A stretch of DNA of 64,000 bases, from contig JAUYIE010000020.1 in assembly GCA_030688365.1 (NCBI GenBank), positions 16,337 to 80,336 on the forward strand, in the 5' to 3' direction. Positions 1 through 64,000 of this stretch are shown piece after piece (the stretch's first letter is position 1; each line of letters starts with the position of its first letter). The position numbers were made by a program, and so were the translations under genes. The notes beneath the pieces are model-generated. The model worked only from the letters and a program-made list of their open reading frames with translations. It had not been told where the DNA came from and did no database searches. Source of the DNA: a bacterium. Lineage in GTDB: Bacteria > Patescibacteriota > Patescibacteriia > JACQRZ01.

Positions 1-135
1 ACCATGACATATACAATAATAGGGATTAACATCAAAAATACGAACAATAATAAGTCAAGTAGTATGATCAATGGATGACGACGCAAACTCAAGATAACAT
101 GCTCGTTTGGAAGTAGGTTGAGGTGTGGCATATGC

Positions 136-354
136 TTATGGATTTATGAGAGGAGTGCCCCAGTCGATTGCAAGTATATAATACCAGGAGACACCCATGA
201 TAATTATACTTCCAATCGCATATACGATTAAGAGTAATCCAGCAGCGGGCATTTCTTTTACATACGCAAGGAGATTCCAAATGATCAGTAAACTAAAGAT
301 AATCCAGAGAACAAGGAGAAGACCAAATGGGATGAGTAGGATACTTAGTGTCAT
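136..354 (-). CDS. Small hydrophobic membrane protein (72 aa), hypothetical
   Basis: ORF directly after the argS stop (4-nt gap). Two predicted TM helices. No recognisable motif. Confidence 0.35.
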   Translation of the reverse strand: MTLSILLIPFGLLLVLWIIFSLLIIWNLLAYVKEMPAAGLLLIVYAIGSIIIMGVSWYYILAIDWGTPLINP

Positions 355-357
355 ATA

Positions 358-2178
358 CTACATGTGGTCAAGAGTAGGGATGTTCAATAAATCAAGAGCG
401 TTTTGGAGGGTTCGCAATGCACTATCAATGACTGTCAACCGTGCAGTACGCGCAATGGGCGGAGCTTTAAGTACGGGTACTTCATGATAGTACTCATTGA
501 GTTTTTTGGCTAGGGTATAGGAATAGCGAGCGATTTTTGCTGGATTGTATTCAAGAGCAGACGTCCGTACCTCTTGCGGAAAAGTGGCAAGGTGTAGAAG
601 AAGTGATTTTTCTCCTTCAAAATCATATCCTTTCGGAACAGATACACCGGAATGATATTTACCTTTTTGTAAAATATTTTTAAAACGTGCATACGTATAG
701 AGCAGATATGGTCCTGTATTACCCTGAAATGATATGGACTCTTTTGGATTAAACATTACAGGATTTTGGGGGTCAGAGTGCAGAAGATAATATTTGAGAG
801 CAGCAAGCGCAATAGTATGTCCGCGGTGTTGAATTTCTTTTTTTGAAAGAGATGCTTCTCGCTGGCAAATTTCTTGTCTTGCAAGAGTCTCCAGTTCTGC
901 TAACAAATCATCAATATCCACCACCGTCCCTTCGCGTGACTTCATCTTTCCTTCCGGCAAAGTGACCATCCCGTAACTTGCGTGATAAAGTTTTTTGGCC
1001 CATTTGTAGCCGAGTATATCCAGTATGGCAAACAACTGTTTGAAATATAGATCTTGTTCGGCGCCAACCACATATACTGCGCGATCCAGTTTTAGTTGTT
1101 TGGCACGGTGGACTGCTAGATAGATATCTTGAGTGATATAGAGCGTCGTACCATCCTGGCGAAGAAGGACTTTATTTGGAAGATTATATTTTGAAAGATC
1201 CGCCATTACCGCGCCGGTCTCGTCTGTTGTAAAAATTTTCTTTTTTAGACCATTTAAAATCATATCCTTTCCTTTGGTATACATATCACTTTCTAGATAT
1301 GTATCGTCAAATGTGATTTCTAATTCTTTGTATGTTTGATTATGTCCATCAAGCGCCCATATATTCATTTTTTTCCAAAGCGCTCGTGTTTTTTTATCAT
1401 TCGCTTCCCATTTGAGCAGACAGTTTTGTGCTTCTTCAATGATCGCTTCTGATTTTTTTGCTTGTGCGTCAAACGCAACATAATAATCCCCCACAAAATG
1501 ATCTCCCTTGATTCCCGTGTTTTGCGGAGTCGGGACAGATTGCTTTTTTTCTTTGGCTTCTTGTATCGCTTCTTGATATGCAACCATAGATTTGCAGATA
1601 TGGATTCCGCGATCATTGACTACCTTTGTTTTGGTGACCGTATGACCCTGCGATATTAAGAGTTTTGCAATACTAGCACCAAGTGCGGCATTGCGTGTGT
1701 GTCCGACATGAAGGGGTTTGTTTGTATTGGGGGAAACGTACTCAATCATGATCTGTTCTTTTTGTTTTGCAGATCCTGTACCAAAATGTTTGTGTTTTAG
1801 AATCGTTGGTAATAATTCTTTTGCAAATGTATCAGGATTAAAAAAAATATTGACGTATGGTCCGGTTGCTACAATTTTTGTAATAGGTAATTTTTGTAGA
1901 GTTTTTGATTTGTTTAGGGCGATTGCTAGATCAATGGCAATCATTGGTGGTGCTTTTTTTGCAAGTATAGTAAGAGGAAAGCATGCAAACGCAATATCTC
2001 CCATCTCGGTTTGTGGTGGTTTTACAAAAGATGACGGAAATACCGTAAATGGTGTGTGGTAACAACTCGCAATACCTGTTTTAAAAAAGGAAGAAAGTGA
2101 TATAAGAAGCACATCCCACGTATCTACCATGGCGACGGAGCGCGACGGAGATTTTTTGCGCGATGCCTTCGTATTCAT
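358..2178 (-). CDS. argS: Arginyl-tRNA synthetase
   Basis: 606 aa. Class I HIGH-type motif (PLHVGHTRN). KMSK-like motif (EGKMKSREGTVV). DALR-type C-terminal region (YVVGAEQDLYFKQLFAIL). The ATG at 2178..2176 was verified. Confidence 0.88.
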   Translation of the reverse strand: MNTKASRKKSPSRSVAMVDTWDVLLISLSSFFKTGIASCYHTPFTVFPSSFVKPPQTEMGDIAFACFPLTILAKKAPPMIAIDLAIALNKSKTLQKLPITKIVATGPYVNIFFNPDTFAKELLPTILKHKHFGTGSAKQKEQIMIEYVSPNTNKPLHVGHTRNAALGASIAKLLISQGHTVTKTKVVNDRGIHICKSMVAYQEAIQEAKEKKQSVPTPQNTGIKGDHFVGDYYVAFDAQAKKSEAIIEEAQNCLLKWEANDKKTRALWKKMNIWALDGHNQTYKELEITFDDTYLESDMYTKGKDMILNGLKKKIFTTDETGAVMADLSKYNLPNKVLLRQDGTTLYITQDIYLAVHRAKQLKLDRAVYVVGAEQDLYFKQLFAILDILGYKWAKKLYHASYGMVTLPEGKMKSREGTVVDIDDLLAELETLARQEICQREASLSKKEIQHRGHTIALAALKYYLLHSDPQNPVMFNPKESISFQGNTGPYLLYTYARFKNILQKGKYHSGVSVPKGYDFEGEKSLLLHLATFPQEVRTSALEYNPAKIARYSYTLAKKLNEYYHEVPVLKAPPIARTARLTVIDSALRTLQNALDLLNIPTLDHM

Positions 2179-2305
2179 AAAGTTTCAAGTATGTTTATTT
2201 TATACTGAAATACCAAAAGATACAATACTAAAATGTCATAATTGTGCATGACAGGTTTTTGGGGTAAAATAAAACCGATGTTGGTGCTTATTACACCTCG
2301 ATCGG

Positions 2306-2512
2306 TTATTTTTTCTTTGTTTTTACCCAAAGGAAAACGACTACCCCGCCCAAGAGAATGTAAGCGATGTAATGCATCAAAAAATAAATAAAATACGAGA
2401 CTACCCTTGCTATCAAGGCAATAAGAAAGTCTTTAGCAAAGATTACTAGCAGTATAAATGCGACAAATGCGACAAAAATTACTGTTCCTATGAGATTCCA
2501 CCTACTTAACAT
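2306..2512 (-). CDS. Small membrane protein, hypothetical
   Basis: 68 aa with two TM helices. ATGA overlap with the upstream ORF, consistent with an operon. Confidence 0.4.
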   Translation of the reverse strand: MLSRWNLIGTVIFVAFVAFILLVIFAKDFLIALIARVVSYFIYFLMHYIAYILLGGVVVFLWVKTKKK

Positions 2513-2826
2513 TATTTTTTCTCCTTTTTCTTTTTACCAAATCCAAGAATTTTTTTAGCTTTCTTGACTGGTTTTGAAATCCAGAGGTAAATCCAGATCC
2601 CCAATCCTGTCATGATAGCTGTCCCCTCCAGCAGAGCTTGGTTTTGGGGTGTTATGACTGGTGGGTTAATCCAAAAGCACACTCCGATAAAGAGAATTAT
2701 GCTCCAAAGTGCTCTTTTTGGGGTCTGAGAACACCAACTGAAAATCCATTTTGTTAGTGTCCATATCTTTTTTGAAACAAACTTTCCTGCTGTTGCCAAA
2801 AATTCTAATATTTCTGCTTTATTCAT
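2512..2826 (-). CDS. Small membrane protein, hypothetical
   Basis: 104 aa with two or three TM helices and a Lys-rich tail. Confidence 0.4.
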   Translation of the reverse strand: MNKAEILEFLATAGKFVSKKIWTLTKWIFSWCSQTPKRALWSIILFIGVCFWINPPVITPQNQALLEGTAIMTGLGIWIYLWISKPVKKAKKILGFGKKKKEKK

Positions 2827-2920
2827 GATGTTTTCCTCTCAAGACATCAATATCCGTCTAGCTCTCTTGTAAAGAACCAACACTAAACATATACTATATT
2901 TATACACTTTTGTCAATACT

Positions 2921-3607
2921 ATGCTTACTAAAAATCAGGAAAAACTTATCGCGTCACTTCAGACCCAAAAAGGTCGCGAGTTAGAGGGTTTATGCCTTGT
3001 AGAGGGGAAAAAGGTCATTGAAACAGCGGGGAAAGCTGTACTTTTTACGTTTACATCAAAAGATACAAAACAATTTAAAAAGCTGGTGACTACAGAAACA
3101 CCACAAGACCTTGCCGGGGTGGCGACGATACCGACATGGACTATCAAGGATATAACCAAATCCTCTACTATTGTCGTTTTGGATGGAATACAAGATCCAG
3201 GGAATGTGGGAAGTATACTGCGTCTCTGCTTGGGTTTTGATGCTTCACTGGTACTTATTGAATCTGCGGATATCACAAGTCCAAAAGTCGTCCGTGCATC
3301 TGCCGGTACTATGTTTTCCGTGCCGTGGATTGAGTGCGCGCGTAAAGGCGCGGATGAGCTGATACACAAAATCAATCGTCCTGTGTATCGTCTTGAAGCA
3401 CGCAAAGGTGCGACCGTAGTTTCAAACGAATCTATAAAAAAATTGGAAAACAAAGTTATCATCATTGCGGGGTCGGAAGGATCAGGGATCACACTGCCTG
3501 TCGCCGGTACGTCTTTACGAATCCCTCATGATGCTGATTTGGAATCCCTTAATGTCGGACACTCTCTCGCTATACTTTTAGCGATGAGATATATATCACG
3601 CTCGTGA
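2921..3607 (+). CDS. TrmH/SpoU-family (SPOUT) RNA 2'-O-methyltransferase
   Basis: SPOUT motifs present: LVLDGIQDPGNVGSILRL, SAGTMFSVPW and IIAGSEGSGI. Confidence 0.8.
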   Translation: MLTKNQEKLIASLQTQKGRELEGLCLVEGKKVIETAGKAVLFTFTSKDTKQFKKLVTTETPQDLAGVATIPTWTIKDITKSSTIVVLDGIQDPGNVGSILRLCLGFDASLVLIESADITSPKVVRASAGTMFSVPWIECARKGADELIHKINRPVYRLEARKGATVVSNESIKKLENKVIIIAGSEGSGITLPVAGTSLRIPHDADLESLNVGHSLAILLAMRYISRS

Positions 3608-4150
3608 AGGTAACGCTTCAGCGACATCGTCCCATATGTTAGTTAGCAAGGTTTGTACTTCTTGTTCTTCTTTGCTGAGTTCTGGTGTATTTTTATTTTC
3701 AGCTGATTTTGAAAAGGGATAGGTTCCATCGCCGAATGATCTAAGTGAAAAGGTTATCTCATCTTTTTTGCAAAAAGATTTTAACGGCGGTGACTACTTG
3801 GGGTTCAATCATTTCCCAATATATATTCTCTCCTAAAAGTGCTTTTTCTTCTTCTGTTTGTTCAAGACTATTTTTTTCGCGATTAGTCCATTGTTCTTGT
3901 CGTTGTTTGATAATCTTTTTTCGCAAGATTGCATATTGTGATTCCATTAGTATGTCTTTATAACATTCGGCATCATTCGCATATAGGGTTGTAAATTCCT
4001 CTGATTTGTTTTTTTTTAAGTTGTGTCATAAACGCATGAAGTTCATGCTCATCAGCATTTTCTAAAAGACGTACAATCTCAACGCCTTGGTTAAGGTTAT
4101 AGCCAGCTAGTATTTGTTCTGGCGTTGATTGTGTTGGTATCTCGTACATA
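3599..4150 (-). pseudogene. Fragmented reading frames downstream of tyrS (possible frameshifted hypothetical gene)
   Basis: Three contiguous minus-strand ORF fragments in different frames. An ATG at 4150 sits 14 nt after the tyrS stop. No fragment has a recognisable domain. Sequencing error cannot be excluded. Confidence 0.25.
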
Positions 4151-4163
4151 ATTTATTGTGTTA

Positions 4164-5360
4164 TTACCCCATCACTTTCACGAAATACCTCTTCCCTTTT
4201 TGGATGATTGTTCCTTTCGCAGGGATAGTGATTGAGTATTTAATATCATCTACAATTTCATCGTCTATTTTCACTGACTTTTGTTTGATCAGAGCGCGTG
4301 CGTCCGTTGTGCTCGTTGCGAGTTTTGTTTCTACTAGTGCATTTATAAGAGAAATGTTTTTCTTTGCGATTTTGAAGACAGGTATTTCATCCGGTCGTTT
4401 TTGTTGCTGAAATACTTGGATAAATTGTGCTTCTGCTTGTTCACTGTCTTTTTTGCTGTGATACATCGTGGTGATTTCTCGCGCAAGAAACATTTTTGCA
4501 TCACGTGGATTGAGTGTACCGGCTTTAATATCATGAGACATCTTGCTGATTTCTTTTTCCGGAATTTTTGTTGCAAGGTCAAAGTATTTCCACATGATCT
4601 TATCCGATATAGACATCACCTTGCCATACATATCGGCTGGTACATCAGTGATATTGATGGTGTTGCCCAAACTTTTTGACATTTTTTCATTACCATCAGT
4701 GCCGGGGATGTAAGGAAATAAAATCACATCTTGCTCTGGCATGCCGTGGCTGTGTTGTACTTCCCTGCCCATCAGTACATTAAATTTTTGATCCATGCCA
4801 CCGAGTTCAACATCCGCCTTGATCATCACCGAGTCATATCCTTGCATGAGCGGATACAATATTTCTTGTGCGTGGAGTGGTTGATTTTTTTTCAGGCGCT
4901 CACCAAAGGTTTCGTGTGCCAAAAGACGATTGAGTGTAGTGGTCGCCATGAGTTCAATCACGTCGCGTAAGGTAAATTTTGAAAACCATTCGGAATTACG
5001 GTGTACCTCTGTCTTCTTTTTATCAAGAATACTAAATACTTGCGTGAGATACATATCCGCATTGCGTTTTGTTTCTTCGTGGCTTATGAGCTTGCGTGCC
5101 TCCGATCGATCAGACGGATCACCAAGTTGTGCGGTGTAGTCGCCCAAGATAAGGACTGCGGTATGTCCCGCGTCTTGAAACTCACGAAGTTTATGAAGCG
5201 GTACAGTGTGGCCAATATGGATTTGTGGCTTGTTGGCATCAATACCGTACTTGATACGAAGTTTCTCGCCTTTTTTGAGACGCGCTTCAAGGTGTTTGCG
5301 ATCAATCACTTCTGCGACTCCGCGCGAAAGAAGAGAATGAATAGGATCGTTGTGTGTCAT
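4164..5360 (-). CDS. tyrS: Tyrosyl-tRNA synthetase
   Basis: HIGH motif (PQIHIGHT). KMSKS motif (KMSKSLGN). TyrRS-like signature (LILGDYTAQLGDPS). C-terminal S4-like domain. Confidence 0.88.
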   Translation of the reverse strand: MTHNDPIHSLLSRGVAEVIDRKHLEARLKKGEKLRIKYGIDANKPQIHIGHTVPLHKLREFQDAGHTAVLILGDYTAQLGDPSDRSEARKLISHEETKRNADMYLTQVFSILDKKKTEVHRNSEWFSKFTLRDVIELMATTTLNRLLAHETFGERLKKNQPLHAQEILYPLMQGYDSVMIKADVELGGMDQKFNVLMGREVQHSHGMPEQDVILFPYIPGTDGNEKMSKSLGNTINITDVPADMYGKVMSISDKIMWKYFDLATKIPEKEISKMSHDIKAGTLNPRDAKMFLAREITTMYHSKKDSEQAEAQFIQVFQQQKRPDEIPVFKIAKKNISLINALVETKLATSTTDARALIKQKSVKIDDEIVDDIKYSITIPAKGTIIQKGKRYFVKVMG

Positions 5361-5389
5361 ATATGATGAGTACTCATTAAGTACTTTTA

Positions 5390-8188
5390 TTATATCAGTC
5401 TTTTGCGTTGTTCTTGCATGCGTACGAGCTCATCTTGATAGTTGGCGACTTTTTGATGCAAATCTTGGACGATATGTTCCGGTGCTTTAGCCACAAACTC
5501 TTGGTTTGCGAGTTGTCCGTTTGTTTTTCCAATAAGAGATTCTATGTTGATGATTTCTTTATCAAGACGTGTCTTTTCTTCTTCAATCTTCATGGAAGTC
5601 AACGGGATATATATCTCAATGTCTTCTGTTGTAAGAAACAACGCGCTGTGCGGTTTTTTTCCGCTATCTTGTATAGTGAGTTGTCCGGCATGTGTAAGTC
5701 GTGTGATGGTATCTATGTGTGGTGTAAGAAATGCGCTTTTGTGCGGAGTGTAAAAAATCAGATTGATTTTTTCACCAGCGGATATGTGATTTTCTGATCG
5801 TGCATTACGTATGGTTTGGACGATTTTTTGTAATGATAAAAATTCTTGTTCTATTTTTTCGTCTATAGCTGACGAGTTTGATTGTGGCCATGCGCGTACC
5901 ATAAGCAGTGCAGGTCGGTCAGGGTGTGTGGGTGGAAATGAAGACAATGCAAGACGATATATCTCTTCTGTGACAAATGGCGCCATCGGATGCCATAAGA
6001 CTAGTAATACCTCAAGAATAGAAAGTAGCAATGCGCGCTTATCCCCCTCCACTTTACTTATCTCAACATACCAATCTGCAAAATCATCCCATGTGAATAC
6101 TCGTAGTAATTCTGCTGCATGAGAAAATTCATAGTGTTCAATAGATTTTGAAACCTCTGCGATAAGATTGTTGAGTCGGCTGATGATCCATCGGTCTGCA
6201 AGAGTATATTGCGGTTTTTTTGCTGTTTTTTCGGATTTTTCCTCGTTACCAGTGAAGGTCAAAATGTATCTACTAATATTCCATAGTTTGTTTACGAAAT
6301 TTCGATAGCTCTCGACCTTGTCTTGGGAAAGTCGCATACTATTTCCTGGTGTCACGCCGATTAACAAACTTAACCTCAATGCATCTGTACCATATTTTTC
6401 GATCATCTCAAGAGGATCAATAGCAGTTTCTTCATGAGACTTGCTCATCTTTCGTCCATTTTTATCCAAAACCATCCCATGAAGATAGATTGTTTTAAAT
6501 GGCGCTTCATCAAGCGCGTATTCCGTCATCAAGATCATTCTGTTTACCCAAAAGGTGAGGATATCCCACATGGTATCCAAAACAGTAGTAGGATGAAAAG
6601 TAGCCAAATCACCTTTTTTAATAATTTTTCCATCTTTTTCTTCTGCATTGTCTGGCCAGCCCATCGTACTAAACGTCCACATACCGGATGAAAACCAGGT
6701 ATCAAGTGTATCTTCTTCGGGTGTGGGTTTTGTGTTGCTACATTTTGGACACTGTAGCGGTTCTTCTACACTGACGATTGTCTCACCGCATCCTCCATTT
6801 TCCGGCAAACAATAGGATACAGGGATTTGATGGCCAAACCATATTTGTCGCGAAATACACCAATCACGAAGATTTTCCGTCCATTGAAAATATTGTTTTT
6901 CAAATCGTTGTGGGATTATTTGAATATCTTTTGAATGTATTGCACGAAGTCCCATCTCTTTAAGAGATTCATTATGGCGAGGGGTTTTTTTGTTAACATC
7001 AATAAACCATTGCAAGGAAGTAATTGGCTCAATGATAGTATCGCAACGATAACAGACGCCGACGCTATTTGAATATGTTTTCTTTTTTTCAAATAGACCT
7101 GCGGTCTGCAGTGCTGATATGACTGCTTCTCTCGCAGTGTAGCGATCCATACCTTCAAATTGCTGAATAGACGAAAGATCGTGGTTTGCCTTTCTTAAAG
7201 AATCAAAGTTGATTTTGGCTTCGTCATCAAGTATGCGATATGTCGGTAGGTTGTATTTTCTACCGATTTCAAAATCGTTCGGATCATGCGCGGGGGTGAT
7301 TTTGAGTGAACCGGTACCAAACTCCATATCCACATATTCATCTGCAATGACAGGAATATCACGATTGGCAAGCGGAAGTGTTACGACATTACCAATGTAC
7401 TGTTGATAGCGCGGGTCGTTTGGATTGACGGCGACCGCAACATCGCCAAGCATTGTTTCGGGGCGCGTTGTGGCTACGGTAAGAAATGCCTCACTATTTT
7501 TTATAGGATATTTGATGTAGTACAATATGCCTTCCTGGTCTTTATGATTTACCTCATCATCTGCCAAAGTGGACATACAACGAGGACACCAGTTGACAAT
7601 GCGTGTTCCACGATATATCAGATCGTCTTTGTACATACGAGCAAACATTGTGCGCACTGCCTTTGTCATGGCGGGTTCCAAGGTATACCGTTCTCTGCTC
7701 CAATCACAACTCGCGCCTAGAAGCCGTCCTTGATTACTGATATCACTACGCGATTGTTCTACATATTGAGATACGCGTTCAAGGAATTTTTCACGGCCGA
7801 GATCATGGCGAGAGATACCTTCCTTTGCAAGAAGTTTTTCTACTTTATTTGTGCTCGCGATGGATGCGTGGTCAGTACCGGGAAGCCATAGTGTCTTATC
7901 TCCTTTCATGCGGTGATAGCGAGTCATGAGATCTTCCAGTACATACCCTAGCGCATGACCGGTATGAAGTCTGCCTGTCGCGTTTGGCGGGGGCATGATG
8001 ATACAAAAAGGATTCTTGGCCTCCGGGTAGGCATCAGGATTAAAAAGACCGGAATCCAACCATGCCTTGTAGGTGCGATTTTCGACATTTTGAGGCTCGT
8101 AAGCTTTGGGAAGCTCGTTTGATGATTCCATAGCGAAAAAGATAAGAAATACTACACAAATAGTACCAAGCAATGGCTTTAGAGGCAA
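5390..8188 (-). CDS. valS: Valyl-tRNA synthetase
   Basis: 932 aa. PPPNATGRLHTGHAL HIGH region. KMSKS motif. Editing-domain-sized insert. Characteristic C-terminal coiled coil. Confidence 0.92.
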   Translation of the reverse strand: MPLKPLLGTICVVFLIFFAMESSNELPKAYEPQNVENRTYKAWLDSGLFNPDAYPEAKNPFCIIMPPPNATGRLHTGHALGYVLEDLMTRYHRMKGDKTLWLPGTDHASIASTNKVEKLLAKEGISRHDLGREKFLERVSQYVEQSRSDISNQGRLLGASCDWSRERYTLEPAMTKAVRTMFARMYKDDLIYRGTRIVNWCPRCMSTLADDEVNHKDQEGILYYIKYPIKNSEAFLTVATTRPETMLGDVAVAVNPNDPRYQQYIGNVVTLPLANRDIPVIADEYVDMEFGTGSLKITPAHDPNDFEIGRKYNLPTYRILDDEAKINFDSLRKANHDLSSIQQFEGMDRYTAREAVISALQTAGLFEKKKTYSNSVGVCYRCDTIIEPITSLQWFIDVNKKTPRHNESLKEMGLRAIHSKDIQIIPQRFEKQYFQWTENLRDWCISRQIWFGHQIPVSYCLPENGGCGETIVSVEEPLQCPKCSNTKPTPEEDTLDTWFSSGMWTFSTMGWPDNAEEKDGKIIKKGDLATFHPTTVLDTMWDILTFWVNRMILMTEYALDEAPFKTIYLHGMVLDKNGRKMSKSHEETAIDPLEMIEKYGTDALRLSLLIGVTPGNSMRLSQDKVESYRNFVNKLWNISRYILTFTGNEEKSEKTAKKPQYTLADRWIISRLNNLIAEVSKSIEHYEFSHAAELLRVFTWDDFADWYVEISKVEGDKRALLLSILEVLLVLWHPMAPFVTEEIYRLALSSFPPTHPDRPALLMVRAWPQSNSSAIDEKIEQEFLSLQKIVQTIRNARSENHISAGEKINLIFYTPHKSAFLTPHIDTITRLTHAGQLTIQDSGKKPHSALFLTTEDIEIYIPLTSMKIEEEKTRLDKEIINIESLIGKTNGQLANQEFVAKAPEHIVQDLHQKVANYQDELVRMQEQRKRLI

Positions 8189-8510
8189 ATAATGGCTAAA
8201 TTATAGAAAAAACTCTATTATTTATGAGTTTTGACATTAGACACTTGACAAAATGGGAAAAACCTGATAGTTTGTATGTAGGTTGAGAGTTATATCAGTG
8301 AACATGATGTCGACCATGTTCGGATGGAGTAAAAAAAATGAAGCATTTTTCAAATTATTTTGTTTACCGATCGGGACGTGTTTTATGTTCAATTGGTAAA
8401 AATTCTGGAGGCTAACGGTAATGGGTTAATCTCCTAAAAAAAGGTCTGACAGATCACAGAATACCATTAATATGGTAAATCTATGGCTCTCGTCGGACCT
8501 CTTTTCTTTT

Positions 8511-9245
8511 CTAAATTTTCTTCAAGGATTTTAAAGCAAGTTCAAAAACAATCAATAGAGTTTTTGCTATAGCGTCACTTTCAATGATGACAGAATTCAT
8601 TTTACCCTCAAAAGTGATGAAAGCGATTTTTTTATCTACGATCAATATCTCTGAATTGAAATGGGGATATTCAGCCGGAAGTTTAGTCGTATGAGCTATG
8701 CTTGCTGAGCCCGGCTCCCCAATAGCAAGATACTCAAGCTTTGTGTTATTTCTTTTAATTGCATCTTTGAATGGTTGCGTATCTTCTGGCGTAAGTATTT
8801 GTTTGACGGCATCAAAGTCAGTAATACCAAGAATTCTTTTTGGTTTTGAACCTTCAATATCTTCCAGTATCGCCTTAATCCCCTCTTTACCCTCAAACAT
8901 TTTTACTACCGGATGTTCACCTCGTGCCTTGAGTTTGAGTTCAGGCAAAACCCGTGATAAATCACCGATCTTTTCTTTCATCTCCTGTTGCTTACGTTCC
9001 GCATACGCGAGTAGTTTTTCAGGATCCTCTGATACGTAATATTTCTTTTTTCCTTTTAAAACACTGGACATCAATCCACGCTTGGTGAGGATCTCAATAG
9101 CAACATATGTCGCTTGTCGAGAAAGCTTCGTGAGCTTGGTCAGGTCAATCACTGTCCCTGGTCCATGCTCAAGGGATGCCGTGTAGGTATTGATTTCGCT
9201 ATCTACAAAGCCCAGTGAGTGCAAAATAGAAGTAATGTGTTGCAT
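8511..9245 (-). CDS. TrmB-like winged-HTH transcriptional regulator
   Basis: The N-terminal 80 aa resemble TrmB-family HTH domains (LTKLSRQATYVAIEILTKRGL). It is paralogous in architecture to the 9436..10299 protein. Confidence 0.5.
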   Translation of the reverse strand: MQHITSILHSLGFVDSEINTYTASLEHGPGTVIDLTKLTKLSRQATYVAIEILTKRGLMSSVLKGKKKYYVSEDPEKLLAYAERKQQEMKEKIGDLSRVLPELKLKARGEHPVVKMFEGKEGIKAILEDIEGSKPKRILGITDFDAVKQILTPEDTQPFKDAIKRNNTKLEYLAIGEPGSASIAHTTKLPAEYPHFNSEILIVDKKIAFITFEGKMNSVIIESDAIAKTLLIVFELALKSLKKI

Positions 9246-9347
9246 AAGAGGGATATATAATACTTATGACTGCGAATATTGTACCATAGTATACCCACAT
9301 TGTTTACTTTTGACAATGGACGCCCTTGGCCGTATCATAAGGGGCAT

Positions 9348-9424
9348 GCGCGCATAGCTCAGCCGGTTAGAGCAGAGATCTTATAAGTCTCAGGTCGGTG
9401 GTTCGAGTCCACCTGCGCGCACCA
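9348..9424 (+). tRNA. tRNA-Ile, anticodon UAU
   Basis: Manual cloverleaf. Acceptor GCGCGCA/TGCGCGC. D-stem GCTC/GAGC. Anticodon stem GAGAT/GTCTC with loop CTTATAA. T-stem GGTGG/CCACC. Discriminator A and an encoded CCA. Confidence 0.8.
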
Positions 9425-9435
9425 GAGAAAGTCTT

Positions 9436-10299
9436 CTATATTATTGAGGGCTTTTTTGATTCAATCTCGTCCCAGATTCCTTTGAAAAGATGTCGCATAC
9501 TATCTGCAATGGTCTTGTCGTATAGTTCAATAAGATAGAAAGGGTGTTGGCGGGTATTTACAAATACTACATAATCACCATTAACCCATGTTGATGACTG
9601 AAAATTTGCACCTTTTTTCCAAAACAGCAAGTTTCTTCGGTTATAATCACGCGGTTTCATTATTTTTGTTTCAAATTCGGATTCATTTGTGAGCATATTT
9701 AGAGATACATTCTGCGAGAAAGGTTGTTTCCATTGCCAGTCAATCCATTTTACGTATTCTGTTGCAAAGGTATGATCTTGAAAACCCCAGAATATCCCAT
9801 CTCTTTCAAGTAAACTCTCACTCCATATTGGCAATCTTGAATATAAATAATTTTCTAGCTGTTCTTCGGAGATAAAAATGAGCTTTGGGATGTGATATGG
9901 TGCGTCCTTCGTTGCCTCCTGAAGTTGGGTAATTGCTTGTGTGATAAGGTTTTTTTGAATATCAAGTTTTTCTTCCTCTTGTTTAGTGAGGTTAGCAAGA
10001 TCTTGGAGCGGTAGTGCAACCAAATATGTCTTAGTACTCCCCAAATCCTCGGCAATTATGCCTTTTTTGATCAAATCAGAGGCGACGCTATATACCGTGG
10101 TACGGTTTATACCTGTTTCCTTGGCTATCTGAGTAGGTGTCGTCTTGCCAGCATGTAGTATGGCCAAATAAATTTTGGCCTCTTTATCACTAAAACCCAG
10201 TTGTTTGAGTATTTCTTGTGGCATATTTGAGTATATAATAGTATGTTGTTGGAATACTGTCAACAATATATCCTTTATGTCATAATATTTTTTATACAA
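9436..10299 (-). CDS. TrmB-like winged-HTH transcriptional regulator (paralog)
   Basis: N-terminal motif ILKQLGFSDKEAKIYLAILHAGKTTPTQIAKETGINRTTVYSVASDLIKKGII is a typical TrmB-family HTH. Confidence 0.55.
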   Translation of the reverse strand: MYKKYYDIKDILLTVFQQHTIIYSNMPQEILKQLGFSDKEAKIYLAILHAGKTTPTQIAKETGINRTTVYSVASDLIKKGIIAEDLGSTKTYLVALPLQDLANLTKQEEEKLDIQKNLITQAITQLQEATKDAPYHIPKLIFISEEQLENYLYSRLPIWSESLLERDGIFWGFQDHTFATEYVKWIDWQWKQPFSQNVSLNMLTNESEFETKIMKPRDYNRRNLLFWKKGANFQSSTWVNGDYVVFVNTRQHPFYLIELYDKTIADSMRHLFKGIWDEIESKKPSII

Positions 10300-10405
10300 A
10301 AAGGAAATATTGGTCTAAAAACTGTTGGAAGACTATTGACAATCTGTTGGATTCGTGGTATACTTCTCTTTGTTGAGTTAGTTGAAAACAAAAATAATAT
10401 TATAT

Positions 10406-10423
10406 ATGTTCCACGTGGAACAT
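10406..10423. promoter_or_regulatory. parS-like perfect palindrome, site 1 (ATGTTCCACGTGGAACAT)
   Basis: Read directly from the sequence. It lies 16 nt upstream of the zinc-ribbon gene start, overlapping the promoter/RBS region. Confidence 0.6.
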
Positions 10424-10439
10424 TAAAGGAGAAATCGAG

Positions 10440-10673
10440 ATGAGTAATAGTAATCAAGTACAGTATTGTAAGGCGTGCTTGCGCACGCGGGATACTAATT
10501 TCTTTAGCATCGGTTTGTTCATCATATGTGATGAATGTGTTAATCGGTATTATAAAAGAAAAACTTGTCCTAAATGTCTTTGTACTAGCTTTAAGCTAAG
10601 AGCTTTTTGGCACGTGGAGTGTGCCAATTGTGGCGAGGTATTTTTACAGTATAAAAATAAAAACGAAAAATGA
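10440..10673 (+). CDS. Cys4 double zinc-ribbon small protein (77 aa)
   Basis: Four CxxC pairs (CKAC, CDEC, CPKC, CANC). RBS AAAGGAG upstream. Confidence 0.5.
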   Translation: MSNSNQVQYCKACLRTRDTNFFSIGLFIICDECVNRYYKRKTCPKCLCTSFKLRAFWHVECANCGEVFLQYKNKNEK

Positions 10674-10749
10674 TTCAGGGTAAACGAAGGTATCTTATTA
10701 CAAGATACCTTCTAATTTTCCTTATAATTCCGAGATCAGACCTCTCAAC

Positions 10750-10767
10750 ATGTTCCACGTGGAACAT
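10750..10767. promoter_or_regulatory. parS-like palindrome, site 2
   Basis: ATGTTCCACGTGGAACAT. First of three phased copies in the convergent intergenic region. Confidence 0.6.
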
Positions 10768-10792
10768 TTTGCATACACCCTAACCCCAAATA

Positions 10793-10810
10793 ATGTTCCA
10801 CGTGGAACAT
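10793..10810. promoter_or_regulatory. parS-like palindrome, site 3
   Basis: AATGTTCCACGTGGAACATT, a 20-bp perfect palindrome. It is 43 bp from site 2. Confidence 0.6.
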
Positions 10811-10837
10811 TTTGGTAACATATCGCGTGACTCGGAA

Positions 10838-10855
10838 ATGTTCCACGTGGAACAT
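10838..10855. promoter_or_regulatory. parS-like palindrome, site 4
   Basis: AATGTTCCACGTGGAACATT. It is 45 bp from site 3. Confidence 0.6.
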
Positions 10856-10912
10856 TTTGAGGATATAAAGTACAAAAAACCAAATAAAAATAAGGATTCG
10901 TGTTTAGAATCC

Positions 10913-11403
10913 TCACTCTCTTTGTGTTATGTGAGTAGATAAATCTATCTCTGTGGTTGTTTTAGTATTCATTGGCGCTAAGTTCAACCATTTGAGCACC
11001 GCAAGTGATCGCGGATTCATTTGGTAAGCCTTTTCTGCGCAGTCTGTGGCACGAACAACCATACCAAGCTCCCAATAAATGTTTGCACAAACAAGAAATG
11101 CATCAGCGTTATCCGGATAGTTTTTAATGTATTCCGTCATCCATGATAGGGCATCATTGAAAGATTCTATCTGTTCATAGGATATAGCTAACCTATAAAG
11201 AGCGATTTCGTGTGTCGGATTACAGTCTAGTATTTGTTTATAACACTTTATTGCTTCTTGAAATCCTTTTATAAACTCTGTGGATCCTTTTTTGTATTCA
11301 TAAGCCTTTAAAGTAGCTTGATATGCCACATTCACGAGTTCTTCCTCATCTACATAAATTGTAAAGAACCATTCCTTGATACTTTCGTACATTTTGTACC
11401 TCC
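10913..11403 (-). CDS. TPR-repeat protein
   Basis: TPR-like helical repeats. The start was re-set to the ATG at 11403 (MYESIKEW), preceded by AGGAGG. The longer tabulated N-terminus only translates the palindromes (NVPRGT). Confidence 0.55.
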
Positions 11404-11462
11404 TCGACTTGTAATATAGATATATAATCAGTATACGCCACAAAAGAGAGGACAGCCAAAAA

Positions 11463-11480
11463 ATGTTCCACGTGGAACAT
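11463..11480. promoter_or_regulatory. parS-like palindrome, site 5
   Basis: AATGTTCCACGTGGAACATT. It sits in the promoter region of the 10913..11403 TPR gene. Confidence 0.6.
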
Positions 11481-11505
11481 TTTGGACACAGTTCAGCCAC
11501 AAATA

Positions 11506-11523
11506 ATGTTCCACGTGGAACAT
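11506..11523. promoter_or_regulatory. parS-like palindrome, site 6
   Basis: AATGTTCCACGTGGAACATT. It is 43 bp from site 5. Confidence 0.6.
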
Positions 11524-11600
11524 TCTGTGAATAAATTTCCAAAAAAATAAGCATTTTTAATAAAATGCCTATATTTCTGATTGATTTTCCTAAAAACATT

Positions 11601-11628
11601 ATTAATTGTTCCACGTGGAACAATTAAT
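11601..11628. promoter_or_regulatory. parS-like palindrome, site 7 (28-bp perfect palindrome ATTAATTGTTCCACGTGGAACAATTAAT)
   Basis: It overlaps the stop codon of the 11624..12178 TPR gene. Confidence 0.6.
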
Positions 11629-12178
11629 TCGGGCAAAATGTTTCTAAAAGTCTTGCCGCTAAATTCCCATCAATTCTTTTTGCTATATTAAGTGTTTTTT
11701 GCACCAATAAAGAGTCTTCATACTGCTGAAAGCTTTCATTTTGCATTAGTTTTGAATAGCAGTCAGCAATTAAAATTAATGCTGGTACTGATTTCGCATT
11801 GATAGAAATAGCATGAATCAGATCCAAGATGGCTTTAGAATAATCAGCTCGTGAATGGAACACAACTGCTCGTAATATGTATCCCTTCTCGCTGTTGGGA
11901 TAGGCAAGGATATACTGGCTTAGATCAGAAATAGCTAAATTTACATCTCCAATTGTTAGAAATGCCGTTGCCCTAAGACAAAGTGCTCTTGGATTATTTG
12001 GTTCATCCTCTAAAACTGAACTTACAAAATAAATCGCTTTTTTCATCTGATAAGCATATTCTATATCAATATTTTGTTCTGACCTAGGCAGGTTACATGC
12101 TTTTTTTATCGCTCTATTTGCGAGTTTACACGAAATTTTATTTTTTATGTTAAAGAACCATCTTCTAAGTTTTTTCAT
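11624..12178 (-). CDS. TPR-repeat protein
   Basis: 184 aa with repeated TPR-like helix pairs (ALCLRATAFLTIGDVNLAISDLSQYILAYPNSEKGYILRAVVFH...). Confidence 0.6.
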   Translation of the reverse strand: MKKLRRWFFNIKNKISCKLANRAIKKACNLPRSEQNIDIEYAYQMKKAIYFVSSVLEDEPNNPRALCLRATAFLTIGDVNLAISDLSQYILAYPNSEKGYILRAVVFHSRADYSKAILDLIHAISINAKSVPALILIADCYSKLMQNESFQQYEDSLLVQKTLNIAKRIDGNLAARLLETFCPN

Positions 12179-12240
12179 TATTGCATCTCCTTTTTGAAAT
12201 AATATATTTCCATCCTAGCATAAAAATCATTTCTTGTAAA

Positions 12241-12258
12241 TTGTTCCACGTGGAACAA
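12241..12258. promoter_or_regulatory. parS-like palindrome, site 8 (TTGTTCCACGTGGAACAA)
   Basis: It sits in the divergent promoter region between the TPR gene (minus strand) and the methyltransferase gene (plus strand). Confidence 0.6.
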
Positions 12259-12318
12259 TATGCGTCGCACAATATTTTGGTAAAGACCACATTGACACGC
12301 ATTAGATAAAGGGCGGAG

Positions 12319-12957
12319 TTGAAATCTATGAAAAGAGTGCAAGAGTCATGTCTCTTGTGCTATACTATCTATAAGGATTTCAAATCTATTTTATTATATA
12401 TGTTGGGAAAAGCACCGGCGGGGGGTACCTCCTTGATTGATCCGCGAACCGTTGTGGCTCGTCTGGATATTCATGATGGCGATATTGTGGCTGATCTTGG
12501 GTGTGGGGGAGGAGGGCATTTCATCAATTCTTTATCAACAGCCGTGGGAGCAAAAGGCAAGGTTTTTGCTTTAGATATACAGAAAAATGTTTTAAAAGTA
12601 GTAGAAGCAAAGATGAAATTGTTTAATCTTTCAAATGTTACAACAGTATGGTCTGACCTTGAAAGAGATGGATCAGCAGGAATTATTTCGGGATCATGCA
12701 CTATTGCACTTTTATTAAATGTTTTGTTTCAAAACTCCCGATATGAAAAGATTGTACAAGAGTCATTGCGTATGATAATGTCGGGTGGTCGATTGGTGGT
12801 TATTGATTGGAAACCGAGCGGATCGCCGTTTGGCCCTCCGTCTGATCGTCGTATTTCTCCACAAAAAGTCAAGGAAATTGCGCAATCCCTTGGTATTACT
12901 CTTTTGGAAGAGTTTGAAGCGGGACCGTATCACTATGCGCTTGTATTCAAGAAATAA
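12319..12957 (+). CDS. Class I SAM-dependent methyltransferase
   Basis: Motif I VADLGCGGGGHF and motif II-like VFALD. The true start may be the internal MLGKAPAGG. Confidence 0.7.
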   Translation: MKSMKRVQESCLLCYTIYKDFKSILLYMLGKAPAGGTSLIDPRTVVARLDIHDGDIVADLGCGGGGHFINSLSTAVGAKGKVFALDIQKNVLKVVEAKMKLFNLSNVTTVWSDLERDGSAGIISGSCTIALLLNVLFQNSRYEKIVQESLRMIMSGGRLVVIDWKPSGSPFGPPSDRRISPQKVKEIAQSLGITLLEEFEAGPYHYALVFKK

Positions 12958-13382
12958 TGAATAACCTTATGATTGCACCTCATTTGTACGATTTTCACTA
13001 TTGGTTTAGTTCTCATCCAGGTCCGTTGAGTGTGAGGGGGATATTAATATTGTCGTTTATTTTGTTTACCGTGATTGTGATTGATATTGTTAGTCGTATT
13101 ATTGGTAAAAAGAAGCGCAAAGTATGGGATTCGTTGACAAAAAACGTTGTTGGTCGCTTACACAACTGTTTTGTAACGATGATTGTATTTGGTATAATTG
13201 TGGTCTTTTTTGAATATGAAGGAGTTCCGGTTTTGGGTGCCCGCTATTTTGCACTTATTTGGACAATAGTATTATTAGTCTGGTTGATTGCTATTGGGCA
13301 TGAAACATACGTTAAAAATAAGGCATTGAGGAAGGAAGCTCAAAAAAAAGGTGAATTTACAAAGTATTTAAAAAATAAGTAG
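12957..13382 (+). CDS. Membrane protein, hypothetical
   Basis: 141 aa with four TM segments. ATGA-coupled to the methyltransferase gene. Confidence 0.45.
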   Translation: MNNLMIAPHLYDFHYWFSSHPGPLSVRGILILSFILFTVIVIDIVSRIIGKKKRKVWDSLTKNVVGRLHNCFVTMIVFGIIVVFFEYEGVPVLGARYFALIWTIVLLVWLIAIGHETYVKNKALRKEAQKKGEFTKYLKNK

Positions 13383-13389
13383 TAGAAAT

Positions 13390-13746
13390 CTGCAAAAAAG
13401 AGCGTTTGGTAATTTTGGAGAACAACTTGCCTGTGATTTTATCCAAAAAAAGGGTTACGAGATTTTGTCTCGTAATTTTTTTGTAAAAGGTGGTGAAATT
13501 GATATTATTGCACGACAAGGTAATGATCTGGTTGTAATTGAGGTAAAAACGCGTGCAAGTTTGGTATATGGTTTTGGTGAGGAAGCTGTGGATGCCCGGA
13601 AACTGCATCGGATGCGCTATGCGCTAACTCAATATCATGTTCTTTTTAAAATTCGTTATGTTCGGTTTGATATTATTTCGATAGAGATTGACAGGATGCG
13701 AATGACTTCAAAGATCAGACATATAAAAGATATCCAGACTTCGTAA
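13390..13746 (+). CDS. YraN/UPF0102-family endonuclease-like protein
   Basis: GEQLACDFIQKKGYEILSRNF...GGEIDIIARQGNDLVVIEVKTR matches the UPF0102 signature. There is no in-frame ATG; the start is probably a CTG or TTG (13390 or 13465). Confidence 0.6.
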   Translation: MQKRAFGNFGEQLACDFIQKKGYEILSRNFFVKGGEIDIIARQGNDLVVIEVKTRASLVYGFGEEAVDARKLHRMRYALTQYHVLFKIRYVRFDIISIEIDRMRMTSKIRHIKDIQTS

Positions 13747-13846
13747 CACACCATAAAGATAATGGCGTGTGTGAAAAATTGTTGTGTGGTATAATACTTA
13801 TGAACACGATTATGTGAGTGTTCTGTGGAATATTTTTATTTTGATT

Positions 13847-14782
13847 ATGAAAAAATTTGTTTTTTTGTTTGCCGTGCTGTTGTTGATGCCATTTATTTTG
13901 GTTATTCCATCACGTGTAGAGGCGCTGGAAATGTCACCAATTTTTTTTGATCTTACTGCACATCCTGGAGATTCTTTTTCTCAATCCATTAATTTGACAA
14001 ATGACACGAGCGAGGTCATGACTCTTAATTCTCATATTGGGATAATCAAAACTGCTTCAGCTGACGGTACGACATCACAATTACTTCCAAAACCCACAGA
14101 TGAAAATACTATTGCTGACTGGATTACGGTTACTACACCAAAGGTTACACTTCAACCGGGAGAAAAAAAGAAGGTATTATATTCGCTCACAGTTCCTTTG
14201 GATGCAACCGCGGGGGGGCACTATGCATGGATCTCGTATACAGAGACACCAACATTATCTTCAGGATCGCGGGTTGCCGTTTCTAGTGGTATCGCAACGC
14301 AGATATTATTAAAAGTACAAGGTGAGGTCAAAGAATCACTCTCACTACAAAGTTTTCAGACAAAAACAGGTATTGCTAGTTTTGAAAAATTACCCATTAC
14401 GTTTATAACACACATATTCAACGAAGGCACGACACATCAACGTCCGAGTGGAATTGTTGAAATCAAAAATTTTGGAGGTAAAACTATCGCTACGTTACCT
14501 TTTAACAATGATTCGGAAGGTGGAAATATTTTACCAAAGTCTGGGAGGTCATATGAGACGATATGGGACAGGGGATTTGCATTTGGAAAATATTCTGCAG
14601 TACTTGATGCCACATATGATGGCGAACAACATCTAAAAGGTTCGGTAACGATATGGGTGTTGCCAAAAGCGTTGATCATAATATGGACACTTCTTTTAAT
14701 TATTATTACAATGCTTATTGTAAAGGTGGTTGCGCGTATGTTTGATAAAACTCGTACAAAACCACTAAAGAAAAAGATATGA
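13847..14782 (+). CDS. Secreted/cell-surface protein with signal peptide and C-terminal TM anchor, hypothetical
   Basis: The start was taken at MKKFVFLFAVLLL (signal peptide). C-terminal hydrophobic anchor followed by KTRTKPLKKKI. ATGA overlap with the downstream giant surface-protein gene. Confidence 0.5.
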   Translation: MKKFVFLFAVLLLMPFILVIPSRVEALEMSPIFFDLTAHPGDSFSQSINLTNDTSEVMTLNSHIGIIKTASADGTTSQLLPKPTDENTIADWITVTTPKVTLQPGEKKKVLYSLTVPLDATAGGHYAWISYTETPTLSSGSRVAVSSGIATQILLKVQGEVKESLSLQSFQTKTGIASFEKLPITFITHIFNEGTTHQRPSGIVEIKNFGGKTIATLPFNNDSEGGNILPKSGRSYETIWDRGFAFGKYSAVLDATYDGEQHLKGSVTIWVLPKALIIIWTLLLIIITMLIVKVVARMFDKTRTKPLKKKI

Positions 14783-17598
14783 CATTAAGACACTCAATCG
14801 TATCGCGTTATTTTGTTGGTGCTGTATTGGTATTGTTGGTGCTGTTTGTCTCACCTCATTTATTATTTGCATCATCACTGACATCAATGAGTGATACTTT
14901 GAGTACACAGAAGGCAAGTACTGTTGCTAATCATAGAGTAGCTTTTACAAGCCCAAGCGGTGTATCGTCGGGAACCATTACCGTTGACTTTAGTAATGCG
15001 GTGAGCTCAACAGGTAGTGTGGATTTTACTGATATTGACTTATCATACGGCACGCTTGGCACAGAAACAGAAGCAACGTTGGCGACATCAGCAGCAGCTG
15101 CCACATGGGGTGCTTCATTGAGTTCAAGTATTTTAACTTTGACATATCCGACATCCGGCGGGACAGCAATCGCATCTGGCGATAAGGTGGTTATTGAAGT
15201 TGGTACAAACGCTAGCGGTGGTGTTAATCAAATGACAAACACCACAGCAGGAAGTAGTAAGGTACTCACTATCACAACAGCTTCAGATAGCGGGAAGTTG
15301 GCGATCGCAATAGTAGATGCAAGTTCAGTCACAGTGACAAACAATATTGATGTTCCTAGCGCACCATCTTCTTTAAGTGAAGCAACAGGCGCTTCAAGTG
15401 TGACATTGACATGGACAGACAATTCCTCAAATGAAACATTATTTCTTATTGAACGAAGTATCACTGGCGGTTCTTTCAGTCAAATAGGATCAGTAGCAAC
15501 AGGATCAACCACTTATACTGATAGTACAGTGAGAGGGAATACACGATATTCGTATCGTGTACGTGCTACAAACGGCGTGGATAATTCAACATATAGTGAT
15601 ACTGTCAATGTTACACTCTTAGGTGGAACAACAGCTTCATTGAGTGCACCGACAACGACAACCTCTACGACTACTCCAACAACAACACCAGATGGTAGTA
15701 CAAGTACATCAGACAGCACAAGTACAAACAACACACAAAGTACCACTGATACAAACACTGCAAGCGGTGCCACATCACAAACTACTGATACAATTATTCG
15801 ACCTCGTCCGAGCGATGAAGTTCCGTTTGATGCAACACCGAGCGCACCTGGTGTCGGTGGGTCAGGTAGTACAACAAGTAGTGGTTCAACTACTACCGGC
15901 GGAGAATCCACAGGTGGCAGTACTACTTCTGGTGGCGGTACAACTGGTTCGAGTGTTGTTGGCGGAGAATCCACAGGTGGCAGTACTACTTCTGGTGGCG
16001 GATCACTCAGTGGTGGTGCCATTGGCGGGGGTGGCGGGGGAATTGTTACCGGCGGTATTTCAACTGGTGGAGTTGTAGGTGGTAGTGGTTCTGGAAGTGG
16101 TGAAGTAGGTATGGCAGCAGGATATTCTGCAGATCTTTTTACAACTGCCGGTATTTCTCAAACAAACACATTTATTACTAATCCATTGGTGTGGAATGTG
16201 ATGATGACATCAGGTGGATCTACACCATATAGTAGCGGAACGTTTTGTACAAAAACGACAACCAATTTTGTACCTTGTATTCCTACAGATGCATTTCCTG
16301 GTCCTGTATATCAAACGAGTATAAATATGGCAGGCGCACTATATCCACTGTCATTTGATGAAGATAAGCAATGTTATACCGGTACAGTAGCAGTTCCCAG
16401 CGGGCTTGGTTCATATGTTATGTCTCTTCGCACTACATACGAAGATGGTACAACGTCAGTTGTGGATTCAAAACTAGCGGTTCAGAATTCATGTGCTGAT
16501 TTTGTACTTGCCGCGATGGAACCAAATCCTTTTGTGATCCCAGGACTTCCTGAAGAAGTGCAACAAAAAGTATCGGTCCAAATTCAATCATTTAATAATC
16601 AAACTGAAAACATTGTTGAAAAAGGAGAAACGACACTGCAAGTTGCATCTGTGGTGGTTGCAACAAGTATCCTCGTTCTGGCTCCTTCAATGGTGGGAAA
16701 TCTTCCAAATGCATATCATTTTGTATATCAAAATATAACATCGATTTTTTCTTTGTTTGGTTATAAAAAGAAACGACGAAAAAAGTGGGGTGTTGTCTAT
16801 GGTGCGTTTAGTAAGGAACCGGAAAGTTTAGCGATTGTACGATTATATAATGCGGTTACAAAGAAACTTCTTGAAACGCAAGTTACAGATAAAACCGGAA
16901 GGTTTAGCTTTATCACTCAAGCAGGAAAATATATTGTTAAAGTAAGTAAAGCTCCCTTTGTTTTTCCATCCAATATAATTAAAGGGAATGCAGATGGTTC
17001 ATATGGAAATATCTATCGTGGTGGCGAGATCTATTTAGCAAGCGATAGTGATGAGATTTCTATAAGCATTCCAATTGATCCTAAACAAAGAACTTCAATC
17101 AAAGAAGGATCATTTTTTGGGGCAGTACTTGATTTATTGGAAAAATATGGTCCGTATTTTGCGCTTGTTAGTTTCTTGGTTAGTGTTTCTTTAATAATAT
17201 ACGCACCAAGTCCGCTCAATATTACGATTTTTATTCTGAACGTGTTAGTAGTCTTATTACAGTTCTTGGTTGTACCGCGTATTCGTAAATCGTGGGGGAT
17301 AGTATTTGATGATAGTACCAACAAACCATTATCGTTGGCGACTATATCGTTATTTGATGCAAAATCCAATAAGTTGGTTCGATCACGTTTGAGTGATGTA
17401 CATGGAAGATTTAATTTTCTTGTACCGGCAGGGGATTATAAGATTATTGCTTCGCGGTCAAATTATGATTTTCCTTCAAAACCTAATAAGAAAGCATCTA
17501 CATATCGCCATCTGTATTTTGGTGAAAAACTTCATATTAAAAAGAATAATGGTGTGATTAGGGTCAACATTCCTATGCACAGACGACCTCTTGCGTAG
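14779..17598 (+). CDS. Giant cell-surface protein: signal peptide, FN3 domain, Thr/Ser/Gly-rich low-complexity tandem repeats, TM segments and two CarD/Cna-B-like beta-sandwich domains
   Basis: FN3 signature LTWTDNSSNETLFLIERS...YSYRVRATNG. GGESTGGSTTSGGG tandem repeats. Two repeats like ...TDKTGRFSF...AGKYIVKVS. Confidence 0.7.
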   Translation: MTLRHSIVSRYFVGAVLVLLVLFVSPHLLFASSLTSMSDTLSTQKASTVANHRVAFTSPSGVSSGTITVDFSNAVSSTGSVDFTDIDLSYGTLGTETEATLATSAAAATWGASLSSSILTLTYPTSGGTAIASGDKVVIEVGTNASGGVNQMTNTTAGSSKVLTITTASDSGKLAIAIVDASSVTVTNNIDVPSAPSSLSEATGASSVTLTWTDNSSNETLFLIERSITGGSFSQIGSVATGSTTYTDSTVRGNTRYSYRVRATNGVDNSTYSDTVNVTLLGGTTASLSAPTTTTSTTTPTTTPDGSTSTSDSTSTNNTQSTTDTNTASGATSQTTDTIIRPRPSDEVPFDATPSAPGVGGSGSTTSSGSTTTGGESTGGSTTSGGGTTGSSVVGGESTGGSTTSGGGSLSGGAIGGGGGGIVTGGISTGGVVGGSGSGSGEVGMAAGYSADLFTTAGISQTNTFITNPLVWNVMMTSGGSTPYSSGTFCTKTTTNFVPCIPTDAFPGPVYQTSINMAGALYPLSFDEDKQCYTGTVAVPSGLGSYVMSLRTTYEDGTTSVVDSKLAVQNSCADFVLAAMEPNPFVIPGLPEEVQQKVSVQIQSFNNQTENIVEKGETTLQVASVVVATSILVLAPSMVGNLPNAYHFVYQNITSIFSLFGYKKKRRKKWGVVYGAFSKEPESLAIVRLYNAVTKKLLETQVTDKTGRFSFITQAGKYIVKVSKAPFVFPSNIIKGNADGSYGNIYRGGEIYLASDSDEISISIPIDPKQRTSIKEGSFFGAVLDLLEKYGPYFALVSFLVSVSLIIYAPSPLNITIFILNVLVVLLQFLVVPRIRKSWGIVFDDSTNKPLSLATISLFDAKSNKLVRSRLSDVHGRFNFLVPAGDYKIIASRSNYDFPSKPNKKASTYRHLYFGEKLHIKKNNGVIRVNIPMHRRPLA
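15830..16130 (+). repeat. In-frame tandem repeat (GGESTGGSTTSGGG units) within the surface-protein gene
   Basis: Near-identical DNA units (ggcggagaatccacaggtggcagtactacttctggtggcgg) repeated at least twice with flanking degenerate copies. Confidence 0.6.
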
Positions 17599-17733
17599 AG
17601 AGTTGAATCCACTGTTTTAGACTTGACGAATAAAAGGAGTAGCGGTATACTCCTTTTATTGATAGTTTATACTCTTAAACTATCTTTTTTTTTGAAGTCA
17701 ATCGTCTTTTTTAAAGACATTATTATAATCAAT

Positions 17734-18984
17734 ATGAACAATCCAATTGCATCAGCAATCAAGCAAGTATGTGATGAGAAAAATATCCCTCAAGAGTATG
17801 TGATTGAGGCACTTGAATTTGCACTTGCTGCAGCATATCGTAAAGATTTCGGTGAAAAGAATCAAAATATTAAAGCAGAGTTTGATATTCAGACAGGGGA
17901 TTCACGTATTTTTGATGTGAAGACAGTTGTTCGGGATTTTTCTCCTGAAGAACTTGAAGATCAATTAGCGAAAGTAACGGAACATCGTGTTGAAGACAAA
18001 GCTGATAAACAAGACGAAGCAGAAGAGGAAAAACGCTTCAATCCCAAAACAGATATTATGATTTCTGATGCAAAGATATTGAGAGAGGATTCAGATGTCG
18101 GTGAAGTGATTAAAACAGAGTTGCCAGTAAATGAAGAGTATGGCCGTATGGCTGCACAGACAGCAAAACAAGTGATCATTCAAAAATTACGCGAAGCAGA
18201 GAGAGACTTGATTTTTGATGAATTTCAAGACAGACAAGATACCTTAATAATGGCGACAGTTCAAAGGAAGGAGACCTCTCGTGTATTGCTTGATATTGGA
18301 CGTGGTACTGCAATCATGCCAAATGAAGAATTGTCTCCTCGCGAGCGTTATATGCCCGGCGACCGTATCAAGGTATATGTAGTATCGGTTACGAGAGGCA
18401 CTCGTGGACCGGAGATTATCGTATCTCGCAGTCATGAAAATTTACTTCGAAAAATATTTGAAACTGAAATTCCTGAAGTAGAAAGCGGGGCGATTGAAAT
18501 CAAAGCAGTGGCGCGTGATGTAGGAGAACGTGCAAAAGTTGCGGTGGTGGCTTATCAAGAAAATATTGATCCGATAGGTTCATGTATTGGTCAGCGTGGA
18601 AGTCGTATTCAAACTATCATTGCAGAACTTGGAGGTGAAAAAGTAGATATCATACAATATGACGATGATGTGTCTATCTTTATTATGAACGCTCTTTCTC
18701 CCGCCAAAATCTCGCGAATAGAGCTGGATCAGGAAAACCATCGCGCTCGTGTGTTTGTGAAAGAGGATCAACTCTCACTGGCTATCGGTAAAGGAGGTCA
18801 AAATGTCAGATTGGCTTCACAGTTGACACATTGGAATATTGAAGTAGTATCAGAACAAGAGGGTGTGGGGCAGGAATCCAAAGATGAAGAAATGGCTGAT
18901 AATAAGGAAGAAAATAGCGATGAAGATTTGGATACACCCGAGAACCTCGCGGAAATTTTAACTGGATCAGAAGATGATAAATAA
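17734..18984 (+). CDS. nusA: Transcription termination/antitermination factor NusA
   Basis: N-terminal domain, S1 domain and two KH domains (AIGKGGQNVRLASQLTHWNIEV). Acidic C-terminal tail. The start was moved to the internal MNNPIAS. Confidence 0.85.
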   Translation: MNNPIASAIKQVCDEKNIPQEYVIEALEFALAAAYRKDFGEKNQNIKAEFDIQTGDSRIFDVKTVVRDFSPEELEDQLAKVTEHRVEDKADKQDEAEEEKRFNPKTDIMISDAKILREDSDVGEVIKTELPVNEEYGRMAAQTAKQVIIQKLREAERDLIFDEFQDRQDTLIMATVQRKETSRVLLDIGRGTAIMPNEELSPRERYMPGDRIKVYVVSVTRGTRGPEIIVSRSHENLLRKIFETEIPEVESGAIEIKAVARDVGERAKVAVVAYQENIDPIGSCIGQRGSRIQTIIAELGGEKVDIIQYDDDVSIFIMNALSPAKISRIELDQENHRARVFVKEDQLSLAIGKGGQNVRLASQLTHWNIEVVSEQEGVGQESKDEEMADNKEENSDEDLDTPENLAEILTGSEDDK

Positions 18985-19014
18985 GATTAATTCATAATTT
19001 AATTCATAAGTTGT

Positions 19015-20259
19015 ATGTCTACAGTGGCTGTTGAAGAAAATGAAGTAGATCAAGATAGAGAAGAGTTTAAGCAATTACTCCAGGAGTATGGTGCTCAATT
19101 ACCGAAAGTAGGAGATATGGTAGAAGGTGAAGTCATCGGTATTGGAAAAAATGAAGTTCAAATTGATATAAATGGTATTGCGAGTGGTATTGTTCGCGGG
19201 TATGAACTTATTGATGAATCCGAAGAATATTCTCATTTGGCCCTCGGGGATAAGGTGGTAGCAACGGTATTGGACTTGGAAAATGAATCCGGCGCTATGG
19301 AATTGTCCTTTCGCTCCGCGGGACACAAAAAAGCATGGGATCGTTTGTTTGATTTGATTAATGCAGGAGACATCGTACAGGCACAAATTACCGAAGCAAA
19401 TAAGGGTGGACTTATGGTTGTACTTGGAAAGACAAAGGGATTTTTGCCAGTGTCGCAGTTGTGCCCAGAACACTATCCTCGTATTCAAGGTGGTGATAAG
19501 AATAAAATTCTTGATCGTTTAAAAACATACGTTGGTCAAATGTTTGATGTCAAAGTGATAGACGTCAATGAAAAAGAAGAGAAACTGATTGTATCAGAAA
19601 AGTCAGTGTGGGAAGAACGACAAAAAGATGTGATCGGCAGTTATAAAGTAGGAGATGAGATTGAAGGAACCATTACAGTGATTACCGACTTTGGTGCGTT
19701 TGTGGAGTTTGGTGAAGGTTTAGAAGGTCTTGTTCACATTTCAGAACTTGCATGGCAACGTATCGATGACCCACGCGATGTTGTTGCACGTGGACAAAAG
19801 ATTAAAGCGCAGATTATTAAAATAGACGGATCAAAGATTTTTCTTTCAATGAAAAATTTGATAGATGATCCATGGAAGCATGTTGTTGAGAAATATACAT
19901 TGGGACAAAAGGTACAAGGGAAAGTACTTAAGATCAATCCCTTTGGACTGTTTGTGGAACTTGACACCGATATTCATGGGCTTGCTCATGTCTCGGAATT
20001 ATCAGAAAAACCTGATGTGAATCCGTATGATGTGGCAAAACCCGGTGATGAATTGGAATTTCGTATTGTTTCTATCAAGCCAGATGAACACCGATTGGGT
20101 TTGAGTATTAATGCTATGAATAAACCAGATTCATATTTCACAGAGAAAACTGAAGCAACACAGGAAGATGAATCATCCGATCCTCACTCTACTGGCTCAA
20201 CACTTGAACAAACGCCGAAGGGTTCAACAGAAGAGACAACGACTCCTATCGTTGAATAG
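19015..20259 (+). CDS. rpsA: 30S ribosomal protein S1 (multi-S1-domain)
   Basis: Four S1-like repeats (G..V.G.V..I..FGAFVE...GL.HISE). Confidence 0.8.
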   Translation: MSTVAVEENEVDQDREEFKQLLQEYGAQLPKVGDMVEGEVIGIGKNEVQIDINGIASGIVRGYELIDESEEYSHLALGDKVVATVLDLENESGAMELSFRSAGHKKAWDRLFDLINAGDIVQAQITEANKGGLMVVLGKTKGFLPVSQLCPEHYPRIQGGDKNKILDRLKTYVGQMFDVKVIDVNEKEEKLIVSEKSVWEERQKDVIGSYKVGDEIEGTITVITDFGAFVEFGEGLEGLVHISELAWQRIDDPRDVVARGQKIKAQIIKIDGSKIFLSMKNLIDDPWKHVVEKYTLGQKVQGKVLKINPFGLFVELDTDIHGLAHVSELSEKPDVNPYDVAKPGDELEFRIVSIKPDEHRLGLSINAMNKPDSYFTEKTEATQEDESSDPHSTGSTLEQTPKGSTEETTTPIVE

Positions 20260-20289
20260 TAGATGTTATCAATTTTCTGATTTTTACTT

Positions 20290-22104
20290 ATGAAACCGAT
20301 CATAAAAAACATCCTTATTTTTTTCATTGTTGTTGTCATTATAGGCGCAGCATTGAGTTTATATAATGCCACACCGGGTAACAAACCTACGGTGGTGGGG
20401 ATGGAAACTCTTATCGCACATATAAATGATGAACAAGTTAAATCGATAGAGATAAAGGGAGACTCCTTAAATATTGTATTAAATGATGATACAAAAGAGA
20501 TTGTTGTAAAAGAAGCAGGAGAATCTTTCTCTGACTTAGTAAAAAATTACAACCTTGATCCAGTAAAGGTTGCAAAAGCACACCCGGAAGTGAAAAATGA
20601 TAATACAACTGCGTGGATCGGTGCATTGTTGCCATTTCTGATTCCTGTTTTGTTATTGATTGTCCTTGTATACGTAATGGGACGTCAAATACAGGGCGCA
20701 AACTCTCGTGCAATGATGTTTGGATCCTCACGTGCACGTAAGTTGGAGGCGGATAACAAAAAAAACAGAGTCACATTTAAAGATGTCGCAGGTATTAAAG
20801 AATCAAAAGAAGAATTAAAAGAAATTATTGAATTTTTGAAAGATCATAAAAAATTTACTGACCTTGGGGCGAAAATCCCAAAAGGAGTACTTTTGGTTGG
20901 ACCTCCAGGGACTGGCAAGACATTATTGGCAAAAGCAGTTGCAGGGGAGGCAGACGTGCCGTTTTTTCATGTGTCTGGTTCAGAATTTATTGAAATGTTT
21001 GTGGGTGTTGGAGCCAGCCGAGTACGTGATCTCTTTACGCGCGCGAAAAAAAGTGCACCATGTATCGTTTTTATTGATGAGATTGATGCGGTAGGCCGTC
21101 AGAGGGGCGCGGGTCTTGGCGGTTCAAATGATGAACGTGAACAAACTCTTAATCAAATACTTGTTGAGTTGGATGGGTTTGAGCCAAACGACAATGTCAT
21201 TGTGATGGCCGCGACCAATCGTCCTGATGTATTGGATCCGGCTTTGCTCCGACCAGGTCGTTTTGATCGCCGTGTGTTTCTTGATCCTCCTAGTATTAAT
21301 GATCGAGAAGAGATTTTACAGGTACATGCACAAAAAAAGCCATTAGCTGCGGACGTATCTTTGAGGAAAATTGCTGAACGTACTCCGGGATTCAGTGGTG
21401 CTGATTTGGCTAACCTTTTGAACGAATCGGCTATTTTGACTGCGCGTAAGGATAGGAAAGAGGTCTTACAAGATGATATTATTGAAAGTATTGAAAAGGT
21501 CATGTTAGGGCCACAACGGAAGAGCCATATACTTTCTGATGAGGAGAAAAAAGTAACGGCATATCATGAAGCAGGTCATGCGATCGTTTCTCATGCCTTT
21601 AAAAAAGAAGGATCAGTGCAAAAGGTTTCTATTATTTCCCGTGGTCGTGCTGCTGGTTACACATTGAATATGCCCACGGAAGATAAATACTTTACCCGAA
21701 AAAAGGAATTTCTTGCGGATCTGGCAGTTATGATGGGTGGATATGTGACAGAAGAACTTATCTTTGGTGACGTGAGCACTGGAGCACACAATGATTTATC
21801 CAAAGCAACGGATGTAGCTCGAAAAATGGTTACGGATTATGGTATGAGTCCGTTGGGGCCACAAACATTTGGTCATGATGATGAGGCAGTCTTTTTGGGA
21901 CGCGACTTGGTTACAAAACGAAATTATAGCGAAAGTACTGCGGAAAGTATTGATGAACAAGTCAAGGTGTTTATTCACGGTGCATATGAAGAAGCGAAGA
22001 AAGTAGTTACCCACCATCGCACAAAACTGGAAGAAATTGTACAATTACTATTGGAGAAGGAGACTATTGAGCAAGAAGAGTTTGCAAGTCTCTTTGCCGT
22101 ATAA
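20290..22104 (+). CDS. ftsH: ATP-dependent zinc metalloprotease FtsH
   Basis: N-terminal TM helix, a periplasmic region and a second TM helix. Walker [12 protein letters not shown] motif. HEAGHA zinc motif. Confidence 0.92.
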
Positions 22105-22121
22105 GTTTTTATTACAATCCC

Positions 22122-23801
22122 ATGTCATCATCACCTCATGTAGGGAAGTCGTTTAAAGGCGCAGAAGAGAAGTTTTCTGAAAAAATGAAAACGATGGGTT
22201 TAGAAAAGCAAGAAAATGATGCTAAAAACCTTGCACATATTGCGGATTTTGGATATGTGTATCTTGTTGGCGTTGCCATAACGCCGGGGTTACTAGAAAT
22301 GATCCCCGTTGATATTGCCAAAAAATTACAACTTATTTGTTTTCAATCCCAGGAAGGAAAATTTTTCTTTGCATCAATTGATCCCCTGGGTGATGATGTA
22401 GAAGACTATATAAAGAAGTTTGAAAAAACCAATCACTGTACCGTGCAACTACATACTATGTCACAAGCAAGTTTTGATGCTGTGATGAAGTTATATGCCA
22501 AACTTCCAACATTGGCAACAGAACAACATGGTGTGTCTATTAATCAGGATGATTTAGACAAATATAAGGAAGGTTTTTCAGATATACGCAAGATTCAAGA
22601 ACAGATACAAGATGTTAATGTTACAGACATACTGACACTTTTGATTTCTGTGGCCTTGTCTACGAATGCATCAGATATTCACGTGGAAGCAGAAGAAAAG
22701 GATATAAAATTGCGACTGCGTATTGATGGCGTGTTGCATAATATTGCTTCATTACCACCAGAGGATTGGAAAAAAATTATTTCACGCATCAAGTTGTTGG
22801 CAAAAGTGAAAATTAATATTTCTGATCGACCACAAGATGGACGGTTTACTATCTTTCTAAAAGATGATGAAGTGGATGTTCGTGTTTCAACCTTACCCAC
22901 AAGTTATGGAGAGAGTGTGGTTATGCGATTATTGCGATCATCCAGCGCTGGATTGCAATTTGCCGATCTTGGATTGGCTGATTATACTTTTCGCACACTC
23001 AAGCGAGAAGTAGAGCGACCAAACGGGATGATTATCACAACAGGGCCGACGGGGTCAGGAAAGACGACGACATTGTATGCGATGCTCAATCATCTGAATT
23101 CATCAGAAGTAAAAATCATTACATTAGAAGATCCGATTGAATACAAACTTGGTGGTATCAACCAAAGTCAGGTAGATCCGACAAAGGACTATACATTTGC
23201 CAACGGTTTGCGTTCTATCCTGCGACAAGATCCTGATGTGGTGATGGTAGGGGAAATCCGTGATTTTGAAACCGCAGATATTGCGATCAATGCCGCGTTG
23301 ACGGGGCATTTGGTTATCTCTACAATTCATACCAACAGTGCGGCAGGTGCTATTCCACGTCTTTTGGCGATTGGTGTAAAACCCTTTTTACTTGCCCCTG
23401 CACTTACCGCATTGATAGGTCAACGCCTCGTACGACGTTTATGTGAGAAATGTAAAAAGGAAATCACCCCAGATACCGAAACACTGGAGCGAGTGAAGGG
23501 ATATTTGTCCTCTCTTTCACCGGCAAGTGGTGTGAAAGTGGATATAAATACAATGAAGTTTTTTGGACCCGTTGGATGTGATGATTGTTATGGTATAGGA
23601 TATAAAGGACGCATTGGTATTTTTGAAATAATGACTATAAATAAAGAGATTGAAGCGATTATGTTATCTCCACAGGTGTCTGAATATGGTATTCAAGAAA
23701 ATGCAGTAAAAAATGGTATGATTACTATGGTACAGGAAGGGTTGCTTCGCGCAGTGTCGGGTATTACTTCAATAGAAGAAGTATTTAGTGTGGCACAATA
23801 A
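22122..23801 (+). CDS. pilB: Type IV pilus / type II secretion assembly ATPase (PilB/GspE family)
   Basis: Walker A GPTGSGKTTT. Asp box. His box. Tetracysteine motif (CEKC...CDDC). Confidence 0.85.
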   Translation: MSSSPHVGKSFKGAEEKFSEKMKTMGLEKQENDAKNLAHIADFGYVYLVGVAITPGLLEMIPVDIAKKLQLICFQSQEGKFFFASIDPLGDDVEDYIKKFEKTNHCTVQLHTMSQASFDAVMKLYAKLPTLATEQHGVSINQDDLDKYKEGFSDIRKIQEQIQDVNVTDILTLLISVALSTNASDIHVEAEEKDIKLRLRIDGVLHNIASLPPEDWKKIISRIKLLAKVKINISDRPQDGRFTIFLKDDEVDVRVSTLPTSYGESVVMRLLRSSSAGLQFADLGLADYTFRTLKREVERPNGMIITTGPTGSGKTTTLYAMLNHLNSSEVKIITLEDPIEYKLGGINQSQVDPTKDYTFANGLRSILRQDPDVVMVGEIRDFETADIAINAALTGHLVISTIHTNSAAGAIPRLLAIGVKPFLLAPALTALIGQRLVRRLCEKCKKEITPDTETLERVKGYLSSLSPASGVKVDINTMKFFGPVGCDDCYGIGYKGRIGIFEIMTINKEIEAIMLSPQVSEYGIQENAVKNGMITMVQEGLLRAVSGITSIEEVFSVAQ

Positions 23802-23824
23802 ACTAATGTATAATTCAATTTTAT

Positions 23825-24082
23825 ATGAATAAATTTGAGTTTGATGAAGAATCGTTTAATGAAGCTATCAAACAGGATCCATCAAAAATTAAAACCATTA
23901 TGGAGGATATCGGTCGGATGCCTTCAGGAGAGAATGCGGGGAGTGAAAAAAATAAAGAAACAAGTGATACGGAAAAAAAATTACAAAATTTAGAAAAAGA
24001 GATAGCAGAGCTAAAAAAAGCGGTTGAGGACATAGTTCCACGAGTAGAAACGTTAGAACAATCAAAGAAAAAGGAAGAGTAA
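23825..24082 (+). CDS. Small coiled-coil protein, hypothetical
   Basis: 85 aa, Lys/Glu-rich with heptad periodicity. It follows pilB. Confidence 0.35.
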   Translation: MNKFEFDEESFNEAIKQDPSKIKTIMEDIGRMPSGENAGSEKNKETSDTEKKLQNLEKEIAELKKAVEDIVPRVETLEQSKKKEE

Positions 24083-24110
24083 CGATAATACCCACCACGT
24101 TGGTTGATAT

Positions 24111-24554
24111 TTAAATGGAGTGCTCAAAATGAATCCATATCGCATCTGGTGGAATGATATCTTTGATGTGTTCCGCCCATTCAATGATGGTGATGGTGTG
24201 TTTGTCGTTCATATAGTCTTTAATGCCAATGTCTTCCAGATCGTGTCCTGAAGTGAGACGATATGCGTCTACATGACAGAGTTGTGAGATAGTGTCATGT
24301 CCAGCAGGTACGTCATATATCTTCATAATGACAAAGGTTGGACTAGTGACAGTGTTTTTAACACCCAGCGCTTTTGCTATGCCTTTTGTAAATGCTGTTT
24401 TTCCTGCGCCAAGATCACCAGTGAGTGCTAACACATCTCCACCTGAAAATTTACTCACAAGTTTTTGTGCGTAACCATAGGTTTCTGGTTCGCTGTGAGT
24501 TATCACCGTATGTATTTCACTATTTTTTGAAATTGTAATAGTCCGTGTATTCAT
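24111..24554 (-). CDS. tsaE: tRNA threonylcarbamoyladenosine biosynthesis protein TsaE
   Basis: GDLGAGKTAFTKGIAKALGV P-loop and SPTF motif. Confidence 0.8.
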   Translation of the reverse strand: MNTRTITISKNSEIHTVITHSEPETYGYAQKLVSKFSGGDVLALTGDLGAGKTAFTKGIAKALGVKNTVTSPTFVIMKIYDVPAGHDTISQLCHVDAYRLTSGHDLEDIGIKDYMNDKHTITIIEWAEHIKDIIPPDAIWIHFEHSI

Positions 24555-24557
24555 ATT

Positions 24558-25601
24558 TTAATAGTTTACTTGCTCTATTTCCCAGTTTGGATCACCATCT
24601 AGTTGTTGCCATGAGATCGTATCTTTTTTTTGGATATGAAAATATCCTGCCACAGCGACCATCGTCGCATTGTCGGTGCACGCGTTTGGTCCAGGGAATT
24701 GATACGCGCATTGCGGGAGTTGTGTTTCAATCATTTTTTGCATTTCCGTGCGTAATGCCGTGTTTGCCATCACTCCACCGCCAAAGACAATAGAACGTAC
24801 ATCATACATCCGCGTAGCTTTGAGTGTTTTTGAAATAAGGACATCAATGACTGCTTTTTGAAAAGCGGCGCATACATCGGCTGTGCGTTTTTTTTGTTCT
24901 GGTGATAAGTACAGTACTGCTGTTTTTAATCCACTAAAGCTAAACTCAAAATTATCTGCATGGATCATCGGACGGGGAAGGATGATAGCTAACGCATCGC
25001 CCTGTAATGCATGTTGAGATATCTCTGGTCCGCCTGGGTATCCTAGACCAAGAAGTTGTGCGACTTTATCAAAACACTCTCCGACAGCGTCATCGCGTGT
25101 ACGGCCAAGTAAATCATACTCGCCTATATTTTTTATTAGTACCAGTTCGGTATGTCCACCTGATACGATCAATCCAAGGGTGGGAAATGCAAGATGGGGA
25201 TTTTCTAGCCAATTTGTAAGCAGATGTGCTTCTATGTGATTGACGCGCACAAGTGGAATACCCCATGCGCTGGCGAGTGTTTTTGCCGTCTGCACGCCGA
25301 TGAGTAGTGAAGTGATGAGTCCAGGGCCGGCAGTTACCGCGATGGCGTCTGGACGGGTATCACCAAGTATTTTTTTTAAAAGAAAGGGGAGTGTTTTAAT
25401 ATGTTCCCGTGCTGCTACTTCTGGAACTACACCGCCGTATGGTGCATGAATATCTATTTGAGATGATACCAGATTTTTTTCAAGCACAAACGTGCCGTCT
25501 TGCGCGCGAAGAAGTGCTACTGCTGTTTCATCACATGATGTTTCAATGCCAAGGATTATCATAGTTCTTTGGATACTATCATGAAGATTGTGGAAAATCA
25601 A
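24558..25601 (-). CDS. tsaD: tRNA N6-adenosine threonylcarbamoyltransferase TsaD
   Basis: ILGIETSCDETAVAL N-terminus. HxxH-like metal site (HIEAH). Kae1/TsaD family. Adjacent to tsaE. Confidence 0.9.
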   Translation of the reverse strand: MIFHNLHDSIQRTMIILGIETSCDETAVALLRAQDGTFVLEKNLVSSQIDIHAPYGGVVPEVAAREHIKTLPFLLKKILGDTRPDAIAVTAGPGLITSLLIGVQTAKTLASAWGIPLVRVNHIEAHLLTNWLENPHLAFPTLGLIVSGGHTELVLIKNIGEYDLLGRTRDDAVGECFDKVAQLLGLGYPGGPEISQHALQGDALAIILPRPMIHADNFEFSFSGLKTAVLYLSPEQKKRTADVCAAFQKAVIDVLISKTLKATRMYDVRSIVFGGGVMANTALRTEMQKMIETQLPQCAYQFPGPNACTDNATMVAVAGYFHIQKKDTISWQQLDGDPNWEIEQVNY

Positions 25602-25641
25602 GAGTCGTTTACTTTCTGACTATGCACGGTAGAATAGGTAT

Positions 25642-26391
25642 ATGAAACTATCTGTTGTGATACCCGCATATAATGAAGAGGCAAGTATACGTCGTACGAT
25701 TACTACGGTGGCTGATTATGTTCGCACGACATTTCCCGACGGTGAAATCATAGTGATCGACGATGGGAGCACGGATCATACACGTGATATCGTACGGTCT
25801 TTGATGTCTACCTATCCACTGCGCTTCATAACGCATAAAAAAAATAAAGGAAAGGGCGCGGCAGTAAGGACAGGTGCATTATCGGCGCATGGAGACTATA
25901 TTCTTTTTATGGATGCGGATATGTCTACCCATATTCAAGAGTTTGATGGCTTATATCGTGCACTTGTTGGTGGGGCGGATATTGCTATCGGATCTCGCTA
26001 TATGAACACAAGCCATGTGGTCGTATACCAGCCGTGGTTTCGTGTGATCCTGGGACGTATTGCCAATACCATTGTCCGTATGATGCTTTTACCTCGTATC
26101 TATGATACCCAATGCGGTTTTAAAGCATTTACCCATGAAACGGCTTTGATATTGTTTCATCTACAAACAATGGAGCGATGGTCATTTGATGTGGAACTGT
26201 TGGTTTTGGCGCGTCGACTCGGGTATACAATCGTTGAAGTACCGATAACGTGGGAGGATTCACGTGATCGCAAAAGCCGTTTTCGTGCTGTACGGGACGC
26301 GAACGGCATGGTGCTTGATGTGCTTCGTGTCATGTATGCTATTGCTTGCAAGCGATACGGTGATCTTGACCAACACAAAAAAATACGATAG
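25642..26391 (+). CDS. GT2 glycosyltransferase (polyprenol-phosphate sugar transferase-like)
   Basis: VVIPAYNEEASI, IVIDDGSTD and DADMS (DxD) motifs. Confidence 0.75.
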   Translation: MKLSVVIPAYNEEASIRRTITTVADYVRTTFPDGEIIVIDDGSTDHTRDIVRSLMSTYPLRFITHKKNKGKGAAVRTGALSAHGDYILFMDADMSTHIQEFDGLYRALVGGADIAIGSRYMNTSHVVVYQPWFRVILGRIANTIVRMMLLPRIYDTQCGFKAFTHETALILFHLQTMERWSFDVELLVLARRLGYTIVEVPITWEDSRDRKSRFRAVRDANGMVLDVLRVMYAIACKRYGDLDQHKKIR

Positions 26392-26407
26392 CATTAGCTG
26401 GTATTGT

Positions 26408-26482
26408 GGCCTCATCGTCTAGTGGTTAGGACGTCAGGTTTTCATCCTGGAAATCGGGGTTCGACTCCCCGTGGGGCTACCA
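26408..26482 (+). tRNA. tRNA-Glu, anticodon UUC
   Basis: Manual fold. Acceptor GGCCTCA/TGGGGCT. D-stem GTCT/GGAC. Anticodon stem TCAGG/CCTGG with loop TTTTCAT. T-stem CGGGG/CCCCG. Encoded CCA. Confidence 0.82.
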
Positions 26483-26559
26483 AGAGTTACAAGATTAATT
26501 TTTTCAAAATCCATCGCGCCATCTGGCGCGTACGCCCCGATGCCTGATTCAAAAACACC

Positions 26560-26598
26560 CCAGTATTTTTCGCTGTGGTGTTTTTTGCATGGTAAACG
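26560..26598. terminator. Bidirectional rho-independent terminator
   Basis: Hairpin ACACCCCAG...CTGTGGTGT with an A-run on one side and a T-run on the other. It lies between tRNA-Glu (plus strand) and the STAS-like gene (minus strand). Confidence 0.45.
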
Positions 26599-26607
26599 AA
26601 GGTTTGT

Positions 26608-26904
26608 TTATTTTTCTTTTATCACAAAAATGTCGCCATGCATTTTTTGTAGTAACTCAAGGGTGTCTCTGACGGAAAGATTCGCAGTAGTATACAAATG
26701 AAGTCTTTTTCCAAACTCCTCCGCAAGGGGAGTCAGAAATTCATCTCCCCACGAAGGAGAAAAGGTAGTTACACCCTCAAAATCAATCTCAATAATCTCG
26801 TTAGATTTTAACTGTGTAAGCAATGAACGCAATGCCAACAGGGCTTCCTTTCCTGCTTGTCGTGACATCAATGAGTGACCAATTTTTTTAAGTTCTAGAC
26901 GCAT
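26608..26904 (-). CDS. STAS-like (DUF4325-like) small protein
   Basis: 98 aa. IEIDFEGVTTFSPSWGDEFLTPLAEEFGKRLHLYTTANLSV resembles the STAS/anti-anti-sigma-like DUF4325 fold. Domain assignment is from memory only. Confidence 0.5.
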   Translation of the reverse strand: MRLELKKIGHSLMSRQAGKEALLALRSLLTQLKSNEIIEIDFEGVTTFSPSWGDEFLTPLAEEFGKRLHLYTTANLSVRDTLELLQKMHGDIFVIKEK

Positions 26905-26908
26905 AGTA

Positions 26909-27661
26909 TTAAAATGTAATTACCGCTAAACATCCTCGTATAGTTTGCTCGGCCTGAATTATCGTGAGATCGTTTTCATTTTGTGCAAGTTGCAGTTCCG
27001 CATCTCCTGACCGGAAAAGGAGAGTAAGAGGATATTTTATGATATTATTGCGTACATACTTTAATCCATTTCCTCTTCGTTCGGGTGCACGACCACTGAT
27101 CGTTTCAGTGAAGGCAAGGCGCAATGCTTCCCCGTCTGTTGCCAGAGTCGGACGTACTCGTTTGAGTGTGGTTAAAATACCTTGTCCACGGTCAGCGAGA
27201 ATAATATAACGCTGTTCAAGGTCAAACGAAAAATAAATACCGGAAATATCAGGCCAGTTCACCAAATTATGATCAAATGAATTATTGCCAATTTCTCCCG
27301 CTGTTGACGTAATAATGGAATACAATTCTTCGAAACCGGACATTTTCATAAGCAGGAGCTCCATTCTTCCAATACGCGCCTGGAAGACTCCGCTATTGGG
27401 ACAGTATACTTCTCCGTGGGGTTCGTATCCTATTGGGCTAGATACCCAAAGCTCAGCATCAAATAATAGCTTCATAGATGTTTTTCTTATAAACGATTCT
27501 ATCGCATAGCGTCTATAATATCTATTCCCTCCTGTTTGCGCTCGTACGGCAAGAAGGGATCCTGATTTGTCCCATCGCCGTAATGTTTGGTGAGAGACCC
27601 CAAGTTTTTTGGCCGTCTCACCGATAGATACTAATTCATTTTTATTATTAAATCTATTCAT
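26909..27661 (-). CDS. MerR-type HTH fused to GHKL-superfamily (RsbW/histidine-kinase-like) ATPase domain
   Basis: N-terminal MerR HTH (IGETAKKLGVSHQTLRRWDKSGSL). ATPase N-box (GEIGNNSFDH), G1 (DRGQGI) and G2 (GNGLKYV) motifs. No HisKA/DHp domain. Confidence 0.6.
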   Translation of the reverse strand: MNRFNNKNELVSIGETAKKLGVSHQTLRRWDKSGSLLAVRAQTGGNRYYRRYAIESFIRKTSMKLLFDAELWVSSPIGYEPHGEVYCPNSGVFQARIGRMELLLMKMSGFEELYSIITSTAGEIGNNSFDHNLVNWPDISGIYFSFDLEQRYIILADRGQGILTTLKRVRPTLATDGEALRLAFTETISGRAPERRGNGLKYVRNNIIKYPLTLLFRSGDAELQLAQNENDLTIIQAEQTIRGCLAVITF

Positions 27662-27859
27662 ATCTATACACTATTATTACATATATATATAGATATGTCA
27701 AGACAAATAAGAAAAAAGTTGATTTTATGTTCTGTACCACATTAATTTCACCAATATTTAGTTCCAATTCGCTCCCTCGAGGGCTATGTCAGAAAGCAAG
27801 GTTTATCGCCTTGTTTTTGGTTATCTCTTGCAGATTTTATATTCGTTATTTAGAATGCT

Positions 27860-28456
27860 ATGTACACTATATGTATTATGAAACTAGTTTATAACATCAA
27901 AGATATTCCGAAAAAATACCGATATATTTTTACAATTGGTAATTTTGATGGTTTCCATACAGGACATCAAAAAATATTAAAAGCGTTGTTGAAAGAAAAA
28001 AAAATACCAAACGACAAAATATTATTAATAACATTTGTTGTGCATACACGCGATATTGATGGATCGTATGACTATCTGACATCCAAAAAAGACACAGAAA
28101 AGTTTTTTGCGTTGTATGGTGTAGACTTCGTATTGAAATTGGATTTTAAAAAAATAAAAGACGTAGAGTATGACGAGTTTTTGAAATGGCTTAATGATAA
28201 TCTTGATCTGAAGGCAATGATTCTGACTGAAAAATTACGTATCGGACATAACCGAAAGGGTACGACAAAAAAAATAATATCAACATTGCAGGCATTAAAA
28301 AATGATATTGCAATTAAGTGTATCCCGTTAGTTGTGATGGATCATAAACCTGTATCTACCACCGCGATCAAAAAATTGATTCAGGGGGGAAATTTTCGTC
28401 AAGCAAATAAACTTTTGGGCTATAAATATCGTGCATCTGACAGACAAGCCGAGTGA
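27860..28456 (+). CDS. FAD synthetase (FMN adenylyltransferase) domain protein, RibF N-terminal-like
   Basis: GNFDGFHTGHQ nucleotidyltransferase motif. Only about 198 aa, with no riboflavin-kinase domain. Confidence 0.6.
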   Translation: MYTICIMKLVYNIKDIPKKYRYIFTIGNFDGFHTGHQKILKALLKEKKIPNDKILLITFVVHTRDIDGSYDYLTSKKDTEKFFALYGVDFVLKLDFKKIKDVEYDEFLKWLNDNLDLKAMILTEKLRIGHNRKGTTKKIISTLQALKNDIAIKCIPLVVMDHKPVSTTAIKKLIQGGNFRQANKLLGYKYRASDRQAE

Positions 28457-28544
28457 CACACAAAACCCTCAATATCTAGACAAAAATCGTTATAAATTGT
28501 ATACTTTTTCAAGTTAAGGCGTGTAGTTTATTATAAACGTATAA

Positions 28545-30239
28545 TTGACGATTATAGCATCCTTTTTTAAACGAAAATTAGTATGGGTGGGTATTGTGAT
28601 CATAATAATCATCGGCGTTGTGGTAGGACTTTCTTTAAGAGCAAAACCACCATTGACCCCCGCATATACTGTCAGTTCACAAGACGTACGACGTACCATT
28701 ATTTCAACTGGTACCGTAACATCACATATGGATTTGAGTTTGAGTTTTAAAACTTCGGGTATCTTAAAAACACTCAATGTAAAAGTGGGCGACAAGGTAA
28801 AAGAAGGACAGTTATTGGCGTCTTTGGATGATGCGGATGCCGGTGTATCAGTGGCACAAGCACAGAGCCAACTTCTTTCTGCTCAAGCAACATATGATAA
28901 ATTGATTAACGGTGCCTCGGGTCCCGATATTGATGTCAGCAGGGCAAATGTTGAATCAGCGAAGACTACACTTTCCAATGCTGAAAAAAATCTTACTGAC
29001 GTGACGGCTACGCAGGATCTTTTGATAAAAAATAGTAAGGAATCTATCGCGCAGGCGAAAAACAATCTTAGTTTGGTAAAAAATCAACAAGATCAATTGG
29101 TAAAAAATGCATACAATCTTTTATTGAACAGTGGACTGGAGCCCGTACCAGTATATGATAACGCAACAGGTACACCGACAGTAACAGGTGTATATGACGG
29201 ATCATCTCCATCGGGAACATATATTATTAAAACGTATTTGGGTAGTGACGGAGTTAACTTTACTTCGTCAGGGTTGGGAAGCGGTGGTGGCGCGTTGATA
29301 TTGAATATCCCCTTAGCTATTGGTCATGAGTTATATATCACGTTTTCTTCAACACCCACAAATGGCGACTGGACGATTGATGTGCCTAACACACAATCTA
29401 GTGGTTATGTAGCGAATCAAAGTGCATATCAAACGGCGTTACAAACACAAACCCAGGCAATCCATACCGCACAGACCACACTAGATAACGCGAATATTGC
29501 TCTGCAGACAGCTATACAAACACGTGCACAGGCCATCAATACCGCAATAGCAACTATTGAATCAGCACGCGTTGCGTTGCAACAAGCAAATGCAGCGTAT
29601 ATACTCAAGATTTCTGCCGCACGATCGGAGGATGTTGCGGTCGCAAAAGCTACTGTAGCACAAGCACAAAGTTCACTTGCTCTGGCGCAAAACACATTGA
29701 GTAATCTATCCATCACATCACCGATTTCTGGGTTGGTAACTATAGTAGCACCCAAATTGGGAGAACAAATCGTTGCGTCAAAAGAAGTGGTTAAAATATT
29801 GGATGATACGTCTTTGCATGTAGAGTCATATATTCCAGAATCTTCTATTGCGACCGTGTCAGAGGGGCAAGTCGTCGAAATGACCCTCGACGCGCTTGGA
29901 CCGGAAATTAACTTGTCAGGTAAGGTTATTTCTATTGATCCAGCGGCAACAGTCATGTCGGGTGTTATTGAGTTTCGCGTGATTACTTCATTGCCAGTAG
30001 ATGAGCGCATCAAAGCGGGAATGACGGCGAATCTTACTGTGATTACCGGTGAAAAAAAGGATGTCATGGTAGTACCAAATAGATTGATTGCATCACAAGG
30101 TACACAAGAATCAGTGATGATTCTTCGCGAAGGTATAGGAGTGAGTATACCTATTACTACCGGATTGATGGGTGATAATTATACAGAAGTCCTTTCTGGT
30201 ATTTCAAATGGTGATTTGTTGTTAAATCCAGTGCCTTAA
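28545..30239 (+). CDS. HlyD/MacA-family periplasmic adaptor (membrane fusion protein) with long coiled coil
   Basis: N-terminal TM anchor. Lipoyl/beta-barrel motifs (VKVGDKVKEGQLLASLD). Long Q/A-rich coiled-coil hairpin. TTG start, so the exact start is uncertain. Confidence 0.7.
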   Translation: MTIIASFFKRKLVWVGIVIIIIIGVVVGLSLRAKPPLTPAYTVSSQDVRRTIISTGTVTSHMDLSLSFKTSGILKTLNVKVGDKVKEGQLLASLDDADAGVSVAQAQSQLLSAQATYDKLINGASGPDIDVSRANVESAKTTLSNAEKNLTDVTATQDLLIKNSKESIAQAKNNLSLVKNQQDQLVKNAYNLLLNSGLEPVPVYDNATGTPTVTGVYDGSSPSGTYIIKTYLGSDGVNFTSSGLGSGGGALILNIPLAIGHELYITFSSTPTNGDWTIDVPNTQSSGYVANQSAYQTALQTQTQAIHTAQTTLDNANIALQTAIQTRAQAINTAIATIESARVALQQANAAYILKISAARSEDVAVAKATVAQAQSSLALAQNTLSNLSITSPISGLVTIVAPKLGEQIVASKEVVKILDDTSLHVESYIPESSIATVSEGQVVEMTLDALGPEINLSGKVISIDPAATVMSGVIEFRVITSLPVDERIKAGMTANLTVITGEKKDVMVVPNRLIASQGTQESVMILREGIGVSIPITTGLMGDNYTEVLSGISNGDLLLNPVP

Positions 30240-30250
30240 TTTTTGTCATT

Positions 30251-30937
30251 ATGGCATTGATTGATCTCGTCGACGTTAAGAAAAAGTATCGTTTGGGAAA
30301 GACAAATGAGTTGGAAATACTCAAAGGCATTACGCTTTCAATAGACGAGGGCGAATTTGTAGCAATCATGGGTCCATCCGGGTCAGGTAAATCTACTCTT
30401 ATGCACATTACCGGTTTTTTGGATCATATGACATCGGGGTCGTATCAATTTGACAATAAAGACGTGACATATCTGAACGATTCAGAACTTGCGCGTATTC
30501 GTAATAAGCATATAGGGTTTGTATTTCAGGCATTCAATCTTTTGCCTCGTACGAGCGCGCTTGAAAACGTTCGCATTCCAATGATGTATGCACGAAATAA
30601 ATCTCATGCGCAGATGAATGCCACCGCGAGAGAGATGTTGGAACGAGTGGGACTTGGTGATCGTATTCATCACCCGCCTTCTGAATTATCTGGTGGACAA
30701 CAACAAAGAGTAGCGATTGCTCGCGCTTTGATCAATGATCCAAAAGTTATTTTTGCTGATGAACCAACTGGTAATCTTGATTCAATATCGTCGCTTGAAA
30801 TTATGGATATTTTTAAAGAGCTAAACAAAGCAGGTCATACTATTTTGTATGTTACTCATGAACAAAAAATCGCGGAATATGCAGGGCGAGTCATTCGTAT
30901 GCATGATGGTAAAGTTTTGACTGATAAAAATAAATAA
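30251..30937 (+). CDS. ABC transporter ATP-binding protein (MacB/LolD-type)
   Basis: Walker [13 protein letters not shown] signature [15 protein letters not shown]. Walker [12 protein letters not shown]. Confidence 0.85.
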
Positions 30938-30938
30938 T

Positions 30939-32171
30939 ATGTTTTGGCAAACCATAAAAATGGCATTTCGGGCATTATCTCTCAACAAAGTGCGTACTGC
31001 TCTCACCATGTTAGGTATCATTATTGGCATTACGTCGGTGATCATTTTGGTTTCAGCGGGGCAGGGAGCGCAATCGTTGATTATCGGACAGATTCAAGGC
31101 GTGGGTTCAAATCTTATCTTTATTCTCCCCGGGGGAAGTCAAAAAGGAGAATTTTCTCCTCCTGCTGCCAGTCAAGGTATCCTTGTAACGACATTAAGTA
31201 ATCAAGATATCAAAGCAATTCGTAATCCGATTCTTGCGCCTAGTGTGCAATACGTCAACCCGGAAGTACGGGGGCAGTTTACTGTTGTGTATGGTAACCA
31301 TGATCAGCAAGTTTCTGTAGCAGGAGATGATGATACATATGCGCGAGTGCACAATCTGGAGTTTAGTGCTGGTGATTGGTTTTCCAAGAGCGAGGTGGAC
31401 GGTTTTACGCAGGTTGCAGTCCTCGGATCTAAAGTAAAGGAAGATTTATTTGGTGCTCGTGATCCATTGGGGCAAATTATCAAAATCAAAGAACTAAGTT
31501 TTCGTGTTGTGGGTGTCATGAAGCCAAAAGGCGTTGGCGTTGGTGGTGTTGATCAAGATAGTCAAATTACTGTGCCGGTAACTACAGCACAAAAAATTCT
31601 TTTGGGTATCAATTATTACAACATGGTACAGGTACAAGTCAAAGATGAAACATATATGGAAAGCGCGCAAGATGAAATAACAAAAATTTTACGAAATAAT
31701 CATCATATCACGGATCCGAACAAGGATGATTTTACTATCAGAAATCAAAAGGATATTTTGGAACTTCTTGGCACCATCACTTCCGCTTTGACATTATTTT
31801 TGGGAGCCATCGCCGGTATATCATTGGTGGTGGGTGGTATAGGTATTATGAATATCATGTTGGTGTCAGTAACAGAACGGACACGAGAAATCGGTCTTAG
31901 AAAGGCAATCGGCGCTCAACGTTCTGATATTTTATTACAATTTTTACTTGAAGCAGTAACCCTTACGGTGATAGGCGGTCTTATTGGTATTGGGTTTGGC
32001 TATTTGGGATCAATCATCATCGCTCATATAGGGAATTGGAGCCCTGTAGTGCCGTTATCAGGCGTTGCGCTGGCATTTGGGGGTTCTGCACTGTTTGGGC
32101 TTGTTTTTGGCATGTATCCGGCATATAAAGCCGCAAAATTGGATCCTATTCAAGCATTGAGGTTTGAATAG
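30939..32171 (+). CDS. ABC transporter permease, FtsX/MacB-type
   Basis: N-terminal TM helix, a large periplasmic domain, then three C-terminal TM helices. The FtsX-like C-terminus is LDPIQALRFE. Confidence 0.8.
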   Translation: MFWQTIKMAFRALSLNKVRTALTMLGIIIGITSVIILVSAGQGAQSLIIGQIQGVGSNLIFILPGGSQKGEFSPPAASQGILVTTLSNQDIKAIRNPILAPSVQYVNPEVRGQFTVVYGNHDQQVSVAGDDDTYARVHNLEFSAGDWFSKSEVDGFTQVAVLGSKVKEDLFGARDPLGQIIKIKELSFRVVGVMKPKGVGVGGVDQDSQITVPVTTAQKILLGINYYNMVQVQVKDETYMESAQDEITKILRNNHHITDPNKDDFTIRNQKDILELLGTITSALTLFLGAIAGISLVVGGIGIMNIMLVSVTERTREIGLRKAIGAQRSDILLQFLLEAVTLTVIGGLIGIGFGYLGSIIIAHIGNWSPVVPLSGVALAFGGSALFGLVFGMYPAYKAAKLDPIQALRFE

Positions 32172-32300
32172 GAAGTTATACACATCACACTTATCAAGTC
32201 AGTGCTATACTACTGTCAGTTTGTTCGCACCAGAGAGCTAACTATTAGCAATATTATTGTAACTTGAAAATTAAATTTCAAGGAAATAGAGGAGAAAGAG

Positions 32301-33407
32301 ATGAGCAAATTTGCAGCACCCCTATTGATTAGGGGAAAAAAGCATATTGTTGTTAAACGAAAAAAAAAGGATCAAAGAAGAGTAGAGAATCCTCCACCTG
32401 CACTGACGACGATACCTCGCAGTGATACCATCATCAAGATAAAAAATGTTATAGCACAATCTCAGCGTGGCTGGTTTGTAAAGCACGGATATCTTGAAGA
32501 ATGGTATCCAGTGATTACATCCGCAACAGGAAGTTGTGAGGCGGTAGGAAACGTCTACTTTGTTGAAATTGCAGACGGTCTTGTTCGTACATTGATGCAG
32601 ACATCACAGTTGGAAATAGAAGAACAGATAATTCTTGGAGAATTATTTCGTATCTTTACCTTTGCCAGATCTTGTCGTAAAGAACATGGAGGGATGGACA
32701 TCAAAGATGGGCGTCATCTTACTGATTTCTTGTTAGTAGAATGGGAGGCACTCAATGTCAATCTGAAGAAGCTTATAGATGATAATGTAAGCATGATTCG
32801 GTATATTATAGAGACAGTATTGGCTAGTACTTTACTTCCTTTTGCACAACATGATAATCTCTATGCCTGGTATACTCATTTTAAAAAACATGATATCCGG
32901 ATTACATATAAGACAGCCATCAAGGAGTTACAGGATCAGGGTTTTCCGATTAAATATGGTGATGACCTGTCCAGTGATGCTGAAAGGGTGCTGACGCAAA
33001 CGTTTGGTATACACCATGTGACTCACTATCCGGAAAAGATAAAGTTTTTTAATATGTTACGGAGCAGGAAAGGGTGTCCTGGTACTAAAGGGTCTGTTGA
33101 GTGTGCAGATCTTTTGATGCCGTATGCTGGAGAAACGACAGGGATGTCTCAAAGAGAATATGATTACGATATTCTGGTTGAAAAGTTGTACAATGCTCCC
33201 ATGTATTCTCAACTGATGAGTGAATACAAACAGAGAGGAGCAAATACGCGACAGGTTGAAGCGGATTTTGAAAGATATCTTAATCTCTTCAAAGGCGCAG
33301 CTCTTCAGTGGCCAAATCAGAAACGGATTTTTAGATCTGGTGCAGGACAAGGAGGTGGACGACTTCTGCAATTTATTTTATCCTCTGATAAGATCATTCA
33401 GTGGTAA
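32301..33407 (+). CDS. Class II aminoacyl-tRNA-synthetase-like catalytic core (AsnA / AsnRS-paralog type), no anticodon-binding domain
   Basis: Motif 1-like WFVKHGYLEEWYPVIT. Motif 2-like FRIFTFARSCRKEHGGMDIKDGRHLTDFLLVEWE. Motif 3-like GAGQGGGRLLQFIL (compare E. coli AsnA GGGIGQSRL). Basic N-terminal extension. Confidence 0.5.
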   Translation: MSKFAAPLLIRGKKHIVVKRKKKDQRRVENPPPALTTIPRSDTIIKIKNVIAQSQRGWFVKHGYLEEWYPVITSATGSCEAVGNVYFVEIADGLVRTLMQTSQLEIEEQIILGELFRIFTFARSCRKEHGGMDIKDGRHLTDFLLVEWEALNVNLKKLIDDNVSMIRYIIETVLASTLLPFAQHDNLYAWYTHFKKHDIRITYKTAIKELQDQGFPIKYGDDLSSDAERVLTQTFGIHHVTHYPEKIKFFNMLRSRKGCPGTKGSVECADLLMPYAGETTGMSQREYDYDILVEKLYNAPMYSQLMSEYKQRGANTRQVEADFERYLNLFKGAALQWPNQKRIFRSGAGQGGGRLLQFILSSDKIIQW

Positions 33408-33426
33408 AATAATAATGATTCTTTTT

Positions 33427-33455
33427 GACAACCGTAATGGTTGTCTATTTTTTTT
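33427..33455 (+). terminator. Rho-independent terminator
   Basis: Hairpin GACAACC-GTAAT-GGTTGTC followed by a T-run (TATTTTTTTT). Confidence 0.55.
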
Positions 33456-33539
33456 AAGAAGGGGTTGCCATCAAACCATAGGTGCGTTATAGTGCGCGTG
33501 GTGTATATATGTTCTCTATAATTTAAGGGGTAAATAAAA

Positions 33540-34904
33540 ATGAAGAAGATGGTAGAGTTAGGCAAGTTGTTGGATTGGGGGTTCGTGTTCCCCGTATTTA
33601 GTGGCATACAGATAGATATCAATGTCGTACTTCGGCTGGTCAAGGAAATGATGGAAGAGGCAATGTTGTGCAACCATAGTTGTACAGATATTGTAGGAGA
33701 ATATGATTGTCCTGCAGCATTTTTGTATAATAAAGGGCTGAAAAAAAAATATCTTGCGTCAATGCTCAAGATATTGGAATGGATAGAGATTGCGGCAGAA
33801 GGATTACGACGTGTGCGCGATGATTTTTTAAGAGATGATAAAGGATTTTATTTGAGGTACAATATACCTCCGATCATTCAGGAGTATATTAAAGAAAATC
33901 TGCGCACAGGAAAAATTGAGGTGAATCTGTTTGGGGGAAATCCTGAGATGCATCCGGCCATTCTTGAACTTGTCGTGCAATTGCGCCTTCGTGGTTTTAT
34001 TGTAAACCTTACGACGACAGGCCGTAGTTTTTTGGAAGAAAAAACTTTTTTTGATGGGATAAAAAAAGCGTCTCCCCACCTTATAGCGGTAAGTGCTGAT
34101 GATTTTGAAATCAGACGCTTGAAGGATTTGTTGAAACTTGATACTGAAGAGTTAAGACAAGAATGGAGAAAGATTCCAAAAGATCACGGTCAAGCGCAGA
34201 AGTTCTTAGAAGGAGTCTATACAGCGAAATTGTTTTCAGGGATGAAGGAGCCGAAATTACTGTTTAATATGGTAATCCATCGGAAAAATATTGCACATGT
34301 GGGGAGCCTTATCAATGCACTTGCAAAACAATTTCCTAATGTCTTGATTAATCCGTATCCCATGCAAGCGAGCTTTGCCTATAAGTCAGAATTTTTTGAT
34401 GACAGTGATCTAAAGATGTTCCATAGATTTGTTGACCGTATGATAGATCTTACCATCTCAGGGGCTCCATTTATTACAAAGAGGCTCCATTATTGGATCG
34501 TCATGAAAGCAGTGTTTTTGACATATAAAGCAGACACGTACACGATTAGGAGGATGGTCGCAGGATATGGGACATGGCAATGCTATCGCGAGCCCAATAT
34601 TCCCTATCTTCAGATTGGGAGAGGTCCGAAAGGACTCATCATTACCGACGCGACGGCGGGGGGCAAGCTGGGCTGTTTTTGGAATAATCAGACCGTGACC
34701 CAAAGCCAAACTCTCGCATCAATTGATCAAGTGTCTGAGTATCTTTCAGGAGGGATGAAAGAATTGGCGCGTCGATCTGCTCAACCATGTCCAGGGTGTA
34801 ATATGCCACGTCTGTGGTTTAATGTCCTTTCCACATGGGCAGGCATTTCTCCAAAGCTTGTGCCTGCAGTGTTGCACCTTCAAGAAAAACATCTTGGATT
34901 TTAA
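33540..34904 (+). CDS. Radical-SAM-like protein lacking the canonical CX3CX2C motif (uncertain), with a Cys-rich C-terminus
   Basis: GGNPEM motif, resembling the GGEPLL of radical SAM enzymes. The N-terminal Cys triad is CNHSC-x8-C. C-terminal CPGC and other Cys residues. Confidence 0.35.
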   Translation: MKKMVELGKLLDWGFVFPVFSGIQIDINVVLRLVKEMMEEAMLCNHSCTDIVGEYDCPAAFLYNKGLKKKYLASMLKILEWIEIAAEGLRRVRDDFLRDDKGFYLRYNIPPIIQEYIKENLRTGKIEVNLFGGNPEMHPAILELVVQLRLRGFIVNLTTTGRSFLEEKTFFDGIKKASPHLIAVSADDFEIRRLKDLLKLDTEELRQEWRKIPKDHGQAQKFLEGVYTAKLFSGMKEPKLLFNMVIHRKNIAHVGSLINALAKQFPNVLINPYPMQASFAYKSEFFDDSDLKMFHRFVDRMIDLTISGAPFITKRLHYWIVMKAVFLTYKADTYTIRRMVAGYGTWQCYREPNIPYLQIGRGPKGLIITDATAGGKLGCFWNNQTVTQSQTLASIDQVSEYLSGGMKELARRSAQPCPGCNMPRLWFNVLSTWAGISPKLVPAVLHLQEKHLGF

Positions 34905-34911
34905 TAAATAA

Positions 34912-34952
34912 AAAAACTCTTGTTGTGCTAATGCATCACAAGAGTTTTTTTC
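34912..34952. terminator. Bidirectional rho-independent terminator
   Basis: An 8-bp stem ACTCTTGT/ACAAGAGT flanked by an A-run and a T-run, between convergent genes. Confidence 0.6.
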
Positions 34953-34954
34953 TT

Positions 34955-36346
34955 TTACCCGCGTTTTACGCATTTTTGAAATAAGTTTTTAAAAGTACCA
35001 TCGGGGTCATATTTTGTTTTAAGGGTAGTATACGCGGGTTTATTATAAATAGTCCAAAATTCATCTTCAGGATAATATGATGATGAATAGAGTGATTTTT
35101 TTCCACCCAGCTCTTGTACTTTTTTCTCAATGAGCCGATTGTAATAGCCCTCTTCTTTATCAGAACGGACTGAATCCCAAAAACCAAAGTTGATATAGAG
35201 TTGTCCCGGCGTTACAGCAAATAAGTCAAAGTTTTTTTCGCTAGGCATTGTAGGACAGATCCATATTGGCTTGATACCTATCTCATTATGGAAAAAGTGC
35301 ATAAATTCTGATGCTCGTTCTATCGGTATCTCAACGTCTTGTATTACTGGTTCTCTATTTCCTTTGATGCGTGAGATTAGGTTTGTAAATTTGTATCGCG
35401 TTGCAAGATTTTTAATTTTCCAATACACGGTGGACCGCAGAAATCGTGGGCCGACAAGAGCGCGTAACACTAGATTTTGTACACCAAAGACTTTGGAGCA
35501 CCAAAACCAATCAGTGTCCCAGCGCCAGATATAATCATGTGCTGTAAGAAAATCTTCCTCCCTGTGCGCAAGAGAGCGATAATATATACCCATATAGGTA
35601 TAATCACTGTTTGTAGGCGCCGTGTCAGTAAACGTGCCGATATTCAGATAATATATTCCGCGCTCAAATGCGACGCCGTCAATAAAATCAGCAAGACCGT
35701 CTGTGTTGCGCGTTTTTTCACAGATTGCCTTGATAGCGGTGAAAAAAGACGTGGCATCTTGGTAAGGAATATGTTTGACACGCACAAACCTTTTTATCGG
35801 AATCAGTGATACTGTTAATTTCAGCGCATACCCAAGTGTTCCATACGAGTTTGGAAAGCCATAAAACAAATCAGCATATGTATTGTCAGGCGAACATGTT
35901 CGCACTACGCCATCTCCGCATAAAATTTCCATTTCTTTAATTGTTTCATGAACAAAGCCATAGCGAAATGATGTGGCTTCGATCCCTACACCACTCACGG
36001 CACCGCCGATGGTGATAGATTTGAGTTCAGGCACCACCGTAGGCATGAGACCAAAAGGGAGTGTTTGTTCTACCAGTTCTTCATATGTGGTCATGCCTTC
36101 TACTTGTGCGGTACGACTGACTGTATCCACACTGATAACACGATTCAATCGTGCGAGATTTATTTTTTTGACTATGCCTTGTTTGCGATCTCTAAAAAGA
36201 TTGGAAGTTTTTTTTCCGCCAATAGCAATAGTAGCCGTGCTTACTCTGTGTGCACTCGTTGTGGCAAATTCATGCACCGCTTGTTCTTTTTTTCGTACAT
36301 AGTCCTGTAGAGAATCCATCCTCATTGTGTGCGTTGTGTGCATCAT
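34955..36346 (-). CDS. FAD-linked oxidase (FAD_binding_4/PCMH-type), BfaA/DHCR24-like
   Basis: PCMH-type FAD-binding region (ATIAIGGKKTSNLF...ELKSITIGGAVSGVGIEATSFRYG). Start ATG at 36346, 3 nt after the cfa-like stop. Confidence 0.7.
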   Translation of the reverse strand: MMHTTHTMRMDSLQDYVRKKEQAVHEFATTSAHRVSTATIAIGGKKTSNLFRDRKQGIVKKINLARLNRVISVDTVSRTAQVEGMTTYEELVEQTLPFGLMPTVVPELKSITIGGAVSGVGIEATSFRYGFVHETIKEMEILCGDGVVRTCSPDNTYADLFYGFPNSYGTLGYALKLTVSLIPIKRFVRVKHIPYQDATSFFTAIKAICEKTRNTDGLADFIDGVAFERGIYYLNIGTFTDTAPTNSDYTYMGIYYRSLAHREEDFLTAHDYIWRWDTDWFWCSKVFGVQNLVLRALVGPRFLRSTVYWKIKNLATRYKFTNLISRIKGNREPVIQDVEIPIERASEFMHFFHNEIGIKPIWICPTMPSEKNFDLFAVTPGQLYINFGFWDSVRSDKEEGYYNRLIEKKVQELGGKKSLYSSSYYPEDEFWTIYNKPAYTTLKTKYDPDGTFKNLFQKCVKRG

Positions 36347-36349
36347 ATC

Positions 36350-37468
36350 TTATCGTATTGACTTGTAACCTCCGCGTATACCGCCTTTGGAATATACCAC
36401 TTGCCATAACTGATTACGACGTGCACGGAATCCGCCGGCGCAACAGAGCAGATAATATTTCCACATTCGATAAAAACGATCGTTGAAATGATTGGATTTT
36501 ATAGTTGGCCAATTGTGGTTGAAGTTTTCCCACCACGCCATCAAGGTTTTGTCATAGTTTGTACTCAAATTGTGCCAATCTTCCATTACAAATAATTTTT
36601 CTGCAGCTTTGGAAAGCTGTGCCATAGAGGGAAGCATAGAGTTAGGAAAAACGTATTTCTCAATCCATGGATCAGTGCGCTTTACTGATCTGTTTCCTCC
36701 TATTGTATGGAGAAAAAATATACCACCTTCTTTGAGTCGTGCATCGGCAAGTTCCATAAAAGATCGGTAGTTGCGATATCCTACGTGTTCTGCCATCCCG
36801 ATAGCAACTACTGTATCAAACGTTCCGGTAGCGTCGCGATAGTCCGCCTCTTTATATTCAATCGGTAATCCTTTTGCTTTTTCTCGTGCATATGCAATCT
36901 GTTCTTTTGAAATGTTATAACCAGTCACATGGACGTTATAGTGCTGAGCAGCAAACCGTGAAAATCCTCCCCACCCACAGCCGAGTTCCAATACTGTTTC
37001 ACCTTTTTTTAACATCGCTTTTTTACAAATCATATCCAGCTTGTCTTCCTGCGCTTTGTTTAAATTCCTCGCATCTTTCCAATACCCACACGTATATTGC
37101 ATGTAGGGATCCAGCATTTTTTCATAAAAATCATTGCCAATATCATAGTGATCCCTAGCAACCTTTTTTGAGCGTGTTTTTGTTTGCATGTTTAGAAGGT
37201 ATGCCTGTGGCATGAGCAAAATTGTTTCTAGATCTATACTTACTTTCCTCTCAATGTTAGGCACTGACAAAATTTTATCAAAAAATTGATCCAATGCTGG
37301 GGCATCCCACCATCCATCCATATATGATTCACCAAGTCCAAGAGAACCATGCGACAAGACACGATCATAGAAATCATCATTATGCACTTGAATATCCCAA
37401 GAGTTACTCCCATTGATAGTAACATCTGCAAGAGCAAGTATTTCTTGCGTTTTTTTCTTTAGGGGGCT
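36350..37468 (-). CDS. cfa: Cyclopropane-fatty-acyl-phospholipid synthase family SAM methyltransferase (Cfa/CMAS)
   Basis: VLELGCGWGGF SAM motif. The N-terminus aligns closely with E. coli Cfa (INGS...RVL..GSLGLGESYMDGWW...LD.FF.K.L). The start was set to MATSPLKK at 37468, verified codon by codon. The ORF tabulated in the provided track begins further upstream. Confidence 0.8.
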   Translation of the reverse strand, partial: SPLKKKTQEILALADVTINGSNSWDIQVHNDDFYDRVLSHGSLGLGESYMDGWWDAPALDQFFDKILSVPNIERKVSIDLETILLMPQAYLLNMQTKTRSKKVARDHYDIGNDFYEKMLDPYMQYTCGYWKDARNLNKAQEDKLDMICKKAMLKKGETVLELGCGWGGFSRFAAQHYNVHVTGYNISKEQIAYAREKAKGLPIEYKEADYRDATGTFDTVVAIGMAEHVGYRNYRSFMELADARLKEGGIFFLHTIGGNRSVKRTDPWIEKYVFPNSMLPSMAQLSKAAEKLFVMEDWHNLSTNYDKTLMAWWENFNHNWPTIKSNHFNDRFYRMWKYYLLCCAGGFRARRNQLWQVVYSKGGIRGGYKSIR

Positions 37469-37542
37469 TGTTGCCATATAGTATAAAAAGAAGAAATTAT
37501 GTACTATGATTAAGTAAGGATGCTTTCTATAATAAGCAGTAT

Positions 37543-38115
37543 ATGCCAAAATATCGTCCTGTCCATATCCGACCTTCATATATACCACTTTTGCTTGCTC
37601 TCTTATTCATGGGCGTTTTAGTTGCGGGTTTTGTATATTTTTCCAAAGATCCGGTAAAAGAACAACAACAGAGTGTTATCATGGATCGAATTCCAAATGC
37701 GAGTACCACGCCCGTATCGGTACAAAAAACCGACGATACAGTGACGATTGAAAAAAAATCGCGTGAGGAAAAAAATAAGGAATATACGATTTCATTGCAA
37801 TACCCTTTTTTTATGCGGGGGAAAAATGGTATAGATTCAATAAACATGACCTCTGCGTCATATATGGATGGTATGATAAAAAAGTTTAAGGATGATTTTT
37901 TTCAAGCAAAAAAAGCAGAAACCAATAATACTGTCATTGGACAGTGGTCGCTTGATATGAAGTATCGCGTTTCATACCAATCATCTTCTGTATTTGGTAT
38001 TGTTTTTTCAATTGAAACACATGAAGGTGAGAAGGCGGTAGAAAAAACTATAAAAAATTTCGTGATTGATATTAATGAAAAAAAGATGGTAGCTTTTGAT
38101 GAAGCCGTTGAGTAA
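37543..38115 (+). CDS. Membrane-anchored hypothetical protein
   Basis: N-terminal TM anchor (LLLALLFMGVLVAGFVYF). No recognisable domain. Confidence 0.4.
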   Translation: MPKYRPVHIRPSYIPLLLALLFMGVLVAGFVYFSKDPVKEQQQSVIMDRIPNASTTPVSVQKTDDTVTIEKKSREEKNKEYTISLQYPFFMRGKNGIDSINMTSASYMDGMIKKFKDDFFQAKKAETNNTVIGQWSLDMKYRVSYQSSSVFGIVFSIETHEGEKAVEKTIKNFVIDINEKKMVAFDEAVE

Positions 38116-38150
38116 AGTAAAAAATAAGCATATACTATAGGTATATCAAT

Positions 38151-38624
38151 ATGTTTTCACAACGATTTCAAAAACCGAATCCTGATGAAATAACCGACCA
38201 GAAATGGTGGGGTGATGTGACAAGCGACAATGATGAAAAAAAATCATGGGAGGCACTTGTTGAAGGTCAACTTATGGTGGATGTATATGATCGGCCTGAT
38301 GCGATCGTCGTACGATCTCTGATTGCGGGGGTGAACGCTGAAGATTTGGATATTTCGTTAAATGATGACATGTTAACACTGCGCGGCATACGTAACGAAC
38401 ATGAAGAAGTCGCTGACGATCAGTTTTATCATCGCGAATGTTATTGGGGCACTTTTTCACGTACTATTATTATGCCGACACCCGTACGTCAGGAGAAAAT
38501 CAAAGCATTTTCTAAAAATGGTGTAGTAGTTATCATTTTACCAAAAGCAACGAGCGCGCAGGGGGGTATTTCTATTCGTACAGAAGATGAGTTTTTGGAA
38601 TATGAGCAAGATGACCAAGAATAA
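38151..38624 (+). CDS. Small heat-shock protein, Hsp20/alpha-crystallin family
   Basis: Alpha-crystallin domain motifs (LTLRGIRNEHEE..., GVVVIILPK). Confidence 0.8.
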   Translation: MFSQRFQKPNPDEITDQKWWGDVTSDNDEKKSWEALVEGQLMVDVYDRPDAIVVRSLIAGVNAEDLDISLNDDMLTLRGIRNEHEEVADDQFYHRECYWGTFSRTIIMPTPVRQEKIKAFSKNGVVVIILPKATSAQGGISIRTEDEFLEYEQDDQE

Positions 38625-38635
38625 AAAGTACTATT

Positions 38636-38666
38636 AAAAAATACCGCCTGTAGCGGTATTTTTTTG
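38636..38666 (+). terminator. Rho-independent terminator of the hsp20 gene
   Basis: ATACCGC-CTGTA-GCGGTAT hairpin followed by TTTTTTT. Confidence 0.65.
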
Positions 38667-38878
38667 AAGACGTAATAACGGTCATTGATCTCCAGACAAG
38701 AAAATGCAATCCTCCCGTATTTCAAGCCGGAGCCGGAAATGAGGAACATTACATCCCCATGCTTGTCGTGTCTGGAGGTCAATAAACACTCTTATGTATC
38801 CAGCCACCACTCTATCATAAGATGAGGTATTTGTCAAGAGTTGTTCTCGCTAACAGTGAATCATTTTCGTGTTCGCAG

Positions 38879-39874
38879 TCAAACAACCTTATGAATAGGA
38901 GTTTTTCCTTGAAAAACAGCAATGATACTTTCCGCGGCAATCGTAGACATCGCGTCCCGGGCTGTGGCACTCGCTGAAGCAATATGAGGCGTCATGACGA
39001 CATTTTTTAGTTCCTTAAACTCGTATCGATCATTTGGGTTGCAGTCAATATGTGGTTCACACTCCAGTACATCCAATGCATATCCTCCTAATTTTTTTGC
39101 ATATAAAGCGTGGAGTATAGCAGTCTCGTCAACGACTGGCCCACGAGCAGTATTAATAAGTAGCGCATCGTGTTTCATCAAACGCAGTGTTTTTTTGTTG
39201 ATGAGGTGTCGTGTACTGGGACAGAGGGGAACGTGAAGTGATATGACATTAGCTGTTTTTAATAATTTTTCTTGCGTACAAAAACGCGCTCCGTATTCTT
39301 TTTCAAATGTCATATCTCGTTTTCTGTCTGTGTATAGCACGTTCATCCCCATACCTTTGACCGCCATGTGTACTACCATCTTTCCAATATTGCCAAGTCC
39401 GATAACACCCAATGTCAGTGTATTGAGTGATCGTCCGATCATAAGGTTGGCATCCCACCCATGATATTTGTTTGCACGCATAAAGGCATCTGCTTCCACG
39501 ATCCTGCGAGACAATGCAAGAATAAGAGCAAATGTATGTTCGGCAACTGCTTCACTTACTTCTTTGCACGGCGTGTTGGCAATGATGATAGACTTTTTTT
39601 TGGCGGTTTCAATATCAATATTGTCATATCCAACGGCATAGTTTGAAATAACTTTAAGTTGAGGAGTGGCTGAATTCATGACGTCCTTGTCTATACGATT
39701 TGTAAGCAAAGTAATGATGGCATCGTATTGTTTGACCGCTTTAATGAGTGCTGTTTTTGAAATATTTATTTCCTTGGGTTGTATTTCCACACGATACCCC
39801 TTTTTTTTGAGCATAGTAATTCCAGGACCTGGGATAGGGCGAGTGACAAAAACACGAGGTTTTGCTAATTTCAT
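38879..39874 (-). CDS. D-isomer-specific 2-hydroxyacid dehydrogenase (glycerate/phosphoglycerate dehydrogenase-like)
   Basis: NAD-binding GxGxxG (LGVIGLGNIGK). The catalytic His region is ...VMTPHIASAS. Confidence 0.75.
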   Translation of the reverse strand: MKLAKPRVFVTRPIPGPGITMLKKKGYRVEIQPKEINISKTALIKAVKQYDAIITLLTNRIDKDVMNSATPQLKVISNYAVGYDNIDIETAKKKSIIIANTPCKEVSEAVAEHTFALILALSRRIVEADAFMRANKYHGWDANLMIGRSLNTLTLGVIGLGNIGKMVVHMAVKGMGMNVLYTDRKRDMTFEKEYGARFCTQEKLLKTANVISLHVPLCPSTRHLINKKTLRLMKHDALLINTARGPVVDETAILHALYAKKLGGYALDVLECEPHIDCNPNDRYEFKELKNVVMTPHIASASATARDAMSTIAAESIIAVFQGKTPIHKVV

Positions 39875-39886
39875 AACAGGGAGAAA

Positions 39887-40825
39887 TTATGATTTACGTG
39901 CACTACCAAAGAGTGCGATTTTTTTGGCAACTATGTATGCGACGAGGTCGCGGGATTCGCTTAATATGTCGCGCGGGTCATATGCATGCGGTTTGGCTAA
40001 CAACGCATTACGCATTCCAGCAGTAAACGCGAGTCGTAAATCAGAGTCAATGTTGATTTTGTTGATGCCAAGTTTGATCGCTTTTTTTATTGCTGTATCG
40101 GATACACCATGTGCCCCTGCTACACGTCCACAATCATGTAGATCAGAACATTTGTGATCAAGCATGTCGGTGATACGGTGTGGTATACCACTCGCGCCAT
40201 GAAGTACGAGAGGAAGGTGAGTATTTTTTTTGATTTCAGAAAGTCGTTTGAAATCAAGGATCGTTTTATTTTCAAATTTAAACGGCCCATGTGCGGTACC
40301 GATAGAGATTGCCAAGATATCAATATCACTATCGTTGACAAATTGTGTTGCTTGGACTGGATCCGTAAAAAAAGCTTCACGCGCCGCGATATCTATCGTA
40401 TCTTCCTTACCTTTGATAGCGCCTAGTTCCGCTTCTACCGATATACCTTTCGCATGTGCCCATTTGACCACTTGTTGTGTTTTTGAAAGATTTTCTTTGT
40501 ATGGTAATGCCGATCCGTCAAACATGACAGATGTCCACCCCATTGCAATGCATTGTTTTATTGTTTTGAGATTTTTCCCATGGTCCAAATGCAGAGAGAT
40601 TGCAATAGGATATTTTTTGGCTGCTGTAGTTACCATTGCGTACAAAAAATCCATACCTGCATATTCTATCGCACCTTCCGACGTCTGTATGATAATAGGA
40701 GAACGCAATTTTGTGGCAGATTCCATGATACCTTGGAGTACTTCAAGATTGTTGATGTTAAATGCAGGTACGGCGTAGTGCCCTTTGTATGCTTTTTTTA
40801 ATAATTGGCCGGATGTGACAAGCAT
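39887..40825 (-). CDS. fba: Class II fructose/tagatose-bisphosphate aldolase
   Basis: LHLDHG and VMFDGS motifs, zinc-binding histidines, and the GAxxG region of class II aldolases. Confidence 0.8.
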   Translation of the reverse strand: MLVTSGQLLKKAYKGHYAVPAFNINNLEVLQGIMESATKLRSPIIIQTSEGAIEYAGMDFLYAMVTTAAKKYPIAISLHLDHGKNLKTIKQCIAMGWTSVMFDGSALPYKENLSKTQQVVKWAHAKGISVEAELGAIKGKEDTIDIAAREAFFTDPVQATQFVNDSDIDILAISIGTAHGPFKFENKTILDFKRLSEIKKNTHLPLVLHGASGIPHRITDMLDHKCSDLHDCGRVAGAHGVSDTAIKKAIKLGINKINIDSDLRLAFTAGMRNALLAKPHAYDPRDILSESRDLVAYIVAKKIALFGSARKS

Positions 40826-40835
40826 GTGAGTAAGA

Positions 40836-41828
40836 TTATAACTTTATAGCTTTGCATTTACTTTTTTTGATGCGAGCGAGAAGTGTCTTTTTTGTCATCA
40901 GACCTTCTTGTGGTCCGATATGTTCAATAACTGACGCAGCATTTACCGCACCCCAGACTAATGCATCGGCGATTGATTTTTCATGACACAGCGCCGCCAA
41001 AAATCCAGTAGAAAAACTATCACCCGCACCTGTTTTTTCAAGTACTTTTGCTGGGACATTTTTCATATGATATTGTTTCTTGCCATCAGAAGCATACGCA
41101 CCTTTATCTCCATCGGTGATAACAACAATGTCGGAACCTAACATGCGTAGTTGTACCATACGTTCTTCCATAGAACCCATCGTACGATCGCCGAGTAATT
41201 TTTCTGCTTCTTCTTTATTGACGATAAGTAGGTTTGAACGTTTTAGGATAGGAAGTAAAGATTTTGTACCTGCTAAGAGTTGATGTGTTCCAGGGTTGAA
41301 AGCGAGAAGTGCCCCTGTGTTATCAATGTGGTTTAATAATTGCTTGTGAACAACAGGAAATCCTTTTCCCATGGAGGTCAAATAAATCCATTTCGCGGTT
41401 GATAGTTTTGGAAGGTTGTATTTTCGGGGTTGATGGTATACCAACTCTGTGCGTTCAGTTTTAAAATTGATCGCGATAGAAAGATTACTTTGGCTCTTTT
41501 TTTGTACCAAGAGATATTTAAGTGAAACTTTTTCTCTTTTTACTAACTTTAGAATGTTTTTACCTATCTCGTCGTCTCCTATAGCACTGTAAAATGCAGC
41601 TTTCAGACCTAGCCGTGCCGACCCGACTGCATTGTTGCATGCGTTTCCTCCTATGACGGATTTCAGGCTCCTAATTGGAATTTTTTCCGCATAATTTAAG
41701 CAAAGCCAACAGTTCTCTCCATCAAGATTACAGAGAAGCGATGCGGTGTCTAATTGTACAAAATGGTCAAGAGAGGTATCGCCTATGGAAATAATATCAT
41801 AGACGTATCGGGTCGTTTTTTTAGACAT
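40836..41828 (-). CDS. PfkB-family carbohydrate kinase (ribokinase-like; 1-PFK/tagatose-6-P kinase-like)
   Basis: C-terminal GAGDSFSTGFLAAL motif. N-terminal GG-type motif (IGGNACNNAV). The start was set to MSKKTTRY. Confidence 0.7.
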   Translation of the reverse strand: MSKKTTRYVYDIISIGDTSLDHFVQLDTASLLCNLDGENCWLCLNYAEKIPIRSLKSVIGGNACNNAVGSARLGLKAAFYSAIGDDEIGKNILKLVKREKVSLKYLLVQKKSQSNLSIAINFKTERTELVYHQPRKYNLPKLSTAKWIYLTSMGKGFPVVHKQLLNHIDNTGALLAFNPGTHQLLAGTKSLLPILKRSNLLIVNKEEAEKLLGDRTMGSMEERMVQLRMLGSDIVVITDGDKGAYASDGKKQYHMKNVPAKVLEKTGAGDSFSTGFLAALCHEKSIADALVWGAVNAASVIEHIGPQEGLMTKKTLLARIKKSKCKAIKL

Positions 41829-41871
41829 GGGGTTTTCAACAAATGAATGAGTATACCTGTAGTATACCACA

Positions 41872-42204
41872 TTATTGTTTGTCTTTCTTTGATGCAATGG
41901 CGACGGCGCGTGTGAGACGCGTCAAGTTTTGATGTATCCGCTCCATACGAGCATAAATACGGAAAAGAAGATAGAAGATGAGAATAATAGAAAGATAAAA
42001 TACCGCATCTGCGCCACGTCCAACATGTAAAACTTGAGCTACAATGTTACTGATATTTGGATACCATACTGCAAAACCCATTGCTCCCCATAAACTAATC
42101 CATACAACAAAAATAGGGAGGGTAAAGTTTTTTTGTCTCAGTTTGCTTATCGCGTTAATGATAACGAGTCCCGCAATGATAGAGATGAGAAGTTGTATAG
42201 CCAT
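41872..42204 (-). CDS. DUF2304-like small membrane protein (GT2 partner)
   Basis: 110 aa with three TM helices. Directly downstream of the GT2 gene, a recurrent pairing. Confidence 0.5.
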   Translation of the reverse strand: MAIQLLISIIAGLVIINAISKLRQKNFTLPIFVVWISLWGAMGFAVWYPNISNIVAQVLHVGRGADAVFYLSIILIFYLLFRIYARMERIHQNLTRLTRAVAIASKKDKQ

Positions 42205-42206
42205 AT

Positions 42207-42935
42207 TTATGAAGAAAGTTTACTCCATATTACACGAGCGGCGATTTTTAGAGCATTGAGTGAATTTTGTCCTCGTGCTTGCGCTGCTACCATGATTTCA
42301 TCATTATATAACGTTGTTACAGGGACTTCCACATATCGCAATTTATGTTTGGCAATTTCATCCAGGATTTCCGATGCATGGGAGTAGCGATCTTGAACGA
42401 TTTGGATTTTATCCGCAGCATAGCGATTCATAGCGCGAAAACCATTGTGAGTGTCTGTCAAATTAAGTCCGGAAATGATATGAGTAAAAAGGATACCGCC
42501 TTTCAAAACAAAACGTCTCATAGCAGGTATCTTACTTGAATTGTCTATAAATCGAGACCCCAAAGCTATATCAGCTCGTCCTTCTAAAATCGGCTTAATC
42601 ATACTGGGTATCTGACTTGCAAGCATTTGTCCATCAGCATCAAAATGTACGATGATATGCGCGCCTTGTGCAAGCGCATAATCCATGCCGGTACGTAACG
42701 CAGCTCCTTGTCCTCGGTTGATGGGGTGTCTTAGGACATGTGCACCACCCAACGCTGCTTCCTTATCGGTACGATCCTTTGAACAGTCGTCCACAACAAC
42801 AATATTGGGAATATATTGCTTGACTTGTCGCACTGCTTCTCGTACACGCCGTTGTTCATTGTATGCCGGAATAACCGCCCATATTGAGGTATAGATCGCC
42901 GGTACCTTTGCTTTTCCTGTGGTTTCCTCGCTCAT
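42207..42935 (-). CDS. GT2 glycosyltransferase (polyprenol-phosphate sugar transferase-like)
   Basis: VIPAYNEQRRV, VVVDDCSKD and FDADGQ motifs. Confidence 0.8.
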   Translation of the reverse strand: MSEETTGKAKVPAIYTSIWAVIPAYNEQRRVREAVRQVKQYIPNIVVVDDCSKDRTDKEAALGGAHVLRHPINRGQGAALRTGMDYALAQGAHIIVHFDADGQMLASQIPSMIKPILEGRADIALGSRFIDNSSKIPAMRRFVLKGGILFTHIISGLNLTDTHNGFRAMNRYAADKIQIVQDRYSHASEILDEIAKHKLRYVEVPVTTLYNDEIMVAAQARGQNSLNALKIAARVIWSKLSS

Positions 42936-43058
42936 ATAGATATTTTGAGGGTTTTCTAAGTACCCCTATCCTATCAGTATATCGCTAATTTTGGCAAGAG
43001 AGATGAAATTATAGGGATTTTATGGTAAGGTACATCCACTATTATTTTTTATCTTTAT

Positions 43059-43877
43059 ATGTCTTCTACTATCGGGATTATTGGACACGGTTTTGTTGGT
43101 AAGGCGCAAGAGTTTCTGTTTAAAACAAAGGATCTTCCTATTTTGTATCATGACAAATTTTTGGAGAGTATGACACTAGAAGAGGTAGTACAAGAGACAG
43201 ATTATATATTTGTGTGTGTACCGACACCATACAAGGATGACGCGATTGATTTGACTATCATAGATGAGGTGATCGGGCAGATTGCCCCCTTGGCAGCAAA
43301 TACAAAAAAGATAGTTATTATAAAATCTACTGTGATTCCTGGTACGACAAGTACATATAAAAAAAAATATCCTGATTGTCATTTCGCGATGAGCCCAGAA
43401 TTTTTACGAGAAAAACATTATGAGGAAGATGTCATGAACCCCGATCGTATTGTTGTGGGAAGTGATGAAAAGGACATTGCCACACGCGTTGTTGATCTGT
43501 ATAAGATGGCGCTACCAGATGCGCACTACTTTGAATCAGATGCGACGTCGGCAGAAATGGTGAAATATATGTCAAATTGTTTTCTTGCGACAAAAGTGAT
43601 ATTTGCCAATGAGATGTTTGACTTGTGTGAGGTGTTGAACGTGGATTATGATACGGTGAAAGTAATGGTATCGGCGGATACACGCATCGGCGGATATATG
43701 GATGTGACCGAATGGCGCGGTTTTGGTGATAAATGTTTCCCCAAAGACATGATCGCACTTCGTGCATTGTTTAAAAAAATGGGAGTAAATGATGATCTTT
43801 TAAAAACCGTGTGGGAAAAAAATCTGCGTATCCGCAAAGTAAGAAATTGGGAGGATATTCCCTTTGTGAAGGGATAA
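43059..43877 (+). CDS. UDP-glucose/GDP-mannose dehydrogenase family protein, truncated (N-terminal and central domains only)
   Basis: GIIGHGFVG Rossmann motif. KSTVIPGTT. Catalytic GFGDKCFPKD. The roughly 100-aa C-terminal UDP-binding domain is absent, because the next gene abuts. Confidence 0.6.
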   Translation: MSSTIGIIGHGFVGKAQEFLFKTKDLPILYHDKFLESMTLEEVVQETDYIFVCVPTPYKDDAIDLTIIDEVIGQIAPLAANTKKIVIIKSTVIPGTTSTYKKKYPDCHFAMSPEFLREKHYEEDVMNPDRIVVGSDEKDIATRVVDLYKMALPDAHYFESDATSAEMVKYMSNCFLATKVIFANEMFDLCEVLNVDYDTVKVMVSADTRIGGYMDVTEWRGFGDKCFPKDMIALRALFKKMGVNDDLLKTVWEKNLRIRKVRNWEDIPFVKG

Positions 43878-43898
43878 CCTTTACTCTTCAAAAATTTT

Positions 43899-44372
43899 CT
43901 ATTCAAAAAAACTGTGCAAGAAATCGTGTTTGCGTAGAAAGGGGAGTTTTGTAAACCAACTATCCAGACCCCATGTTTGACCCGCGTTCATTGTCAATAG
44001 CGCGAGAAGCCCTGTGGCGTATATGATGTGATCGTCCACGATCAATGAATGAGCATCAGGATGTAACATACCCAGTGGAAGCCAATATAAAATCATCAAA
44101 AGAACACCCAATGCACTGGATAATCGAACACATACACCAAGAATAAGTGAAACACCCAAGAGTGTGAGCCCCCAAATATTGATGAAGTTTACAGTCGGAA
44201 GTATATCTGGACTTGCAAGCCAATGAAAAAAAATGGGTAGTGTTTTGGCGGAGGCGAGATACCCAGCAGCTGAAAATTTTGGGTTAAGCAAATGAGTAAC
44301 GCCTGCGTATAAAAACATCCAACCCATGGCGAGGCGAAAAAGGACGAGTGAAATTTTTTGAAACAGTGTCAT
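43899..44372 (-). CDS. DoxX-family membrane protein
   Basis: Four TM helices. The N-terminus LVLFRLAMGWMFLYAGVTHL is typical of DoxX. Confidence 0.6.
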   Translation of the reverse strand: MTLFQKISLVLFRLAMGWMFLYAGVTHLLNPKFSAAGYLASAKTLPIFFHWLASPDILPTVNFINIWGLTLLGVSLILGVCVRLSSALGVLLMILYWLPLGMLHPDAHSLIVDDHIIYATGLLALLTMNAGQTWGLDSWFTKLPFLRKHDFLHSFFE

Positions 44373-44415
44373 ACGAAAATGATAAATGGTTAGATGTGTG
44401 AATGATCATTTTTTG

Positions 44416-45645
44416 CTACTCTGGTGGAGAACATATTTCACAGTATTCACAGAGTTTGACATCTTTTCTGAAGGCACGCATCGCTTTTAAGGGTGGGAGG
44501 ATAGAGAAAAAATATCGCATGTCCGCCAGCCGGCGTAATGTCCATCCGATTGTACCGTAAAATGCAAGAGGCCCCATCAGTGTGACAGCCCATCCCTGGC
44601 CGACCGGCAATGAGTAATAAGGACGCTTGGCTTTATAGGATTCTTTTTTTGTGCGGGTGAGTGTATGTTCAATATTGTGGGCGGTCAATATCCCGTCATA
44701 GATTGCTGTTTGTGCCATGCCGACATACTGTGTCGCGGCACCATCACCAAGAATAAAAACACCGGGAAATTTTTTGGCTTGTAAGTATGTATCAACCATC
44801 ACTCTCCCTTGTTTATTAAACGTGAGATCTTTGATGGCTTGATAGAGGGTGTTTGGTTTTGTCCCCGCCGTCCAGATCACCGTACGTGTTTTTATCGCAG
44901 ATTCTTGCATGAAGAGTTGTTCAATGTTTTCTTTTACCATACGATGTTCGGTTATTATATTGATTCCCAACACACGTAGACGTTGTGCCACGCGCGCAGA
45001 CACAGACGCAGGAAAGGCGGGAAGGATGCGCGGTGCACCTTCTATCAAATCTATACTGATCAAAGATGTTGGAATATGATGTTGTAGCGCAAGTTTTTTT
45101 GTATACAATGCTAGTTCTCCCGCCAACTCAACACCACTTGCTCCACCACCGGCAATCACAAAATGCAACCGACATGTTTTCTCTTTTTTTGTCGCATGAT
45201 GTGTCTGACAATATTTAAACATCTCATGTAAATGTTTTTTTAGACGCAGAGCCTGTTCAAATGTAGTAAATCCAAAAGAAAACTTTTCAATGCCGGGAAT
45301 ATGAAAATATGCAGGCTCGGATCCTAACGCAATGACGAGAAAATCGCTGTCATAATGTTTCCCATTGAGTCCTGTCGCTCTTTTTTTACGAATATCAATA
45401 GCAGTGATCGTATCTATGACAATATTTAATTTTTTGTTGGGAAATATTTCACTTAGTGGCACGCATGCTTCAAGTGGAGATTGTCCGGTAACGATGCGAT
45501 AGAGGGCAGGTTGATATTCAAGATGTAGATTTTTTGAAATCAAAGTAATGTCTAATTTACAATCACGGAGTTTTTGTAATTCTTGTGCAACGGCGATACC
45601 GCCAAATCCACCGCCAATAATTAAAACTTTTTTCATATGAAACAA
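44416..45645 (-). CDS. ndh: Type II NADH dehydrogenase (NDH-2) / FAD-dependent pyridine nucleotide-disulfide oxidoreductase
   Basis: Two dinucleotide-binding motifs (KKVLIIGGGFGGIAVA and HFVIAGGGASGVELAGEL). Confidence 0.75.
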   Translation of the reverse strand: MFHMKKVLIIGGGFGGIAVAQELQKLRDCKLDITLISKNLHLEYQPALYRIVTGQSPLEACVPLSEIFPNKKLNIVIDTITAIDIRKKRATGLNGKHYDSDFLVIALGSEPAYFHIPGIEKFSFGFTTFEQALRLKKHLHEMFKYCQTHHATKKEKTCRLHFVIAGGGASGVELAGELALYTKKLALQHHIPTSLISIDLIEGAPRILPAFPASVSARVAQRLRVLGINIITEHRMVKENIEQLFMQESAIKTRTVIWTAGTKPNTLYQAIKDLTFNKQGRVMVDTYLQAKKFPGVFILGDGAATQYVGMAQTAIYDGILTAHNIEHTLTRTKKESYKAKRPYYSLPVGQGWAVTLMGPLAFYGTIGWTLRRLADMRYFFSILPPLKAMRAFRKDVKLCEYCEICSPPE

Positions 45646-45743
45646 TTATATCAAATATATGATATAGTTTATACTGGATTGTAAAAAATATATCTGGAAT
45701 TAACAGAGGATTATATATACTTTAATATACAAAATAAAATATT

Positions 45744-45929
45744 ATGAAGGAATTTGCTTTTACCTTTGATGTGATTGGTCACGGAAGAGCACCAACGCTT
45801 GTTGCGGCATATCTTATAAAAAAAGGTAAACGTGCGGTGAACGCTGAACGTTTTATAAAATTGAAATGCCAGTCTATACATTTAAATAATGCGCAACAAA
45901 AAACACTAGAGGATTTTAGTAAAAAATGA
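45744..45929 (+). pseudogene. Possible remnant of a dual-specificity phosphatase-like gene (61 aa)
   Basis: GHGRAPTLVAAYLI resembles the HCxAGxSRSxTxxxAYLM motif but lacks the catalytic Cys and the N-terminal half. Weak call. Confidence 0.2.
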
Positions 45930-46215
45930 TCGCTATCTGCGTATGAAAATTCATGTTAAAGAAACATTTAAGATAGTTTCAGTTCCTGTTGTAATTGCGT
46001 CGCTCTATTGTTTGTCTCTCGTGATCCTTGTTCTTTTTGGATTAAGTACTGTCGCAAGGGATTTGTACATTATTAGATGAAGCAAAAAAACGTCGTCATG
46101 AAATTTTGAATCTTGTTGTGGTATTCCTTAGTGTAGCTATCATCGGCTATATAATCTGGCTGTATGTGATTGTTGAATATACAGGGAAGTGGTTGTATAT
46201 TTGGGAGTAAAATTT

Positions 46216-46290
46216 TGGAGCGGGTAAGGGGAATCGGACCCCTATCTCGACCTTGGCAAGGTCATATAATAACCATTATACGATACCCGC
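46216..46290 (-). tRNA. tRNA-Gly, anticodon GCC
   Basis: Reverse-complement fold. Acceptor GCGGGTA/TACCCGC. Anticodon stem TGACC/GGTCG with loop TTGCCAA. T-stem AGGGG/CCCCT. Encoded CCA. The D-arm is AT-rich. Confidence 0.78.
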
Positions 46291-46366
46291 GTATGGTATT
46301 GCCGTACAGAAACTCTATCAATATGACAGCCAATCGTCAAGAGAAACAATGCGCGCGTGATGTGTA

Positions 46367-49300
46367 TTATTTTTTAGTGTTTGTTTTTCTTTGGATATAT
46401 ACACCACTTGCAAGAAAAATAATGCCAAAGAGCGATACGACACCGATTTGGGTGAGGGGTATTGGGGCGTTCGTGCCAGTGAGGGAGAGCGTTGTATTAC
46501 TGAGTGTTGATGTGTTTGTATTTGACGTTGTTATATTTGTGTTTTCTGAAACTACGAGATCATCAGTGGTGCGTGGAAGTATCCTGTATCCACTGCTTGT
46601 TTGACTAACCACCCCAGTTACCTGCACAATATCACCACTCGCGATTTTTATATGTGGTATACCAGTGGATGCTTTGACATATATTCGGGCTTCATCATCG
46701 CCATCATCAATATATATACTTGGCCATTGCACTTTGACTACGTCGCCTTGTAGACGAACCAGACTGCCTTCGTACTCTTCATTGACTTGGCTGGCAGTTA
46801 TATCATGCGGTGTGGGTGGTTGGCCGTGAGAAATAAGTGTGATATCACTTTTTTGTGAAACTTTGAGACGCTCTTCATTACTGATTTGAGACAGGACACC
46901 GGCTATTTTTATCGTATCACCGCGCGCGAGCGTGGGTATTTGATTTTTTGAAACATACACCTGTACGCCTGATCCTGCCAAGTAAAAAATATTCGCACCC
47001 AGTACGCCTGGTACTGATGCAACAACACCTTCGGTAACGATTGATGTGTTTAACGGAAAATCGCGTATCTGATCCAACGCTACTGTCAATCGTGATGAGG
47101 TATTTGCAGAGGATGTTGAATTTTTTGTACTTGTTGCGTGTGTCGTACTTGTGGACGTAGTGCCTTGCTGGTTTGAAAGAGTCACGGACAAATCAATGAC
47201 ATTTTCTTGTCCGGGAGTGACCATCTTTGACCAAACAAAATCGTTGTTGTCAGTGCGATTGAGACTTTGTGCTTCAGGTGCAGTTTCATAAAAAACAGTA
47301 TCAATCACATTTCCGTGTGTGTCGTATAGCACGACAGTGTCCGCGATATTGCGGAGTTGTATTTTTTCTTGTGCGGTGGTCAAGAGTAGATATCCATTCG
47401 CTGGTATCATTGTTGACGTGGAATATGTGTATGATTTTTTGCCCAACTGAAATGCCACACGCCATCTCGATATATCAACGGGCTCGTCAGAGGTGTTGAC
47501 AAGTTCAATAAATTCATCTGTATCTTTTCCTTTTGGGTTGGGAAATATTTCATTGATGACGATGGACGATATGATATTTATACTTTCTTGTGGAATCGGT
47601 GCATCCTTGATTTCGATTTCGTCAGTGGTGTCAGAAGGTGCAATGTTTTGTATCGATTCCTTGATGGTGATTGTCTTAGTGGTGATTTTTTTATTGGTAC
47701 CGTCAGTGACGGTCAGGCTGATTTTGTATCGGCCTGCTTTATCATAATGATGACTCAACGCGATTCCTTCACCTTTTTGTCCATCGCCAAAATCCCATGT
47801 ATATGTCAAAGGATCTTGTTCGGGGTCAATGGTATCTGATGCATCACATGGTATTTCTTCTAACACGGTACCGGTGGTGGGGACTTGCAAATCAAGGTCA
47901 GGTGGTTGATTTGCTATTGTCTTTATATTTTCTCCTCCTGGTGTTGGTGTTGTGGTCCATCCTGTCTGACCGTCGTTAAATAATACATACGATTGTCCTT
48001 GTATTGCTTTTTCTGTGTACGTAAAAACGGCATTTGGTTTTTCTCCATTAGGTTGATACAGTTTGATGCCGTCACCACCGGTGTTTTTGAGTGCAAGCCC
48101 GGTAACAGTACGCGATAATACAAAATAATGATGTGCAGGAATGATGGTTGATGTGAGTTTTTTTGCGTTGACGATGTATTTGCGCCCTGCATTGTTTATC
48201 ACCTCCCAATTCAAAAGATCAATGTCACTATCACCGCCGTTGTATAGTTCAATGAATTCGCCTTTGGTATCGGGACCGATAGGGTTTGGTAATAGTTCGG
48301 TGATACTGATGTTTTTGATAAAAGGTAATGTGTCGCCACCAGTCGGACTATCAGGGTCAATGATAACGTTTGAACTTCCTTTGGTGGGGTGTGCTGTGAT
48401 TTGAAAGTCAAAAGTGTTGTTGTATGTATTGGCACCATCTTTTACGCGAGCTACTGAAAACGGATCTTTGGCGACTGGTGCGTTATTTTGATCATTGTCA
48501 TCTGCCCAGTTTCCATATGCGACCTCATCAATAATATCGCCGGTCGGGCTTTTGAGGATGATAACATCGCCGGGGTTGTTTAGTTTTCCTTTTGGATTTT
48601 CTACGACAAAAAATCGTGTATTTGCGTTTGAGCCGATCGCACCTGCAAGTATTGTTTTACCTTTTGAGCCGTCTTCTATTGTCCAACCAGCAAGATCTAT
48701 GTTTTTGATGAGCGGATTGTATAACTCTATCCATTCTGTGTCGTCGTCTGTCGGGTCGGATACAAACTCGTTGATTAAAAGATCGCCTCTTGAAAATGTT
48801 GGTGGTGAGGTAGACGGTGTTTCGTTATGTGGTGGTGGAGTTTCATTCGATGGTGGCGGTGTTTCGTCGTTTGGAGGATCTTGTTCATCAGGTGGCGGTG
48901 TGTCATCGTCTAGTGGGGGAACATCATCATCGGGAGGGGTAGATTCTGATTCGTCGGGGATAGTACTAGCGTCATTGACCGCACCGATTGTGTTGCTCGT
49001 TGAGTGTTCTATCCAGTTTGTGTTTGTATAATCATTTATTATTGCGTCTATTCTTTCTAGTGAGTGAGTTGGCGCCGCCGGGATATATGTGAATTGTTCA
49101 ACAATCGTACCAGTATTGTCTTTTAGCGCGATAGATTCACCAGATTCATTGAGTGTTGACCACGCACTGTCTATTAGCGTGCCGGTAAATGCGGGATAGT
49201 CGGATGCTGTGTTTATGGCAACATCAGCAATCACTGCGTATTCACCCGGTTCAATGATCATGTCGCCTTGATATGCGTTAAGGCCATGATTGGTGTCATT

Positions 49301-49528
49301 TTCAAAAAATTTCCATCCAGTCATATCCACAGGTTCCGGTCCTTTATTGTAGATTTCAACCCATTCATGATCAGAGTTTTCTGATGCGCCGATTTCGTTG
49401 ATGACCATATCCGCACTTATCGCATGGGCGGGAGGTGGAAGGATCGGCGCGAATGAAATTAAAAAAAGAACGGTGATAACTAAAGAACGCGACATAGAAA
49501 AAATAACAAGAATAAAAATTAGTTTCAT
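46367..49528 (-). CDS. Giant surface protein with signal peptide, four or more lamin-tail (LTD) domains, a PKD domain, a Pro/Asp/Thr-rich linker and a C-terminal TM anchor
   Basis: LTD signatures (LLINEFVSDPTDDDTEWIELYNP, VINEIGASENSDHEWVEIYN, INEIFPNPKGKDTDEFIELVN, ITELLPNPIGPDTKGEFIELYN). PKD signature (YTWDFGDGQKGEG...YKISLTVTDG). The start was set to MKLIFIL. Confidence 0.75.
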   Translation of the reverse strand: MKLIFILVIFSMSRSLVITVLFLISFAPILPPPAHAISADMVINEIGASENSDHEWVEIYNKGPEPVDMTGWKFFENDTNHGLNAYQGDMIIEPGEYAVIADVAINTASDYPAFTGTLIDSAWSTLNESGESIALKDNTGTIVEQFTYIPAAPTHSLERIDAIINDYTNTNWIEHSTSNTIGAVNDASTIPDESESTPPDDDVPPLDDDTPPPDEQDPPNDETPPPSNETPPPHNETPSTSPPTFSRGDLLINEFVSDPTDDDTEWIELYNPLIKNIDLAGWTIEDGSKGKTILAGAIGSNANTRFFVVENPKGKLNNPGDVIILKSPTGDIIDEVAYGNWADDNDQNNAPVAKDPFSVARVKDGANTYNNTFDFQITAHPTKGSSNVIIDPDSPTGGDTLPFIKNISITELLPNPIGPDTKGEFIELYNGGDSDIDLLNWEVINNAGRKYIVNAKKLTSTIIPAHHYFVLSRTVTGLALKNTGGDGIKLYQPNGEKPNAVFTYTEKAIQGQSYVLFNDGQTGWTTTPTPGGENIKTIANQPPDLDLQVPTTGTVLEEIPCDASDTIDPEQDPLTYTWDFGDGQKGEGIALSHHYDKAGRYKISLTVTDGTNKKITTKTITIKESIQNIAPSDTTDEIEIKDAPIPQESINIISSIVINEIFPNPKGKDTDEFIELVNTSDEPVDISRWRVAFQLGKKSYTYSTSTMIPANGYLLLTTAQEKIQLRNIADTVVLYDTHGNVIDTVFYETAPEAQSLNRTDNNDFVWSKMVTPGQENVIDLSVTLSNQQGTTSTSTTHATSTKNSTSSANTSSRLTVALDQIRDFPLNTSIVTEGVVASVPGVLGANIFYLAGSGVQVYVSKNQIPTLARGDTIKIAGVLSQISNEERLKVSQKSDITLISHGQPPTPHDITASQVNEEYEGSLVRLQGDVVKVQWPSIYIDDGDDEARIYVKASTGIPHIKIASGDIVQVTGVVSQTSSGYRILPRTTDDLVVSENTNITTSNTNTSTLSNTTLSLTGTNAPIPLTQIGVVSLFGIIFLASGVYIQRKTNTKK

Positions 49529-49647
49529 TATATCAAAGACAGTGATTTTTTGCAGGCCTAACCGATGTTGTCTATTCACACCTTGACAGTATTAAAGGGG
49601 TGTGATAGTCTATTTTTTGTATATTATAGATTCAGGAGGAATCGCAA

Positions 49648-49926
49648 ATGCCGTGGTTAGAAAGTTTTGAAAAAGCACATACAGACAAAGAAATTGATGA
49701 AACACAAAAAACGATCATCGCCGCTTCTACGCTAGCAAGTGTTGGCAATATTTCACGAGCAATACGACACATAGAGGGGCACATTAAAAAATTTCCTGAT
49801 AGTAATACTATGGAAGTTCACTCTCTATTAGGAGATTTGTTGGCTAGAAATGGCCATTTTGAATTATCGGCGGGGGTTTTTGGTAACGCATTACGATGTT
49901 TTATCAACAAAGAAGTAGTAGAATAA
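49648..49926 (+). CDS. Hypothetical small protein (92 aa)
   Basis: ORF with a helical-repeat-like sequence and no motif. Confidence 0.3.
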   Translation: MPWLESFEKAHTDKEIDETQKTIIAASTLASVGNISRAIRHIEGHIKKFPDSNTMEVHSLLGDLLARNGHFELSAGVFGNALRCFINKEVVE

Positions 49927-50034
49927 ATTTTCATCAAAAAAATATTTTGGGAATCCCTACTTAATTGCGGGATCCCTATTTTTTTCCGCAAAATTCCAAT
50001 GATATGCTACAATATACACATCATATATATTTCC

Positions 50035-50700
50035 ATGCCAATACAAAAACTCATGCAGATGCTGGGTGCCAAACCACGCCTTCGCGATACGCATCTCAAA
50101 TATAAAATCTGCGTTTCAGGATCGGCCGCCGGCAAAAGCGTCGAGTCGAGCATGATTGAAAAAGCAAAAGAAGTGGGACAACAAATAGCCATGCACAATG
50201 GTGTTTTGGTGACCGGTGCTACGACCGGCATCCCGTACGCCGCCGCGATTGGTGCCAAAGAAATCGGTGGTATCAGTATTGGATTTTCTCCTGCTGCTAC
50301 TGAACTTTCACACGTTAAGAAATATCAACTGCCAGTAGACATGTTTGACCTTATCATCTACACGGGTTTTGAATATTCCGGGCGCAATTTAATTCTTACT
50401 CGTAGTTCTGATGCTGTCATCATTATTGGAGGACGTATTGGCACAATGAATGAATTTACCATCGCGTTTGAAGATAAAAAACCGATCGGTGTTTTGGAAG
50501 GGCTTGGTGGAACAGCAGACATGCTTCATCAGTTTGTGGAATACTCCGGTCGTGGTCATGGTAAGATGGTTTATGACACTGACCCCAAAGCATTGGTAGA
50601 GCGATTGATTGAACTCATTGATAAAGAAAAAGTGGTAACCATTTCTAAAAAAGAATACGCCAAAGTAAAAATGACGAAACAGTCTCGTCGTCGCGGGTAA
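50035..50700 (+). CDS. LOG/TIGR00725-family Rossmann-fold nucleotide-binding protein (SLOG)
   Basis: ICVSGSAAG and IIIGGRIGTMNEF motifs (compare PGGxGTxxE of the LOG family). The start was set to MPIQKLM. Confidence 0.55.
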   Translation: MPIQKLMQMLGAKPRLRDTHLKYKICVSGSAAGKSVESSMIEKAKEVGQQIAMHNGVLVTGATTGIPYAAAIGAKEIGGISIGFSPAATELSHVKKYQLPVDMFDLIIYTGFEYSGRNLILTRSSDAVIIIGGRIGTMNEFTIAFEDKKPIGVLEGLGGTADMLHQFVEYSGRGHGKMVYDTDPKALVERLIELIDKEKVVTISKKEYAKVKMTKQSRRRG

Positions 50701-50711
50701 TAGAGACTTTT

Positions 50712-51167
50712 ATGAAAAAAGAAACGATTTACATTGCGTCCGACCATGGAGGATTTCTTCTCAAAGAAACATTGAAACGATATCTTGAGTCGTTGGGATT
50801 TGTTGTACTTGATGTGGGGGCGACGAGCTTAAACGATACAGATGACTATCCGCAGTATGCGTTTGCGCTTGCACATGAAGTAGTGAGCAAACAAAAATCG
50901 CGCGGAATAGTACTTTGTGGAAGCGGGCAAGGGGTGTGCATTACTGCCAATAGGATGAAAGGTATCCGTGCGGTGCAGGCGTGGAATGTAGCATCAGCAA
51001 AAATGAGTCGCAACGATGATGATGCAAACGTGCTATGTCTGGGCGCTCGTCTCATTTCCACAAGACAGGCAAAAGAAATAGTGAACGTGTGGCTTGAAAC
51101 ACCATTTGCAAAAGAGACACGATTCAAGCGTAGGATTAAAAAGATTGATAAGGGAAAAGCGGTGTGA
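50712..51167 (+). CDS. rpiB: Ribose-5-phosphate isomerase B
   Basis: IYIASDHGGF...VLCGSGQGVCITANRMKGIRAV is typical of RpiB/LacAB. Confidence 0.85.
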   Translation: MKKETIYIASDHGGFLLKETLKRYLESLGFVVLDVGATSLNDTDDYPQYAFALAHEVVSKQKSRGIVLCGSGQGVCITANRMKGIRAVQAWNVASAKMSRNDDDANVLCLGARLISTRQAKEIVNVWLETPFAKETRFKRRIKKIDKGKAV

Positions 51168-51799
51168 GAATATCACCTATGCCATCAAATTCTAAAAAAA
51201 CTACTTTCTCTATTATTCCAGCTATTTTAGCTCATTCTAGGGCTGAATTTCTGGAAAAGCTTGAAATTATAAGGAAAAGCAGTCCAAAGCCGAAATTATT
51301 GCAGATAGATGTTGTGGATGGCAAATTTGTTGATAATACGACATGGGGCACGCCTGCTCAAATAAAGGCGCTACAGCTCGATATCCCGTTTGAGGCGCAT
51401 TTGATGGTAAATAATCCTGAAAAGGCGTATAAACGCTGGATTACGGCTGGTGCGAACCGTGTGGTGTTTCATTATGAAGCTACCAAAGATCCAATCGGAC
51501 TTGCGAAAGGGATAAGAATAGCCGGTGCGAAGCCGATAATGGCGATAAATCCGGAGACAAACATTAACATTGACCCATTGATTTTTAAGGTTATAAATGG
51601 TATCCTTGTTATGGATATTCACCCTGGTTTTGGGGGTCAGAAGATGTTGCCGGGGACGTTTAAAAAGATTCGCGCACTTCGCAAAGCTCATCCACATCTC
51701 AAGATAGAAGTAGACGGTGGAGTGAACGCAAAAAACATGCAAAAACTTATTGACGCCGGCGCAAACGAGCTGGTTATCGGAAGCGCATATTATTCATAA
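51164..51799 (+). CDS. rpe: Ribulose-phosphate 3-epimerase
   Basis: DVVDGKFV, HLMV, MDIHPGFGGQKM and VDGGVN motifs. Confidence 0.85.
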   Translation: MRISPMPSNSKKTTFSIIPAILAHSRAEFLEKLEIIRKSSPKPKLLQIDVVDGKFVDNTTWGTPAQIKALQLDIPFEAHLMVNNPEKAYKRWITAGANRVVFHYEATKDPIGLAKGIRIAGAKPIMAINPETNINIDPLIFKVINGILVMDIHPGFGGQKMLPGTFKKIRALRKAHPHLKIEVDGGVNAKNMQKLIDAGANELVIGSAYYS

Positions 51800-51807
51800 A
51801 GAACAAT

Positions 51808-52896
51808 ATGAAAGAAGTCATGAATGTGTTGTTCAGCAATGAACAACCGAAAGAAAATAGAAGGTCAGTAGACACAGAAGAATTACGTATTTTACCAGAA
51901 AGTGTGAGATCTTCTTTTACCAAATTGCCCGATTCTTTACAAAATAAAATATTTCAAAAATTAGGGATAGACAAATCAGAAAAAACGTCGGCGACTCTTG
52001 AAAGGAATCTTGAAGAGATTATTACTGGTCTTGATGAGAAAGCAAGGGAAGAATTTATGAGACATTGCTTAGATGAAGTTTTTGATAAAGGGAAATTGGA
52101 TATTATTTTTGAGGAGGCTGATGAGAACACAACACAAATAGAGACCAAAAGATTATTGGATACATTTTGGCAAAATAGAGGAAAAGGGGACGATATATGT
52201 ATTTTAAACAAAGAATACTATGAACATTTTTTTGAAACTCGACAGGAGATCACAGAAAAGATTTCTCGACAGAGAGAAGAAATTAAAATGTTAAAACAAA
52301 GTATTTCTGTTACTGGGAAACAGAAGAGGATAACTGAAAAGAAAACTGAAGAAATGTGGAATTTGGAAAAAGATCTCAGATTAATGATTTCTGAACTGGA
52401 GACATTTGACAAGGAAAATAAAAATTCTGATTCTGATCATCGTGGTGCGGGTGATGTGGCGTATCGAAGAAAATGGGAAAAAGAATGGACCAAAGCCACA
52501 GCCATTACATGTGAATATCTATCTCCAGATGAATTTGCTACGATGGTGGTTGAAAAGCTAGAGAGTAAATTTTCATTTGATATTTCAATTGAAAAAATTA
52601 AACTTAATCGTTTTAGTAGTATGGGATCTGAAATACATGTTATGGAAATACAAAAAAAGATTGAGACCATGAAAAAAACAGTTGATAGCTGGTATGAAGC
52701 ACATGAAACCGATGAACTGTTTAAGAAACCACTTGAAGAAAAGGTAGAAAAGAAGCAAGAGAAATTGATTGAATATCTTGGCGCTCTTATTAGCTCATAT
52801 CGCAAATCAAAACAAATGAATATTGAGGACGGAGATTTGATTACGACTATTCGTCAAATGGAAATTTCTTTATTTATGCTTGGAAAGGGTAAATAG
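51808..52896 (+). CDS. Hypothetical coiled-coil protein (362 aa, Glu/Lys-rich)
   Basis: Long uninterrupted ORF with heptad-rich sequence. No recognisable domain. Confidence 0.4.
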   Translation: MKEVMNVLFSNEQPKENRRSVDTEELRILPESVRSSFTKLPDSLQNKIFQKLGIDKSEKTSATLERNLEEIITGLDEKAREEFMRHCLDEVFDKGKLDIIFEEADENTTQIETKRLLDTFWQNRGKGDDICILNKEYYEHFFETRQEITEKISRQREEIKMLKQSISVTGKQKRITEKKTEEMWNLEKDLRLMISELETFDKENKNSDSDHRGAGDVAYRRKWEKEWTKATAITCEYLSPDEFATMVVEKLESKFSFDISIEKIKLNRFSSMGSEIHVMEIQKKIETMKKTVDSWYEAHETDELFKKPLEEKVEKKQEKLIEYLGALISSYRKSKQMNIEDGDLITTIRQMEISLFMLGKGK

Positions 52897-52901
52897 CTCT
52901 T

Positions 52902-53609
52902 ATGAAAAAAATCTCGGTTATCATCCCCGCGTACAACGAAGAACAATATATAGCAGACACGCTTGACGCGCTTTCACGTCAGGATTTTAATCGTGAAGAT
53001 TTTGAAATCATTGTAGTTGATAATGCGAGTACCGATCTTACCAGTAGTATTGCACGCGTCCATGGTGCTGATGAGGTAATTTTTGAATCAAGAAAAGGTA
53101 CAAATCGCGCGCGACAAACAGGAGTGGAACAAAGCAACGGAGAGATCGTTGCTTTTTTGGATGCTGATTGTGAGCCGGGGGATCAGTGGCTCTCGCGCAT
53201 TTGGGAATATTTTCAACAAGACAGACGACGATTGGTTGCCGTTGCCGGGCCGTATGACTATACGGATGATCCGCGATTACATTTTATGATATTTCAACGC
53301 ATGGCATGGCATGTCGTTTTTCCGTTTATGAGTCTTTTGATGGGGCGCGTGTTTAGACGCGGGGGAGTGATGCTGGGAGGAAACTTTGCGACACAACGAA
53401 AAACATTGAACGCGCTCAATGGACTTGATACCTCGTATGAATTTTTTGGTGATGACGCCAGTATTGCGCGACGTTTCGGTACGCTCGGATATGTGAAGCT
53501 TGATTCTTCATTGTCGGTAGAGAGTTCCGCACGCCGTTACCAACGCGAAGGATTTATCCGTACCAACTGGAACTATACCCGCAACTATTTCAAGGTGATG
53601 ATGAGGTAA
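52902..53609 (+). CDS. GT2 glycosyltransferase
   Basis: VIIPAYNEEQYI, VVDNASTD and LDADC motifs. Confidence 0.75.
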   Translation: MKKISVIIPAYNEEQYIADTLDALSRQDFNREDFEIIVVDNASTDLTSSIARVHGADEVIFESRKGTNRARQTGVEQSNGEIVAFLDADCEPGDQWLSRIWEYFQQDRRRLVAVAGPYDYTDDPRLHFMIFQRMAWHVVFPFMSLLMGRVFRRGGVMLGGNFATQRKTLNALNGLDTSYEFFGDDASIARRFGTLGYVKLDSSLSVESSARRYQREGFIRTNWNYTRNYFKVMMR

Positions 53610-53730
53610 GTCTTTTGATTCTGTACTTGTATGTACAGGATAATATACTCCTATAGTGCACGCCCTATTGCGCTATCTTCTTAAATCATATATTATATAT
53701 AGGTAGGGATTACTACTTTATTACCTTTAT

Positions 53731-55029
53731 ATGATGAAAGATGAATTATTGGGCATATTGAATGAGTGGAACTTTTGGAATCAAAAGCGTGATGTTGGGA
53801 TTAAACGCCCTTTTTATCTTGAAAAAATGAAGGATTTTAGCCAGACAGGGCAAGTGGTGGTGCTTTCAGGGGCGCGTCGTTCCGGAAAATCTACTTTAAT
53901 GCTCCAATATACGGCGGATCTCATTGCTGGTGGGTTGGATGCAAAAAATACCTTGTATATTAATTTTGAAGATTCTCGTTTTTCCGGTGAGCTTACCTTG
54001 GCGTTATTGCAACAGATATATGATGTATATAGAGCAGAACTGGCACCGGATACTCCGAATATTTTTATTGACGAAATACAACTTATTCCCGGGTGGGAGC
54101 GTTTTGTACGAGCGATACATGAACGTAAGGAAGCGACGCTGTTTGTGTCAGGATCCAATGCTCAAATGTTGAGCGATGAATTTGGTGCTTCGCTGACAGG
54201 ACGGCATCTTATGATAGAAGTTTTCCCTCTTGATTTTTCTGAATTTTTAGCATTTCATGATATATATCTTAAGAATAATCTTGAGATTGTTTCCAAAAAA
54301 GGCATTATACAGAAATTTTTTGAAGAATATCTGTTATTTGGCGGATTTCCTAAGGTAGTTCTTTCGCAAGAAAAACAAGAAATACTTCGTCAGTATTTTG
54401 ATGATGTGCTCGCACGCGATATCGTAGGTCGCTATCATGTACGTAATACTGTCACGCTCAAGGCACTCGCTCAATACTACGAAACAAACATATCCTCCTT
54501 GATGACATACAGTAGTGTTCGTAAGTTTTTGAAGACTCCGCTTGCGACTGTGCAACGATTTTCCGGATACTATACCTATGCGTATTTGATTTTCTTTGTA
54601 AAAAAGTTTGCCTATTCTCTTAAGGAACAAGAAGTGAATCCGCGCAAAGTGTATAGTATTGATACTGGCTTACGTAATGCGGTGAGTGGGGGGATGATAC
54701 CTGATAAAGGAAAGTTGTATGAGAATTGTGTGTACCTTGAGCTGTTGCGGAAACATGGCAATAATGTTTTTTATTGGAGTGATAAAGTGGAATGCGATTT
54801 TGTGGTTAAAGAATCCGATGGTATGCACGCCTATCAAGTCGTATATGCTATGTCGCATGCGAGCACCCGAGAGCGGGAATTTGCCGGCCTTGCCTCAGCG
54901 CTCAAAAGTTTTGACCTTAAAGAAGGGGTCATTGTTACCGGAGAGGAAGAAGGGTTGGAAGAATATGATGGGAAGATAATACATCTTGTGCCGTTGTGGA
55001 AATGGCTGTTGGGGTTTCCTGTCTCTTGA
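53731..55029 (+). CDS. AAA+ ATPase of the COG1373 / DUF4143 type
   Basis: Walker A VVLSGARRSGKSTL. Walker B IFIDEIQ. C-terminal DUF4143-like region. Confidence 0.7.
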   Translation: MMKDELLGILNEWNFWNQKRDVGIKRPFYLEKMKDFSQTGQVVVLSGARRSGKSTLMLQYTADLIAGGLDAKNTLYINFEDSRFSGELTLALLQQIYDVYRAELAPDTPNIFIDEIQLIPGWERFVRAIHERKEATLFVSGSNAQMLSDEFGASLTGRHLMIEVFPLDFSEFLAFHDIYLKNNLEIVSKKGIIQKFFEEYLLFGGFPKVVLSQEKQEILRQYFDDVLARDIVGRYHVRNTVTLKALAQYYETNISSLMTYSSVRKFLKTPLATVQRFSGYYTYAYLIFFVKKFAYSLKEQEVNPRKVYSIDTGLRNAVSGGMIPDKGKLYENCVYLELLRKHGNNVFYWSDKVECDFVVKESDGMHAYQVVYAMSHASTREREFAGLASALKSFDLKEGVIVTGEEEGLEEYDGKIIHLVPLWKWLLGFPVS

Positions 55030-55066
55030 CACATCTTTTCATATATGATACAATAATGTCATATAT

Positions 55067-55702
55067 ATGAAAAGTAAGAAAAATCTCTTGGAACAATTAA
55101 AAACACTTCCGCACTTCAATAAAGATGTGATTTTTCAGCTGGGTACACATCTTGGACTTGAAGATTCCACTATTGATACCTATATCAGCCGATTTTTAAA
55201 AAATAGAGAGATCTATCGGCTCAAAAACGGACTGTATATATCCGCTGATTTTTTTGAAAAGAACAGGAACGATATTTCGTATTCGTTTTATGTGGCCAAT
55301 ATCTTGCGTACGCCATCATATGTCAGTTCGTGGACGGCGTTGCAGTATTTCAATCTCACGACAGAGGCGATACATGGGATTACTTGCGTGACGCCAAAAG
55401 TAACACGAGACTATCAGACACAGGTGGAAAATTTCAGTTATCAGTCTATAGACAAAAAACTGTTTTCCGGATTTTCGTTGGGAACGGGGACATTTGATTT
55501 TTTTATTGCCTCTCCCGCAAAAGCTTTGTTTGACTTGCTGTATTTCAAGACGTATCAGTTTCGCGGTGTGACATTAAAACAGATACCGACATTGATTGAA
55601 GAATTACGCATTGACTTTGATGAGATGGACAAGAAAGAACAGAAAATTTTTTATAAAATGATTAAAAAGAGGATTTTGAAGTGGACGAAAAAGAGAAGGT
55701 AA
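55067..55702 (+). CDS. AbiEi-antitoxin-like wHTH protein (orphan)
   Basis: The N-terminus (LLEQLKTLPHFNKDVIFQLG...IYRLKNGLYI) resembles the AbiEi N-terminal domain (I.R..RG.Y). No co-directional AbiEii partner. Confidence 0.4.
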   Translation: MKSKKNLLEQLKTLPHFNKDVIFQLGTHLGLEDSTIDTYISRFLKNREIYRLKNGLYISADFFEKNRNDISYSFYVANILRTPSYVSSWTALQYFNLTTEAIHGITCVTPKVTRDYQTQVENFSYQSIDKKLFSGFSLGTGTFDFFIASPAKALFDLLYFKTYQFRGVTLKQIPTLIEELRIDFDEMDKKEQKIFYKMIKKRILKWTKKRR

Positions 55703-55770
55703 AAGCAATATGTCTGCGTTGTTATCTTGCGAGTTGGATGATTTGCTGAAGTAGCTCTATATATCCCTCC

Positions 55771-56772
55771 TCAAATCTCCCTCTCAAACTCTTTGAATCT
55801 TGATCCTGTGTATGTTTTCGCGAGTTTACGATATTTTTCGTACAGTGTGTTGTCTGAAATCGTACTTGGATCAAGCGTTGGAGCATTTTTGAAATAAAAA
55901 GGATCATCCCTATCTTCCATCCAGTATATGATTTGTGCTACCAAATCATCTTTGTGGTGCGCCAGAATACCTTCTTTTGTCTCATCTGTGGTCACAATGC
56001 CCAGCTCTAGTAGTTTGTTATAAAATCTTTCAGCCAGTTCATCTCCCATTTCATATGATTTGTCTACGGCAATAGCAAGATCAAATAGCCGGACATGATC
56101 AAATTCCCATTGCCAATCTTTGATGCCATCAATTGTTCCATTGCCATACATCGCTTCAAACTCCACTTGCAATCGCAACGCCTTCATGACTAATTTTGAT
56201 CGTAGACCTTGCTCTCCCTTTGAATAACTATACCACCAGTTGCCTTTGTACTCTGTGGGGCGGATAATTTTATTTTTTAGATCGTTTATGGCCTCTGGGG
56301 TTGCGATGATTTCTTCGTCTAGAATCAATACTTCATTTAACACAAAGTCGCGAGATAAAAAATATTCTGATAATGATTCTTTGCGAATACCGTGGCCTTG
56401 CGCGCTGTCATTGGACATATATCGTTGCTCAAGCATGTCTATCACAGCGGGATTTGGGTGAGCGTTTATGTCTGTAATGACAACAATATCAACATCACGC
56501 GGTTTTAAAACTTTGTTACCCAACAGCCGAAGTGCAACATTTCGCGCGACACCTCCCGCGATACCATAGCCCTTGGGTAGCTCTATTGGTAATTTTTCTT
56601 CAAGGGGTATATGTACGAGGGTACGCATGTTTTCTGTGCCATGTTCTTTGTCGTCAATGGGGATGCGCTGTATGGTATATACCAAGTCATGTTTATCCAA
56701 TATTTCTTTAACCCCATCGCTTAATTCAGGGGAAACAAATGTTTCGGTTGGGATTGTTTCAAATTTTTCCAT
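55771..56772 (-). CDS. Nucleotidyltransferase-fold protein related to class II tRNA nucleotidyltransferase / poly(A) polymerase head domain (divergent)
   Basis: YGIAGGVARNVALRLLGNKVLKPRDVDIVV parallels the GGxVRDxLLG...PKDxDxxT motif of class II CCA enzymes, with Asn in place of Asp. It is co-directional and adjacent to cca. Confidence 0.5.
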   Translation of the reverse strand: MEKFETIPTETFVSPELSDGVKEILDKHDLVYTIQRIPIDDKEHGTENMRTLVHIPLEEKLPIELPKGYGIAGGVARNVALRLLGNKVLKPRDVDIVVITDINAHPNPAVIDMLEQRYMSNDSAQGHGIRKESLSEYFLSRDFVLNEVLILDEEIIATPEAINDLKNKIIRPTEYKGNWWYSYSKGEQGLRSKLVMKALRLQVEFEAMYGNGTIDGIKDWQWEFDHVRLFDLAIAVDKSYEMGDELAERFYNKLLELGIVTTDETKEGILAHHKDDLVAQIIYWMEDRDDPFYFKNAPTLDPSTISDNTLYEKYRKLAKTYTGSRFKEFEREI

Positions 56773-56800
56773 AGCGATACATCAGTAAATAGTGTTTTTT

Positions 56801-58033
56801 CTACTGCAACGATTGCACATACTTCATCGCTTCCTCTTTGGTAGAAAGTGAGCGCGAAAGTGCGAGGGTTTCTACCTGTTCCAAGATTTCCTTGAACTTC
56901 GGTCCCGGTTTTATGCCAAGACTATGGAGATCGGTGCCGGTGATTAAGGGGAGTTTTGGCAAGGGATTTGTCTGGAGATCTTCTATGATTTTTTGAAAAC
57001 CTATTGTCTCCGGCGAGCCAGTACCAAATCTCACTTTCGCAAGTGCGAGGATTGCTTGTTGATTATTTTTTACTGCAAGTCGGCGCAAGGCAATCTCGTC
57101 CAGTGAAGACAACGCCTCAATATTTTTTACAATATCGTTAATATCAGTAATCTCTTTGTTGGAAAGTTTTATTGTTTTGCCGAGTGTCGTCACCTCTTGG
57201 TCAGCCATGATAATCGCCCACGTAGTCATGGCTGGCGCATCGGACGTGGATTCCAGTCGGGTGAGTTGTTCCTTCATTTCCGGGTTGATATCTAACCATG
57301 GCAATAAAAGTGGTAACAGGCCACATTCTTTCATAAGTTGAAGACCATGAAGGGGCATGGAAGTCGCAAGCATTTTTCTGATTTCATTGGTTGAACGTTC
57401 TTGTTTCAGGGTTAGTGCGTTATCGTGGTGCGTTTTTATTGCGTCATAGAGCGACGGATCAATATCAAAATCAAACTGGCAGGCAAATCGTATCGCACGA
57501 ATCAGCCATAATGCATCTCCCGCTTTTGTCGGGTCATTCGTAGCACGAATAATGCCCGCTTTGATATCATCCATTCCGCCCACGAGATCAATGACCTCTT
57601 TGGTAAGCGGATCAATCAAGAGCGCGTTCATGGTGAAATCGCGCCGTGCTACATCTTCCTCTTTGGTGGATGAAAATGCTCCGCCATCCCCCCGATATGT
57701 AGAGACCTCGTAGCAGTCCCCATTCAATAAAACTCTGACCATGCCGTATTCAGCGGCTTGCATCACTGTTCTGGGAAACAGTTTGGCGACTTGTTCTGGT
57801 AGCGCGTTTGTCGTCATATCAAAATCTTTTGGTTCCACGCCAAGAACCATGTCGCGGACGCAACCGCCAGCGAGATATGCCTCATACCCTGAATCGCGGA
57901 GATTCTGCGCCACATTCCGCGCGCCTTCAAAAAATTTATTTTCCGGCAGTGTGAGTGCCTCTTTATTAGCTATTTGTTCGTTGCTTGCGTCCCCAAGACG
58001 AAATTGAGAGCGTTCCATGTGTTGTTCAGGCAT
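56801..58033 (-). CDS. cca: tRNA nucleotidyltransferase (CCA-adding enzyme / class II PolyA_pol family)
   Basis: LAGGCVRDMVLGVEPKDFDMTT head-domain motif, RFACQFDF, and a 410-aa body. Confidence 0.8.
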   Translation of the reverse strand: MPEQHMERSQFRLGDASNEQIANKEALTLPENKFFEGARNVAQNLRDSGYEAYLAGGCVRDMVLGVEPKDFDMTTNALPEQVAKLFPRTVMQAAEYGMVRVLLNGDCYEVSTYRGDGGAFSSTKEEDVARRDFTMNALLIDPLTKEVIDLVGGMDDIKAGIIRATNDPTKAGDALWLIRAIRFACQFDFDIDPSLYDAIKTHHDNALTLKQERSTNEIRKMLATSMPLHGLQLMKECGLLPLLLPWLDINPEMKEQLTRLESTSDAPAMTTWAIIMADQEVTTLGKTIKLSNKEITDINDIVKNIEALSSLDEIALRRLAVKNNQQAILALAKVRFGTGSPETIGFQKIIEDLQTNPLPKLPLITGTDLHSLGIKPGPKFKEILEQVETLALSRSLSTKEEAMKYVQSLQ

Positions 58034-58226
58034 AATAAAGACGGTGAAGTTATAATACTGTTTAGTATGTCATGTATTGTGAAAAAGGAAAATGAAGAAA
58101 AGAAAAAAGCCCGCTGACATTATTTGTCGCGGGGCATTTCTATAATTACGATGATAGAGTGTACACTACTTGCCTGGTATACACTCAAGCGTCGCAACGA
58201 TAGGGGAGAATATGTTTTATACTTCC

Positions 58227-58310
58227 TGTTTCATCCTTTCGGAATCATCAGCACGGATACACATCCGTGAACAGGTGGGGGAGTTTCGATTATGAAACTC
58301 CCCAAACTTG
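58227..58310 (+). ncRNA. Repeated structured element, copy 1 (conserved leader plus two hairpins)
   Basis: TGTTTCATCCTTTCGGAATCATCAG, then hairpin CACGGA-TACACA-TCCGTG, then hairpin GGGGAGTTTC-GATTAT-GAAACTCCCC. Strand is uncertain. Confidence 0.3.
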
Positions 58311-58542
58311 TTTATTCTTTGGACGTATTCCTTTCGATCCAAAGCTTTTTTTGTTCCTCCTTTCTTGCTTGTTCGAGGTTTAGAATGTCCTCTTTTAAAT
58401 TCGGAAGTGGTTTTGTTTACAGTGCACTATGAATAAACTGGTGGTTGTATATATTGTAGTGGAATAGACTTTTCATTGTGGTATAGACACCCCAAATGGA
58501 ATGGTGATATACTTTGAGTGATTTACTATTATCTATATATAT

Positions 58543-58899
58543 ATGGAAAAAGGAGGAGGATCGTTTGAAAATACGCCGGAACAGCCAAAAACAGAATTTG
58601 AAAAGGCTAAAGAAGAGGTTTCCGCAGTAGCGACAGACTGGGAATATATAAGCGAAATAGAAAAGATGTCCAGACAAGAATTATCACGAGGTGAATCACC
58701 AAAAAAAGTAGCCGACGATATTTATAGAATTTGCAGACAAGAATCTATAGAAATAGAGAAAGAGATTCATCTGCTAGAAACGAAACTTGAGGATAAGCAA
58801 TTTGACGGAGTCCGCGAACCTCTTGTTGAAGTCCTTGCTAAGATACAAAATGAGATAAATAAACTTGAAAGAGATGAACGAAATGGATCTAATCCGTAA
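58543..58899 (+). CDS. Hypothetical coiled-coil protein (118 aa)
   Basis: ORF followed by a strong bidirectional terminator. Confidence 0.4.
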   Translation: MEKGGGSFENTPEQPKTEFEKAKEEVSAVATDWEYISEIEKMSRQELSRGESPKKVADDIYRICRQESIEIEKEIHLLETKLEDKQFDGVREPLVEVLAKIQNEINKLERDERNGSNP

Positions 58900-58931
58900 T
58901 TGATTTTAAAGATTCAATAATTTTTATATAA

Positions 58932-58960
58932 AAATGGTCCCTTTGGGGGCCATTTATGTT
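58932..58960. terminator. Bidirectional rho-independent terminator
   Basis: AATGGTCCC-TTTG-GGGGCCATTT hairpin flanked by an A-run and T-runs, between convergent genes. Confidence 0.55.
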
Positions 58961-58971
58961 GGGTTGTTTTT

Positions 58972-59436
58972 CTAATAACTTTTTCCGGATTGTAGTACTA
59001 TTTGTCTGATAAACAACATGCCGGTGGCAGTATCTCCGGCGTATAGACGTGCTTCAATACTGTTTAGCAGACTTCTGATGTCAAGTCCGTACCAGTATTG
59101 GGCTTTGTCGAACACATCTTTGCCAGAACAATTGCATTGTTCTTGAAATTGGAACAACTTTGCGGAAATTTTGAACTTTGAATGGTATTCGTGCATCAAA
59201 CTCGCTATGTCTTTTCCCGCTATCCGATGGTTAGTGAGTACTGACAAAATCTGATCGGCTTCATTACTGGTGTATGTTGAGGGTTGTGTGTCAATAGGAA
59301 TCCCCTCAATTACCAGGCCATCTTGTGAAGACATAATAGTTATCTTCCCAAAAGACGTGAATACCGTTGCTTTTTTCTTCTCATAATCTATGCACGGCGC
59401 TCTTTCCTTTGCGCCATCTTGTTGTAATGAACACAT
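58972..59436 (-). CDS. Hypothetical protein (154 aa)
   Basis: ORF with no recognisable motif. Confidence 0.4.
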   Translation of the reverse strand: MCSLQQDGAKERAPCIDYEKKKATVFTSFGKITIMSSQDGLVIEGIPIDTQPSTYTSNEADQILSVLTNHRIAGKDIASLMHEYHSKFKISAKLFQFQEQCNCSGKDVFDKAQYWYGLDIRSLLNSIEARLYAGDTATGMLFIRQIVLQSGKSY

Positions 59437-59574
59437 TTTTTTTCTCCTTTTTTAATAACAAAGGTTTACATTAACCTTTATGGCAATCACTTTGGCATAT
59501 TTGACCGGTTTTGTCAAGAATATCTGGGTAAAAGAAAAAAGCTCAAACAGTGCAATTGACTGTTCGAGCTTAAA

Positions 59575-59955
59575 TTAATCGGTGTTCTGCCTCTGTGCAT
59601 CCGTGCCAAGGTCTTCAAGTTCCAGAACCATACGCTTCACTCTCTTGAAACCAAGAAAGCGGTACATACGGTCTTTTACTCTCCAGTCGCAGAGCTTTGG
59701 GTCGGTGACCGTCTCTGCTTCTGAATACAGTGGCCTTAGACCAAGATCGCATAAGCGGGCGAGTACGCTATACGGTGCGACGACAATGCAGTCGTTGTAA
59801 CCGCCTTCGCGTATCCGCCGTACGATTGTCTCCGCGCTATTCCAGACACGATGGTCTTCGAAGACTTTGACATCTTCTCCGAACATTCTTTTCAACGCGC
59901 CCATTTGGACGCCATTCATGCTGTGCTGTGATACCCAGCATATTCTTTTTGGCAT
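59575..59955 (-). CDS. Hypothetical protein (126 aa)
   Basis: The start was set to MPKRICWV, preceded by a strong RBS (AAAGGAGGTATT-ATG). GC content is markedly higher than in the core genome. Confidence 0.5.
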   Translation of the reverse strand: MPKRICWVSQHSMNGVQMGALKRMFGEDVKVFEDHRVWNSAETIVRRIREGGYNDCIVVAPYSVLARLCDLGLRPLYSEAETVTDPKLCDWRVKDRMYRFLGFKRVKRMVLELEDLGTDAQRQNTD

Positions 59956-60055
59956 AATACCTCCTTTACTCTGTGCCACAGAGTATTTATTGCTACAGTC
60001 GAGCATGCATCACTTGCCTGACACATACTCAAATCTAGCAACAAATGTGGAATCT

Positions 60056-60134
60056 TATTTCGTCCTTTCGGACTCATCAGTGGAAGTACACACTTCCAGA
60101 TAAGAGAGATCATTTTAATTGATCTCAATTTTTT
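60056..60134 (+). ncRNA. Repeated structured element, copy 2
   Basis: TATTTCGTCCTTTCGGACTCATCAG, then hairpin TGGAAG-TACACA-CTTCCA, then hairpin GAGATCA-TTTTAAT-TGATCTC, then a T-run. Confidence 0.3.
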
Positions 60135-60217
60135 TGCCCTGTAAAAAAGAACTATGATTTGGCAAGCGTGATACCTACCGATGGGAGCCGTTTTGATTTT
60201 GGCTCCGCGTGTAAAAA

Positions 60218-60721
60218 CTAATGGGATCCGTTCCATTTTTTAAAACCTGCAGATTCGGGTATTCTTCGTTCGAAGACGTTTTCTGCAAAATTTTCTATCA
60301 GTTTTTGGACACTGGCAATCTCTACTTCTGTAAAAGTTGGCTTAGTGCCTTCTTTCTCGAAGTCGAGAGTAAATCCACGAGAGGCATTCCAGCCACCCCA
60401 AGAAGGACTTCGGGGAAAATCGTTTTCTGGAGTGCCCCAAAATTCCCGGTCATTAGTGTCGACTAAAGGGCCGACGTCCTCATGCGAAAAACTCCATCCA
60501 TCAGCCTGCATGAGAGCTGATAAACTGGCAATCAATGTGACAATATCATCATATTTTTTGGGTCGTGTGAATCCAAGAGAAATGGTGACAGTCTGTTGAT
60601 TGGCCATGCACTCATCTTCGCCCCAATTTGGTTCAGATGAATCACCCCAAAAGGTAATTCGTGTTGAGTTTTGGGGATAAGACTCTGTTTCCGAAAAATC
60701 AATTCTCAATGGTAGGTACAT
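60218..60721 (-). CDS. Hypothetical protein (167 aa), higher-GC island
   Basis: ORF with Trp-rich segments (SPSWGGWNASRGF). No motif. Confidence 0.45.
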   Translation of the reverse strand: MYLPLRIDFSETESYPQNSTRITFWGDSSEPNWGEDECMANQQTVTISLGFTRPKKYDDIVTLIASLSALMQADGWSFSHEDVGPLVDTNDREFWGTPENDFPRSPSWGGWNASRGFTLDFEKEGTKPTFTEVEIASVQKLIENFAENVFERRIPESAGFKKWNGSH

Positions 60722-61029
60722 TATTGTACCTCCTTTGAGGAAGAAAATAATTCAGAAATTTTCTCAACCAGCTGGGCCTGAGTAATTTTTTCTGCGTTCT
60801 TTTTCGTAGACCCGCAAAGTAAATACTCATTCCCATTCTGAAATGCGTCCTGCATTTCAGCCTCCCCAACACTCCTCCTTGTGGGGTGGTCTCCTGCATG
60901 AAAAAATCTTTCCCAGAACCCGCTCATGCCGCGGATGCTGGAAATCTGGAACGTACGACCATCGGGCGTCGTCCATTCCAAATTCTTCTGCGTGGCCACT
61001 AGGTAGGCCAGCACCATGTTTGCATTCAT
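60721..61029 (-). CDS. Hypothetical protein (102 aa), higher-GC island
   Basis: ORF ATGA-coupled to the downstream gene. RBS GGAGGACAAAAAATG. Confidence 0.45.
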   Translation of the reverse strand: MNANMVLAYLVATQKNLEWTTPDGRTFQISSIRGMSGFWERFFHAGDHPTRRSVGEAEMQDAFQNGNEYLLCGSTKKNAEKITQAQLVEKISELFSSSKEVQ

Positions 61030-62365
61030 TTTTTGTCCTCCTACGACAAAAGATAAAATATTACTTTTAAATTTACTCTTGATTTAAGATAATTCTGTTT
61101 GGGTTGTAACACCCCGACACAATGACCTTAAGAAAGAGGGGAAACATTTGTTTCCCATTCTAACCCTTTTAATGTACGATGATGAATCGCGAATCACCTA
61201 TTACCTCCTTTCGCGTGCTATAATATTTTTTAATGAGAGAGTCGTCAGTCATCATTATTGGCTCATCGTTGATTGAATCAACTAGGCTTATAGTGATCGA
61301 CTTCTCTCCCAGCGATTGTTTGGTTCGCCAGCACCTTCGATATTCTTATATCTATCCATGTGTTGTTGTGTAAACAACTCATTTCAAAATACTCTCCAAA
61401 AATCTCGAACACCTTCATGTTTACGGGAAGCTTGAGAGACTTTCTGTAAACAATCCTCATCTCGCAGTAGGGTGGTTAAGGACACCGTCCTTTCTTTATA
61501 TCTTTTGTGATTTCAAAATCTCTAACCCTCGATTTTGTTCTATTTGGGTCCTCTGGTAATGAGATCCAGATGGAGTACTACTACTGAGCACTTTTTAACA
61601 AGGTTACCTTCCCTTGAACATACTACATACCAACTTCGACGGTTATATTCATGTTAAATATATGACCAATCGCCACACTTATATCGTCTTACGCAGGTAA
61701 GCGGGAAAACGCTGTGTAAAACAGAACTTTTAATTCATTTGAGATACTGTTCTCAAACATTCTTGCATATGTGTCCGTAATTGATCTTGTTGTAACAGTG
61801 CTGTGCTTGTGGCCGCTCTGTCGCTGTCAATTGTGGCATTTCAAGAATTTAGAATCATCGTTTCTACCCTAGTGTGATCCCTGTCAGATCACGCTGTGTT
61901 GGTTTACCCCCGAATCGCTAAGATCCTGCAGGTTTCTTTTCAACCCGGCCCGCGAAGGGTAAGGTCAGCCAACGTTCCGGTGTCAGAACCATCTTCACGG
62001 GATGAGCGGTCAACTCTCGGGTGACGGGCGTTCATGCTTTGCCACTGCTTTTGGGTGAGACAATTTCATCGTTTACACATGACGATTATTTTTGTGTTCA
62101 CTAAAACTTTCTGTACAGTATCATGAAGTAAGTTGTTTTTTGTTAAGTATACGCGATATCAGAAATACTATCTCGCAGACTCTAACCTCTCAGGGTGGCT
62201 TAGTGTAATAACACCCACTAACTGGTTGCCCTGTTTGAGATCGTTCGCTCCGATCTCGTTTTTTTGGCGTCTTTCCATGTAGCAGCTTTCGGTTGTGCCG
62301 GAACCGGGCTGTCGCGCGCATGCGTCATATGTACCTCCTTTCGCATGAGCAATCTTTTCCCGCTA

Positions 62366-62680
62366 CTAATTGTTGCTGAATGTGATATCGGGAGAAGTAC
62401 GCGGGATGTACTTCCAGATAATTTCTTCTGGTTCATGCTTGAGCAATCCCCAGACCATATCGGCGATTTCGGCGTCAGTCCACTGGAGGACTTCTGCCAA
62501 AATTTCCCCTTTTGTTTCCGGTCTTCCAATACCGACAAATTCTCCTACGCCATCTTTGAGAATGGCAGTAAGAATATTTGCCAGCGTTTGGTGTTCTCCT
62601 GCCAACAATAGGTCGTCAAGACAAATCATTGGTTCGGGGATCAGGCCAGAGGAGATGAACTTTCTATTGATATACCACAT
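62366..62680 (-). CDS. Hypothetical protein (104 aa), translationally coupled to the vWA gene
   Basis: Its start lies 2 nt after the stop of the upstream vWA gene. It overlaps the alternative ORF 62218..62538, which is judged spurious. Confidence 0.4.
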   Translation of the reverse strand: MWYINRKFISSGLIPEPMICLDDLLLAGEHQTLANILTAILKDGVGEFVGIGRPETKGEILAEVLQWTDAEIADMVWGLLKHEPEEIIWKYIPRTSPDITFSNN

Positions 62681-62681
62681 A

Positions 62682-63980
62682 TCAATTCACCCCCTTTCCA
62701 AATTTCATGTTATCGTTTACGAGATGGTGGCTCGTAGCGATATTTTTTAGTGCTTCGTTCTCTGAAGCGACACTGAAAACATGAAGCTTGATATCGCCTA
62801 GCGGTTCATGGGTTCCCAATGAGTCATCCCCATCAGTAACCATGATGATATCGCAGCGATGGAATCTAGCCTTATCAGCGTTAATATCCTTAACTGCTTG
62901 TGATATCGCTGCACTAAAATTTGTACTACCACCACTATATGTTCCTTTGTTTTTTATCATGTCGAGCAGCTCACGCCCTTGCTGCTCATTTCTTGCTTCC
63001 TTCAGGTCGTGGGGCGATCCGTCAAAAAGTCGTAAAAAGAGTTCTGCTTCTCCTCTGATTACTGCCTTCACACGGTTCAGCAAGATTCCTCCTGCTTTCA
63101 CGACCCTTTTACCGTCTCCCATAGAACCTGAACAGTCAACGAGCAGGTAAATTAATTGTTTTTGCTCGTCAACCTTTACATACTCACGTACAGGTAGACG
63201 TTTTTCGACAGCTCTTTGCCAAAAAATTTCATCAGGCAAACCATGTGCAACACGGGCGACTTTTGGTAATTCAGAGAAATCTCTGATACCTCTAGTGCGC
63301 ACGAATGCCGTGGGTTCCAGCGAAGATTTTGTACTTCTTTTTTTGCTGGTTTTAAGTTCAACCAGATCATCAAGAAGATGCGAAAGTCTCACTAATTCCC
63401 ATTCGGTTGACTGGCCGATTTTTTCAGCAACCTCAACGACTGACAACGGGCTATTCCCGTTCGGTGCTTTTGTGTCCAAAAGCTCCTGGTCGATGTCATC
63501 AAGGTTCTGGGCTGCCTCTAGGCAATCAGCGGTTTGATTGCTGAGTTCCTCTCCGTCTCTTTCGAGAAAGATAGGTAGCGCATCAGCTTCTTCACCGCTA
63601 CCACCACTTTCAGATTTTGACTTTTCAGCCATCATTTTCAGTAAGGCGGCTGCCTTTTCAAGCGCCGTCCCTGGCAAGTTATCCAAGGTTTTCTTTTCAG
63701 CAAGTGCCTTGAGAAACCCCCGGACGTTTTGGTGATATTTAAGTAATTTATCTCTGTCCAGAAGTGGCTGCTCCTGTATGAGATCTTCTACTTGTTTTTC
63801 CACCTGTGCCTCATCCATGACCGTTTGTTCTCCGCCGCGAGCGACGTTGAGCAGATCCTGGAAGAAGGCGGGTGCTACAGCCGGCACCTTGGCTTTCCTG
63901 CAAAACATTTCAATCTCTGGTGGGTGTGCAGGTGTAAACCCATCAGGGAGGTGAGTACGCATTAACGGTTTCATTGGCAC
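62682..63980 (-). CDS. von Willebrand factor type A (vWA) domain protein
   Basis: MIDAS motif DCSGSMGDG, then ...TNFSAAI...IIMVTDGDD. The N-terminal region is Glu-rich. Confidence 0.7.
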   Translation of the reverse strand: MPMKPLMRTHLPDGFTPAHPPEIEMFCRKAKVPAVAPAFFQDLLNVARGGEQTVMDEAQVEKQVEDLIQEQPLLDRDKLLKYHQNVRGFLKALAEKKTLDNLPGTALEKAAALLKMMAEKSKSESGGSGEEADALPIFLERDGEELSNQTADCLEAAQNLDDIDQELLDTKAPNGNSPLSVVEVAEKIGQSTEWELVRLSHLLDDLVELKTSKKRSTKSSLEPTAFVRTRGIRDFSELPKVARVAHGLPDEIFWQRAVEKRLPVREYVKVDEQKQLIYLLVDCSGSMGDGKRVVKAGGILLNRVKAVIRGEAELFLRLFDGSPHDLKEARNEQQGRELLDMIKNKGTYSGGSTNFSAAISQAVKDINADKARFHRCDIIMVTDGDDSLGTHEPLGDIKLHVFSVASENEALKNIATSHHLVNDNMKFGKGVN

Positions 63981-64000
63981 ACCTCCTAATTTGCCAATGA

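Follow-up and report, generated by a model that had tools for sequence, protein, structure and literature searches.

Eight perfect parS-type palindromes within 1.85 kb probably form the centromere of a Patescibacteria chromosome

We detected eight exact copies of the 16-mer palindrome TGTTCCACGTGGAACA at 10407-12257 of a 64,000-nucleotide stretch of Patescibacteria DNA (the window). Judged from the sequence, these palindromes are most likely chromosomal parS sites for a canonical ParB, which together would form the centromere of the chromosome. This parS-array and centromere reading had been proposed in the original prediction, and it is now well supported by sequence identity to parS, by linkage to parAB in other phyla and by a conserved orthologous locus. 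As an element the array is of a known kind; what stands out is its unusual density and its occurrence in the CPR, a little-studied lineage. The Patescibacteria/CPR are ultra-small, mostly uncultured episymbionts.

The exact-match search of the window was compared with 100 dinucleotide-preserving shuffles, for which the expected count of TGTTCCACGTGGAACA was 0.00. Allowing up to three mismatches added a single match, at 19782, which is unrelated. We extended the window with Logan contigs from SRR13727534 (9.6 kb on the left, 6.7 kb on the right), and no copy was found outside the 1.85-kb cluster in the resulting ~80 kb of reconstructed chromosome; within this reconstruction the site shows the few copies in a single region that characterize a chromosomal parS. 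The original prediction had the eight copies and their extended palindromes of 18-28 bp right, as reading of the sequence confirmed, with each coordinate 1 too low. The centre-to-centre spacings are 344, 43, 45, 625, 43, 100, and 635 bp. The sites, the embedded genes, and the boundary genes are as follows (percentages for the boundary genes refer to the syntenic relatives L227 and L229).

8511..9245, minus strand: TrmB-like wHTH gene 1 (TrmB1), which with valS forms the conserved left-hand boundary; identity 70-76% (L227, L229)
9436..10224, minus strand: TrmB-like wHTH gene 2 (TrmB2), absent from the methyltransferase-TrmB1 interval of L227 and L229
10407..10422: putative parS site 1, 18-bp palindrome, within the zinc-ribbon 5' leader, with the RBS 3 nt downstream
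10440..10673, plus strand: zinc-ribbon gene, 77 aa, four CxxC pairs (zinc-ribbon/RING-like), in the array
10686..10712, plus strand: intrinsic terminator serving the zinc-ribbon gene, ahead of sites 2-4
10751..10766: putative parS site 2, 18-bp palindrome, in the gap separating two convergent terminators
10794..10809: putative parS site 3, 20-bp palindrome, 43 bp from site 2
10839..10854: putative parS site 4, 22-bp palindrome, 45 bp from site 3
10886..10920, minus strand: intrinsic terminator serving TPR1; on the minus strand it precedes sites 4-2
10913..11392, minus strand: TPR1, 159 aa, in the array
11464..11479: putative parS site 5, 24-bp palindrome, upstream of TPR1, abutting a weak -35-like hexamer
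11507..11522: putative parS site 6, 20-bp palindrome, 43 bp from site 5
11607..11622: putative parS site 7, with a 28-bp extended palindrome (11601-11628) that covers the TPR2 stop codon
11624..12178, minus strand: TPR2, 184 aa, a distant TPR1 paralogue (22% identity), in the array
12242..12257: putative parS site 8, 20-bp palindrome, in the divergent spacer between TPR2 and the methyltransferase gene
12400..12957, plus strand: UbiE-like methyltransferase, conserved right-hand boundary; 65-69% identical in L227 and L229

Each of the eight sites is intergenic. The original prediction had assigned them to promoters, a convergent terminator region, a stop codon, and a divergent promoter. Site 7, through its extended palindrome, does cover a stop codon, that of TPR2, and site 8 does lie in the divergent spacer. 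Site 1 lies in the 5' leader and not on the best -35 hexamer (10336-10341). Sites 2-4 do lie between convergent genes, and they are not needed for termination, because they stand beyond the dedicated terminators of both genes. TPR2 and TPR1 enclose sites 5-7; at sites 5-6, where a TPR gene promoter had been proposed, site 5 is upstream of TPR1 and abuts only a weak -35-like hexamer. The stretch that spans sites 5-6 (11460-11536) is 82% identical to the one that spans sites 2-3 (10747-10823), forming a duplicated 77-nt module. The 43-45 bp phasing noted earlier is real (43, 45, and 43 bp) but not special to this locus, as pairs 36-55 bp apart are common wherever the TGTTCCACGTGGAACA parS occurs in the scanned genomes. 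The repeat also generates the artefactual 'NVPRGT' reading frames that had been pointed out.

The array 16-mer is identical in 16 of 16 positions to experimentally characterized parS sites: P. aeruginosa parS2/parS3, termed a 'perfect palindrome' in Table 1 of PMC4368675, and P. putida parS (PMC7022226) are both TGTTCCACGTGGAACA. It is one base apart from the M. xanthus consensus TGTTCCACGTGGAACG, which represents 22 sites (PMC7022226). It thus belongs to the palindromes that match tGTTNCACGTGAAACa or an experimentally validated variant. The original prediction had placed the element in the right family and understated the likeness, giving a 15/16 match to the Bacillus site where the match to the Pseudomonas-type parS is complete. 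B. subtilis parS (TGTTNCACGTGAAACA) belongs to the same palindrome family, and the B. subtilis parS inside spo0J differs from the array 16-mer by a single base.

Pseudomonas parS resembles the array in its identical 16 bp and its clustering, P. aeruginosa having four sites close to oriC; whereas Pseudomonas combines four origin-proximal sites with scattered imperfect ones, eight perfect copies are packed here into 1.85 kb. In Pseudomonas, ParB and oriC have been mapped. The parS sites of B. subtilis are dispersed across the chromosome's origin-proximal part, most of them within genes, in contrast to the tightly packed, entirely intergenic array (8/8). Myxococcus parS sites are spread over tens of kb and adjoin parAB. 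The array is roughly ten times denser, and unlike the Myxococcus cluster it has no parAB over ~20 kb on its left and 58 kb on its right. The M. xanthus cluster is similar in that a single centromere region holds many sites, nearly identical and of the same subtype (PMC7022226).

In other genomes, the array 16-mer is found in physical linkage with parA/parB. Our scan of public genome contigs for TGTTCCACGTGGAACA returned at least 120 8-kb bins from many phyla, and a ParB homologue was encoded in 27 among the 120 palindrome-bearing bins listed and in one out of 80 control loci (Fisher's test, p = 5e-6). In the bins listed, ParB was often 0.1-1.5 kb from the palindrome and beside parA. The 80 control loci (1.1 Mb in total) contained no parS-like site. 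A ValRS-anchored metagenome scan, serving as a negative control, recovered only relatives at 40-46% identity, without sites. Viral contig scans gave scattered pairs and single sites, among them one adjoining parAB (L210) and one inside a ParB-like ORF, at its 5' end, on an IMG/VR contig of 58% G+C (L283); none of the viral matches was informative for the CPR.

The original prediction had named absence of the sites from related genomes as a point against it; two relatives keep exact copies at the orthologous locus, which in all three genomes runs from the UbiE-like methyltransferase gene to TrmB1-valS. L227 (TrmB1 76% identical) has three exact sites in this interval, and L229/L230/L231 (GCA_964357385.1; TrmB1 70% identical) has four. 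Identity of the flanking proteins to those of the relatives is just 54-76%. The embedded genes are unrelated across the three genomes; the conserved feature is therefore the sites themselves, strictly retained while the surrounding DNA and the genes among them turn over, as expected for sites under selection at an orthologous locus. Site 8 is the orthologous anchor site, because its methyltransferase-side flank is identical in 14 of 14 positions to that of the L227 site at 6611. Clusters were also detected in more distant CPR genomes, with four sites in 1.4 kb in a Kerfeldbacteria MAG (L076) and three in 1.3 kb in L016, where one site is inside the valS coding sequence, a position easier to reconcile with a binding site acting at the DNA level than with an RNA hairpin or a mobile element. 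Across the 22 copies of five CPR genomes the core is invariant (16/16), and 20 of the 22 copies examined are intergenic and bracket individual genes, a placement that would also suit a transcription-factor operator.

The genes between the sites look like passengers in, or inserted into, the inter-site spacers, and not like parts of the system. The zinc-ribbon protein had no match in L227 or L229 by local BLAST, and a TPR1 homologue search of 5.8 billion proteins returned only TPR1 itself.

ParB, ParA, and DnaA motifs or domains were absent from the window by motif and domain searches, in agreement with the original statement that no parB is visible there, and parB/parA were also absent from the 16 kb of flanking DNA recovered. 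Our literature search found no paper on ParB or parS in CPR/Patescibacteria. We infer that the source genome encodes a ParB, that this ParB would bind at the array, and that the array would have a near-origin position.

An alternative reading takes the array as operators for a dimeric transcription factor, for instance one of the two adjacent TrmB-like winged-helix proteins, which would regulate the zinc-ribbon, TPR, and methyltransferase genes. Site 1 is indeed in a 5' leader, sites 5 and 8 adjoin -35-like hexamers, one site occupies the divergent spacer, TrmB-like genes adjoin the arrays in the window, L227, L229, and Kerfeldbacteria L076, and archaeal TrmB/TrmBL1 operators likewise place a winged-helix dimer on a palindromic site near promoters. 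The adjacency is weak evidence, because three TrmB-like genes occur in ~80 kb, and unlike TrmB operators the array site does not co-occur with TrmB-like genes once synteny is broken: TrmB2 homologues of 76% (L204, at a different locus) and 50% (L205/L206) identity and a TrmB1 homologue of 53% identity in a different gene context (L233-L236) have no such palindrome within 8-10 kb. The TrmB-like protein of L076 is ~30% identical to TrmB1/TrmB2 and the aligned helix-turn-helix segments differ, yet the DNA site is identical; the supposed target genes differ completely among relatives, yet the sites are unchanged. The region holds no more promoter-like matches than chance would give (9 found, 9.8 expected), no TrmB motif is known to resemble the array 16-mer, and an unrelated factor that happened to require exactly the proven parS 16-mer would be a striking coincidence. 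The operator array that the original prediction had offered as its alternative is accordingly disfavoured, and we regard it as quite improbable. Still less probable is a structural or mobile repeat, such as REP/MITE-like hairpins, intrinsic terminators, or integron attC-like cassette recombination sites, although it would explain the variable orphan genes that are each bracketed by repeats in the relatives, as well as the duplicated 77-nt module of sites 2-3 and 5-6. The terminator or REP-like version was rejected: a terminator-like T-run stem-loop is present only at site 7 (1/8 sites), both convergent genes have their own terminators, and dispersed copies are lacking in the 80 kb outside the 1.85-kb cluster. 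The integron-like version was rejected as well, since no integrase, transposase, or recombinase domain was found in the scanned window ORFs or the gene lists of the flanking contigs and the core is invariant; attC and REP families vary in sequence, unlike these 22 copies. The copy inside an essential coding sequence (valS of L016) and the linkage of the same 16-mer to parAB across phyla also count against a repeat.

Least probable of all, and hardly credible, is that the cluster is oriC or a part of it, in which case the palindromes would be variant DnaA boxes (TGTTCCACG resembles TTATCCACA). The orientation of genes does switch at ~12.2 kb, and gyrA is found ~5 kb beyond the left end of the window and ~17 kb from the array. 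The block of minus-strand genes between 0.4 and 12.2 kb is, however, a local inversion with plus-strand genes on both sides, GC skew is positive across all 80 kb with no sign change, DnaA boxes occur at chance frequency (23 found versus 22.7 expected), and neither dnaA nor dnaN is present. By direct reading, the site matches parS in 16 of 16 positions and a DnaA box in only 6 of 9. An origin of replication at this locus was rejected on the DnaA boxes, the skew, and the missing dnaA/dnaN, and the proximity to the origin that the original prediction had drawn from the array gains no support from dnaA, DnaA-box enrichment, or a GC-skew turn in the ~80 kb.

In the ParABS systems, ParB (Spo0J-type) is loaded at parS as a CTP-dependent clamp. 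If the palindromes are parS sites, ParB dimers would bind each 16-bp site, close round the DNA upon CTP binding and slide outwards, and eight loading sites in 1.85 kb would give one compact, high-occupancy partition complex, which ParA would segregate and which would recruit SMC. A further reading, which we consider unlikely though less so than the operator, repeat, and origin explanations, takes one of two forms. The clade centromere could be a 'parS island', compact and fixed in position, and a hot spot of gene turnover as well. Its invariant ParB sites would be separated by insertions, one in each spacer, of orphan genes that evolve fast (TPR, zinc-ribbon, HD hydrolase, small secreted proteins), and these genes might be insulated or controlled by the partition complex. 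In the more radical variant, canonical ParB is possibly absent from the clade, and another protein would have taken over the ancestral parS sequence.

Taken as a parS centromere, the array leaves the general understanding of ParABS systems unchanged. A recognisable compact centromere would mark a single chromosome region for the assembly and orientation of CPR genomes, and eight sites in less than 2 kb would be a ready-made cis element for stable vectors in growable CPR strains. The array suggests that canonical ParB-parS specificity has been retained in a deep CPR lineage.

The array of eight palindromes at 10407-12257 most probably consists of clustered chromosomal parS sites, and its sequence places it in the Pseudomonas/Myxococcus subtype. 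The core TGTTCCACGTGGAACA was detected in exactly 8 copies in the 64-kb window, the number given by the original prediction, which had placed every one of them 1 too low; the chance expectation is 0 (dinucleotide-preserving shuffles of the window), and allowing up to 3 mismatches added 1 match in the window, unrelated to the array. The palindromes extend to 18-28 bp when read from the sequence, as previously described, and all 8 sites are intergenic. The chromosome is of the Patescibacteria (CPR) type, with ArgRS, SpoU methylase, TyrRS and ValRS to the left of the listed features and NusA, S1, FtsH, PilB and further genes to the right.

Features of the array and its borders (window numbering)
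8511-9245, minus strand: TrmB1, TrmB-like wHTH gene
9348-9424: tRNA-Ile gene
9436-10224, minus strand: TrmB2, TrmB-like wHTH gene
10336-10364: putative promoter of the zinc-ribbon gene, TTGACA-17-TATACT, strong match
10407: site 1, exact match to the core
10440-10673, plus strand: zinc-ribbon gene inside the array, 77-aa protein with four CxxC pairs
10686-10712, plus strand: intrinsic terminator of the zinc-ribbon gene, good
10751: site 2, exact match
10794: site 3, exact match
10839: site 4, exact match
10920-10886, minus strand: intrinsic terminator of TPR1, good
10913-11392, minus strand: TPR1, small TPR protein, inside the array
11464: site 5, exact match
11507: site 6, exact match
11607: site 7, exact match
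11624-12178, minus strand: TPR2, small TPR protein, inside the array
12242: site 8, exact match
12400-12957: UbiE-like methyltransferase gene

Site 1, originally placed over the -35/RBS region, is located in the zinc-ribbon gene leader directly 5' of the RBS, downstream of the promoter match. Both convergent genes have their own good terminators, and sites 2-4 therefore occupy the gap beyond both. Successive sites are spaced by 344, 43, 45, 625, 43, 100 and 635 bp. The proposed 43-45 bp phasing was thus measured (43, 45, 43), but it is not peculiar to this locus, since 10 of 49 neighbour spacings of the parS 16-mer in other genomes, among the matches listed, are 36-55 bp. Such close pairs of exact parS are frequent across unrelated phyla (L018, L020, L029, L033, L043, L050, L073, L088, L119), and in the Chitinophaga genome among these loci, L043, 5 sites fall within 3.6 kb. 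The segment 10747-10823, which holds sites 2-3 and their spacer, and its counterpart for sites 5-6, 11460-11536, are 82% identical copies of a duplicated module. TPR2 is a paralogue of TPR1 (22% identity, N-terminal WFF motif common to both), and TPR1 had no homologue besides itself among 5.8 billion proteins. Judging by the 77-nt duplicated module and the paralogous TPR genes, the array appears to have been enlarged by local duplication.

Full-text literature search found the 16-mer in ParABS papers. It is the 'perfect palindrome' of Pseudomonas aeruginosa parS2/parS3 (PMC4368675, Table 1) and the P. putida parS, and the Myxococcus xanthus consensus (22 sites) differs from it by one base (review PMC7022226). 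The 16-mer is therefore an experimentally established ParB-binding site in other bacteria, and the 15/16 match to the Bacillus-type parS noted originally, pointing correctly to a parS-like element, understated an exact identity with the Pseudomonas site. As an independent test, one genome per species was scanned for WTGTTCCACGTGGAACAW, giving at least 120 matching 8-kb bins, those listed being from Bacteroidota, Acidobacteriota, Nitrospirota, Planctomycetota, Verrucomicrobiota, Sphingomonadaceae, Clostridia, Bdellovibrionota and two CPR genomes. A ParB gene was detected in 27/120 listed bins (tblastn with Spo0J), mostly next to a ParA Walker box and 0.1-1.5 kb from the site, and strict ParB motifs in 28 of the 120. 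Among 80 control loci anchored on ValRS (1.1 Mb), one encoded a ParB-like protein (27/120 versus 1/80, Fisher's test p = 5e-6) and none had a parS-like site. The viral (IMG/VR) contig L283, 58% G+C, encodes a ParB-like N-terminal-domain protein at 8229-9434, and the 16-mer is present in the 5' end of this very ORF.

Syntenic loci in two relatives were reached through TrmB1 homologues, and this comparison of orthologous loci, proposed originally, showed exact sites in both: 3 in L227 (Logan SRR34141493; identity 76% for TrmB1 and 69% for the methyltransferase) and 4 in L229-L231 (GCA_964357385.1, 'Patescibacteria group bacterium'; identity 70% for TrmB1 and 65% for the methyltransferase), within the same interval from the methyltransferase gene to TrmB1-valS. 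The methyltransferase-TrmB1 interval spans 10225-12399 in the window, 6477-8271 in L227 and 2484-3962 in L229, and the genes between the sites are unrelated: the window has zinc-ribbon, TPR1, TPR2 and TrmB2, L227 has genes for an HD hydrolase and for a secreted protein of 138 aa, and L229 has a doubtful 152-aa ORF. The methyltransferase-side flanks of window site 8 and L227 site 6611 are identical (14/14), and these two sites are therefore orthologous. Tight clusters occur in more distant CPR too: 4 sites within 1.4 kb, between tRNAs and small genes, in the Kerfeldbacteria MAG L076, and 3 within 1.3 kb, one of them inside the valS coding sequence, in the Patescibacteria MAG L016. Since 22/22 cores are invariant over five CPR genomes and the flanks are merely A/T-rich, the sites are, on this comparative evidence, under strong selection as DNA, persisting independently of the surrounding genes.

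The interval is also a gene-turnover hot spot, with wholly different gene content in three related genomes and a MacB/ABC transporter pair in the ENA relative ERZ27297709. The parS sites of the interval persist, at about one per intergenic spacer. The valS copy of L016 (4091-4106) is an exact parS encoding ...KNVPRGTL....

The alternative of operators for a neighbouring TrmB-like regulator, raised originally, draws on the adjacency of TrmB1 and TrmB2 and is disfavoured. Homologues of TrmB2 (76%, L204; 50%, L205/L206) and TrmB1 (53%, L233-L236) in other gene contexts lack such a palindrome over the surrounding 8-10 kb. A third TrmB-like gene is located just right of the window and the family is common, so adjacency means little; the TrmB-like protein beside the Kerfeldbacteria array has only ~30% identity to TrmB1/TrmB2, all three differ from each other over the aligned helix-turn-helix segment, and promoter-like matches around the array are at chance level. 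Terminators, REP or cassette sites were rejected: the terminator pattern fits site 7 only, 80 kb hold no dispersed copy, no domain annotated as recombinase was seen in the genes scanned, and one copy lies inside an essential coding sequence. A replication origin was likewise rejected, with DnaA boxes at chance frequency and GC skew positive throughout the 80.4-kb stretch (the window joined to flanking Logan contigs), in which the genes on the minus strand at 0.4-12.2 kb form a locally inverted block. Origin proximity is hinted at only by gyrA, at a distance of ~17 kb from the array, and by an SMC gene that a contig of a related genome carries. It is unlikely that the array is a fixed 'centromere island' doubling as a gene-turnover hot spot, or is bound by a non-ParB protein.

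For TrmB1 as for TrmB2 (~245-260 aa), the family is large, with hundreds of proteins at 45-55% identity; the named members and close homologues at NCBI come from several CPR lineages (Uhrbacteria, Doudnabacteria, Patescibacteria group), and no Pfam family matches the C-terminal domains of the two. The tRNA-Ile has the anticodon TAT (UAU), not the usual bacterial CAT/lysidine type; a UAU anticodon is uncommon in bacteria. This gene seems conserved across co-occurring relatives, because contigs L228, L232 and L237 break within what looks like its counterpart, immediately upstream of TrmB1. The block at ~55000-64000, running ~6.7 kb past the window (L226), with higher G+C (0.43-0.46), negative skew and genes for a MoxR-like AAA ATPase, a vWA protein, an AbiEii toxin, the third TrmB-like protein and several family-less ORFs, is probably a mobile or defence island. 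The 1070-aa protein at 46367-49579 (four lamin-tail domains and PKD domains) is probably a large surface protein.

The parS reading is in agreement with sequence, linkage to parAB in other genomes, clustering and conservation in relatives. No parB, as already noted for the window, and no parA or dnaA was detected in the 80 kb covered, and the literature search found no paper discussing ParB or parS in CPR. The mechanism would follow what is established for ParABS systems: a dimer of a canonical ParB would attach to each 16-bp site, take up CTP, close as a clamp and then slide away. With 8 such loading sites in 1.85 kb, the expected outcome is a single compact partition complex of high occupancy, which ParA would move and which would load SMC. 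The array exceeds in density all of the 120 listed loci, where the next highest are 5 sites within 3.6 kb and 4 within 1.4 kb, and it belongs to a lineage for which no description of chromosome segregation is known.

Follow-up and report, generated by a model that had tools for sequence, protein, structure and literature searches.

A predicted kinase–STAS gene pair with a putative operator at its own promoter is a probable core feature of Patescibacteria

The locus analysed here encodes a signalling unit of two genes that is conserved in many lineages of the Patescibacteria and consists of a large protein predicted to be a DNA-binding serine kinase and a small STAS-like partner. The pair is best explained as a stand-alone, autoregulated kinase–substrate module that belongs to the vertically inherited core of these organisms, a reading to which we assign a probability of roughly 0.6. 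The Patescibacteria, or CPR, account for much of bacterial diversity and have tiny genomes, and to our knowledge almost nothing has been established about their gene regulation. The predicted operator of the pair comes together with a single residue that would read one of its bases (Asp where the base is C, Gln or Met where it is T), a prediction that can be tested directly and is of a kind rarely available for uncultivated organisms. Moreover, the pair extends the CapK/CapS and VapK/VapS kinase–STAS family beyond defence islands to a housekeeping, vertically inherited pair. Here DNA binding appears to have passed from substrate to kinase, which is relevant to the evolutionary rewiring of partner-switching modules. 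A literature search returned no description of the CPR kinase–STAS family, and DUF4325, the Pfam family of the small protein, appeared in only 3 papers.

The pair lies on contig JAUYIE010000020.1 of assembly GCA_030688365.1 (lineage Patescibacteriota; Patescibacteriia; JACQRZ01), of which forward-strand positions 16,337–80,336 were analysed; this whole stretch of 64,000 nt is referred to as the window, and feature coordinates are given within it. The two open reading frames are both on the minus strand, the gene for the 250-aa HTH–GHKL protein at 26909–27661 (stop codon included in the end coordinate) and that for the 98-aa DUF4325 STAS-like partner at 26608–26904, with a gap of 4 nt (26905–26908) between them; the two protein lengths and the gap are those given in the first-pass annotation. 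That annotation had also placed the genes downstream of a tRNA-Glu gene. They do adjoin tRNA-Glu(TTC) at 26408–26482, but being on the minus strand they converge on it and are not transcriptionally downstream. The bidirectional terminator proposed between them held up: the region 3' of the pair contains a hairpin resembling an intrinsic terminator (about 26551–26586), followed by the convergent tRNA gene, and this hairpin can form on either strand (-13.9 and -12.4 kcal/mol; z -2.7 and -2.6) and is bordered by an A-run and a T-run, which together are consistent with termination in both directions. Likewise, as had been claimed, no sigma-factor gene was seen when the ORFs up to about 5 kb away in both directions were inspected, and no gene for a cognate phosphatase (PP2C) is linked to the pair.

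The N-terminal part of the large protein (aa 11–60; 27482–27631, minus strand) was identified as a MerR/BldC-type HTH by Pfam, NCBIfam and PDB sequence matches. Pfam MerR (PF00376) matched aa 12–49 with an E-value of 1.4e-9 (38 bits against a cutoff of 28.2), in agreement with the MerR-type assignment made earlier, and HTH_17 (E 1.3e-7) and NCBIfam HTH_BldC (E 1.3e-4) matched as well. The best PDB sequence matches to the HTH were 6ama/6amk, which we take to be BldC–DNA complexes. A helical linker, or N-terminal extension of the kinase domain, follows at aa 61–110 (27332–27481, minus strand). It was delimited by alignments and by the helices of the AlphaFold2 (AF2) model, and in both close and divergent alignments contains invariant W72, C87 and F93 and a near-invariant R96. 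The AF2 model of the large protein (pLDDT 89.5) places helices at residues 51–62, 64–74 and 90–105 ahead of the GHKL domain, so that only two helices separate it from the HTH and a STAS domain in cis is lacking.

The remaining residues (aa 111–250; 26912–27331, minus strand) form a predicted GHKL (Bergerat-fold) kinase-like domain, as judged from motifs, Foldseek matches and homology to CapK. The translation contains EIGNNSFDH, DRGQGI and GNGLKYV, corresponding to an N-box (E123/N127/D130/H131), a G1 box (D157–G161, DRGQG) and a G2 box (G197–K201, GNGLK), and E123, N127, D130, H131, D157, G159, G161, G197 and G199, the ATP-binding residues, are invariant in close and divergent alignments alike. 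General profile searches were largely blind to this domain: Pfam returned no HATPase_c-type domain in the large protein at E <= 1 and none at E <= 10 in 34 close homologs, Pfam, NCBIfam and PADLOC recovered only the HTH and DUF4325 from the window proteins, and phmmer and profile hmmsearch against PDB sequences matched the HTH and neither the GHKL nor the STAS part. Sub-threshold HATPase_c_2 or HATPase_c matches were obtained for 8 of 10 divergent relatives, the best at 6.2e-6 (26.7 bits against a cutoff of 27.4). Foldseek searches of the model returned the ATPase domains of Hsp90/TRAP1, GyrB and topoisomerase II (E 4e-5 to 1e-3), with low TM values of about 0.3 for the GHKL domain. Finally, the domain aligned with residues 202–363 of CapK by BLASTP over aa 111–250 (E 6e-7), with N127 opposite CapK N218, and hhalign gave an E-value of 5.9e-6 for the same relationship. 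The hhalign comparisons with SpoIIAB and a generic HATPase_c_2 protein were insignificant (E 0.08–0.11), though the G1 and G2 boxes were in register with those of SpoIIAB; the sequences of SpoIIAB, SpoIIAA and RsbV used here and below were entered by hand. The invariant motifs, the AF2 and Foldseek results, the sub-threshold matches in relatives and the CapK homology are the basis on which the domain is called GHKL, and they support a large protein composed of a MerR/BldC-type HTH and a divergent GHKL domain homologous to that of the serine kinase CapK, with kinase activity as a prediction. The Bergerat-fold ATPase of the first-pass annotation thus stands by these means, but not by the Pfam HATPase_c search, which came back empty.

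The small protein, with 902 homologs, is matched over its cutoff by Pfam DUF4325 (PF14213; E 2.4e-7, 30.8 bits against 23) and comprises a STAS-like domain only, without a DNA-binding domain. Its AF2 model (pLDDT 95.1) has the strand and helix order of SpoIIAA minus the last helix, and its best PDB matches by Foldseek were RsbS, RsbR and an anti-sigma-factor antagonist (TM 0.62–0.65, with weak E-values of 0.08–0.2). The model thus supports a STAS fold, which agrees with the STAS-like, DUF4325-like assignment made from the letters alone. Helix 2 begins at residue 50 in the model, and at its N-terminus lies Ser51 (codon 26752–26754, minus strand), a candidate phospho-acceptor within the invariant motif TFSPSWGDEF. 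In a weak hhalign alignment with CapS (E 2.7e-4, probability about 41%), S51 falls opposite S54. The alignment with VapS, which is itself a DUF4325 protein (E 2.7e-17, 62.7 bits), was similarly weak (E 2.8e-4, probability likewise about 41%) and leaves VapS Ser48 one or two residues from S51, for which reason the acceptor could be S49 and not S51. The hhalign comparisons with the hand-entered SpoIIAA and RsbV sequences were insignificant, and PADLOC gave no match. Elsewhere, DUF4325 genes were seen coupled to PIN.4 VapC-like genes and also in a prophage.

Sequence comparison supports CapK–CapS and VapK–VapS as the closest characterised relatives of the pair. CapK–CapS consists of an anti-sigma-like serine kinase and its STAS substrate (Chambers et al., EMBO J 2026, PMC13373217). 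CapK has the architecture HTH–STAS–GHKL, in which the cis STAS domain forms a groove for the ssDNA that activates the kinase; mutation of N218 strongly reduced CapS phosphorylation, S54 of CapS is the proven phospho-acceptor, and the N-terminal HTH of CapK was dispensable in a reporter assay (PMC13373217). CapKS controls immune operons and VapKSC the VapC toxin, VapS being a proven antitoxin with an inhibitory C-terminal tail (PMC13373217). As in CapK–CapS, a gene for a GHKL serine kinase, here a predicted one, with an N-terminal HTH is directly followed by a STAS gene, the kinase domains are homologous with N127 at the N218 position, a conserved serine that may act as acceptor starts helix 2 of the partner (S51/S54), and the system regulates its own promoter, here by prediction. 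Unlike CapK, the CPR protein is 118 aa shorter and carries a helical linker of about 50 aa where CapK has its cis STAS domain between HTH and GHKL. CapS bears a wHTH and acts as the repressor; in the CPR pair a DNA-binding domain is missing from the partner and resides on the kinase instead, and the HTH is of another type (MerR/BldC). The putative CPR operator consists of phased direct repeats and not of palindromes, and the CPR pair lacks a downstream immune operon, is conserved across lineages and vertically inherited, and is not associated with defence islands. With VapK–VapS–VapC the pair shares the DUF4325 family of the small protein and a closely similar N-box (EIYANSFEH in VapK), but it has no VapC/PIN gene, its small protein ends without the inhibitory helix found at the VapS C-terminus (98 aa vs 116 aa), and in its kinase an HTH takes the position of the cis STAS domain. 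In one relative, P0388, the kinase domain is preceded by an N-terminal stretch that contains a STAS-like motif; this stretch aligns weakly with the partner (E 0.1) and is reminiscent of the STAS–GHKL architecture of VapK.

The pair is a vertically inherited core feature of Patescibacteria and not a mobile defence island. In 79 of the 80 loci sampled, which came from at least 556 species-level genomes, the kinase gene was directly followed by the STAS gene, and the same order was kept in a version of the kinase with a wHTH and in three loci with HTH-less versions (a Saganbacteria MAG, a Deltaproteobacteria MAG and an unlabelled metagenome contig); this retention, across versions of the kinase, suggests that the two genes are functionally coupled. 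Homologs of the large protein number 5139, the source names among the matches listed being Patescibacteria lineages or unclassified 'bacterium', and the titled records of the pair span many Patescibacteria lineages, some carrying other automatic labels. In the sample the pair is mostly single-copy, and between the labelled Patescibacteria lineages the proteins are about 50% identical or more. The conclusion of a core gene rests on this wide presence together with several other observations: tRNA adjacency is not conserved, with no tRNA within 1 kb in 66 of the 80 loci and tRNAs of varied identity in the remainder; the protein tree follows taxonomy; in the window the neighbours are housekeeping genes and the GC content of the pair matches that of its flanks; and a single relative was found among 2.9 million viral contigs, while 72,556 plasmids contained no relative with a GHKL domain. 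The genes downstream of the pair in 76 loci were diverse, housekeeping and not defence-like, and 31 of the 76 were convergent. Synteny with the closest relatives was not observed, as the flanks differ between the window and relatives of 76% and 70% identity, and some related loci contain scattered AbiE-, Fic- and AAA-type genes.

The first-pass annotation had seen in the locus an isolated module beside a tRNA gene, a common site of integration, that might serve regulation or conflict and defence, and it had proposed a survey of gene neighbourhoods. The sampled loci bore out the conservation of the pair, but neither the hotspot nor the defence proposal is supported by the observations above. 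Some points would still favour a mobile conflict or defence module beside a tRNA gene, in which the pair would respond to infection or DNA damage by controlling an effector, namely that the closest characterised relatives are defence-associated, that DUF4325 genes are elsewhere linked to PIN.4 VapC-like genes and found in a prophage, that even close relatives differ in their flanks and that AbiE-, Fic- and AAA-type genes occur here and there. Such a module is nevertheless very unlikely, considering that the pair is accompanied by no effector or immune operon, that its downstream genes are diverse and housekeeping and often convergent, that in the window its flanks are housekeeping genes of matching GC content, that the tree tracks taxonomy while tRNA adjacency is lost, that identity remains high across lineages, and that besides the single viral contig and the absence of GHKL matches in plasmids, PADLOC recognised only HTH segments of the large protein (mad1, MTase). 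The two-gene operon with its predicted autoregulation, the antitoxin role of the DUF4325 protein VapS and the variable genomic position could also fit a toxin–antitoxin-like addiction pair, in which the small protein would be the antitoxin of either the GHKL protein or a toxin encoded elsewhere, while the HTH would provide autorepression of the kind found in such systems. This we also judge to be very unlikely, as no known toxin domain is present, the inhibitory tail of VapS is missing from the small protein, and the pair is highly conserved, vertically inherited and mostly single-copy.

Two further explanations concern the GHKL domain itself. Instead of a protein kinase it might be an ATPase or an ATP-driven clamp for dimerisation, as in Hsp90, GyrB or MORC, that controls how the HTH binds DNA, with the STAS protein as a non-phosphorylated allosteric cofactor; Foldseek ranks the Hsp90/TRAP1, GyrB and topoisomerase II domains above kinases, and the N-box ExxxNxxD also suits the GHL type. 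However, a TM of about 0.3 reflects a shared fold only, the second (transducer) domain is lacking, the sequence is homologous to the demonstrated kinase CapK and the serine at the CapS acceptor position is invariant, all of which make a clamp improbable. The other explanation, a classical RsbW/RsbV switch, would have the GHKL domain sequester an unlinked sigma factor, with the STAS protein as anti-anti-sigma factor and the HTH for autoregulation only. The minimal GHKL domain without HisKA or transducer domain, its STAS-fold partner, the weak HATPase_c_2 matches in relatives and the register of the G1 and G2 boxes with SpoIIAB agree with this view, but a sigma-factor gene is neither linked in the window nor recurrent near the pair in the 80 loci, profile similarity is significant to CapK and insignificant to SpoIIAB and HATPase_c_2, and the fused HTH and the operator covariation described below point to DNA as the direct partner, so that a classical switch appears quite improbable. 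The resemblance to RsbW/RsbV noted in the first-pass annotation accordingly survives as a kinase and STAS partner with no linked sigma factor, the closest relatives being CapK/CapS instead of an ordinary RsbW; of the counter-scenario named there, an ordinary RsbW in a sigma-B-type operon shared by all relatives, only the presence in nearly all relatives was found. Compared with SpoIIAB–SpoIIAA and RsbW–RsbV, the CPR pair has the same combination of a minimal GHKL kinase (predicted) and a single-domain STAS-fold protein with a serine at the N-terminus of helix 2, and probably shares, by analogy, the logic of binding versus phosphorylation-driven release. It differs in having no linked sigma-factor target or PP2C phosphatase, in the fusion of its kinase to a DNA-binding domain and in a sequence similarity to SpoIIAB that is insignificant (hhalign 0.08, with the hand-entered SpoIIAB sequence).

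Upstream of the large gene, a sigma-70-type promoter for the two-gene operon was located at 27673–27701 on the minus strand. It is the best site in the region, with 11 of 12 consensus matches, and consists of TTGACA (27701–27696), a 17-nt spacer and a TG-extended AATAAT (27678–27673). A cluster of three copies of the motif TG(T/C)ATAG(A/G)TTT at 27650–27696 (minus strand) constitutes a putative operator: the copy TGAATAGATTT (27660–27650) overlaps the start codon, TGTATAGATAT (27670–27660) lies downstream of the -10 element just before the start codon, and an inverted copy (27686–27696, plus strand) sits in the promoter spacer. Nowhere else in the 64 kb of the window is the motif clustered. 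Across 77 upstream regions, 155 same-strand repeats were counted, against 2.3 +/- 1.6 expected from dinucleotide shuffles and only 10 on the opposite strand, and repeat density was 10.2 per kb upstream of the pair versus 0.076 per kb elsewhere in the loci. The arrays comprise 1–6 copies per locus, overlap the promoter hexamers and the start codon, and have spacings of 10, 19–21 or 30 nt, that is, whole helical turns. Position 3 of the repeat covaries with the residue preceding the conserved TLRRW motif, presumably the start of the recognition helix, in 50 of 50 loci: C occurs with Asp (24/24), T with Gln, Met or Thr (26/26). In the window this candidate specificity residue is Q25 (codon 27587–27589, minus strand), and about 7 concerted switches of base and residue could be placed on the tree of the non-HTH part of the protein. 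From the conservation and covariation we infer that the large protein binds the direct repeats at its own promoter through the HTH, making this a putative protein–operator pair.

BldC, the source of the closest HTH by sequence (6ama/6amk, HTH_BldC), is a stand-alone protein of 68 residues that binds a variable number of direct repeats head-to-tail (Schumacher et al. 2018, PMC5859096). The putative CPR sites are likewise direct repeats in variable number and the CPR protein also has no MerR-type coiled coil, but its HTH is the N-terminal module of a predicted kinase and the repeat sequence differs. With canonical MerR proteins it shares an N-terminal winged HTH above the Pfam MerR threshold; it differs from them in having neither a long dimerisation helix nor a C-terminal effector-binding domain, in a promoter spacer of 17 nt instead of 19–20 nt, and in a putative operator made of direct repeats instead of a palindrome in the spacer.

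In the preferred reading of an autoregulated kinase–substrate pair, the CapK-like GHKL kinase would be tethered to DNA by its directly fused HTH. The phased repeats span the -35 element, spacer, -10 element and start codon, and since they cover the pair's own promoter, their occupation should repress the operon. By analogy with CapK–CapS and SpoIIAB–SpoIIAA, the small protein would dock on the kinase domain. Its phosphorylation would take place where helix 2 begins, on the invariant Ser51 or possibly on Ser49. Partner binding, as opposed to phosphorylation-driven release, might then alter the oligomeric state of the kinase or its attachment to DNA, and hence transcription. Candidate inputs are ssDNA, which activates CapK, and the ATP/ADP ratio, as with SpoIIAB.

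The repeat array occurs almost only at the promoter of the pair. In about 0.95 Mb of related loci a single other cluster was found, upstream of an AAA ATPase (locus L060), and a scan of metagenome contigs for a two-copy pattern gave mostly chance or tandem-repeat matches, with the regulator itself as the sole recurrent downstream family. A regulator of itself alone is an incomplete explanation, and the true output of the pair may therefore not be transcriptional. A broader and rather speculative reading, which we consider unlikely, is that the pair is the principal stress or cell-state sensor of the CPR/Patescibacteria and is conserved throughout the lineage, the DNA-bound CapK-like kinase controlling a regulon beyond its own promoter. 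Here, ssDNA/DNA damage or energy charge would toggle the kinase through the STAS partner, whose invariant Ser51–Trp52 could supply the acceptor and a residue stacking on nucleic acid, and the pair could replace SOS-type or sigma-factor partner-switching circuits in minimal genomes. A functional link with the FAD-synthetase gene adjoining the pair in the window was also considered and rejected, as that neighbour does not recur in the loci; it had come into view through P0270, in which a CTP_transf_like domain is fused with a GHKL domain.

The two-gene observation of the first-pass annotation was confirmed, with a large ORF encoding 250 aa (26909-27661) and a small ORF encoding 98 aa (26608-26904) lying 4 nt apart on the minus strand. 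The pair had been placed downstream of tRNA-Glu(TTC), predicted at 26408-26482 on the plus strand; because the ORFs occupy the opposite strand, the genes instead converge on the tRNA. Between the small gene and the tRNA sits a hairpin (~26551-26586) with flanking A- and T-runs, which folds on both strands (z ~-2.7) and fits the bidirectional terminator suggested earlier. A sigma-70-like promoter, the best of the region, precedes the large gene at 27701-27673 (TTGACA, 17-nt spacer, TG-AATAAT).

The MerR-type HTH assigned to the large protein was confirmed by a Pfam match at aa 12-49 (E 1.4e-9). Its nearest solved sequences are 6ama/6amk, which we take to be BldC, and a weak BldC-family match was obtained in NCBIfam. 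All motif strings quoted for the proposed ATPase domain were found in the translation. Pfam, however, which recovered the MerR and DUF4325 domains, gave no HATPase family match for the window protein or 34 close homologs, even at E 10, and the GHKL call therefore required independent support. Four lines of evidence provided this: the invariant N-box, G1 and G2 residues in the alignments (E123, N127, D130, H131, D157, G159, G161, G197 and G199); a confident AF2 model (pLDDT 89.5), the PDB neighbours of which are all GHKL ATPases (Hsp90/TRAP1, GyrB and topoisomerase II; E 4e-5 to 1e-3); sub-threshold HATPase_c_2 or HATPase_c matches in 8 of 10 divergent relatives (best 6.2e-6); and homology to CapK, a demonstrated kinase.

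The STAS-like nature proposed for the small protein was likewise supported. It matches Pfam DUF4325 (E 2.4e-7), described there as a STAS-like domain, and its AF2 model (pLDDT 95.1) displays the order beta-beta-alpha-beta-alpha-beta-alpha-beta, which the STAS fold of SpoIIAA shares except for its final helix. The top PDB neighbours were RsbR, RsbS and an anti-sigma-factor antagonist (TM 0.62-0.65, with weak E-values). Conservation is striking: identity averages 64% per alignment column, and the motif TFSPSWGDEF is invariant. In one related locus (L037), a second ORF of 85 aa directly follows the pair (9040-9297, plus strand; IIDFKDTNFIGPSFSDEIF) and resembles a paralog of the DUF4325 gene, so that in some genomes two STAS partners may share a single kinase.

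The nearest known systems are CapK/CapS and VapK/VapS/VapC. CapK, an ssDNA-activated HTH-STAS-GHKL kinase, phosphorylates Ser54 of the STAS-wHTH repressor CapS, which breaks the CapS dimer and de-represses its own promoter and a downstream immune operon, while the STAS protein VapS is the antitoxin of the PIN toxin VapC (PMC13373217, 2026). Using sequences from the source data of that study, the window kinase domain was aligned along its whole length with CapK by BLASTP (E 6e-7; aa 111-250 with CapK 202-363), and N127 falls on the catalytic residue N218. The kinase family profile matched CapK at E 5.9e-6, compared to 0.08-0.11 for SpoIIAB and a generic HATPase_c_2 protein. Similarly, the small-protein profile aligned ungapped with CapS (E 2.7e-4), placing the invariant Ser51 on Ser54, and matched VapS at E 2.8e-4. 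VapS is itself a strong DUF4325 member (E 2.7e-17), in agreement with the reported coupling of PIN.4 VapC genes to DUF4325 genes (PMC5499597).

The CPR pair nevertheless differs from these systems in several respects. Its kinase lacks the cis STAS domain of CapK and carries a MerR/BldC-type HTH unlike that of CapK, while the partner has neither the wHTH of CapS nor the C-terminal tail of VapS, and no effector operon or toxin accompanies the genes. The family is absent from PMC13373217 and its datasets, and the locus is a new architectural variant of CapK/CapS-type kinase-STAS regulators. The earlier interpretation is partly right, as regards kinase/STAS partner switching without a sigma factor, but wrong as regards a mobile defence module at a tRNA hotspot. 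Other arrangements were also encountered: HTH-less kinases of ~190 aa, each paired with a DUF4325 protein, in one MAG each of Saganbacteria and Deltaproteobacteria and in a metagenome contig without a label, MarR-type wHTH versions in Patescibacteria, and a relative (P0388) in which an N-terminal segment with a STAS-like motif precedes the kinase domain. On a non-CPR metagenome contig (L083, 5040-6861), a 139-aa ORF that has no Pfam match precedes and overlaps an HTH-less kinase/DUF4325 pair, and a separate 151-aa RsbW-like HATPase_c_2 gene and a Fic/HTH pair lie nearby.

Almost all loci have the repeat TG(T/C)ATAG(A/G)TTT ahead of the large gene, in 1-6 copies, a feature that the first-pass annotation had not noted. 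The repeat occurs at 10.2 per kb between -200 and +10, compared with 0.076 per kb elsewhere in the loci, and 155 same-strand copies were observed against 2.3 +/- 1.6 in dinucleotide shuffles, with just 10 on the opposite strand. Distances between repeat starts are 10 nt in 21 cases, 19-21 nt in 43 and 30 nt in 6, corresponding to whole helical turns, and the repeats are interspersed with the two promoter hexamers (-35 and -10) and the start codon. In the window, an inverted copy lies in the promoter spacer (27686-27696), a direct copy just ahead of the ATG (27670-27660) and a further one across the start codon (27660-27650), forming the sole such cluster within the 64 kb. Position 3 of the repeat (T/C) shows perfect covariation with the large-protein residue just ahead of the conserved TLRRW motif, which we read as the beginning of the recognition helix: Asp accompanies C-type repeats (24/24 loci) and Gln, Met or Thr accompanies T-type repeats (26/26), the window having Gln25 and T-type repeats. 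On a tree of the protein without its HTH, approximately seven concerted residue/base switches can be placed. From these patterns we infer that the HTH binds the repeats and represses its own operon; BldC multimers bind direct repeats cooperatively, head-to-tail (PMC5859096). The pair is conserved across Patescibacteria with a predicted operator and a predicted specificity residue, and the result offers a directly testable handle on CPR gene regulation.

The regulator's own promoter was the sole recurrent repeat site in the window, related loci and metagenome contigs, which could reflect either a very small regulon, weaker sites or a mainly non-transcriptional output. The only motif cluster away from the regulator gene in ~0.95 Mb of related loci (L060, 2897-2925, plus strand) comprises two TGCATAGATTT copies at a 19-nt spacing; the gene for a 374-aa AAA ATPase, which may be a second target, begins ~190 nt downstream of them.

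Database searches returned 5139 homologs of the large protein and 902 of the small one; among the matches listed, source names were only Patescibacteria lineages or unclassified 'bacterium'. A one-genome-per-species scan yielded at least 556 genomes, with some records bearing other automatic taxon labels. The small gene directly follows the large gene in 79 of 80 fetched loci, the exception being cut by a contig end. The suggestion of a defence module at a tRNA integration hotspot drew on the adjacent tRNA-Glu, but this adjacency is not conserved across loci. No other gene family recurs beside the pair in the fetched loci, and the following gene, co-directional in 45 and convergent in 31, has assorted housekeeping functions. 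The window pair has as its neighbours genes for a family-2 glycosyltransferase, FAD synthetase, HlyD/MacB, TsaD/TsaE, a T2SS-type ATPase and FtsH, and does not differ from its flanks in GC content. PADLOC recognised the HTH alone. The protein tree agrees with taxonomy: all ten Microgenomates fall into a single clade, Roizman-, Staskawicz-, Falkow- and Uhrbacteria form a cluster each, and the window groups with Uhrbacteria. One relative was found among 2.9 million viral contigs, and none with a GHKL domain among 72,556 plasmids. Taken together, these results led us to reject the hotspot and defence-island reading. As a caveat, even relatives of 76% and 70% identity share no flanking genes with the window, and the pair therefore behaves as a self-contained unit independent of its neighbourhood.

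The sole IMG/VR relative (L207, 7367-8098) lies at the very end of an 8.2-kb contig of presumed viral origin. Two contigs of the same Peribacteria MAG (L006 and L007) each carry a copy with 53% identity to the query and C-type operators, either because the pair is truly duplicated or because the bin mixes strains.

The most likely mechanism is a DNA-tethered, autorepressing Ser kinase with a STAS partner. The analysis shows the architecture, the homology to a proven kinase and its substrate family, the strict coupling of the two genes, the arrays of operator repeats and the covariation between protein and DNA. The large protein would coat its own promoter, causing repression, and the partner would dock on the kinase domain and receive a phosphate on Ser51; Ser49, part of an SP dipeptide like that of VapS, is a possible alternative. 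Partner association versus phospho-release could then alter the DNA-bound state of the large protein. By analogy with CapK, ssDNA is a candidate input signal. More speculatively, invariant Trp52 of the partner may sit where the cis STAS domains of CapK and VapK have their ssDNA-stacking aromatic residue, as suggested by a weak alignment with P0388 and our own reading of the CapK and VapK sequences.

Divergent from the regulator, the FAD-synthetase gene (27860-28456, plus strand) and its preceding intergenic region have a markedly lower GC content (0.29-0.33) than their surroundings (0.40-0.45). This neighbour did not recur beside the pair in other loci; a distant kinase relative (P0270, 320 aa) contains a fused cytidylyltransferase-like domain, which is broadly the same type of nucleotidyltransferase. 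Elsewhere in the window, a tRNA-Ile with anticodon TAT (UAU) was predicted at 9348-9424 (plus strand), which is unusual, since AUA codons are usually read by a lysidine-modified CAU tRNA. Finally, a 211-aa ORF at 55067-55702 (plus strand) belongs to a family recurring at varied positions in related CPR loci; going by its sequence, our guess is that it encodes a transcriptional regulator or an antitoxin resembling AbiEi, in which case that part of the window may be variable.

Follow-up and report, generated by a model that had tools for sequence, protein, structure and literature searches.

In bacteria, hammerhead ribozymes that occur in clusters border one gene or a short run of genes whose identity varies, and they cleave in vitro (PMC3088659; PMC6155905); the biological role of bacterial hammerheads has been called an open question (PMC6155905). 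The window, meaning the whole 64-kb stretch of DNA that was analysed, carries two elements in direct orientation, 1829 nt apart, which we read as minus-strand type III hammerhead ribozymes set in leader modules, with a probability of about 0.9. As in the clusters of Perreault et al. (2011) and de la Peña et al. (2017), for which the cutting of long transcripts down to mRNAs of gene length has been proposed as the role, the two hammerheads are co-oriented within 2 kb of one another. The genes beside them, as in other bacterial and prophage clusters, are small, hypothetical, non-conserved and part of an accessory region. In contrast to those clusters, they lie in a chromosomal island of an uncultured member of the Patescibacteria, where neither an integrase gene nor any recognisable phage gene was found close by, the genes between them do not form one operon, and each ribozyme is accompanied by an additional conserved hairpin, termed here hairpin B.

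A sequence-only reading had described the pair on the plus strand as a 25-nt leader followed by a 6-bp hairpin, a 7-nt spacer, a second hairpin and a T-rich tail, and had seen the mark of a selected RNA or DNA structure in stems that covary while loop and leader are conserved. The component observations were reproduced: the leaders (58227–58251 and 60056–60080) agree at 22 of their 25 positions, one and the same TACACA loop is enclosed by 6-bp stems of CACGGA/TCCGTG in one copy and TGGAAG/CTTCCA in the other, the 7-nt spacer leads to a second perfect hairpin (58278–58303, 10–11 bp; 60106–60126, 7 bp) and copy 2 has a T7 tail. The structure itself and its selection are borne out, but the informative strand is the minus rather than the plus strand, and each part is reassigned accordingly. 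The leader is the hammerhead catalytic core with stem II (CUGAUGA-NUCC-GAAA-GGAN-GAAA), the TACACA hairpin becomes stem I, whose loop reads UGUGUA, and the spacer consists of the cleavage-site nucleotide and the 5’ strand of stem III. The second hairpin, which with its T tail has the look of a terminator on the plus strand, is a hairpin (hairpin A) upstream of the ribozyme on the minus strand. The proposed extent of ~80 nt is present, but the repeat is longer, with a long hairpin ~20–35 nt beyond it on the minus-strand 3’ side. Within the 64-kb window the core pattern is found at these two sites only, against 0.03 expected by chance, with no third copy.

An exact hammerhead core is present on the minus strand only, with C3 U4 G5 A6 N7 G8 A9 and G12 A13 A14 intact in both copies. 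Alignment to a covariance model of the family, R1, gives both an A15.1–U16.1 pair and a non-G nucleotide 17 (H). Three helices surround the core; loops close stems I and II, and stem III is open. In copy 2 (60053–60105, minus strand; RF00008 32.1 bits, E = 2.2e-4; R1 75.2 bits, E = 3e-23), stem III pairs UCUUAU with AUAAGA, C17 occupies the predicted cleavage site, stem I pairs UGGAAG(U) with (A)CUUCCA around a GUGU loop, and the CUGAUGA core is followed by stem II (GUCC-GAAA-GGAC) and GAAA; cleavage is predicted between C60099 and U60098 (AUC/U). In copy 1 (58225–58275, minus strand; RF00008 31.0 bits, E = 4.7e-4; R1 73.9 bits, E = 8e-23), stem III pairs CCUGU with ACAGG, U17 occupies the predicted cleavage site, stem I pairs CACGGA(U) with (A)UCCGUG, again around a GUGU loop, and between CUGAUGA and GAAA stem II (UCC-GAAA-GGA) is flanked by a U10.1·U11.1 mismatch; cleavage is predicted between U58270 and C58269 (GUU/C). 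Fold prediction gave −15.6 kcal/mol for the hammerhead fold of copy 2, the predicted minimum free energy (MFE) structure being an alternative fold 1.1 kcal/mol lower, and a three-way junction as the MFE structure of copy 1. Loop conservation suggests that loop 1 (UGUGUA) may make a tertiary contact with loop 2 (GAAA).

The best Rfam ribozyme match for both copies was Hammerhead_3 (RF00008, clan CL00010), with which they share the full core CUGAUGA...GAAA, the A15.1–U16.1 pair, the non-G nucleotide 17 and the open stem III. They differ from it in loops 1 and 2, which at only 4–6 nt are shorter than the model consensus, in the U·U of copy 1 at 10.1/11.1, and in scoring 31–32 bits, under the gathering score of 48.5 bits. 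At the gathering threshold Rfam returned three tRNAs only for the whole window, and the ribozymes surfaced only in E-value mode. None of ~25 relatives in 14 loci reached the RF00008 cutoff, and the short-loop subfamily as a whole misses the Rfam threshold.

The core and stem II pattern occurs at a minimum of 164 further sites among the matches listed, in viral contigs and bacterial genomes, and 155 of 166 sites among those matches, counting both window copies, have the identical type III layout. A covariance-model check, as suggested with the earlier reading, recovered a large family; R1 was built from 120 independent relatives with the window copies left out, and its next best match after the window copies scored 14 bits. 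For these 120 members 87% of cells are paired, compared with 35–47% when the partners are slid, and the covariation score is 0.675 against a control of at most 0.12. Stem III played no part in selecting the family sequences, and its four core-proximal pairs are ~99–100% paired in the 120 relatives with up to five pair types. U16.1 is present in 130 of 131 independent members, nucleotide 17 is C, A or U only, and UGUGUA serves as loop 1 in 62 of the 131. Patescibacteria account for approximately three quarters of the genome records among the matches listed. The short-loop type III subfamily is abundant in CPR genomes among the matches listed, and in many cases a boxA-like motif comes after the ribozyme. 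Stem II and loop 2 (GUCC-GAAA-GGAC) are identical in hammerheads of plant viroid-like and satellite RNAs, and a 366-nt record (L011), one of the putative viroid-like records of 322–457 nt, shares the UGUGUA loop 1 as well. Those RNAs are replicons processed from multimers, however, whereas the window ribozymes are DNA-encoded, single-copy leader elements.

Hairpin A abuts the stem III 5’ strand in copy 2 (60106–60126, minus strand; GAGAUCA-AUUAAAA-UGAUCUC) and lies 2 nt upstream of stem III in copy 1 (58278–58303, minus strand; GGGGAGUUUC-AUAAUC-GAAACUCCCC). Perfect stems of at least 8 bp are found directly upstream in 45% of family members compared with 18% and 10% of control windows, and 62 of 93 such hairpins end 0–3 nt from stem III; a hairpin directly 5’ of the ribozyme is a feature enriched across the family. 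The copy 2 ribozyme is kept in two orthologous loci, L162 (75.2 bits) and L163 (72.6 bits), where its stems have changed only to G·U pairs. The stem of hairpin A is likewise held there through A–U to G·U and U–A to U·G changes, with a freely varying loop. Because G·U pairs are valid on the minus strand only, these substitutions place the element on that strand. On the plus-strand reading the elements would instead be structured 3’ ends, Rho-independent terminators or small RNAs that end in a hairpin and a T-run. On that strand copy 2 indeed has AATTTTTTTG after hairpin A and copy 1 has a T-rich stretch, a terminator scan flagged both hairpin A sites as terminator-like, L162 and L163 both retain the A-run, and the two strands fold equally well in prediction. 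Such plus-strand 3’ ends are nonetheless very unlikely, as the 13 invariant core nucleotides make sense on the minus strand only, the L162 and L163 substitutions and 5–6 pairs of hairpin B that are G·U on the minus strand become C·A mismatches when read on the plus strand, neither site has a plus-strand gene ending upstream of it, and hairpin A in the wider family mostly lacks a preceding A-run. The suggested family of small RNAs or 3’-UTR elements is accordingly replaced by type III hammerheads in 5’-leader or intercistronic positions of minus-strand genes.

Hairpin B is a 22-bp interrupted hairpin common to both copies. In copy 2 (59986–60045, minus strand) it has an outer stem and, inside it, a stem of 14 bp that closes a GGCAAG loop, and it is kept in L162 and L163; in copy 1 (58144–58199, minus strand) the same 14+6+14 geometry and GGCAAG loop are present. 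The shared letters are GTTGC...TTGAGT-N6-CAGGCAAGT...CTC, and the two copies differ by five compensatory pair changes. No match to the pattern ‘ribozyme core ... N30–60 ... CAGGCAAG’ was found in viral or JGI metagenome contigs, and of 11 loci that matched a looser pattern with GGCAAG at its end, none was hairpin B-like in structure; among the sequences searched, hairpin B is found in this lineage only. An Rfam E-value scan returned no family for hairpin B and none for the 1.3-kb gene-free region. Several candidate identities were rejected. The loop GCAGGCAAG resembles a SacY/LicT-type RAT antiterminator, but the spacing is wrong for such an element and neither a BglG-family gene nor a PTS gene accompanies it. 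For a sigma-70 or sigma-54 promoter, neither strand offers an acceptable −10 or −12 element, and pairing with ribozyme loop 1 is feasible in copy 1 only. The protein-binding sites proposed in the sequence-only reading are conceivable solely for hairpin B.

Each module precedes a co-oriented gene. Downstream of copy 2, an 8-bp hairpin (59967–59985, minus strand), invariant in L162 and L163, stands just before the RBS (GGAGG, 59960–59964) of a gene for a 126-aa hypothetical protein (Q8P11_03565; 59575–59955, minus strand), the start of which was re-assigned to the ATG behind this RBS. A strong intrinsic terminator with a 13-bp stem and T-run (59539–59571, minus strand) closes this transcription unit. 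Upstream lies a co-oriented 167-aa gene (60218–60721, minus strand) in the same order as in L162, itself preceded by a 102-aa gene (60721–61029), and the gene order flanking copy 2 is kept in both L162 and L163. Homologues of the 126-aa protein with 64–70% identity at seven other loci have no upstream hammerhead, so the ribozyme is not tied to that gene family. Downstream of copy 1, an intrinsic-terminator-like hairpin (GCCCCGCGAC...GUCAGCGGGC and a U-run; 58097–58135, minus strand) separates hairpin B from a divergent CCA tRNA nucleotidyltransferase gene (56801–58033, minus strand), which is followed by a 333-aa gene (55771–56772) that is weakly nucleotidyltransferase-like. This hairpin gave weak ctRNA_p42d and L20_leader-like Rfam matches that reflect terminator shape only, and may act as an attenuator or mark where a short self-cleaving transcript stops. 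Across the family, a co-oriented ORF with a Shine-Dalgarno sequence lies within 400 nt downstream in 57 of 101 members compared with 22 in the divergent control, and both window copies fit this pattern.

The two copies differ at position 10.1–11.1, which is G–C in copy 2 and U·U in copy 1. A G–C pair is treated as canonical here in the hammerhead literature, the N7 of G10.1 is a metal ligand in hammerheads, and a mispair of the U10.1·U11.1 type was a rejection criterion in Perreault et al. (PMC3088659). Given the U·U in place of the canonical pair, copy 1 could be slow or condition-dependent. It might also be a decayed, inactive relic of a duplicated module of which copy 2 alone works, in keeping with a mispair that adjoins the core, the lack of a convincing promoter upstream and a terminator that cuts the copy off from the next gene. 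Nor is there an orthologous locus to show conservation of copy 1, since the nearest homologue of the CCA enzyme is 41% identical and none above this value was found. The 13 core nucleotides, the A15.1–U16.1 pair and stems I and III of copy 1 are, however, intact despite full divergence of its stems from those of copy 2, a combination that requires continued selection. In addition, U·U occurs at 10.1/11.1 in 36 of 131 independent members, where A–U, U–A and C–G never occur, and is thus a tolerated or selected variant rather than random damage. Decay of copy 1 is therefore improbable, and we retain both copies as hammerheads. With no convincing promoter found upstream and a terminator before the CCA gene, the assignment of copy 1 to the transcript of that gene is tentative.

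Direct repeats flanking small accessory genes had also raised the possibility of recombination or attachment sites, similar to attC, bounding a mobile three-gene cassette. The three small genes are present (126 aa; 154 aa, minus strand; 118 aa, plus strand) but are not one transcription unit. The surrounding island encodes AbiEi/AbiEii, AAA_14-DUF4143 and MoxR-VWA proteins, and the entire unit of hairpin A, ribozyme and hairpin B is evidently the product of a duplication, both of which would suit a cassette. Yet no integrase, recombinase or transposase was found among the neighbouring genes, and between the copies lie separate terminators and a gene on the opposite strand (58543–58899, plus strand); PHROGs and PADLOC analysis of the neighbouring proteins returned AbiEi and the tRNA nucleotidyltransferase only, with no phage structural or integrase genes, and blastn of 56800–61100 against INPHARED phages gave no match. 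In a comparison by eye, the ends of hairpin B, GTTGC(G/T)A / T(C/A)G(T/C)AAT, departed from the attC R’’/R’ consensus RYYYAAC/GTTRRRY. Moreover, the conserved letters are exactly those of the ribozyme core, full stem divergence with compensation is a signature of selection on RNA rather than on a DNA site, and the gene order flanking copy 2 is unchanged in L162 and L163. Cassette boundaries are thus a highly improbable explanation for the repeats.

The 5’-OH and 2’,3’-cyclic phosphate ends left by hammerheads suit RtcB-type ligases, and two hammerheads in the same orientation could together release an 1829-nt RNA to be ligated into a circle, as in retrozymes and viroids. Circularisation was raised for clustered bacterial hammerheads by Perreault et al., who did not detect such products (PMC3088659). 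At this locus the minus-strand terminator at 59539–59571 lies between the two sites, as do the opposite-strand gene and a second terminator hairpin (~58915–58960) that was read by eye and is absent from the terminator scan. The annotated part of the window contains no RtcB gene. A circular or spliced product is very improbable.

The resulting module spans ~170 nt in three parts, hairpin A, hammerhead and hairpin B. On minus-strand transcription the ribozyme would fold and cut itself after C60099 in copy 2 or U58270 in copy 1. The upstream RNA would then end in hairpin A followed by ~7 nt and a 2’,3’-cyclic phosphate, with hairpin A shielding this end against 3’ exonucleases. The downstream RNA would begin with a 5’-OH and the compact ribozyme body, followed by hairpin B and the gene. 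For copy 2 this RNA would continue through the small hairpin and RBS into the 126-aa gene, now severed from the 167-aa gene transcript, and for copy 1 through the terminator or attenuator into the CCA-enzyme operon. Transcripts would in this way be punctuated or insulated, and the downstream gene would receive a defined, structured 5’ end whatever is transcribed upstream.

A similar arrangement is found in RiboJ, in which the sTRSV hammerhead is joined to a 23-nt hairpin and raises mRNA and protein levels (PMC6206723). Here too a type III hammerhead and then a hairpin lie just upstream of the RBS, and cleavage of RiboJ gives all transcripts one structured 5’ end. RiboJ is engineered, whereas the window module is natural, adds hairpin A upstream, and has a much longer hairpin B (22 bp, interrupted) with a sequence-conserved loop; this length and conservation suggest an additional specific function. 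We infer that the ribozymes cleave in vivo and serve processing, stabilisation or insulation, and of the possible purposes a specific role in processing or insulation is somewhat favoured.

These elements are a known kind of RNA in a known arrangement, as hammerheads beside small non-conserved genes have already been described (Perreault 2011). Both sites should be annotated as hammerhead ribozymes on the minus strand. They belong to a large canonical type III subfamily that falls under the Rfam gathering score and for this reason goes unannotated in genome records, and they include a recurrent natural U10.1·U11.1 variant at the supposed metal-binding G–C pair. A covarying hairpin B with a conserved loop travels with the ribozyme. 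It is tempting, though doubtful, to view the pair as a natural, duplicated ‘ribozyme insulator’ in the ultra-small Patescibacteria. Cleavage and the flanking hairpins would give transcripts protected 3’ and 5’ ends, and the GGCAAG loop would dock a lineage-specific factor that co-regulates the operon of the divergent CCA-adding enzyme and nucleotidyltransferase together with the 126-aa gene, with the short-loop subfamily acting as general operon punctuation in the CPR. The locus is a clean example outside recognisable prophages, in which conserved hairpins flank both ends of the cleavage site and so lend support to a role of the ribozymes in processing or insulation.

The two repeated elements of the window are, with a probability of about 0.9 judged from sequence, type III hammerhead ribozymes encoded on the minus strand (copy 1 at 58225-58275, copy 2 at 60053-60105), each within a leader module. 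The sequence-only reading had described them accurately at 58227-58310 and 60056-60134: leaders identical at 22 of 25 positions, 6-bp stems of unrelated sequence (CACGGA/TCCGTG and TGGAAG/CTTCCA) closing the same TACACA loop and, beyond a 7-nt spacer, a second perfect hairpin with a T-rich tail. The strand and identity that it proposed were wrong. Read on the minus strand, the leader is CUGAUGA-(G/U)UCC-GAAA-GGA(C/U)-GAAA, the hammerhead catalytic core, its stem II of 3-4 bp capped by a GAAA loop. The covarying hairpin is stem I, with UGUGUA as its minus-strand loop, and the spacer consists of the 5' strand of stem III and the cleavage-site nucleotide. Stem III, after GAAA, pairs as UCUUAU/AUAAGA in copy 2 and CCUGU/ACAGG in copy 1. 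With loops closing stems I and II and stem III left open, the topology is that of type III. Cleavage is predicted 3' of C60099 in copy 2 and of U58270 in copy 1, 1829 nt apart. The pattern CTGATGA-N4-GAAA-N4-GAAA occurs in the 64 kb only in these two elements, with 0.03 sites expected, so chance does not account for the shared core.

Thermodynamic folding did not separate the plus and minus strands, since all stems in the window are Watson-Crick. The minus strand was instead assigned from the asymmetric core, which fits that strand only, from G.U changes in orthologues and from the 5-6 G.U pairs of a long interrupted hairpin 3' of the ribozyme (hairpin B). At L162 and L163, the orthologous loci of copy 2 in other assemblies (83-86% identity in the flanking protein), the ribozyme is kept, scoring 75.2 and 72.6 bits, and every stem change, in stem I and in the hairpin 5' of the ribozyme (hairpin A), yields a G.U pair that on the plus strand would be a C.A mismatch. 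The genes flanking the ribozymes are on the minus strand as well.

Rfam at gathering threshold returned three tRNAs and no ribozyme in the whole window. In E-value mode Hammerhead_3 (RF00008) was the best ribozyme match at both sites (32.1 bits, E 2.2e-4; 31.0 bits, E 4.7e-4), below its gathering cutoff of 48.5 bits, and a whole-window scan of this kind listed copy 2 alone (E 0.0057). Public collections scanned with the pattern CTGATGANTCCGAAAGGANGAAA gave matches in 34 viral contigs and at least 119 stretches of bacterial genomes, and among the matches listed 155 of 166 sites, the window's two included, had the identical type III layout. About three quarters of the genome matches listed were Patescibacteria MAGs. 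Three short viral-collection records, L011 (366 nt), L012 (457 nt) and L033 (322 nt), share stem II and loop 2 with the window hammerheads, L011 also the UGUGUA of loop 1; their size suggests putative plant viroid-like or satellite RNAs.

An alignment of 120 unique non-window members from the matches listed was gapless over 57 nt, with standard pairs in 87% of pair cells versus 35-47% with slid partners, and a covariation score of 0.675 versus at most 0.12 for slid versions. The four core-proximal pairs of stem III, which played no part in selecting the sequences, were paired in approximately 99-100% of these members, in as many as five pair types. The members served to build a covariance model (R1) that, searched over the whole window with filters off, recovered both copies at full length with 75.2 and 73.9 bits (E ~1e-23). 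The next best match scored 14 bits, and the window thus holds exactly two copies, both full members of the subfamily. That the structure is a selected RNA and one of a family, as suggested earlier, was borne out by this covariation and by the model, whose construction from pattern matches had also been proposed. Of approximately 25 canonical type III relatives at 14 loci (L041, L079, L118, L143, L153, L119, L071, L086, L080, L167, L036, L039, L078 and L144), none reached the gathering score set for any hammerhead family in Rfam, and standard genome annotation would therefore miss this short-loop subfamily.

Copy 1 carries U10.1.U11.1 (58235, 58246) in place of the canonical G-C, in which G10.1 counts as a conserved metal ligand; earlier surveys discarded matches with a mispair at this position (PMC3088659). 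The search pattern left these bases free, and among the matches listed 131 unique members comprised 90 with G-C, 36 with U.U and five with G.U, with no A-U, U-A or C-G. Adenosine at position 17 was found in 19 of the 36 U.U members versus nine of the 90 with G-C (chi-square p ~7e-7, kinship ignored). Given how often U.U recurs in these relatives, and that the only other departures from G-C are five G.U pairs, the U.U of copy 1 is regarded as a probable tolerated or tuned variant rather than decay.

Hairpin A, the second hairpin of the sequence-only reading, lies directly 5' of stem III on the ribozyme strand, abutting it in copy 2 (0 nt) and separated from it by 2 nt in copy 1. An upstream hairpin is a family trait: among the matches listed, 45% of 124 members have a perfect stem of 8 bp or more immediately 5' of the ribozyme, versus 18% in a control window 100-144 nt upstream and 10% in one downstream. 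Such a stem is commoner still in viral contigs, at 76%. When stems from 6 bp up are counted, 62 of 93 upstream hairpins stop within 0-3 nt of the stem III strand. In L162 and L163 the loop of hairpin A is altered at 4-5 of seven positions and the stem is still paired. In copy 2, hairpin A is preceded at a distance of approximately 35 nt (~60138-60152) by a sequence, TAGTTCTTTTTTACA, similar to a boxA-like motif (GTTCTTTGAAA, ATCTTTGAAAA or GTTGTTTGACAA) and kept in both orthologues. The motif itself is found downstream of neither window copy. Among the matches listed it begins 4-11 nt after stem III in 32 of 125 members, versus 4 of 125 for a control window. All 32 come from bacterial genomes, CPR or other, and no viral contig is among them; examples are L036:6357, L051, L075, L144 and L153. 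Several loci have an RBS and ATG after the motif, and a check of 14 such loci revealed no rRNA genes.

The repeat extends further than first reported, as both copies have hairpin B on the minus strand 20-35 nt downstream of the ribozyme (58144-58199 in copy 1, 59986-60045 in copy 2). A 7-10-bp outer stem and a small internal loop precede an inner stem of 14 bp capped by a GGCAAG loop, and the copies share GTTGC, TTGAGT, CAGGCAAGT and CTC. Across both copies and the two orthologues the 22 pairs are 95.5% paired, and in five of them both partners differ between the lineages of copy 1 and copy 2, compared with 17-44% and 0-1 such pairs in slid controls. As these amount to effectively two independent sequences, the covariation is suggestive, not conclusive. 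The motif did not recur in the window, in 153 hammerhead loci, in viral contigs or in JGI metagenomes and matched no Rfam family, and it appears specific to the lineage of the window copies and their orthologues.

The named best matches of the window's ValRS are all Patescibacteria. The ribozymes lie in an accessory island with an AAA_14/DUF4143 ATPase, an AbiEi-like protein (PADLOC E 4e-37), a minus-strand divergent CCA tRNA nucleotidyltransferase (41% identity to its nearest homologue) and, after it, a 333-aa protein weakly resembling nucleotidyltransferases, three small hypothetical genes between the ribozymes, genes of 102 aa (60721-61029) and 167 aa, a gene-free stretch of 1.3 kb, and a MoxR-type ATPase with a VWA protein after it; AbiEii with its partner and TrmB lie beyond the window (L161:1-7600). 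The island is rich in defence or toxin-antitoxin-like and RNA-related genes (53731-58033, 62682-63980; L161:1-7600). No phage, integrase or transposase genes were found near the ribozymes, and no similarity to known phages.

Copy 2 lies 111 nt after the 167-aa gene. Approximately 100 nt beyond the ribozyme begins a 126-aa gene, its start at ATG 59955 supported by an RBS, and a strong terminator (59539-59571) follows this gene. Copy 1 occupies the divergent region between a plus-strand 118-aa gene and the minus-strand CCA-enzyme gene, in the order ribozyme, hairpin B, intrinsic-terminator-like hairpin (58097-58135), CCA gene. From these positions both modules are leader elements of minus-strand genes. 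The three small genes noted earlier as a block bracketed by the copies are present, but with their own terminators and an opposite-strand gene inside they do not form one transcript. Among the matches listed, a co-oriented ORF with a Shine-Dalgarno sequence lies within 400 nt downstream in 57 of 101 members versus 22 in the divergent control. More distant homologues of the 126-aa gene (64-70% identity) have no hammerhead at any of seven other loci, in agreement with the published inconstancy of the genes flanked by bacterial hammerheads (PMC3088659).

Within a tight minus-strand cluster, between a 104-aa gene (62366-62680) and the 102-aa gene, approximately 1.3 kb (61030-62330) is devoid of ORFs above 60 aa. 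Its GC is raised in part (0.46-0.55 around 61775-62075), and an ORF of 35-45 codons stands behind each of two RBS-like boxes that resemble each other, GCGAAAGGAGGTA. The stretch also has three GGTTAGA motifs; Rfam gave no match with the limit relaxed to E<=5, and folding showed no marked signal (z mostly -2 to +1) except a terminator-like hairpin (61139-61156). A weak freshwater-2 RNA match (RF02980; 32.3 bits, cutoff 49.9; E 0.018 in a 2.5-kb search, 0.46 in the whole window) at 59434-59518 on the minus strand, in the leader of a 154-aa gene (58972-59436), is probably chance, as an A-rich RBS region gives much of the score. A sub-threshold match to the microRNA precursor family mir-2009 (10783-10863, minus strand; 34.4 bits, cutoff 90, E 7e-4) presumably reflects no more than a long intergenic hairpin of a bacterial genome.

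A role in transcript processing or insulation is somewhat favoured. Co-transcriptional self-cleavage would split an upstream RNA, ending in hairpin A, approximately 7 nt and a 2',3'-cyclic phosphate, from a downstream mRNA beginning with a 5'-OH, the ribozyme body and hairpin B, then the RBS and gene. Hairpin A would protect the 3' end of the upstream RNA after cleavage, and may possibly act as a folding insulator. The downstream gene would gain a fixed, structured 5' end whatever the upstream transcription. The same fixing of the 5' end is achieved by RiboJ, an engineered insulator part that likewise joins a hammerhead to a hairpin and raises mRNA about 2-fold and protein 2-10-fold (PMC6206723), and transcript processing is the role proposed for clustered bacterial hammerheads (PMC3088659). 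Given the terminator between module and CCA gene, copy 1 would be either an attenuator leader or the module of a short non-coding transcript.

A type III hammerhead in this arrangement is already described for bacteria and prophages; no paper linking hammerheads to Patescibacteria was found in the literature searched. The present observations go somewhat beyond that literature in the Patescibacteria hosts, the sub-threshold short-loop subfamily, the recurrent U.U variant, the upstream hairpin enriched across the family and the lineage-specific hairpin B.
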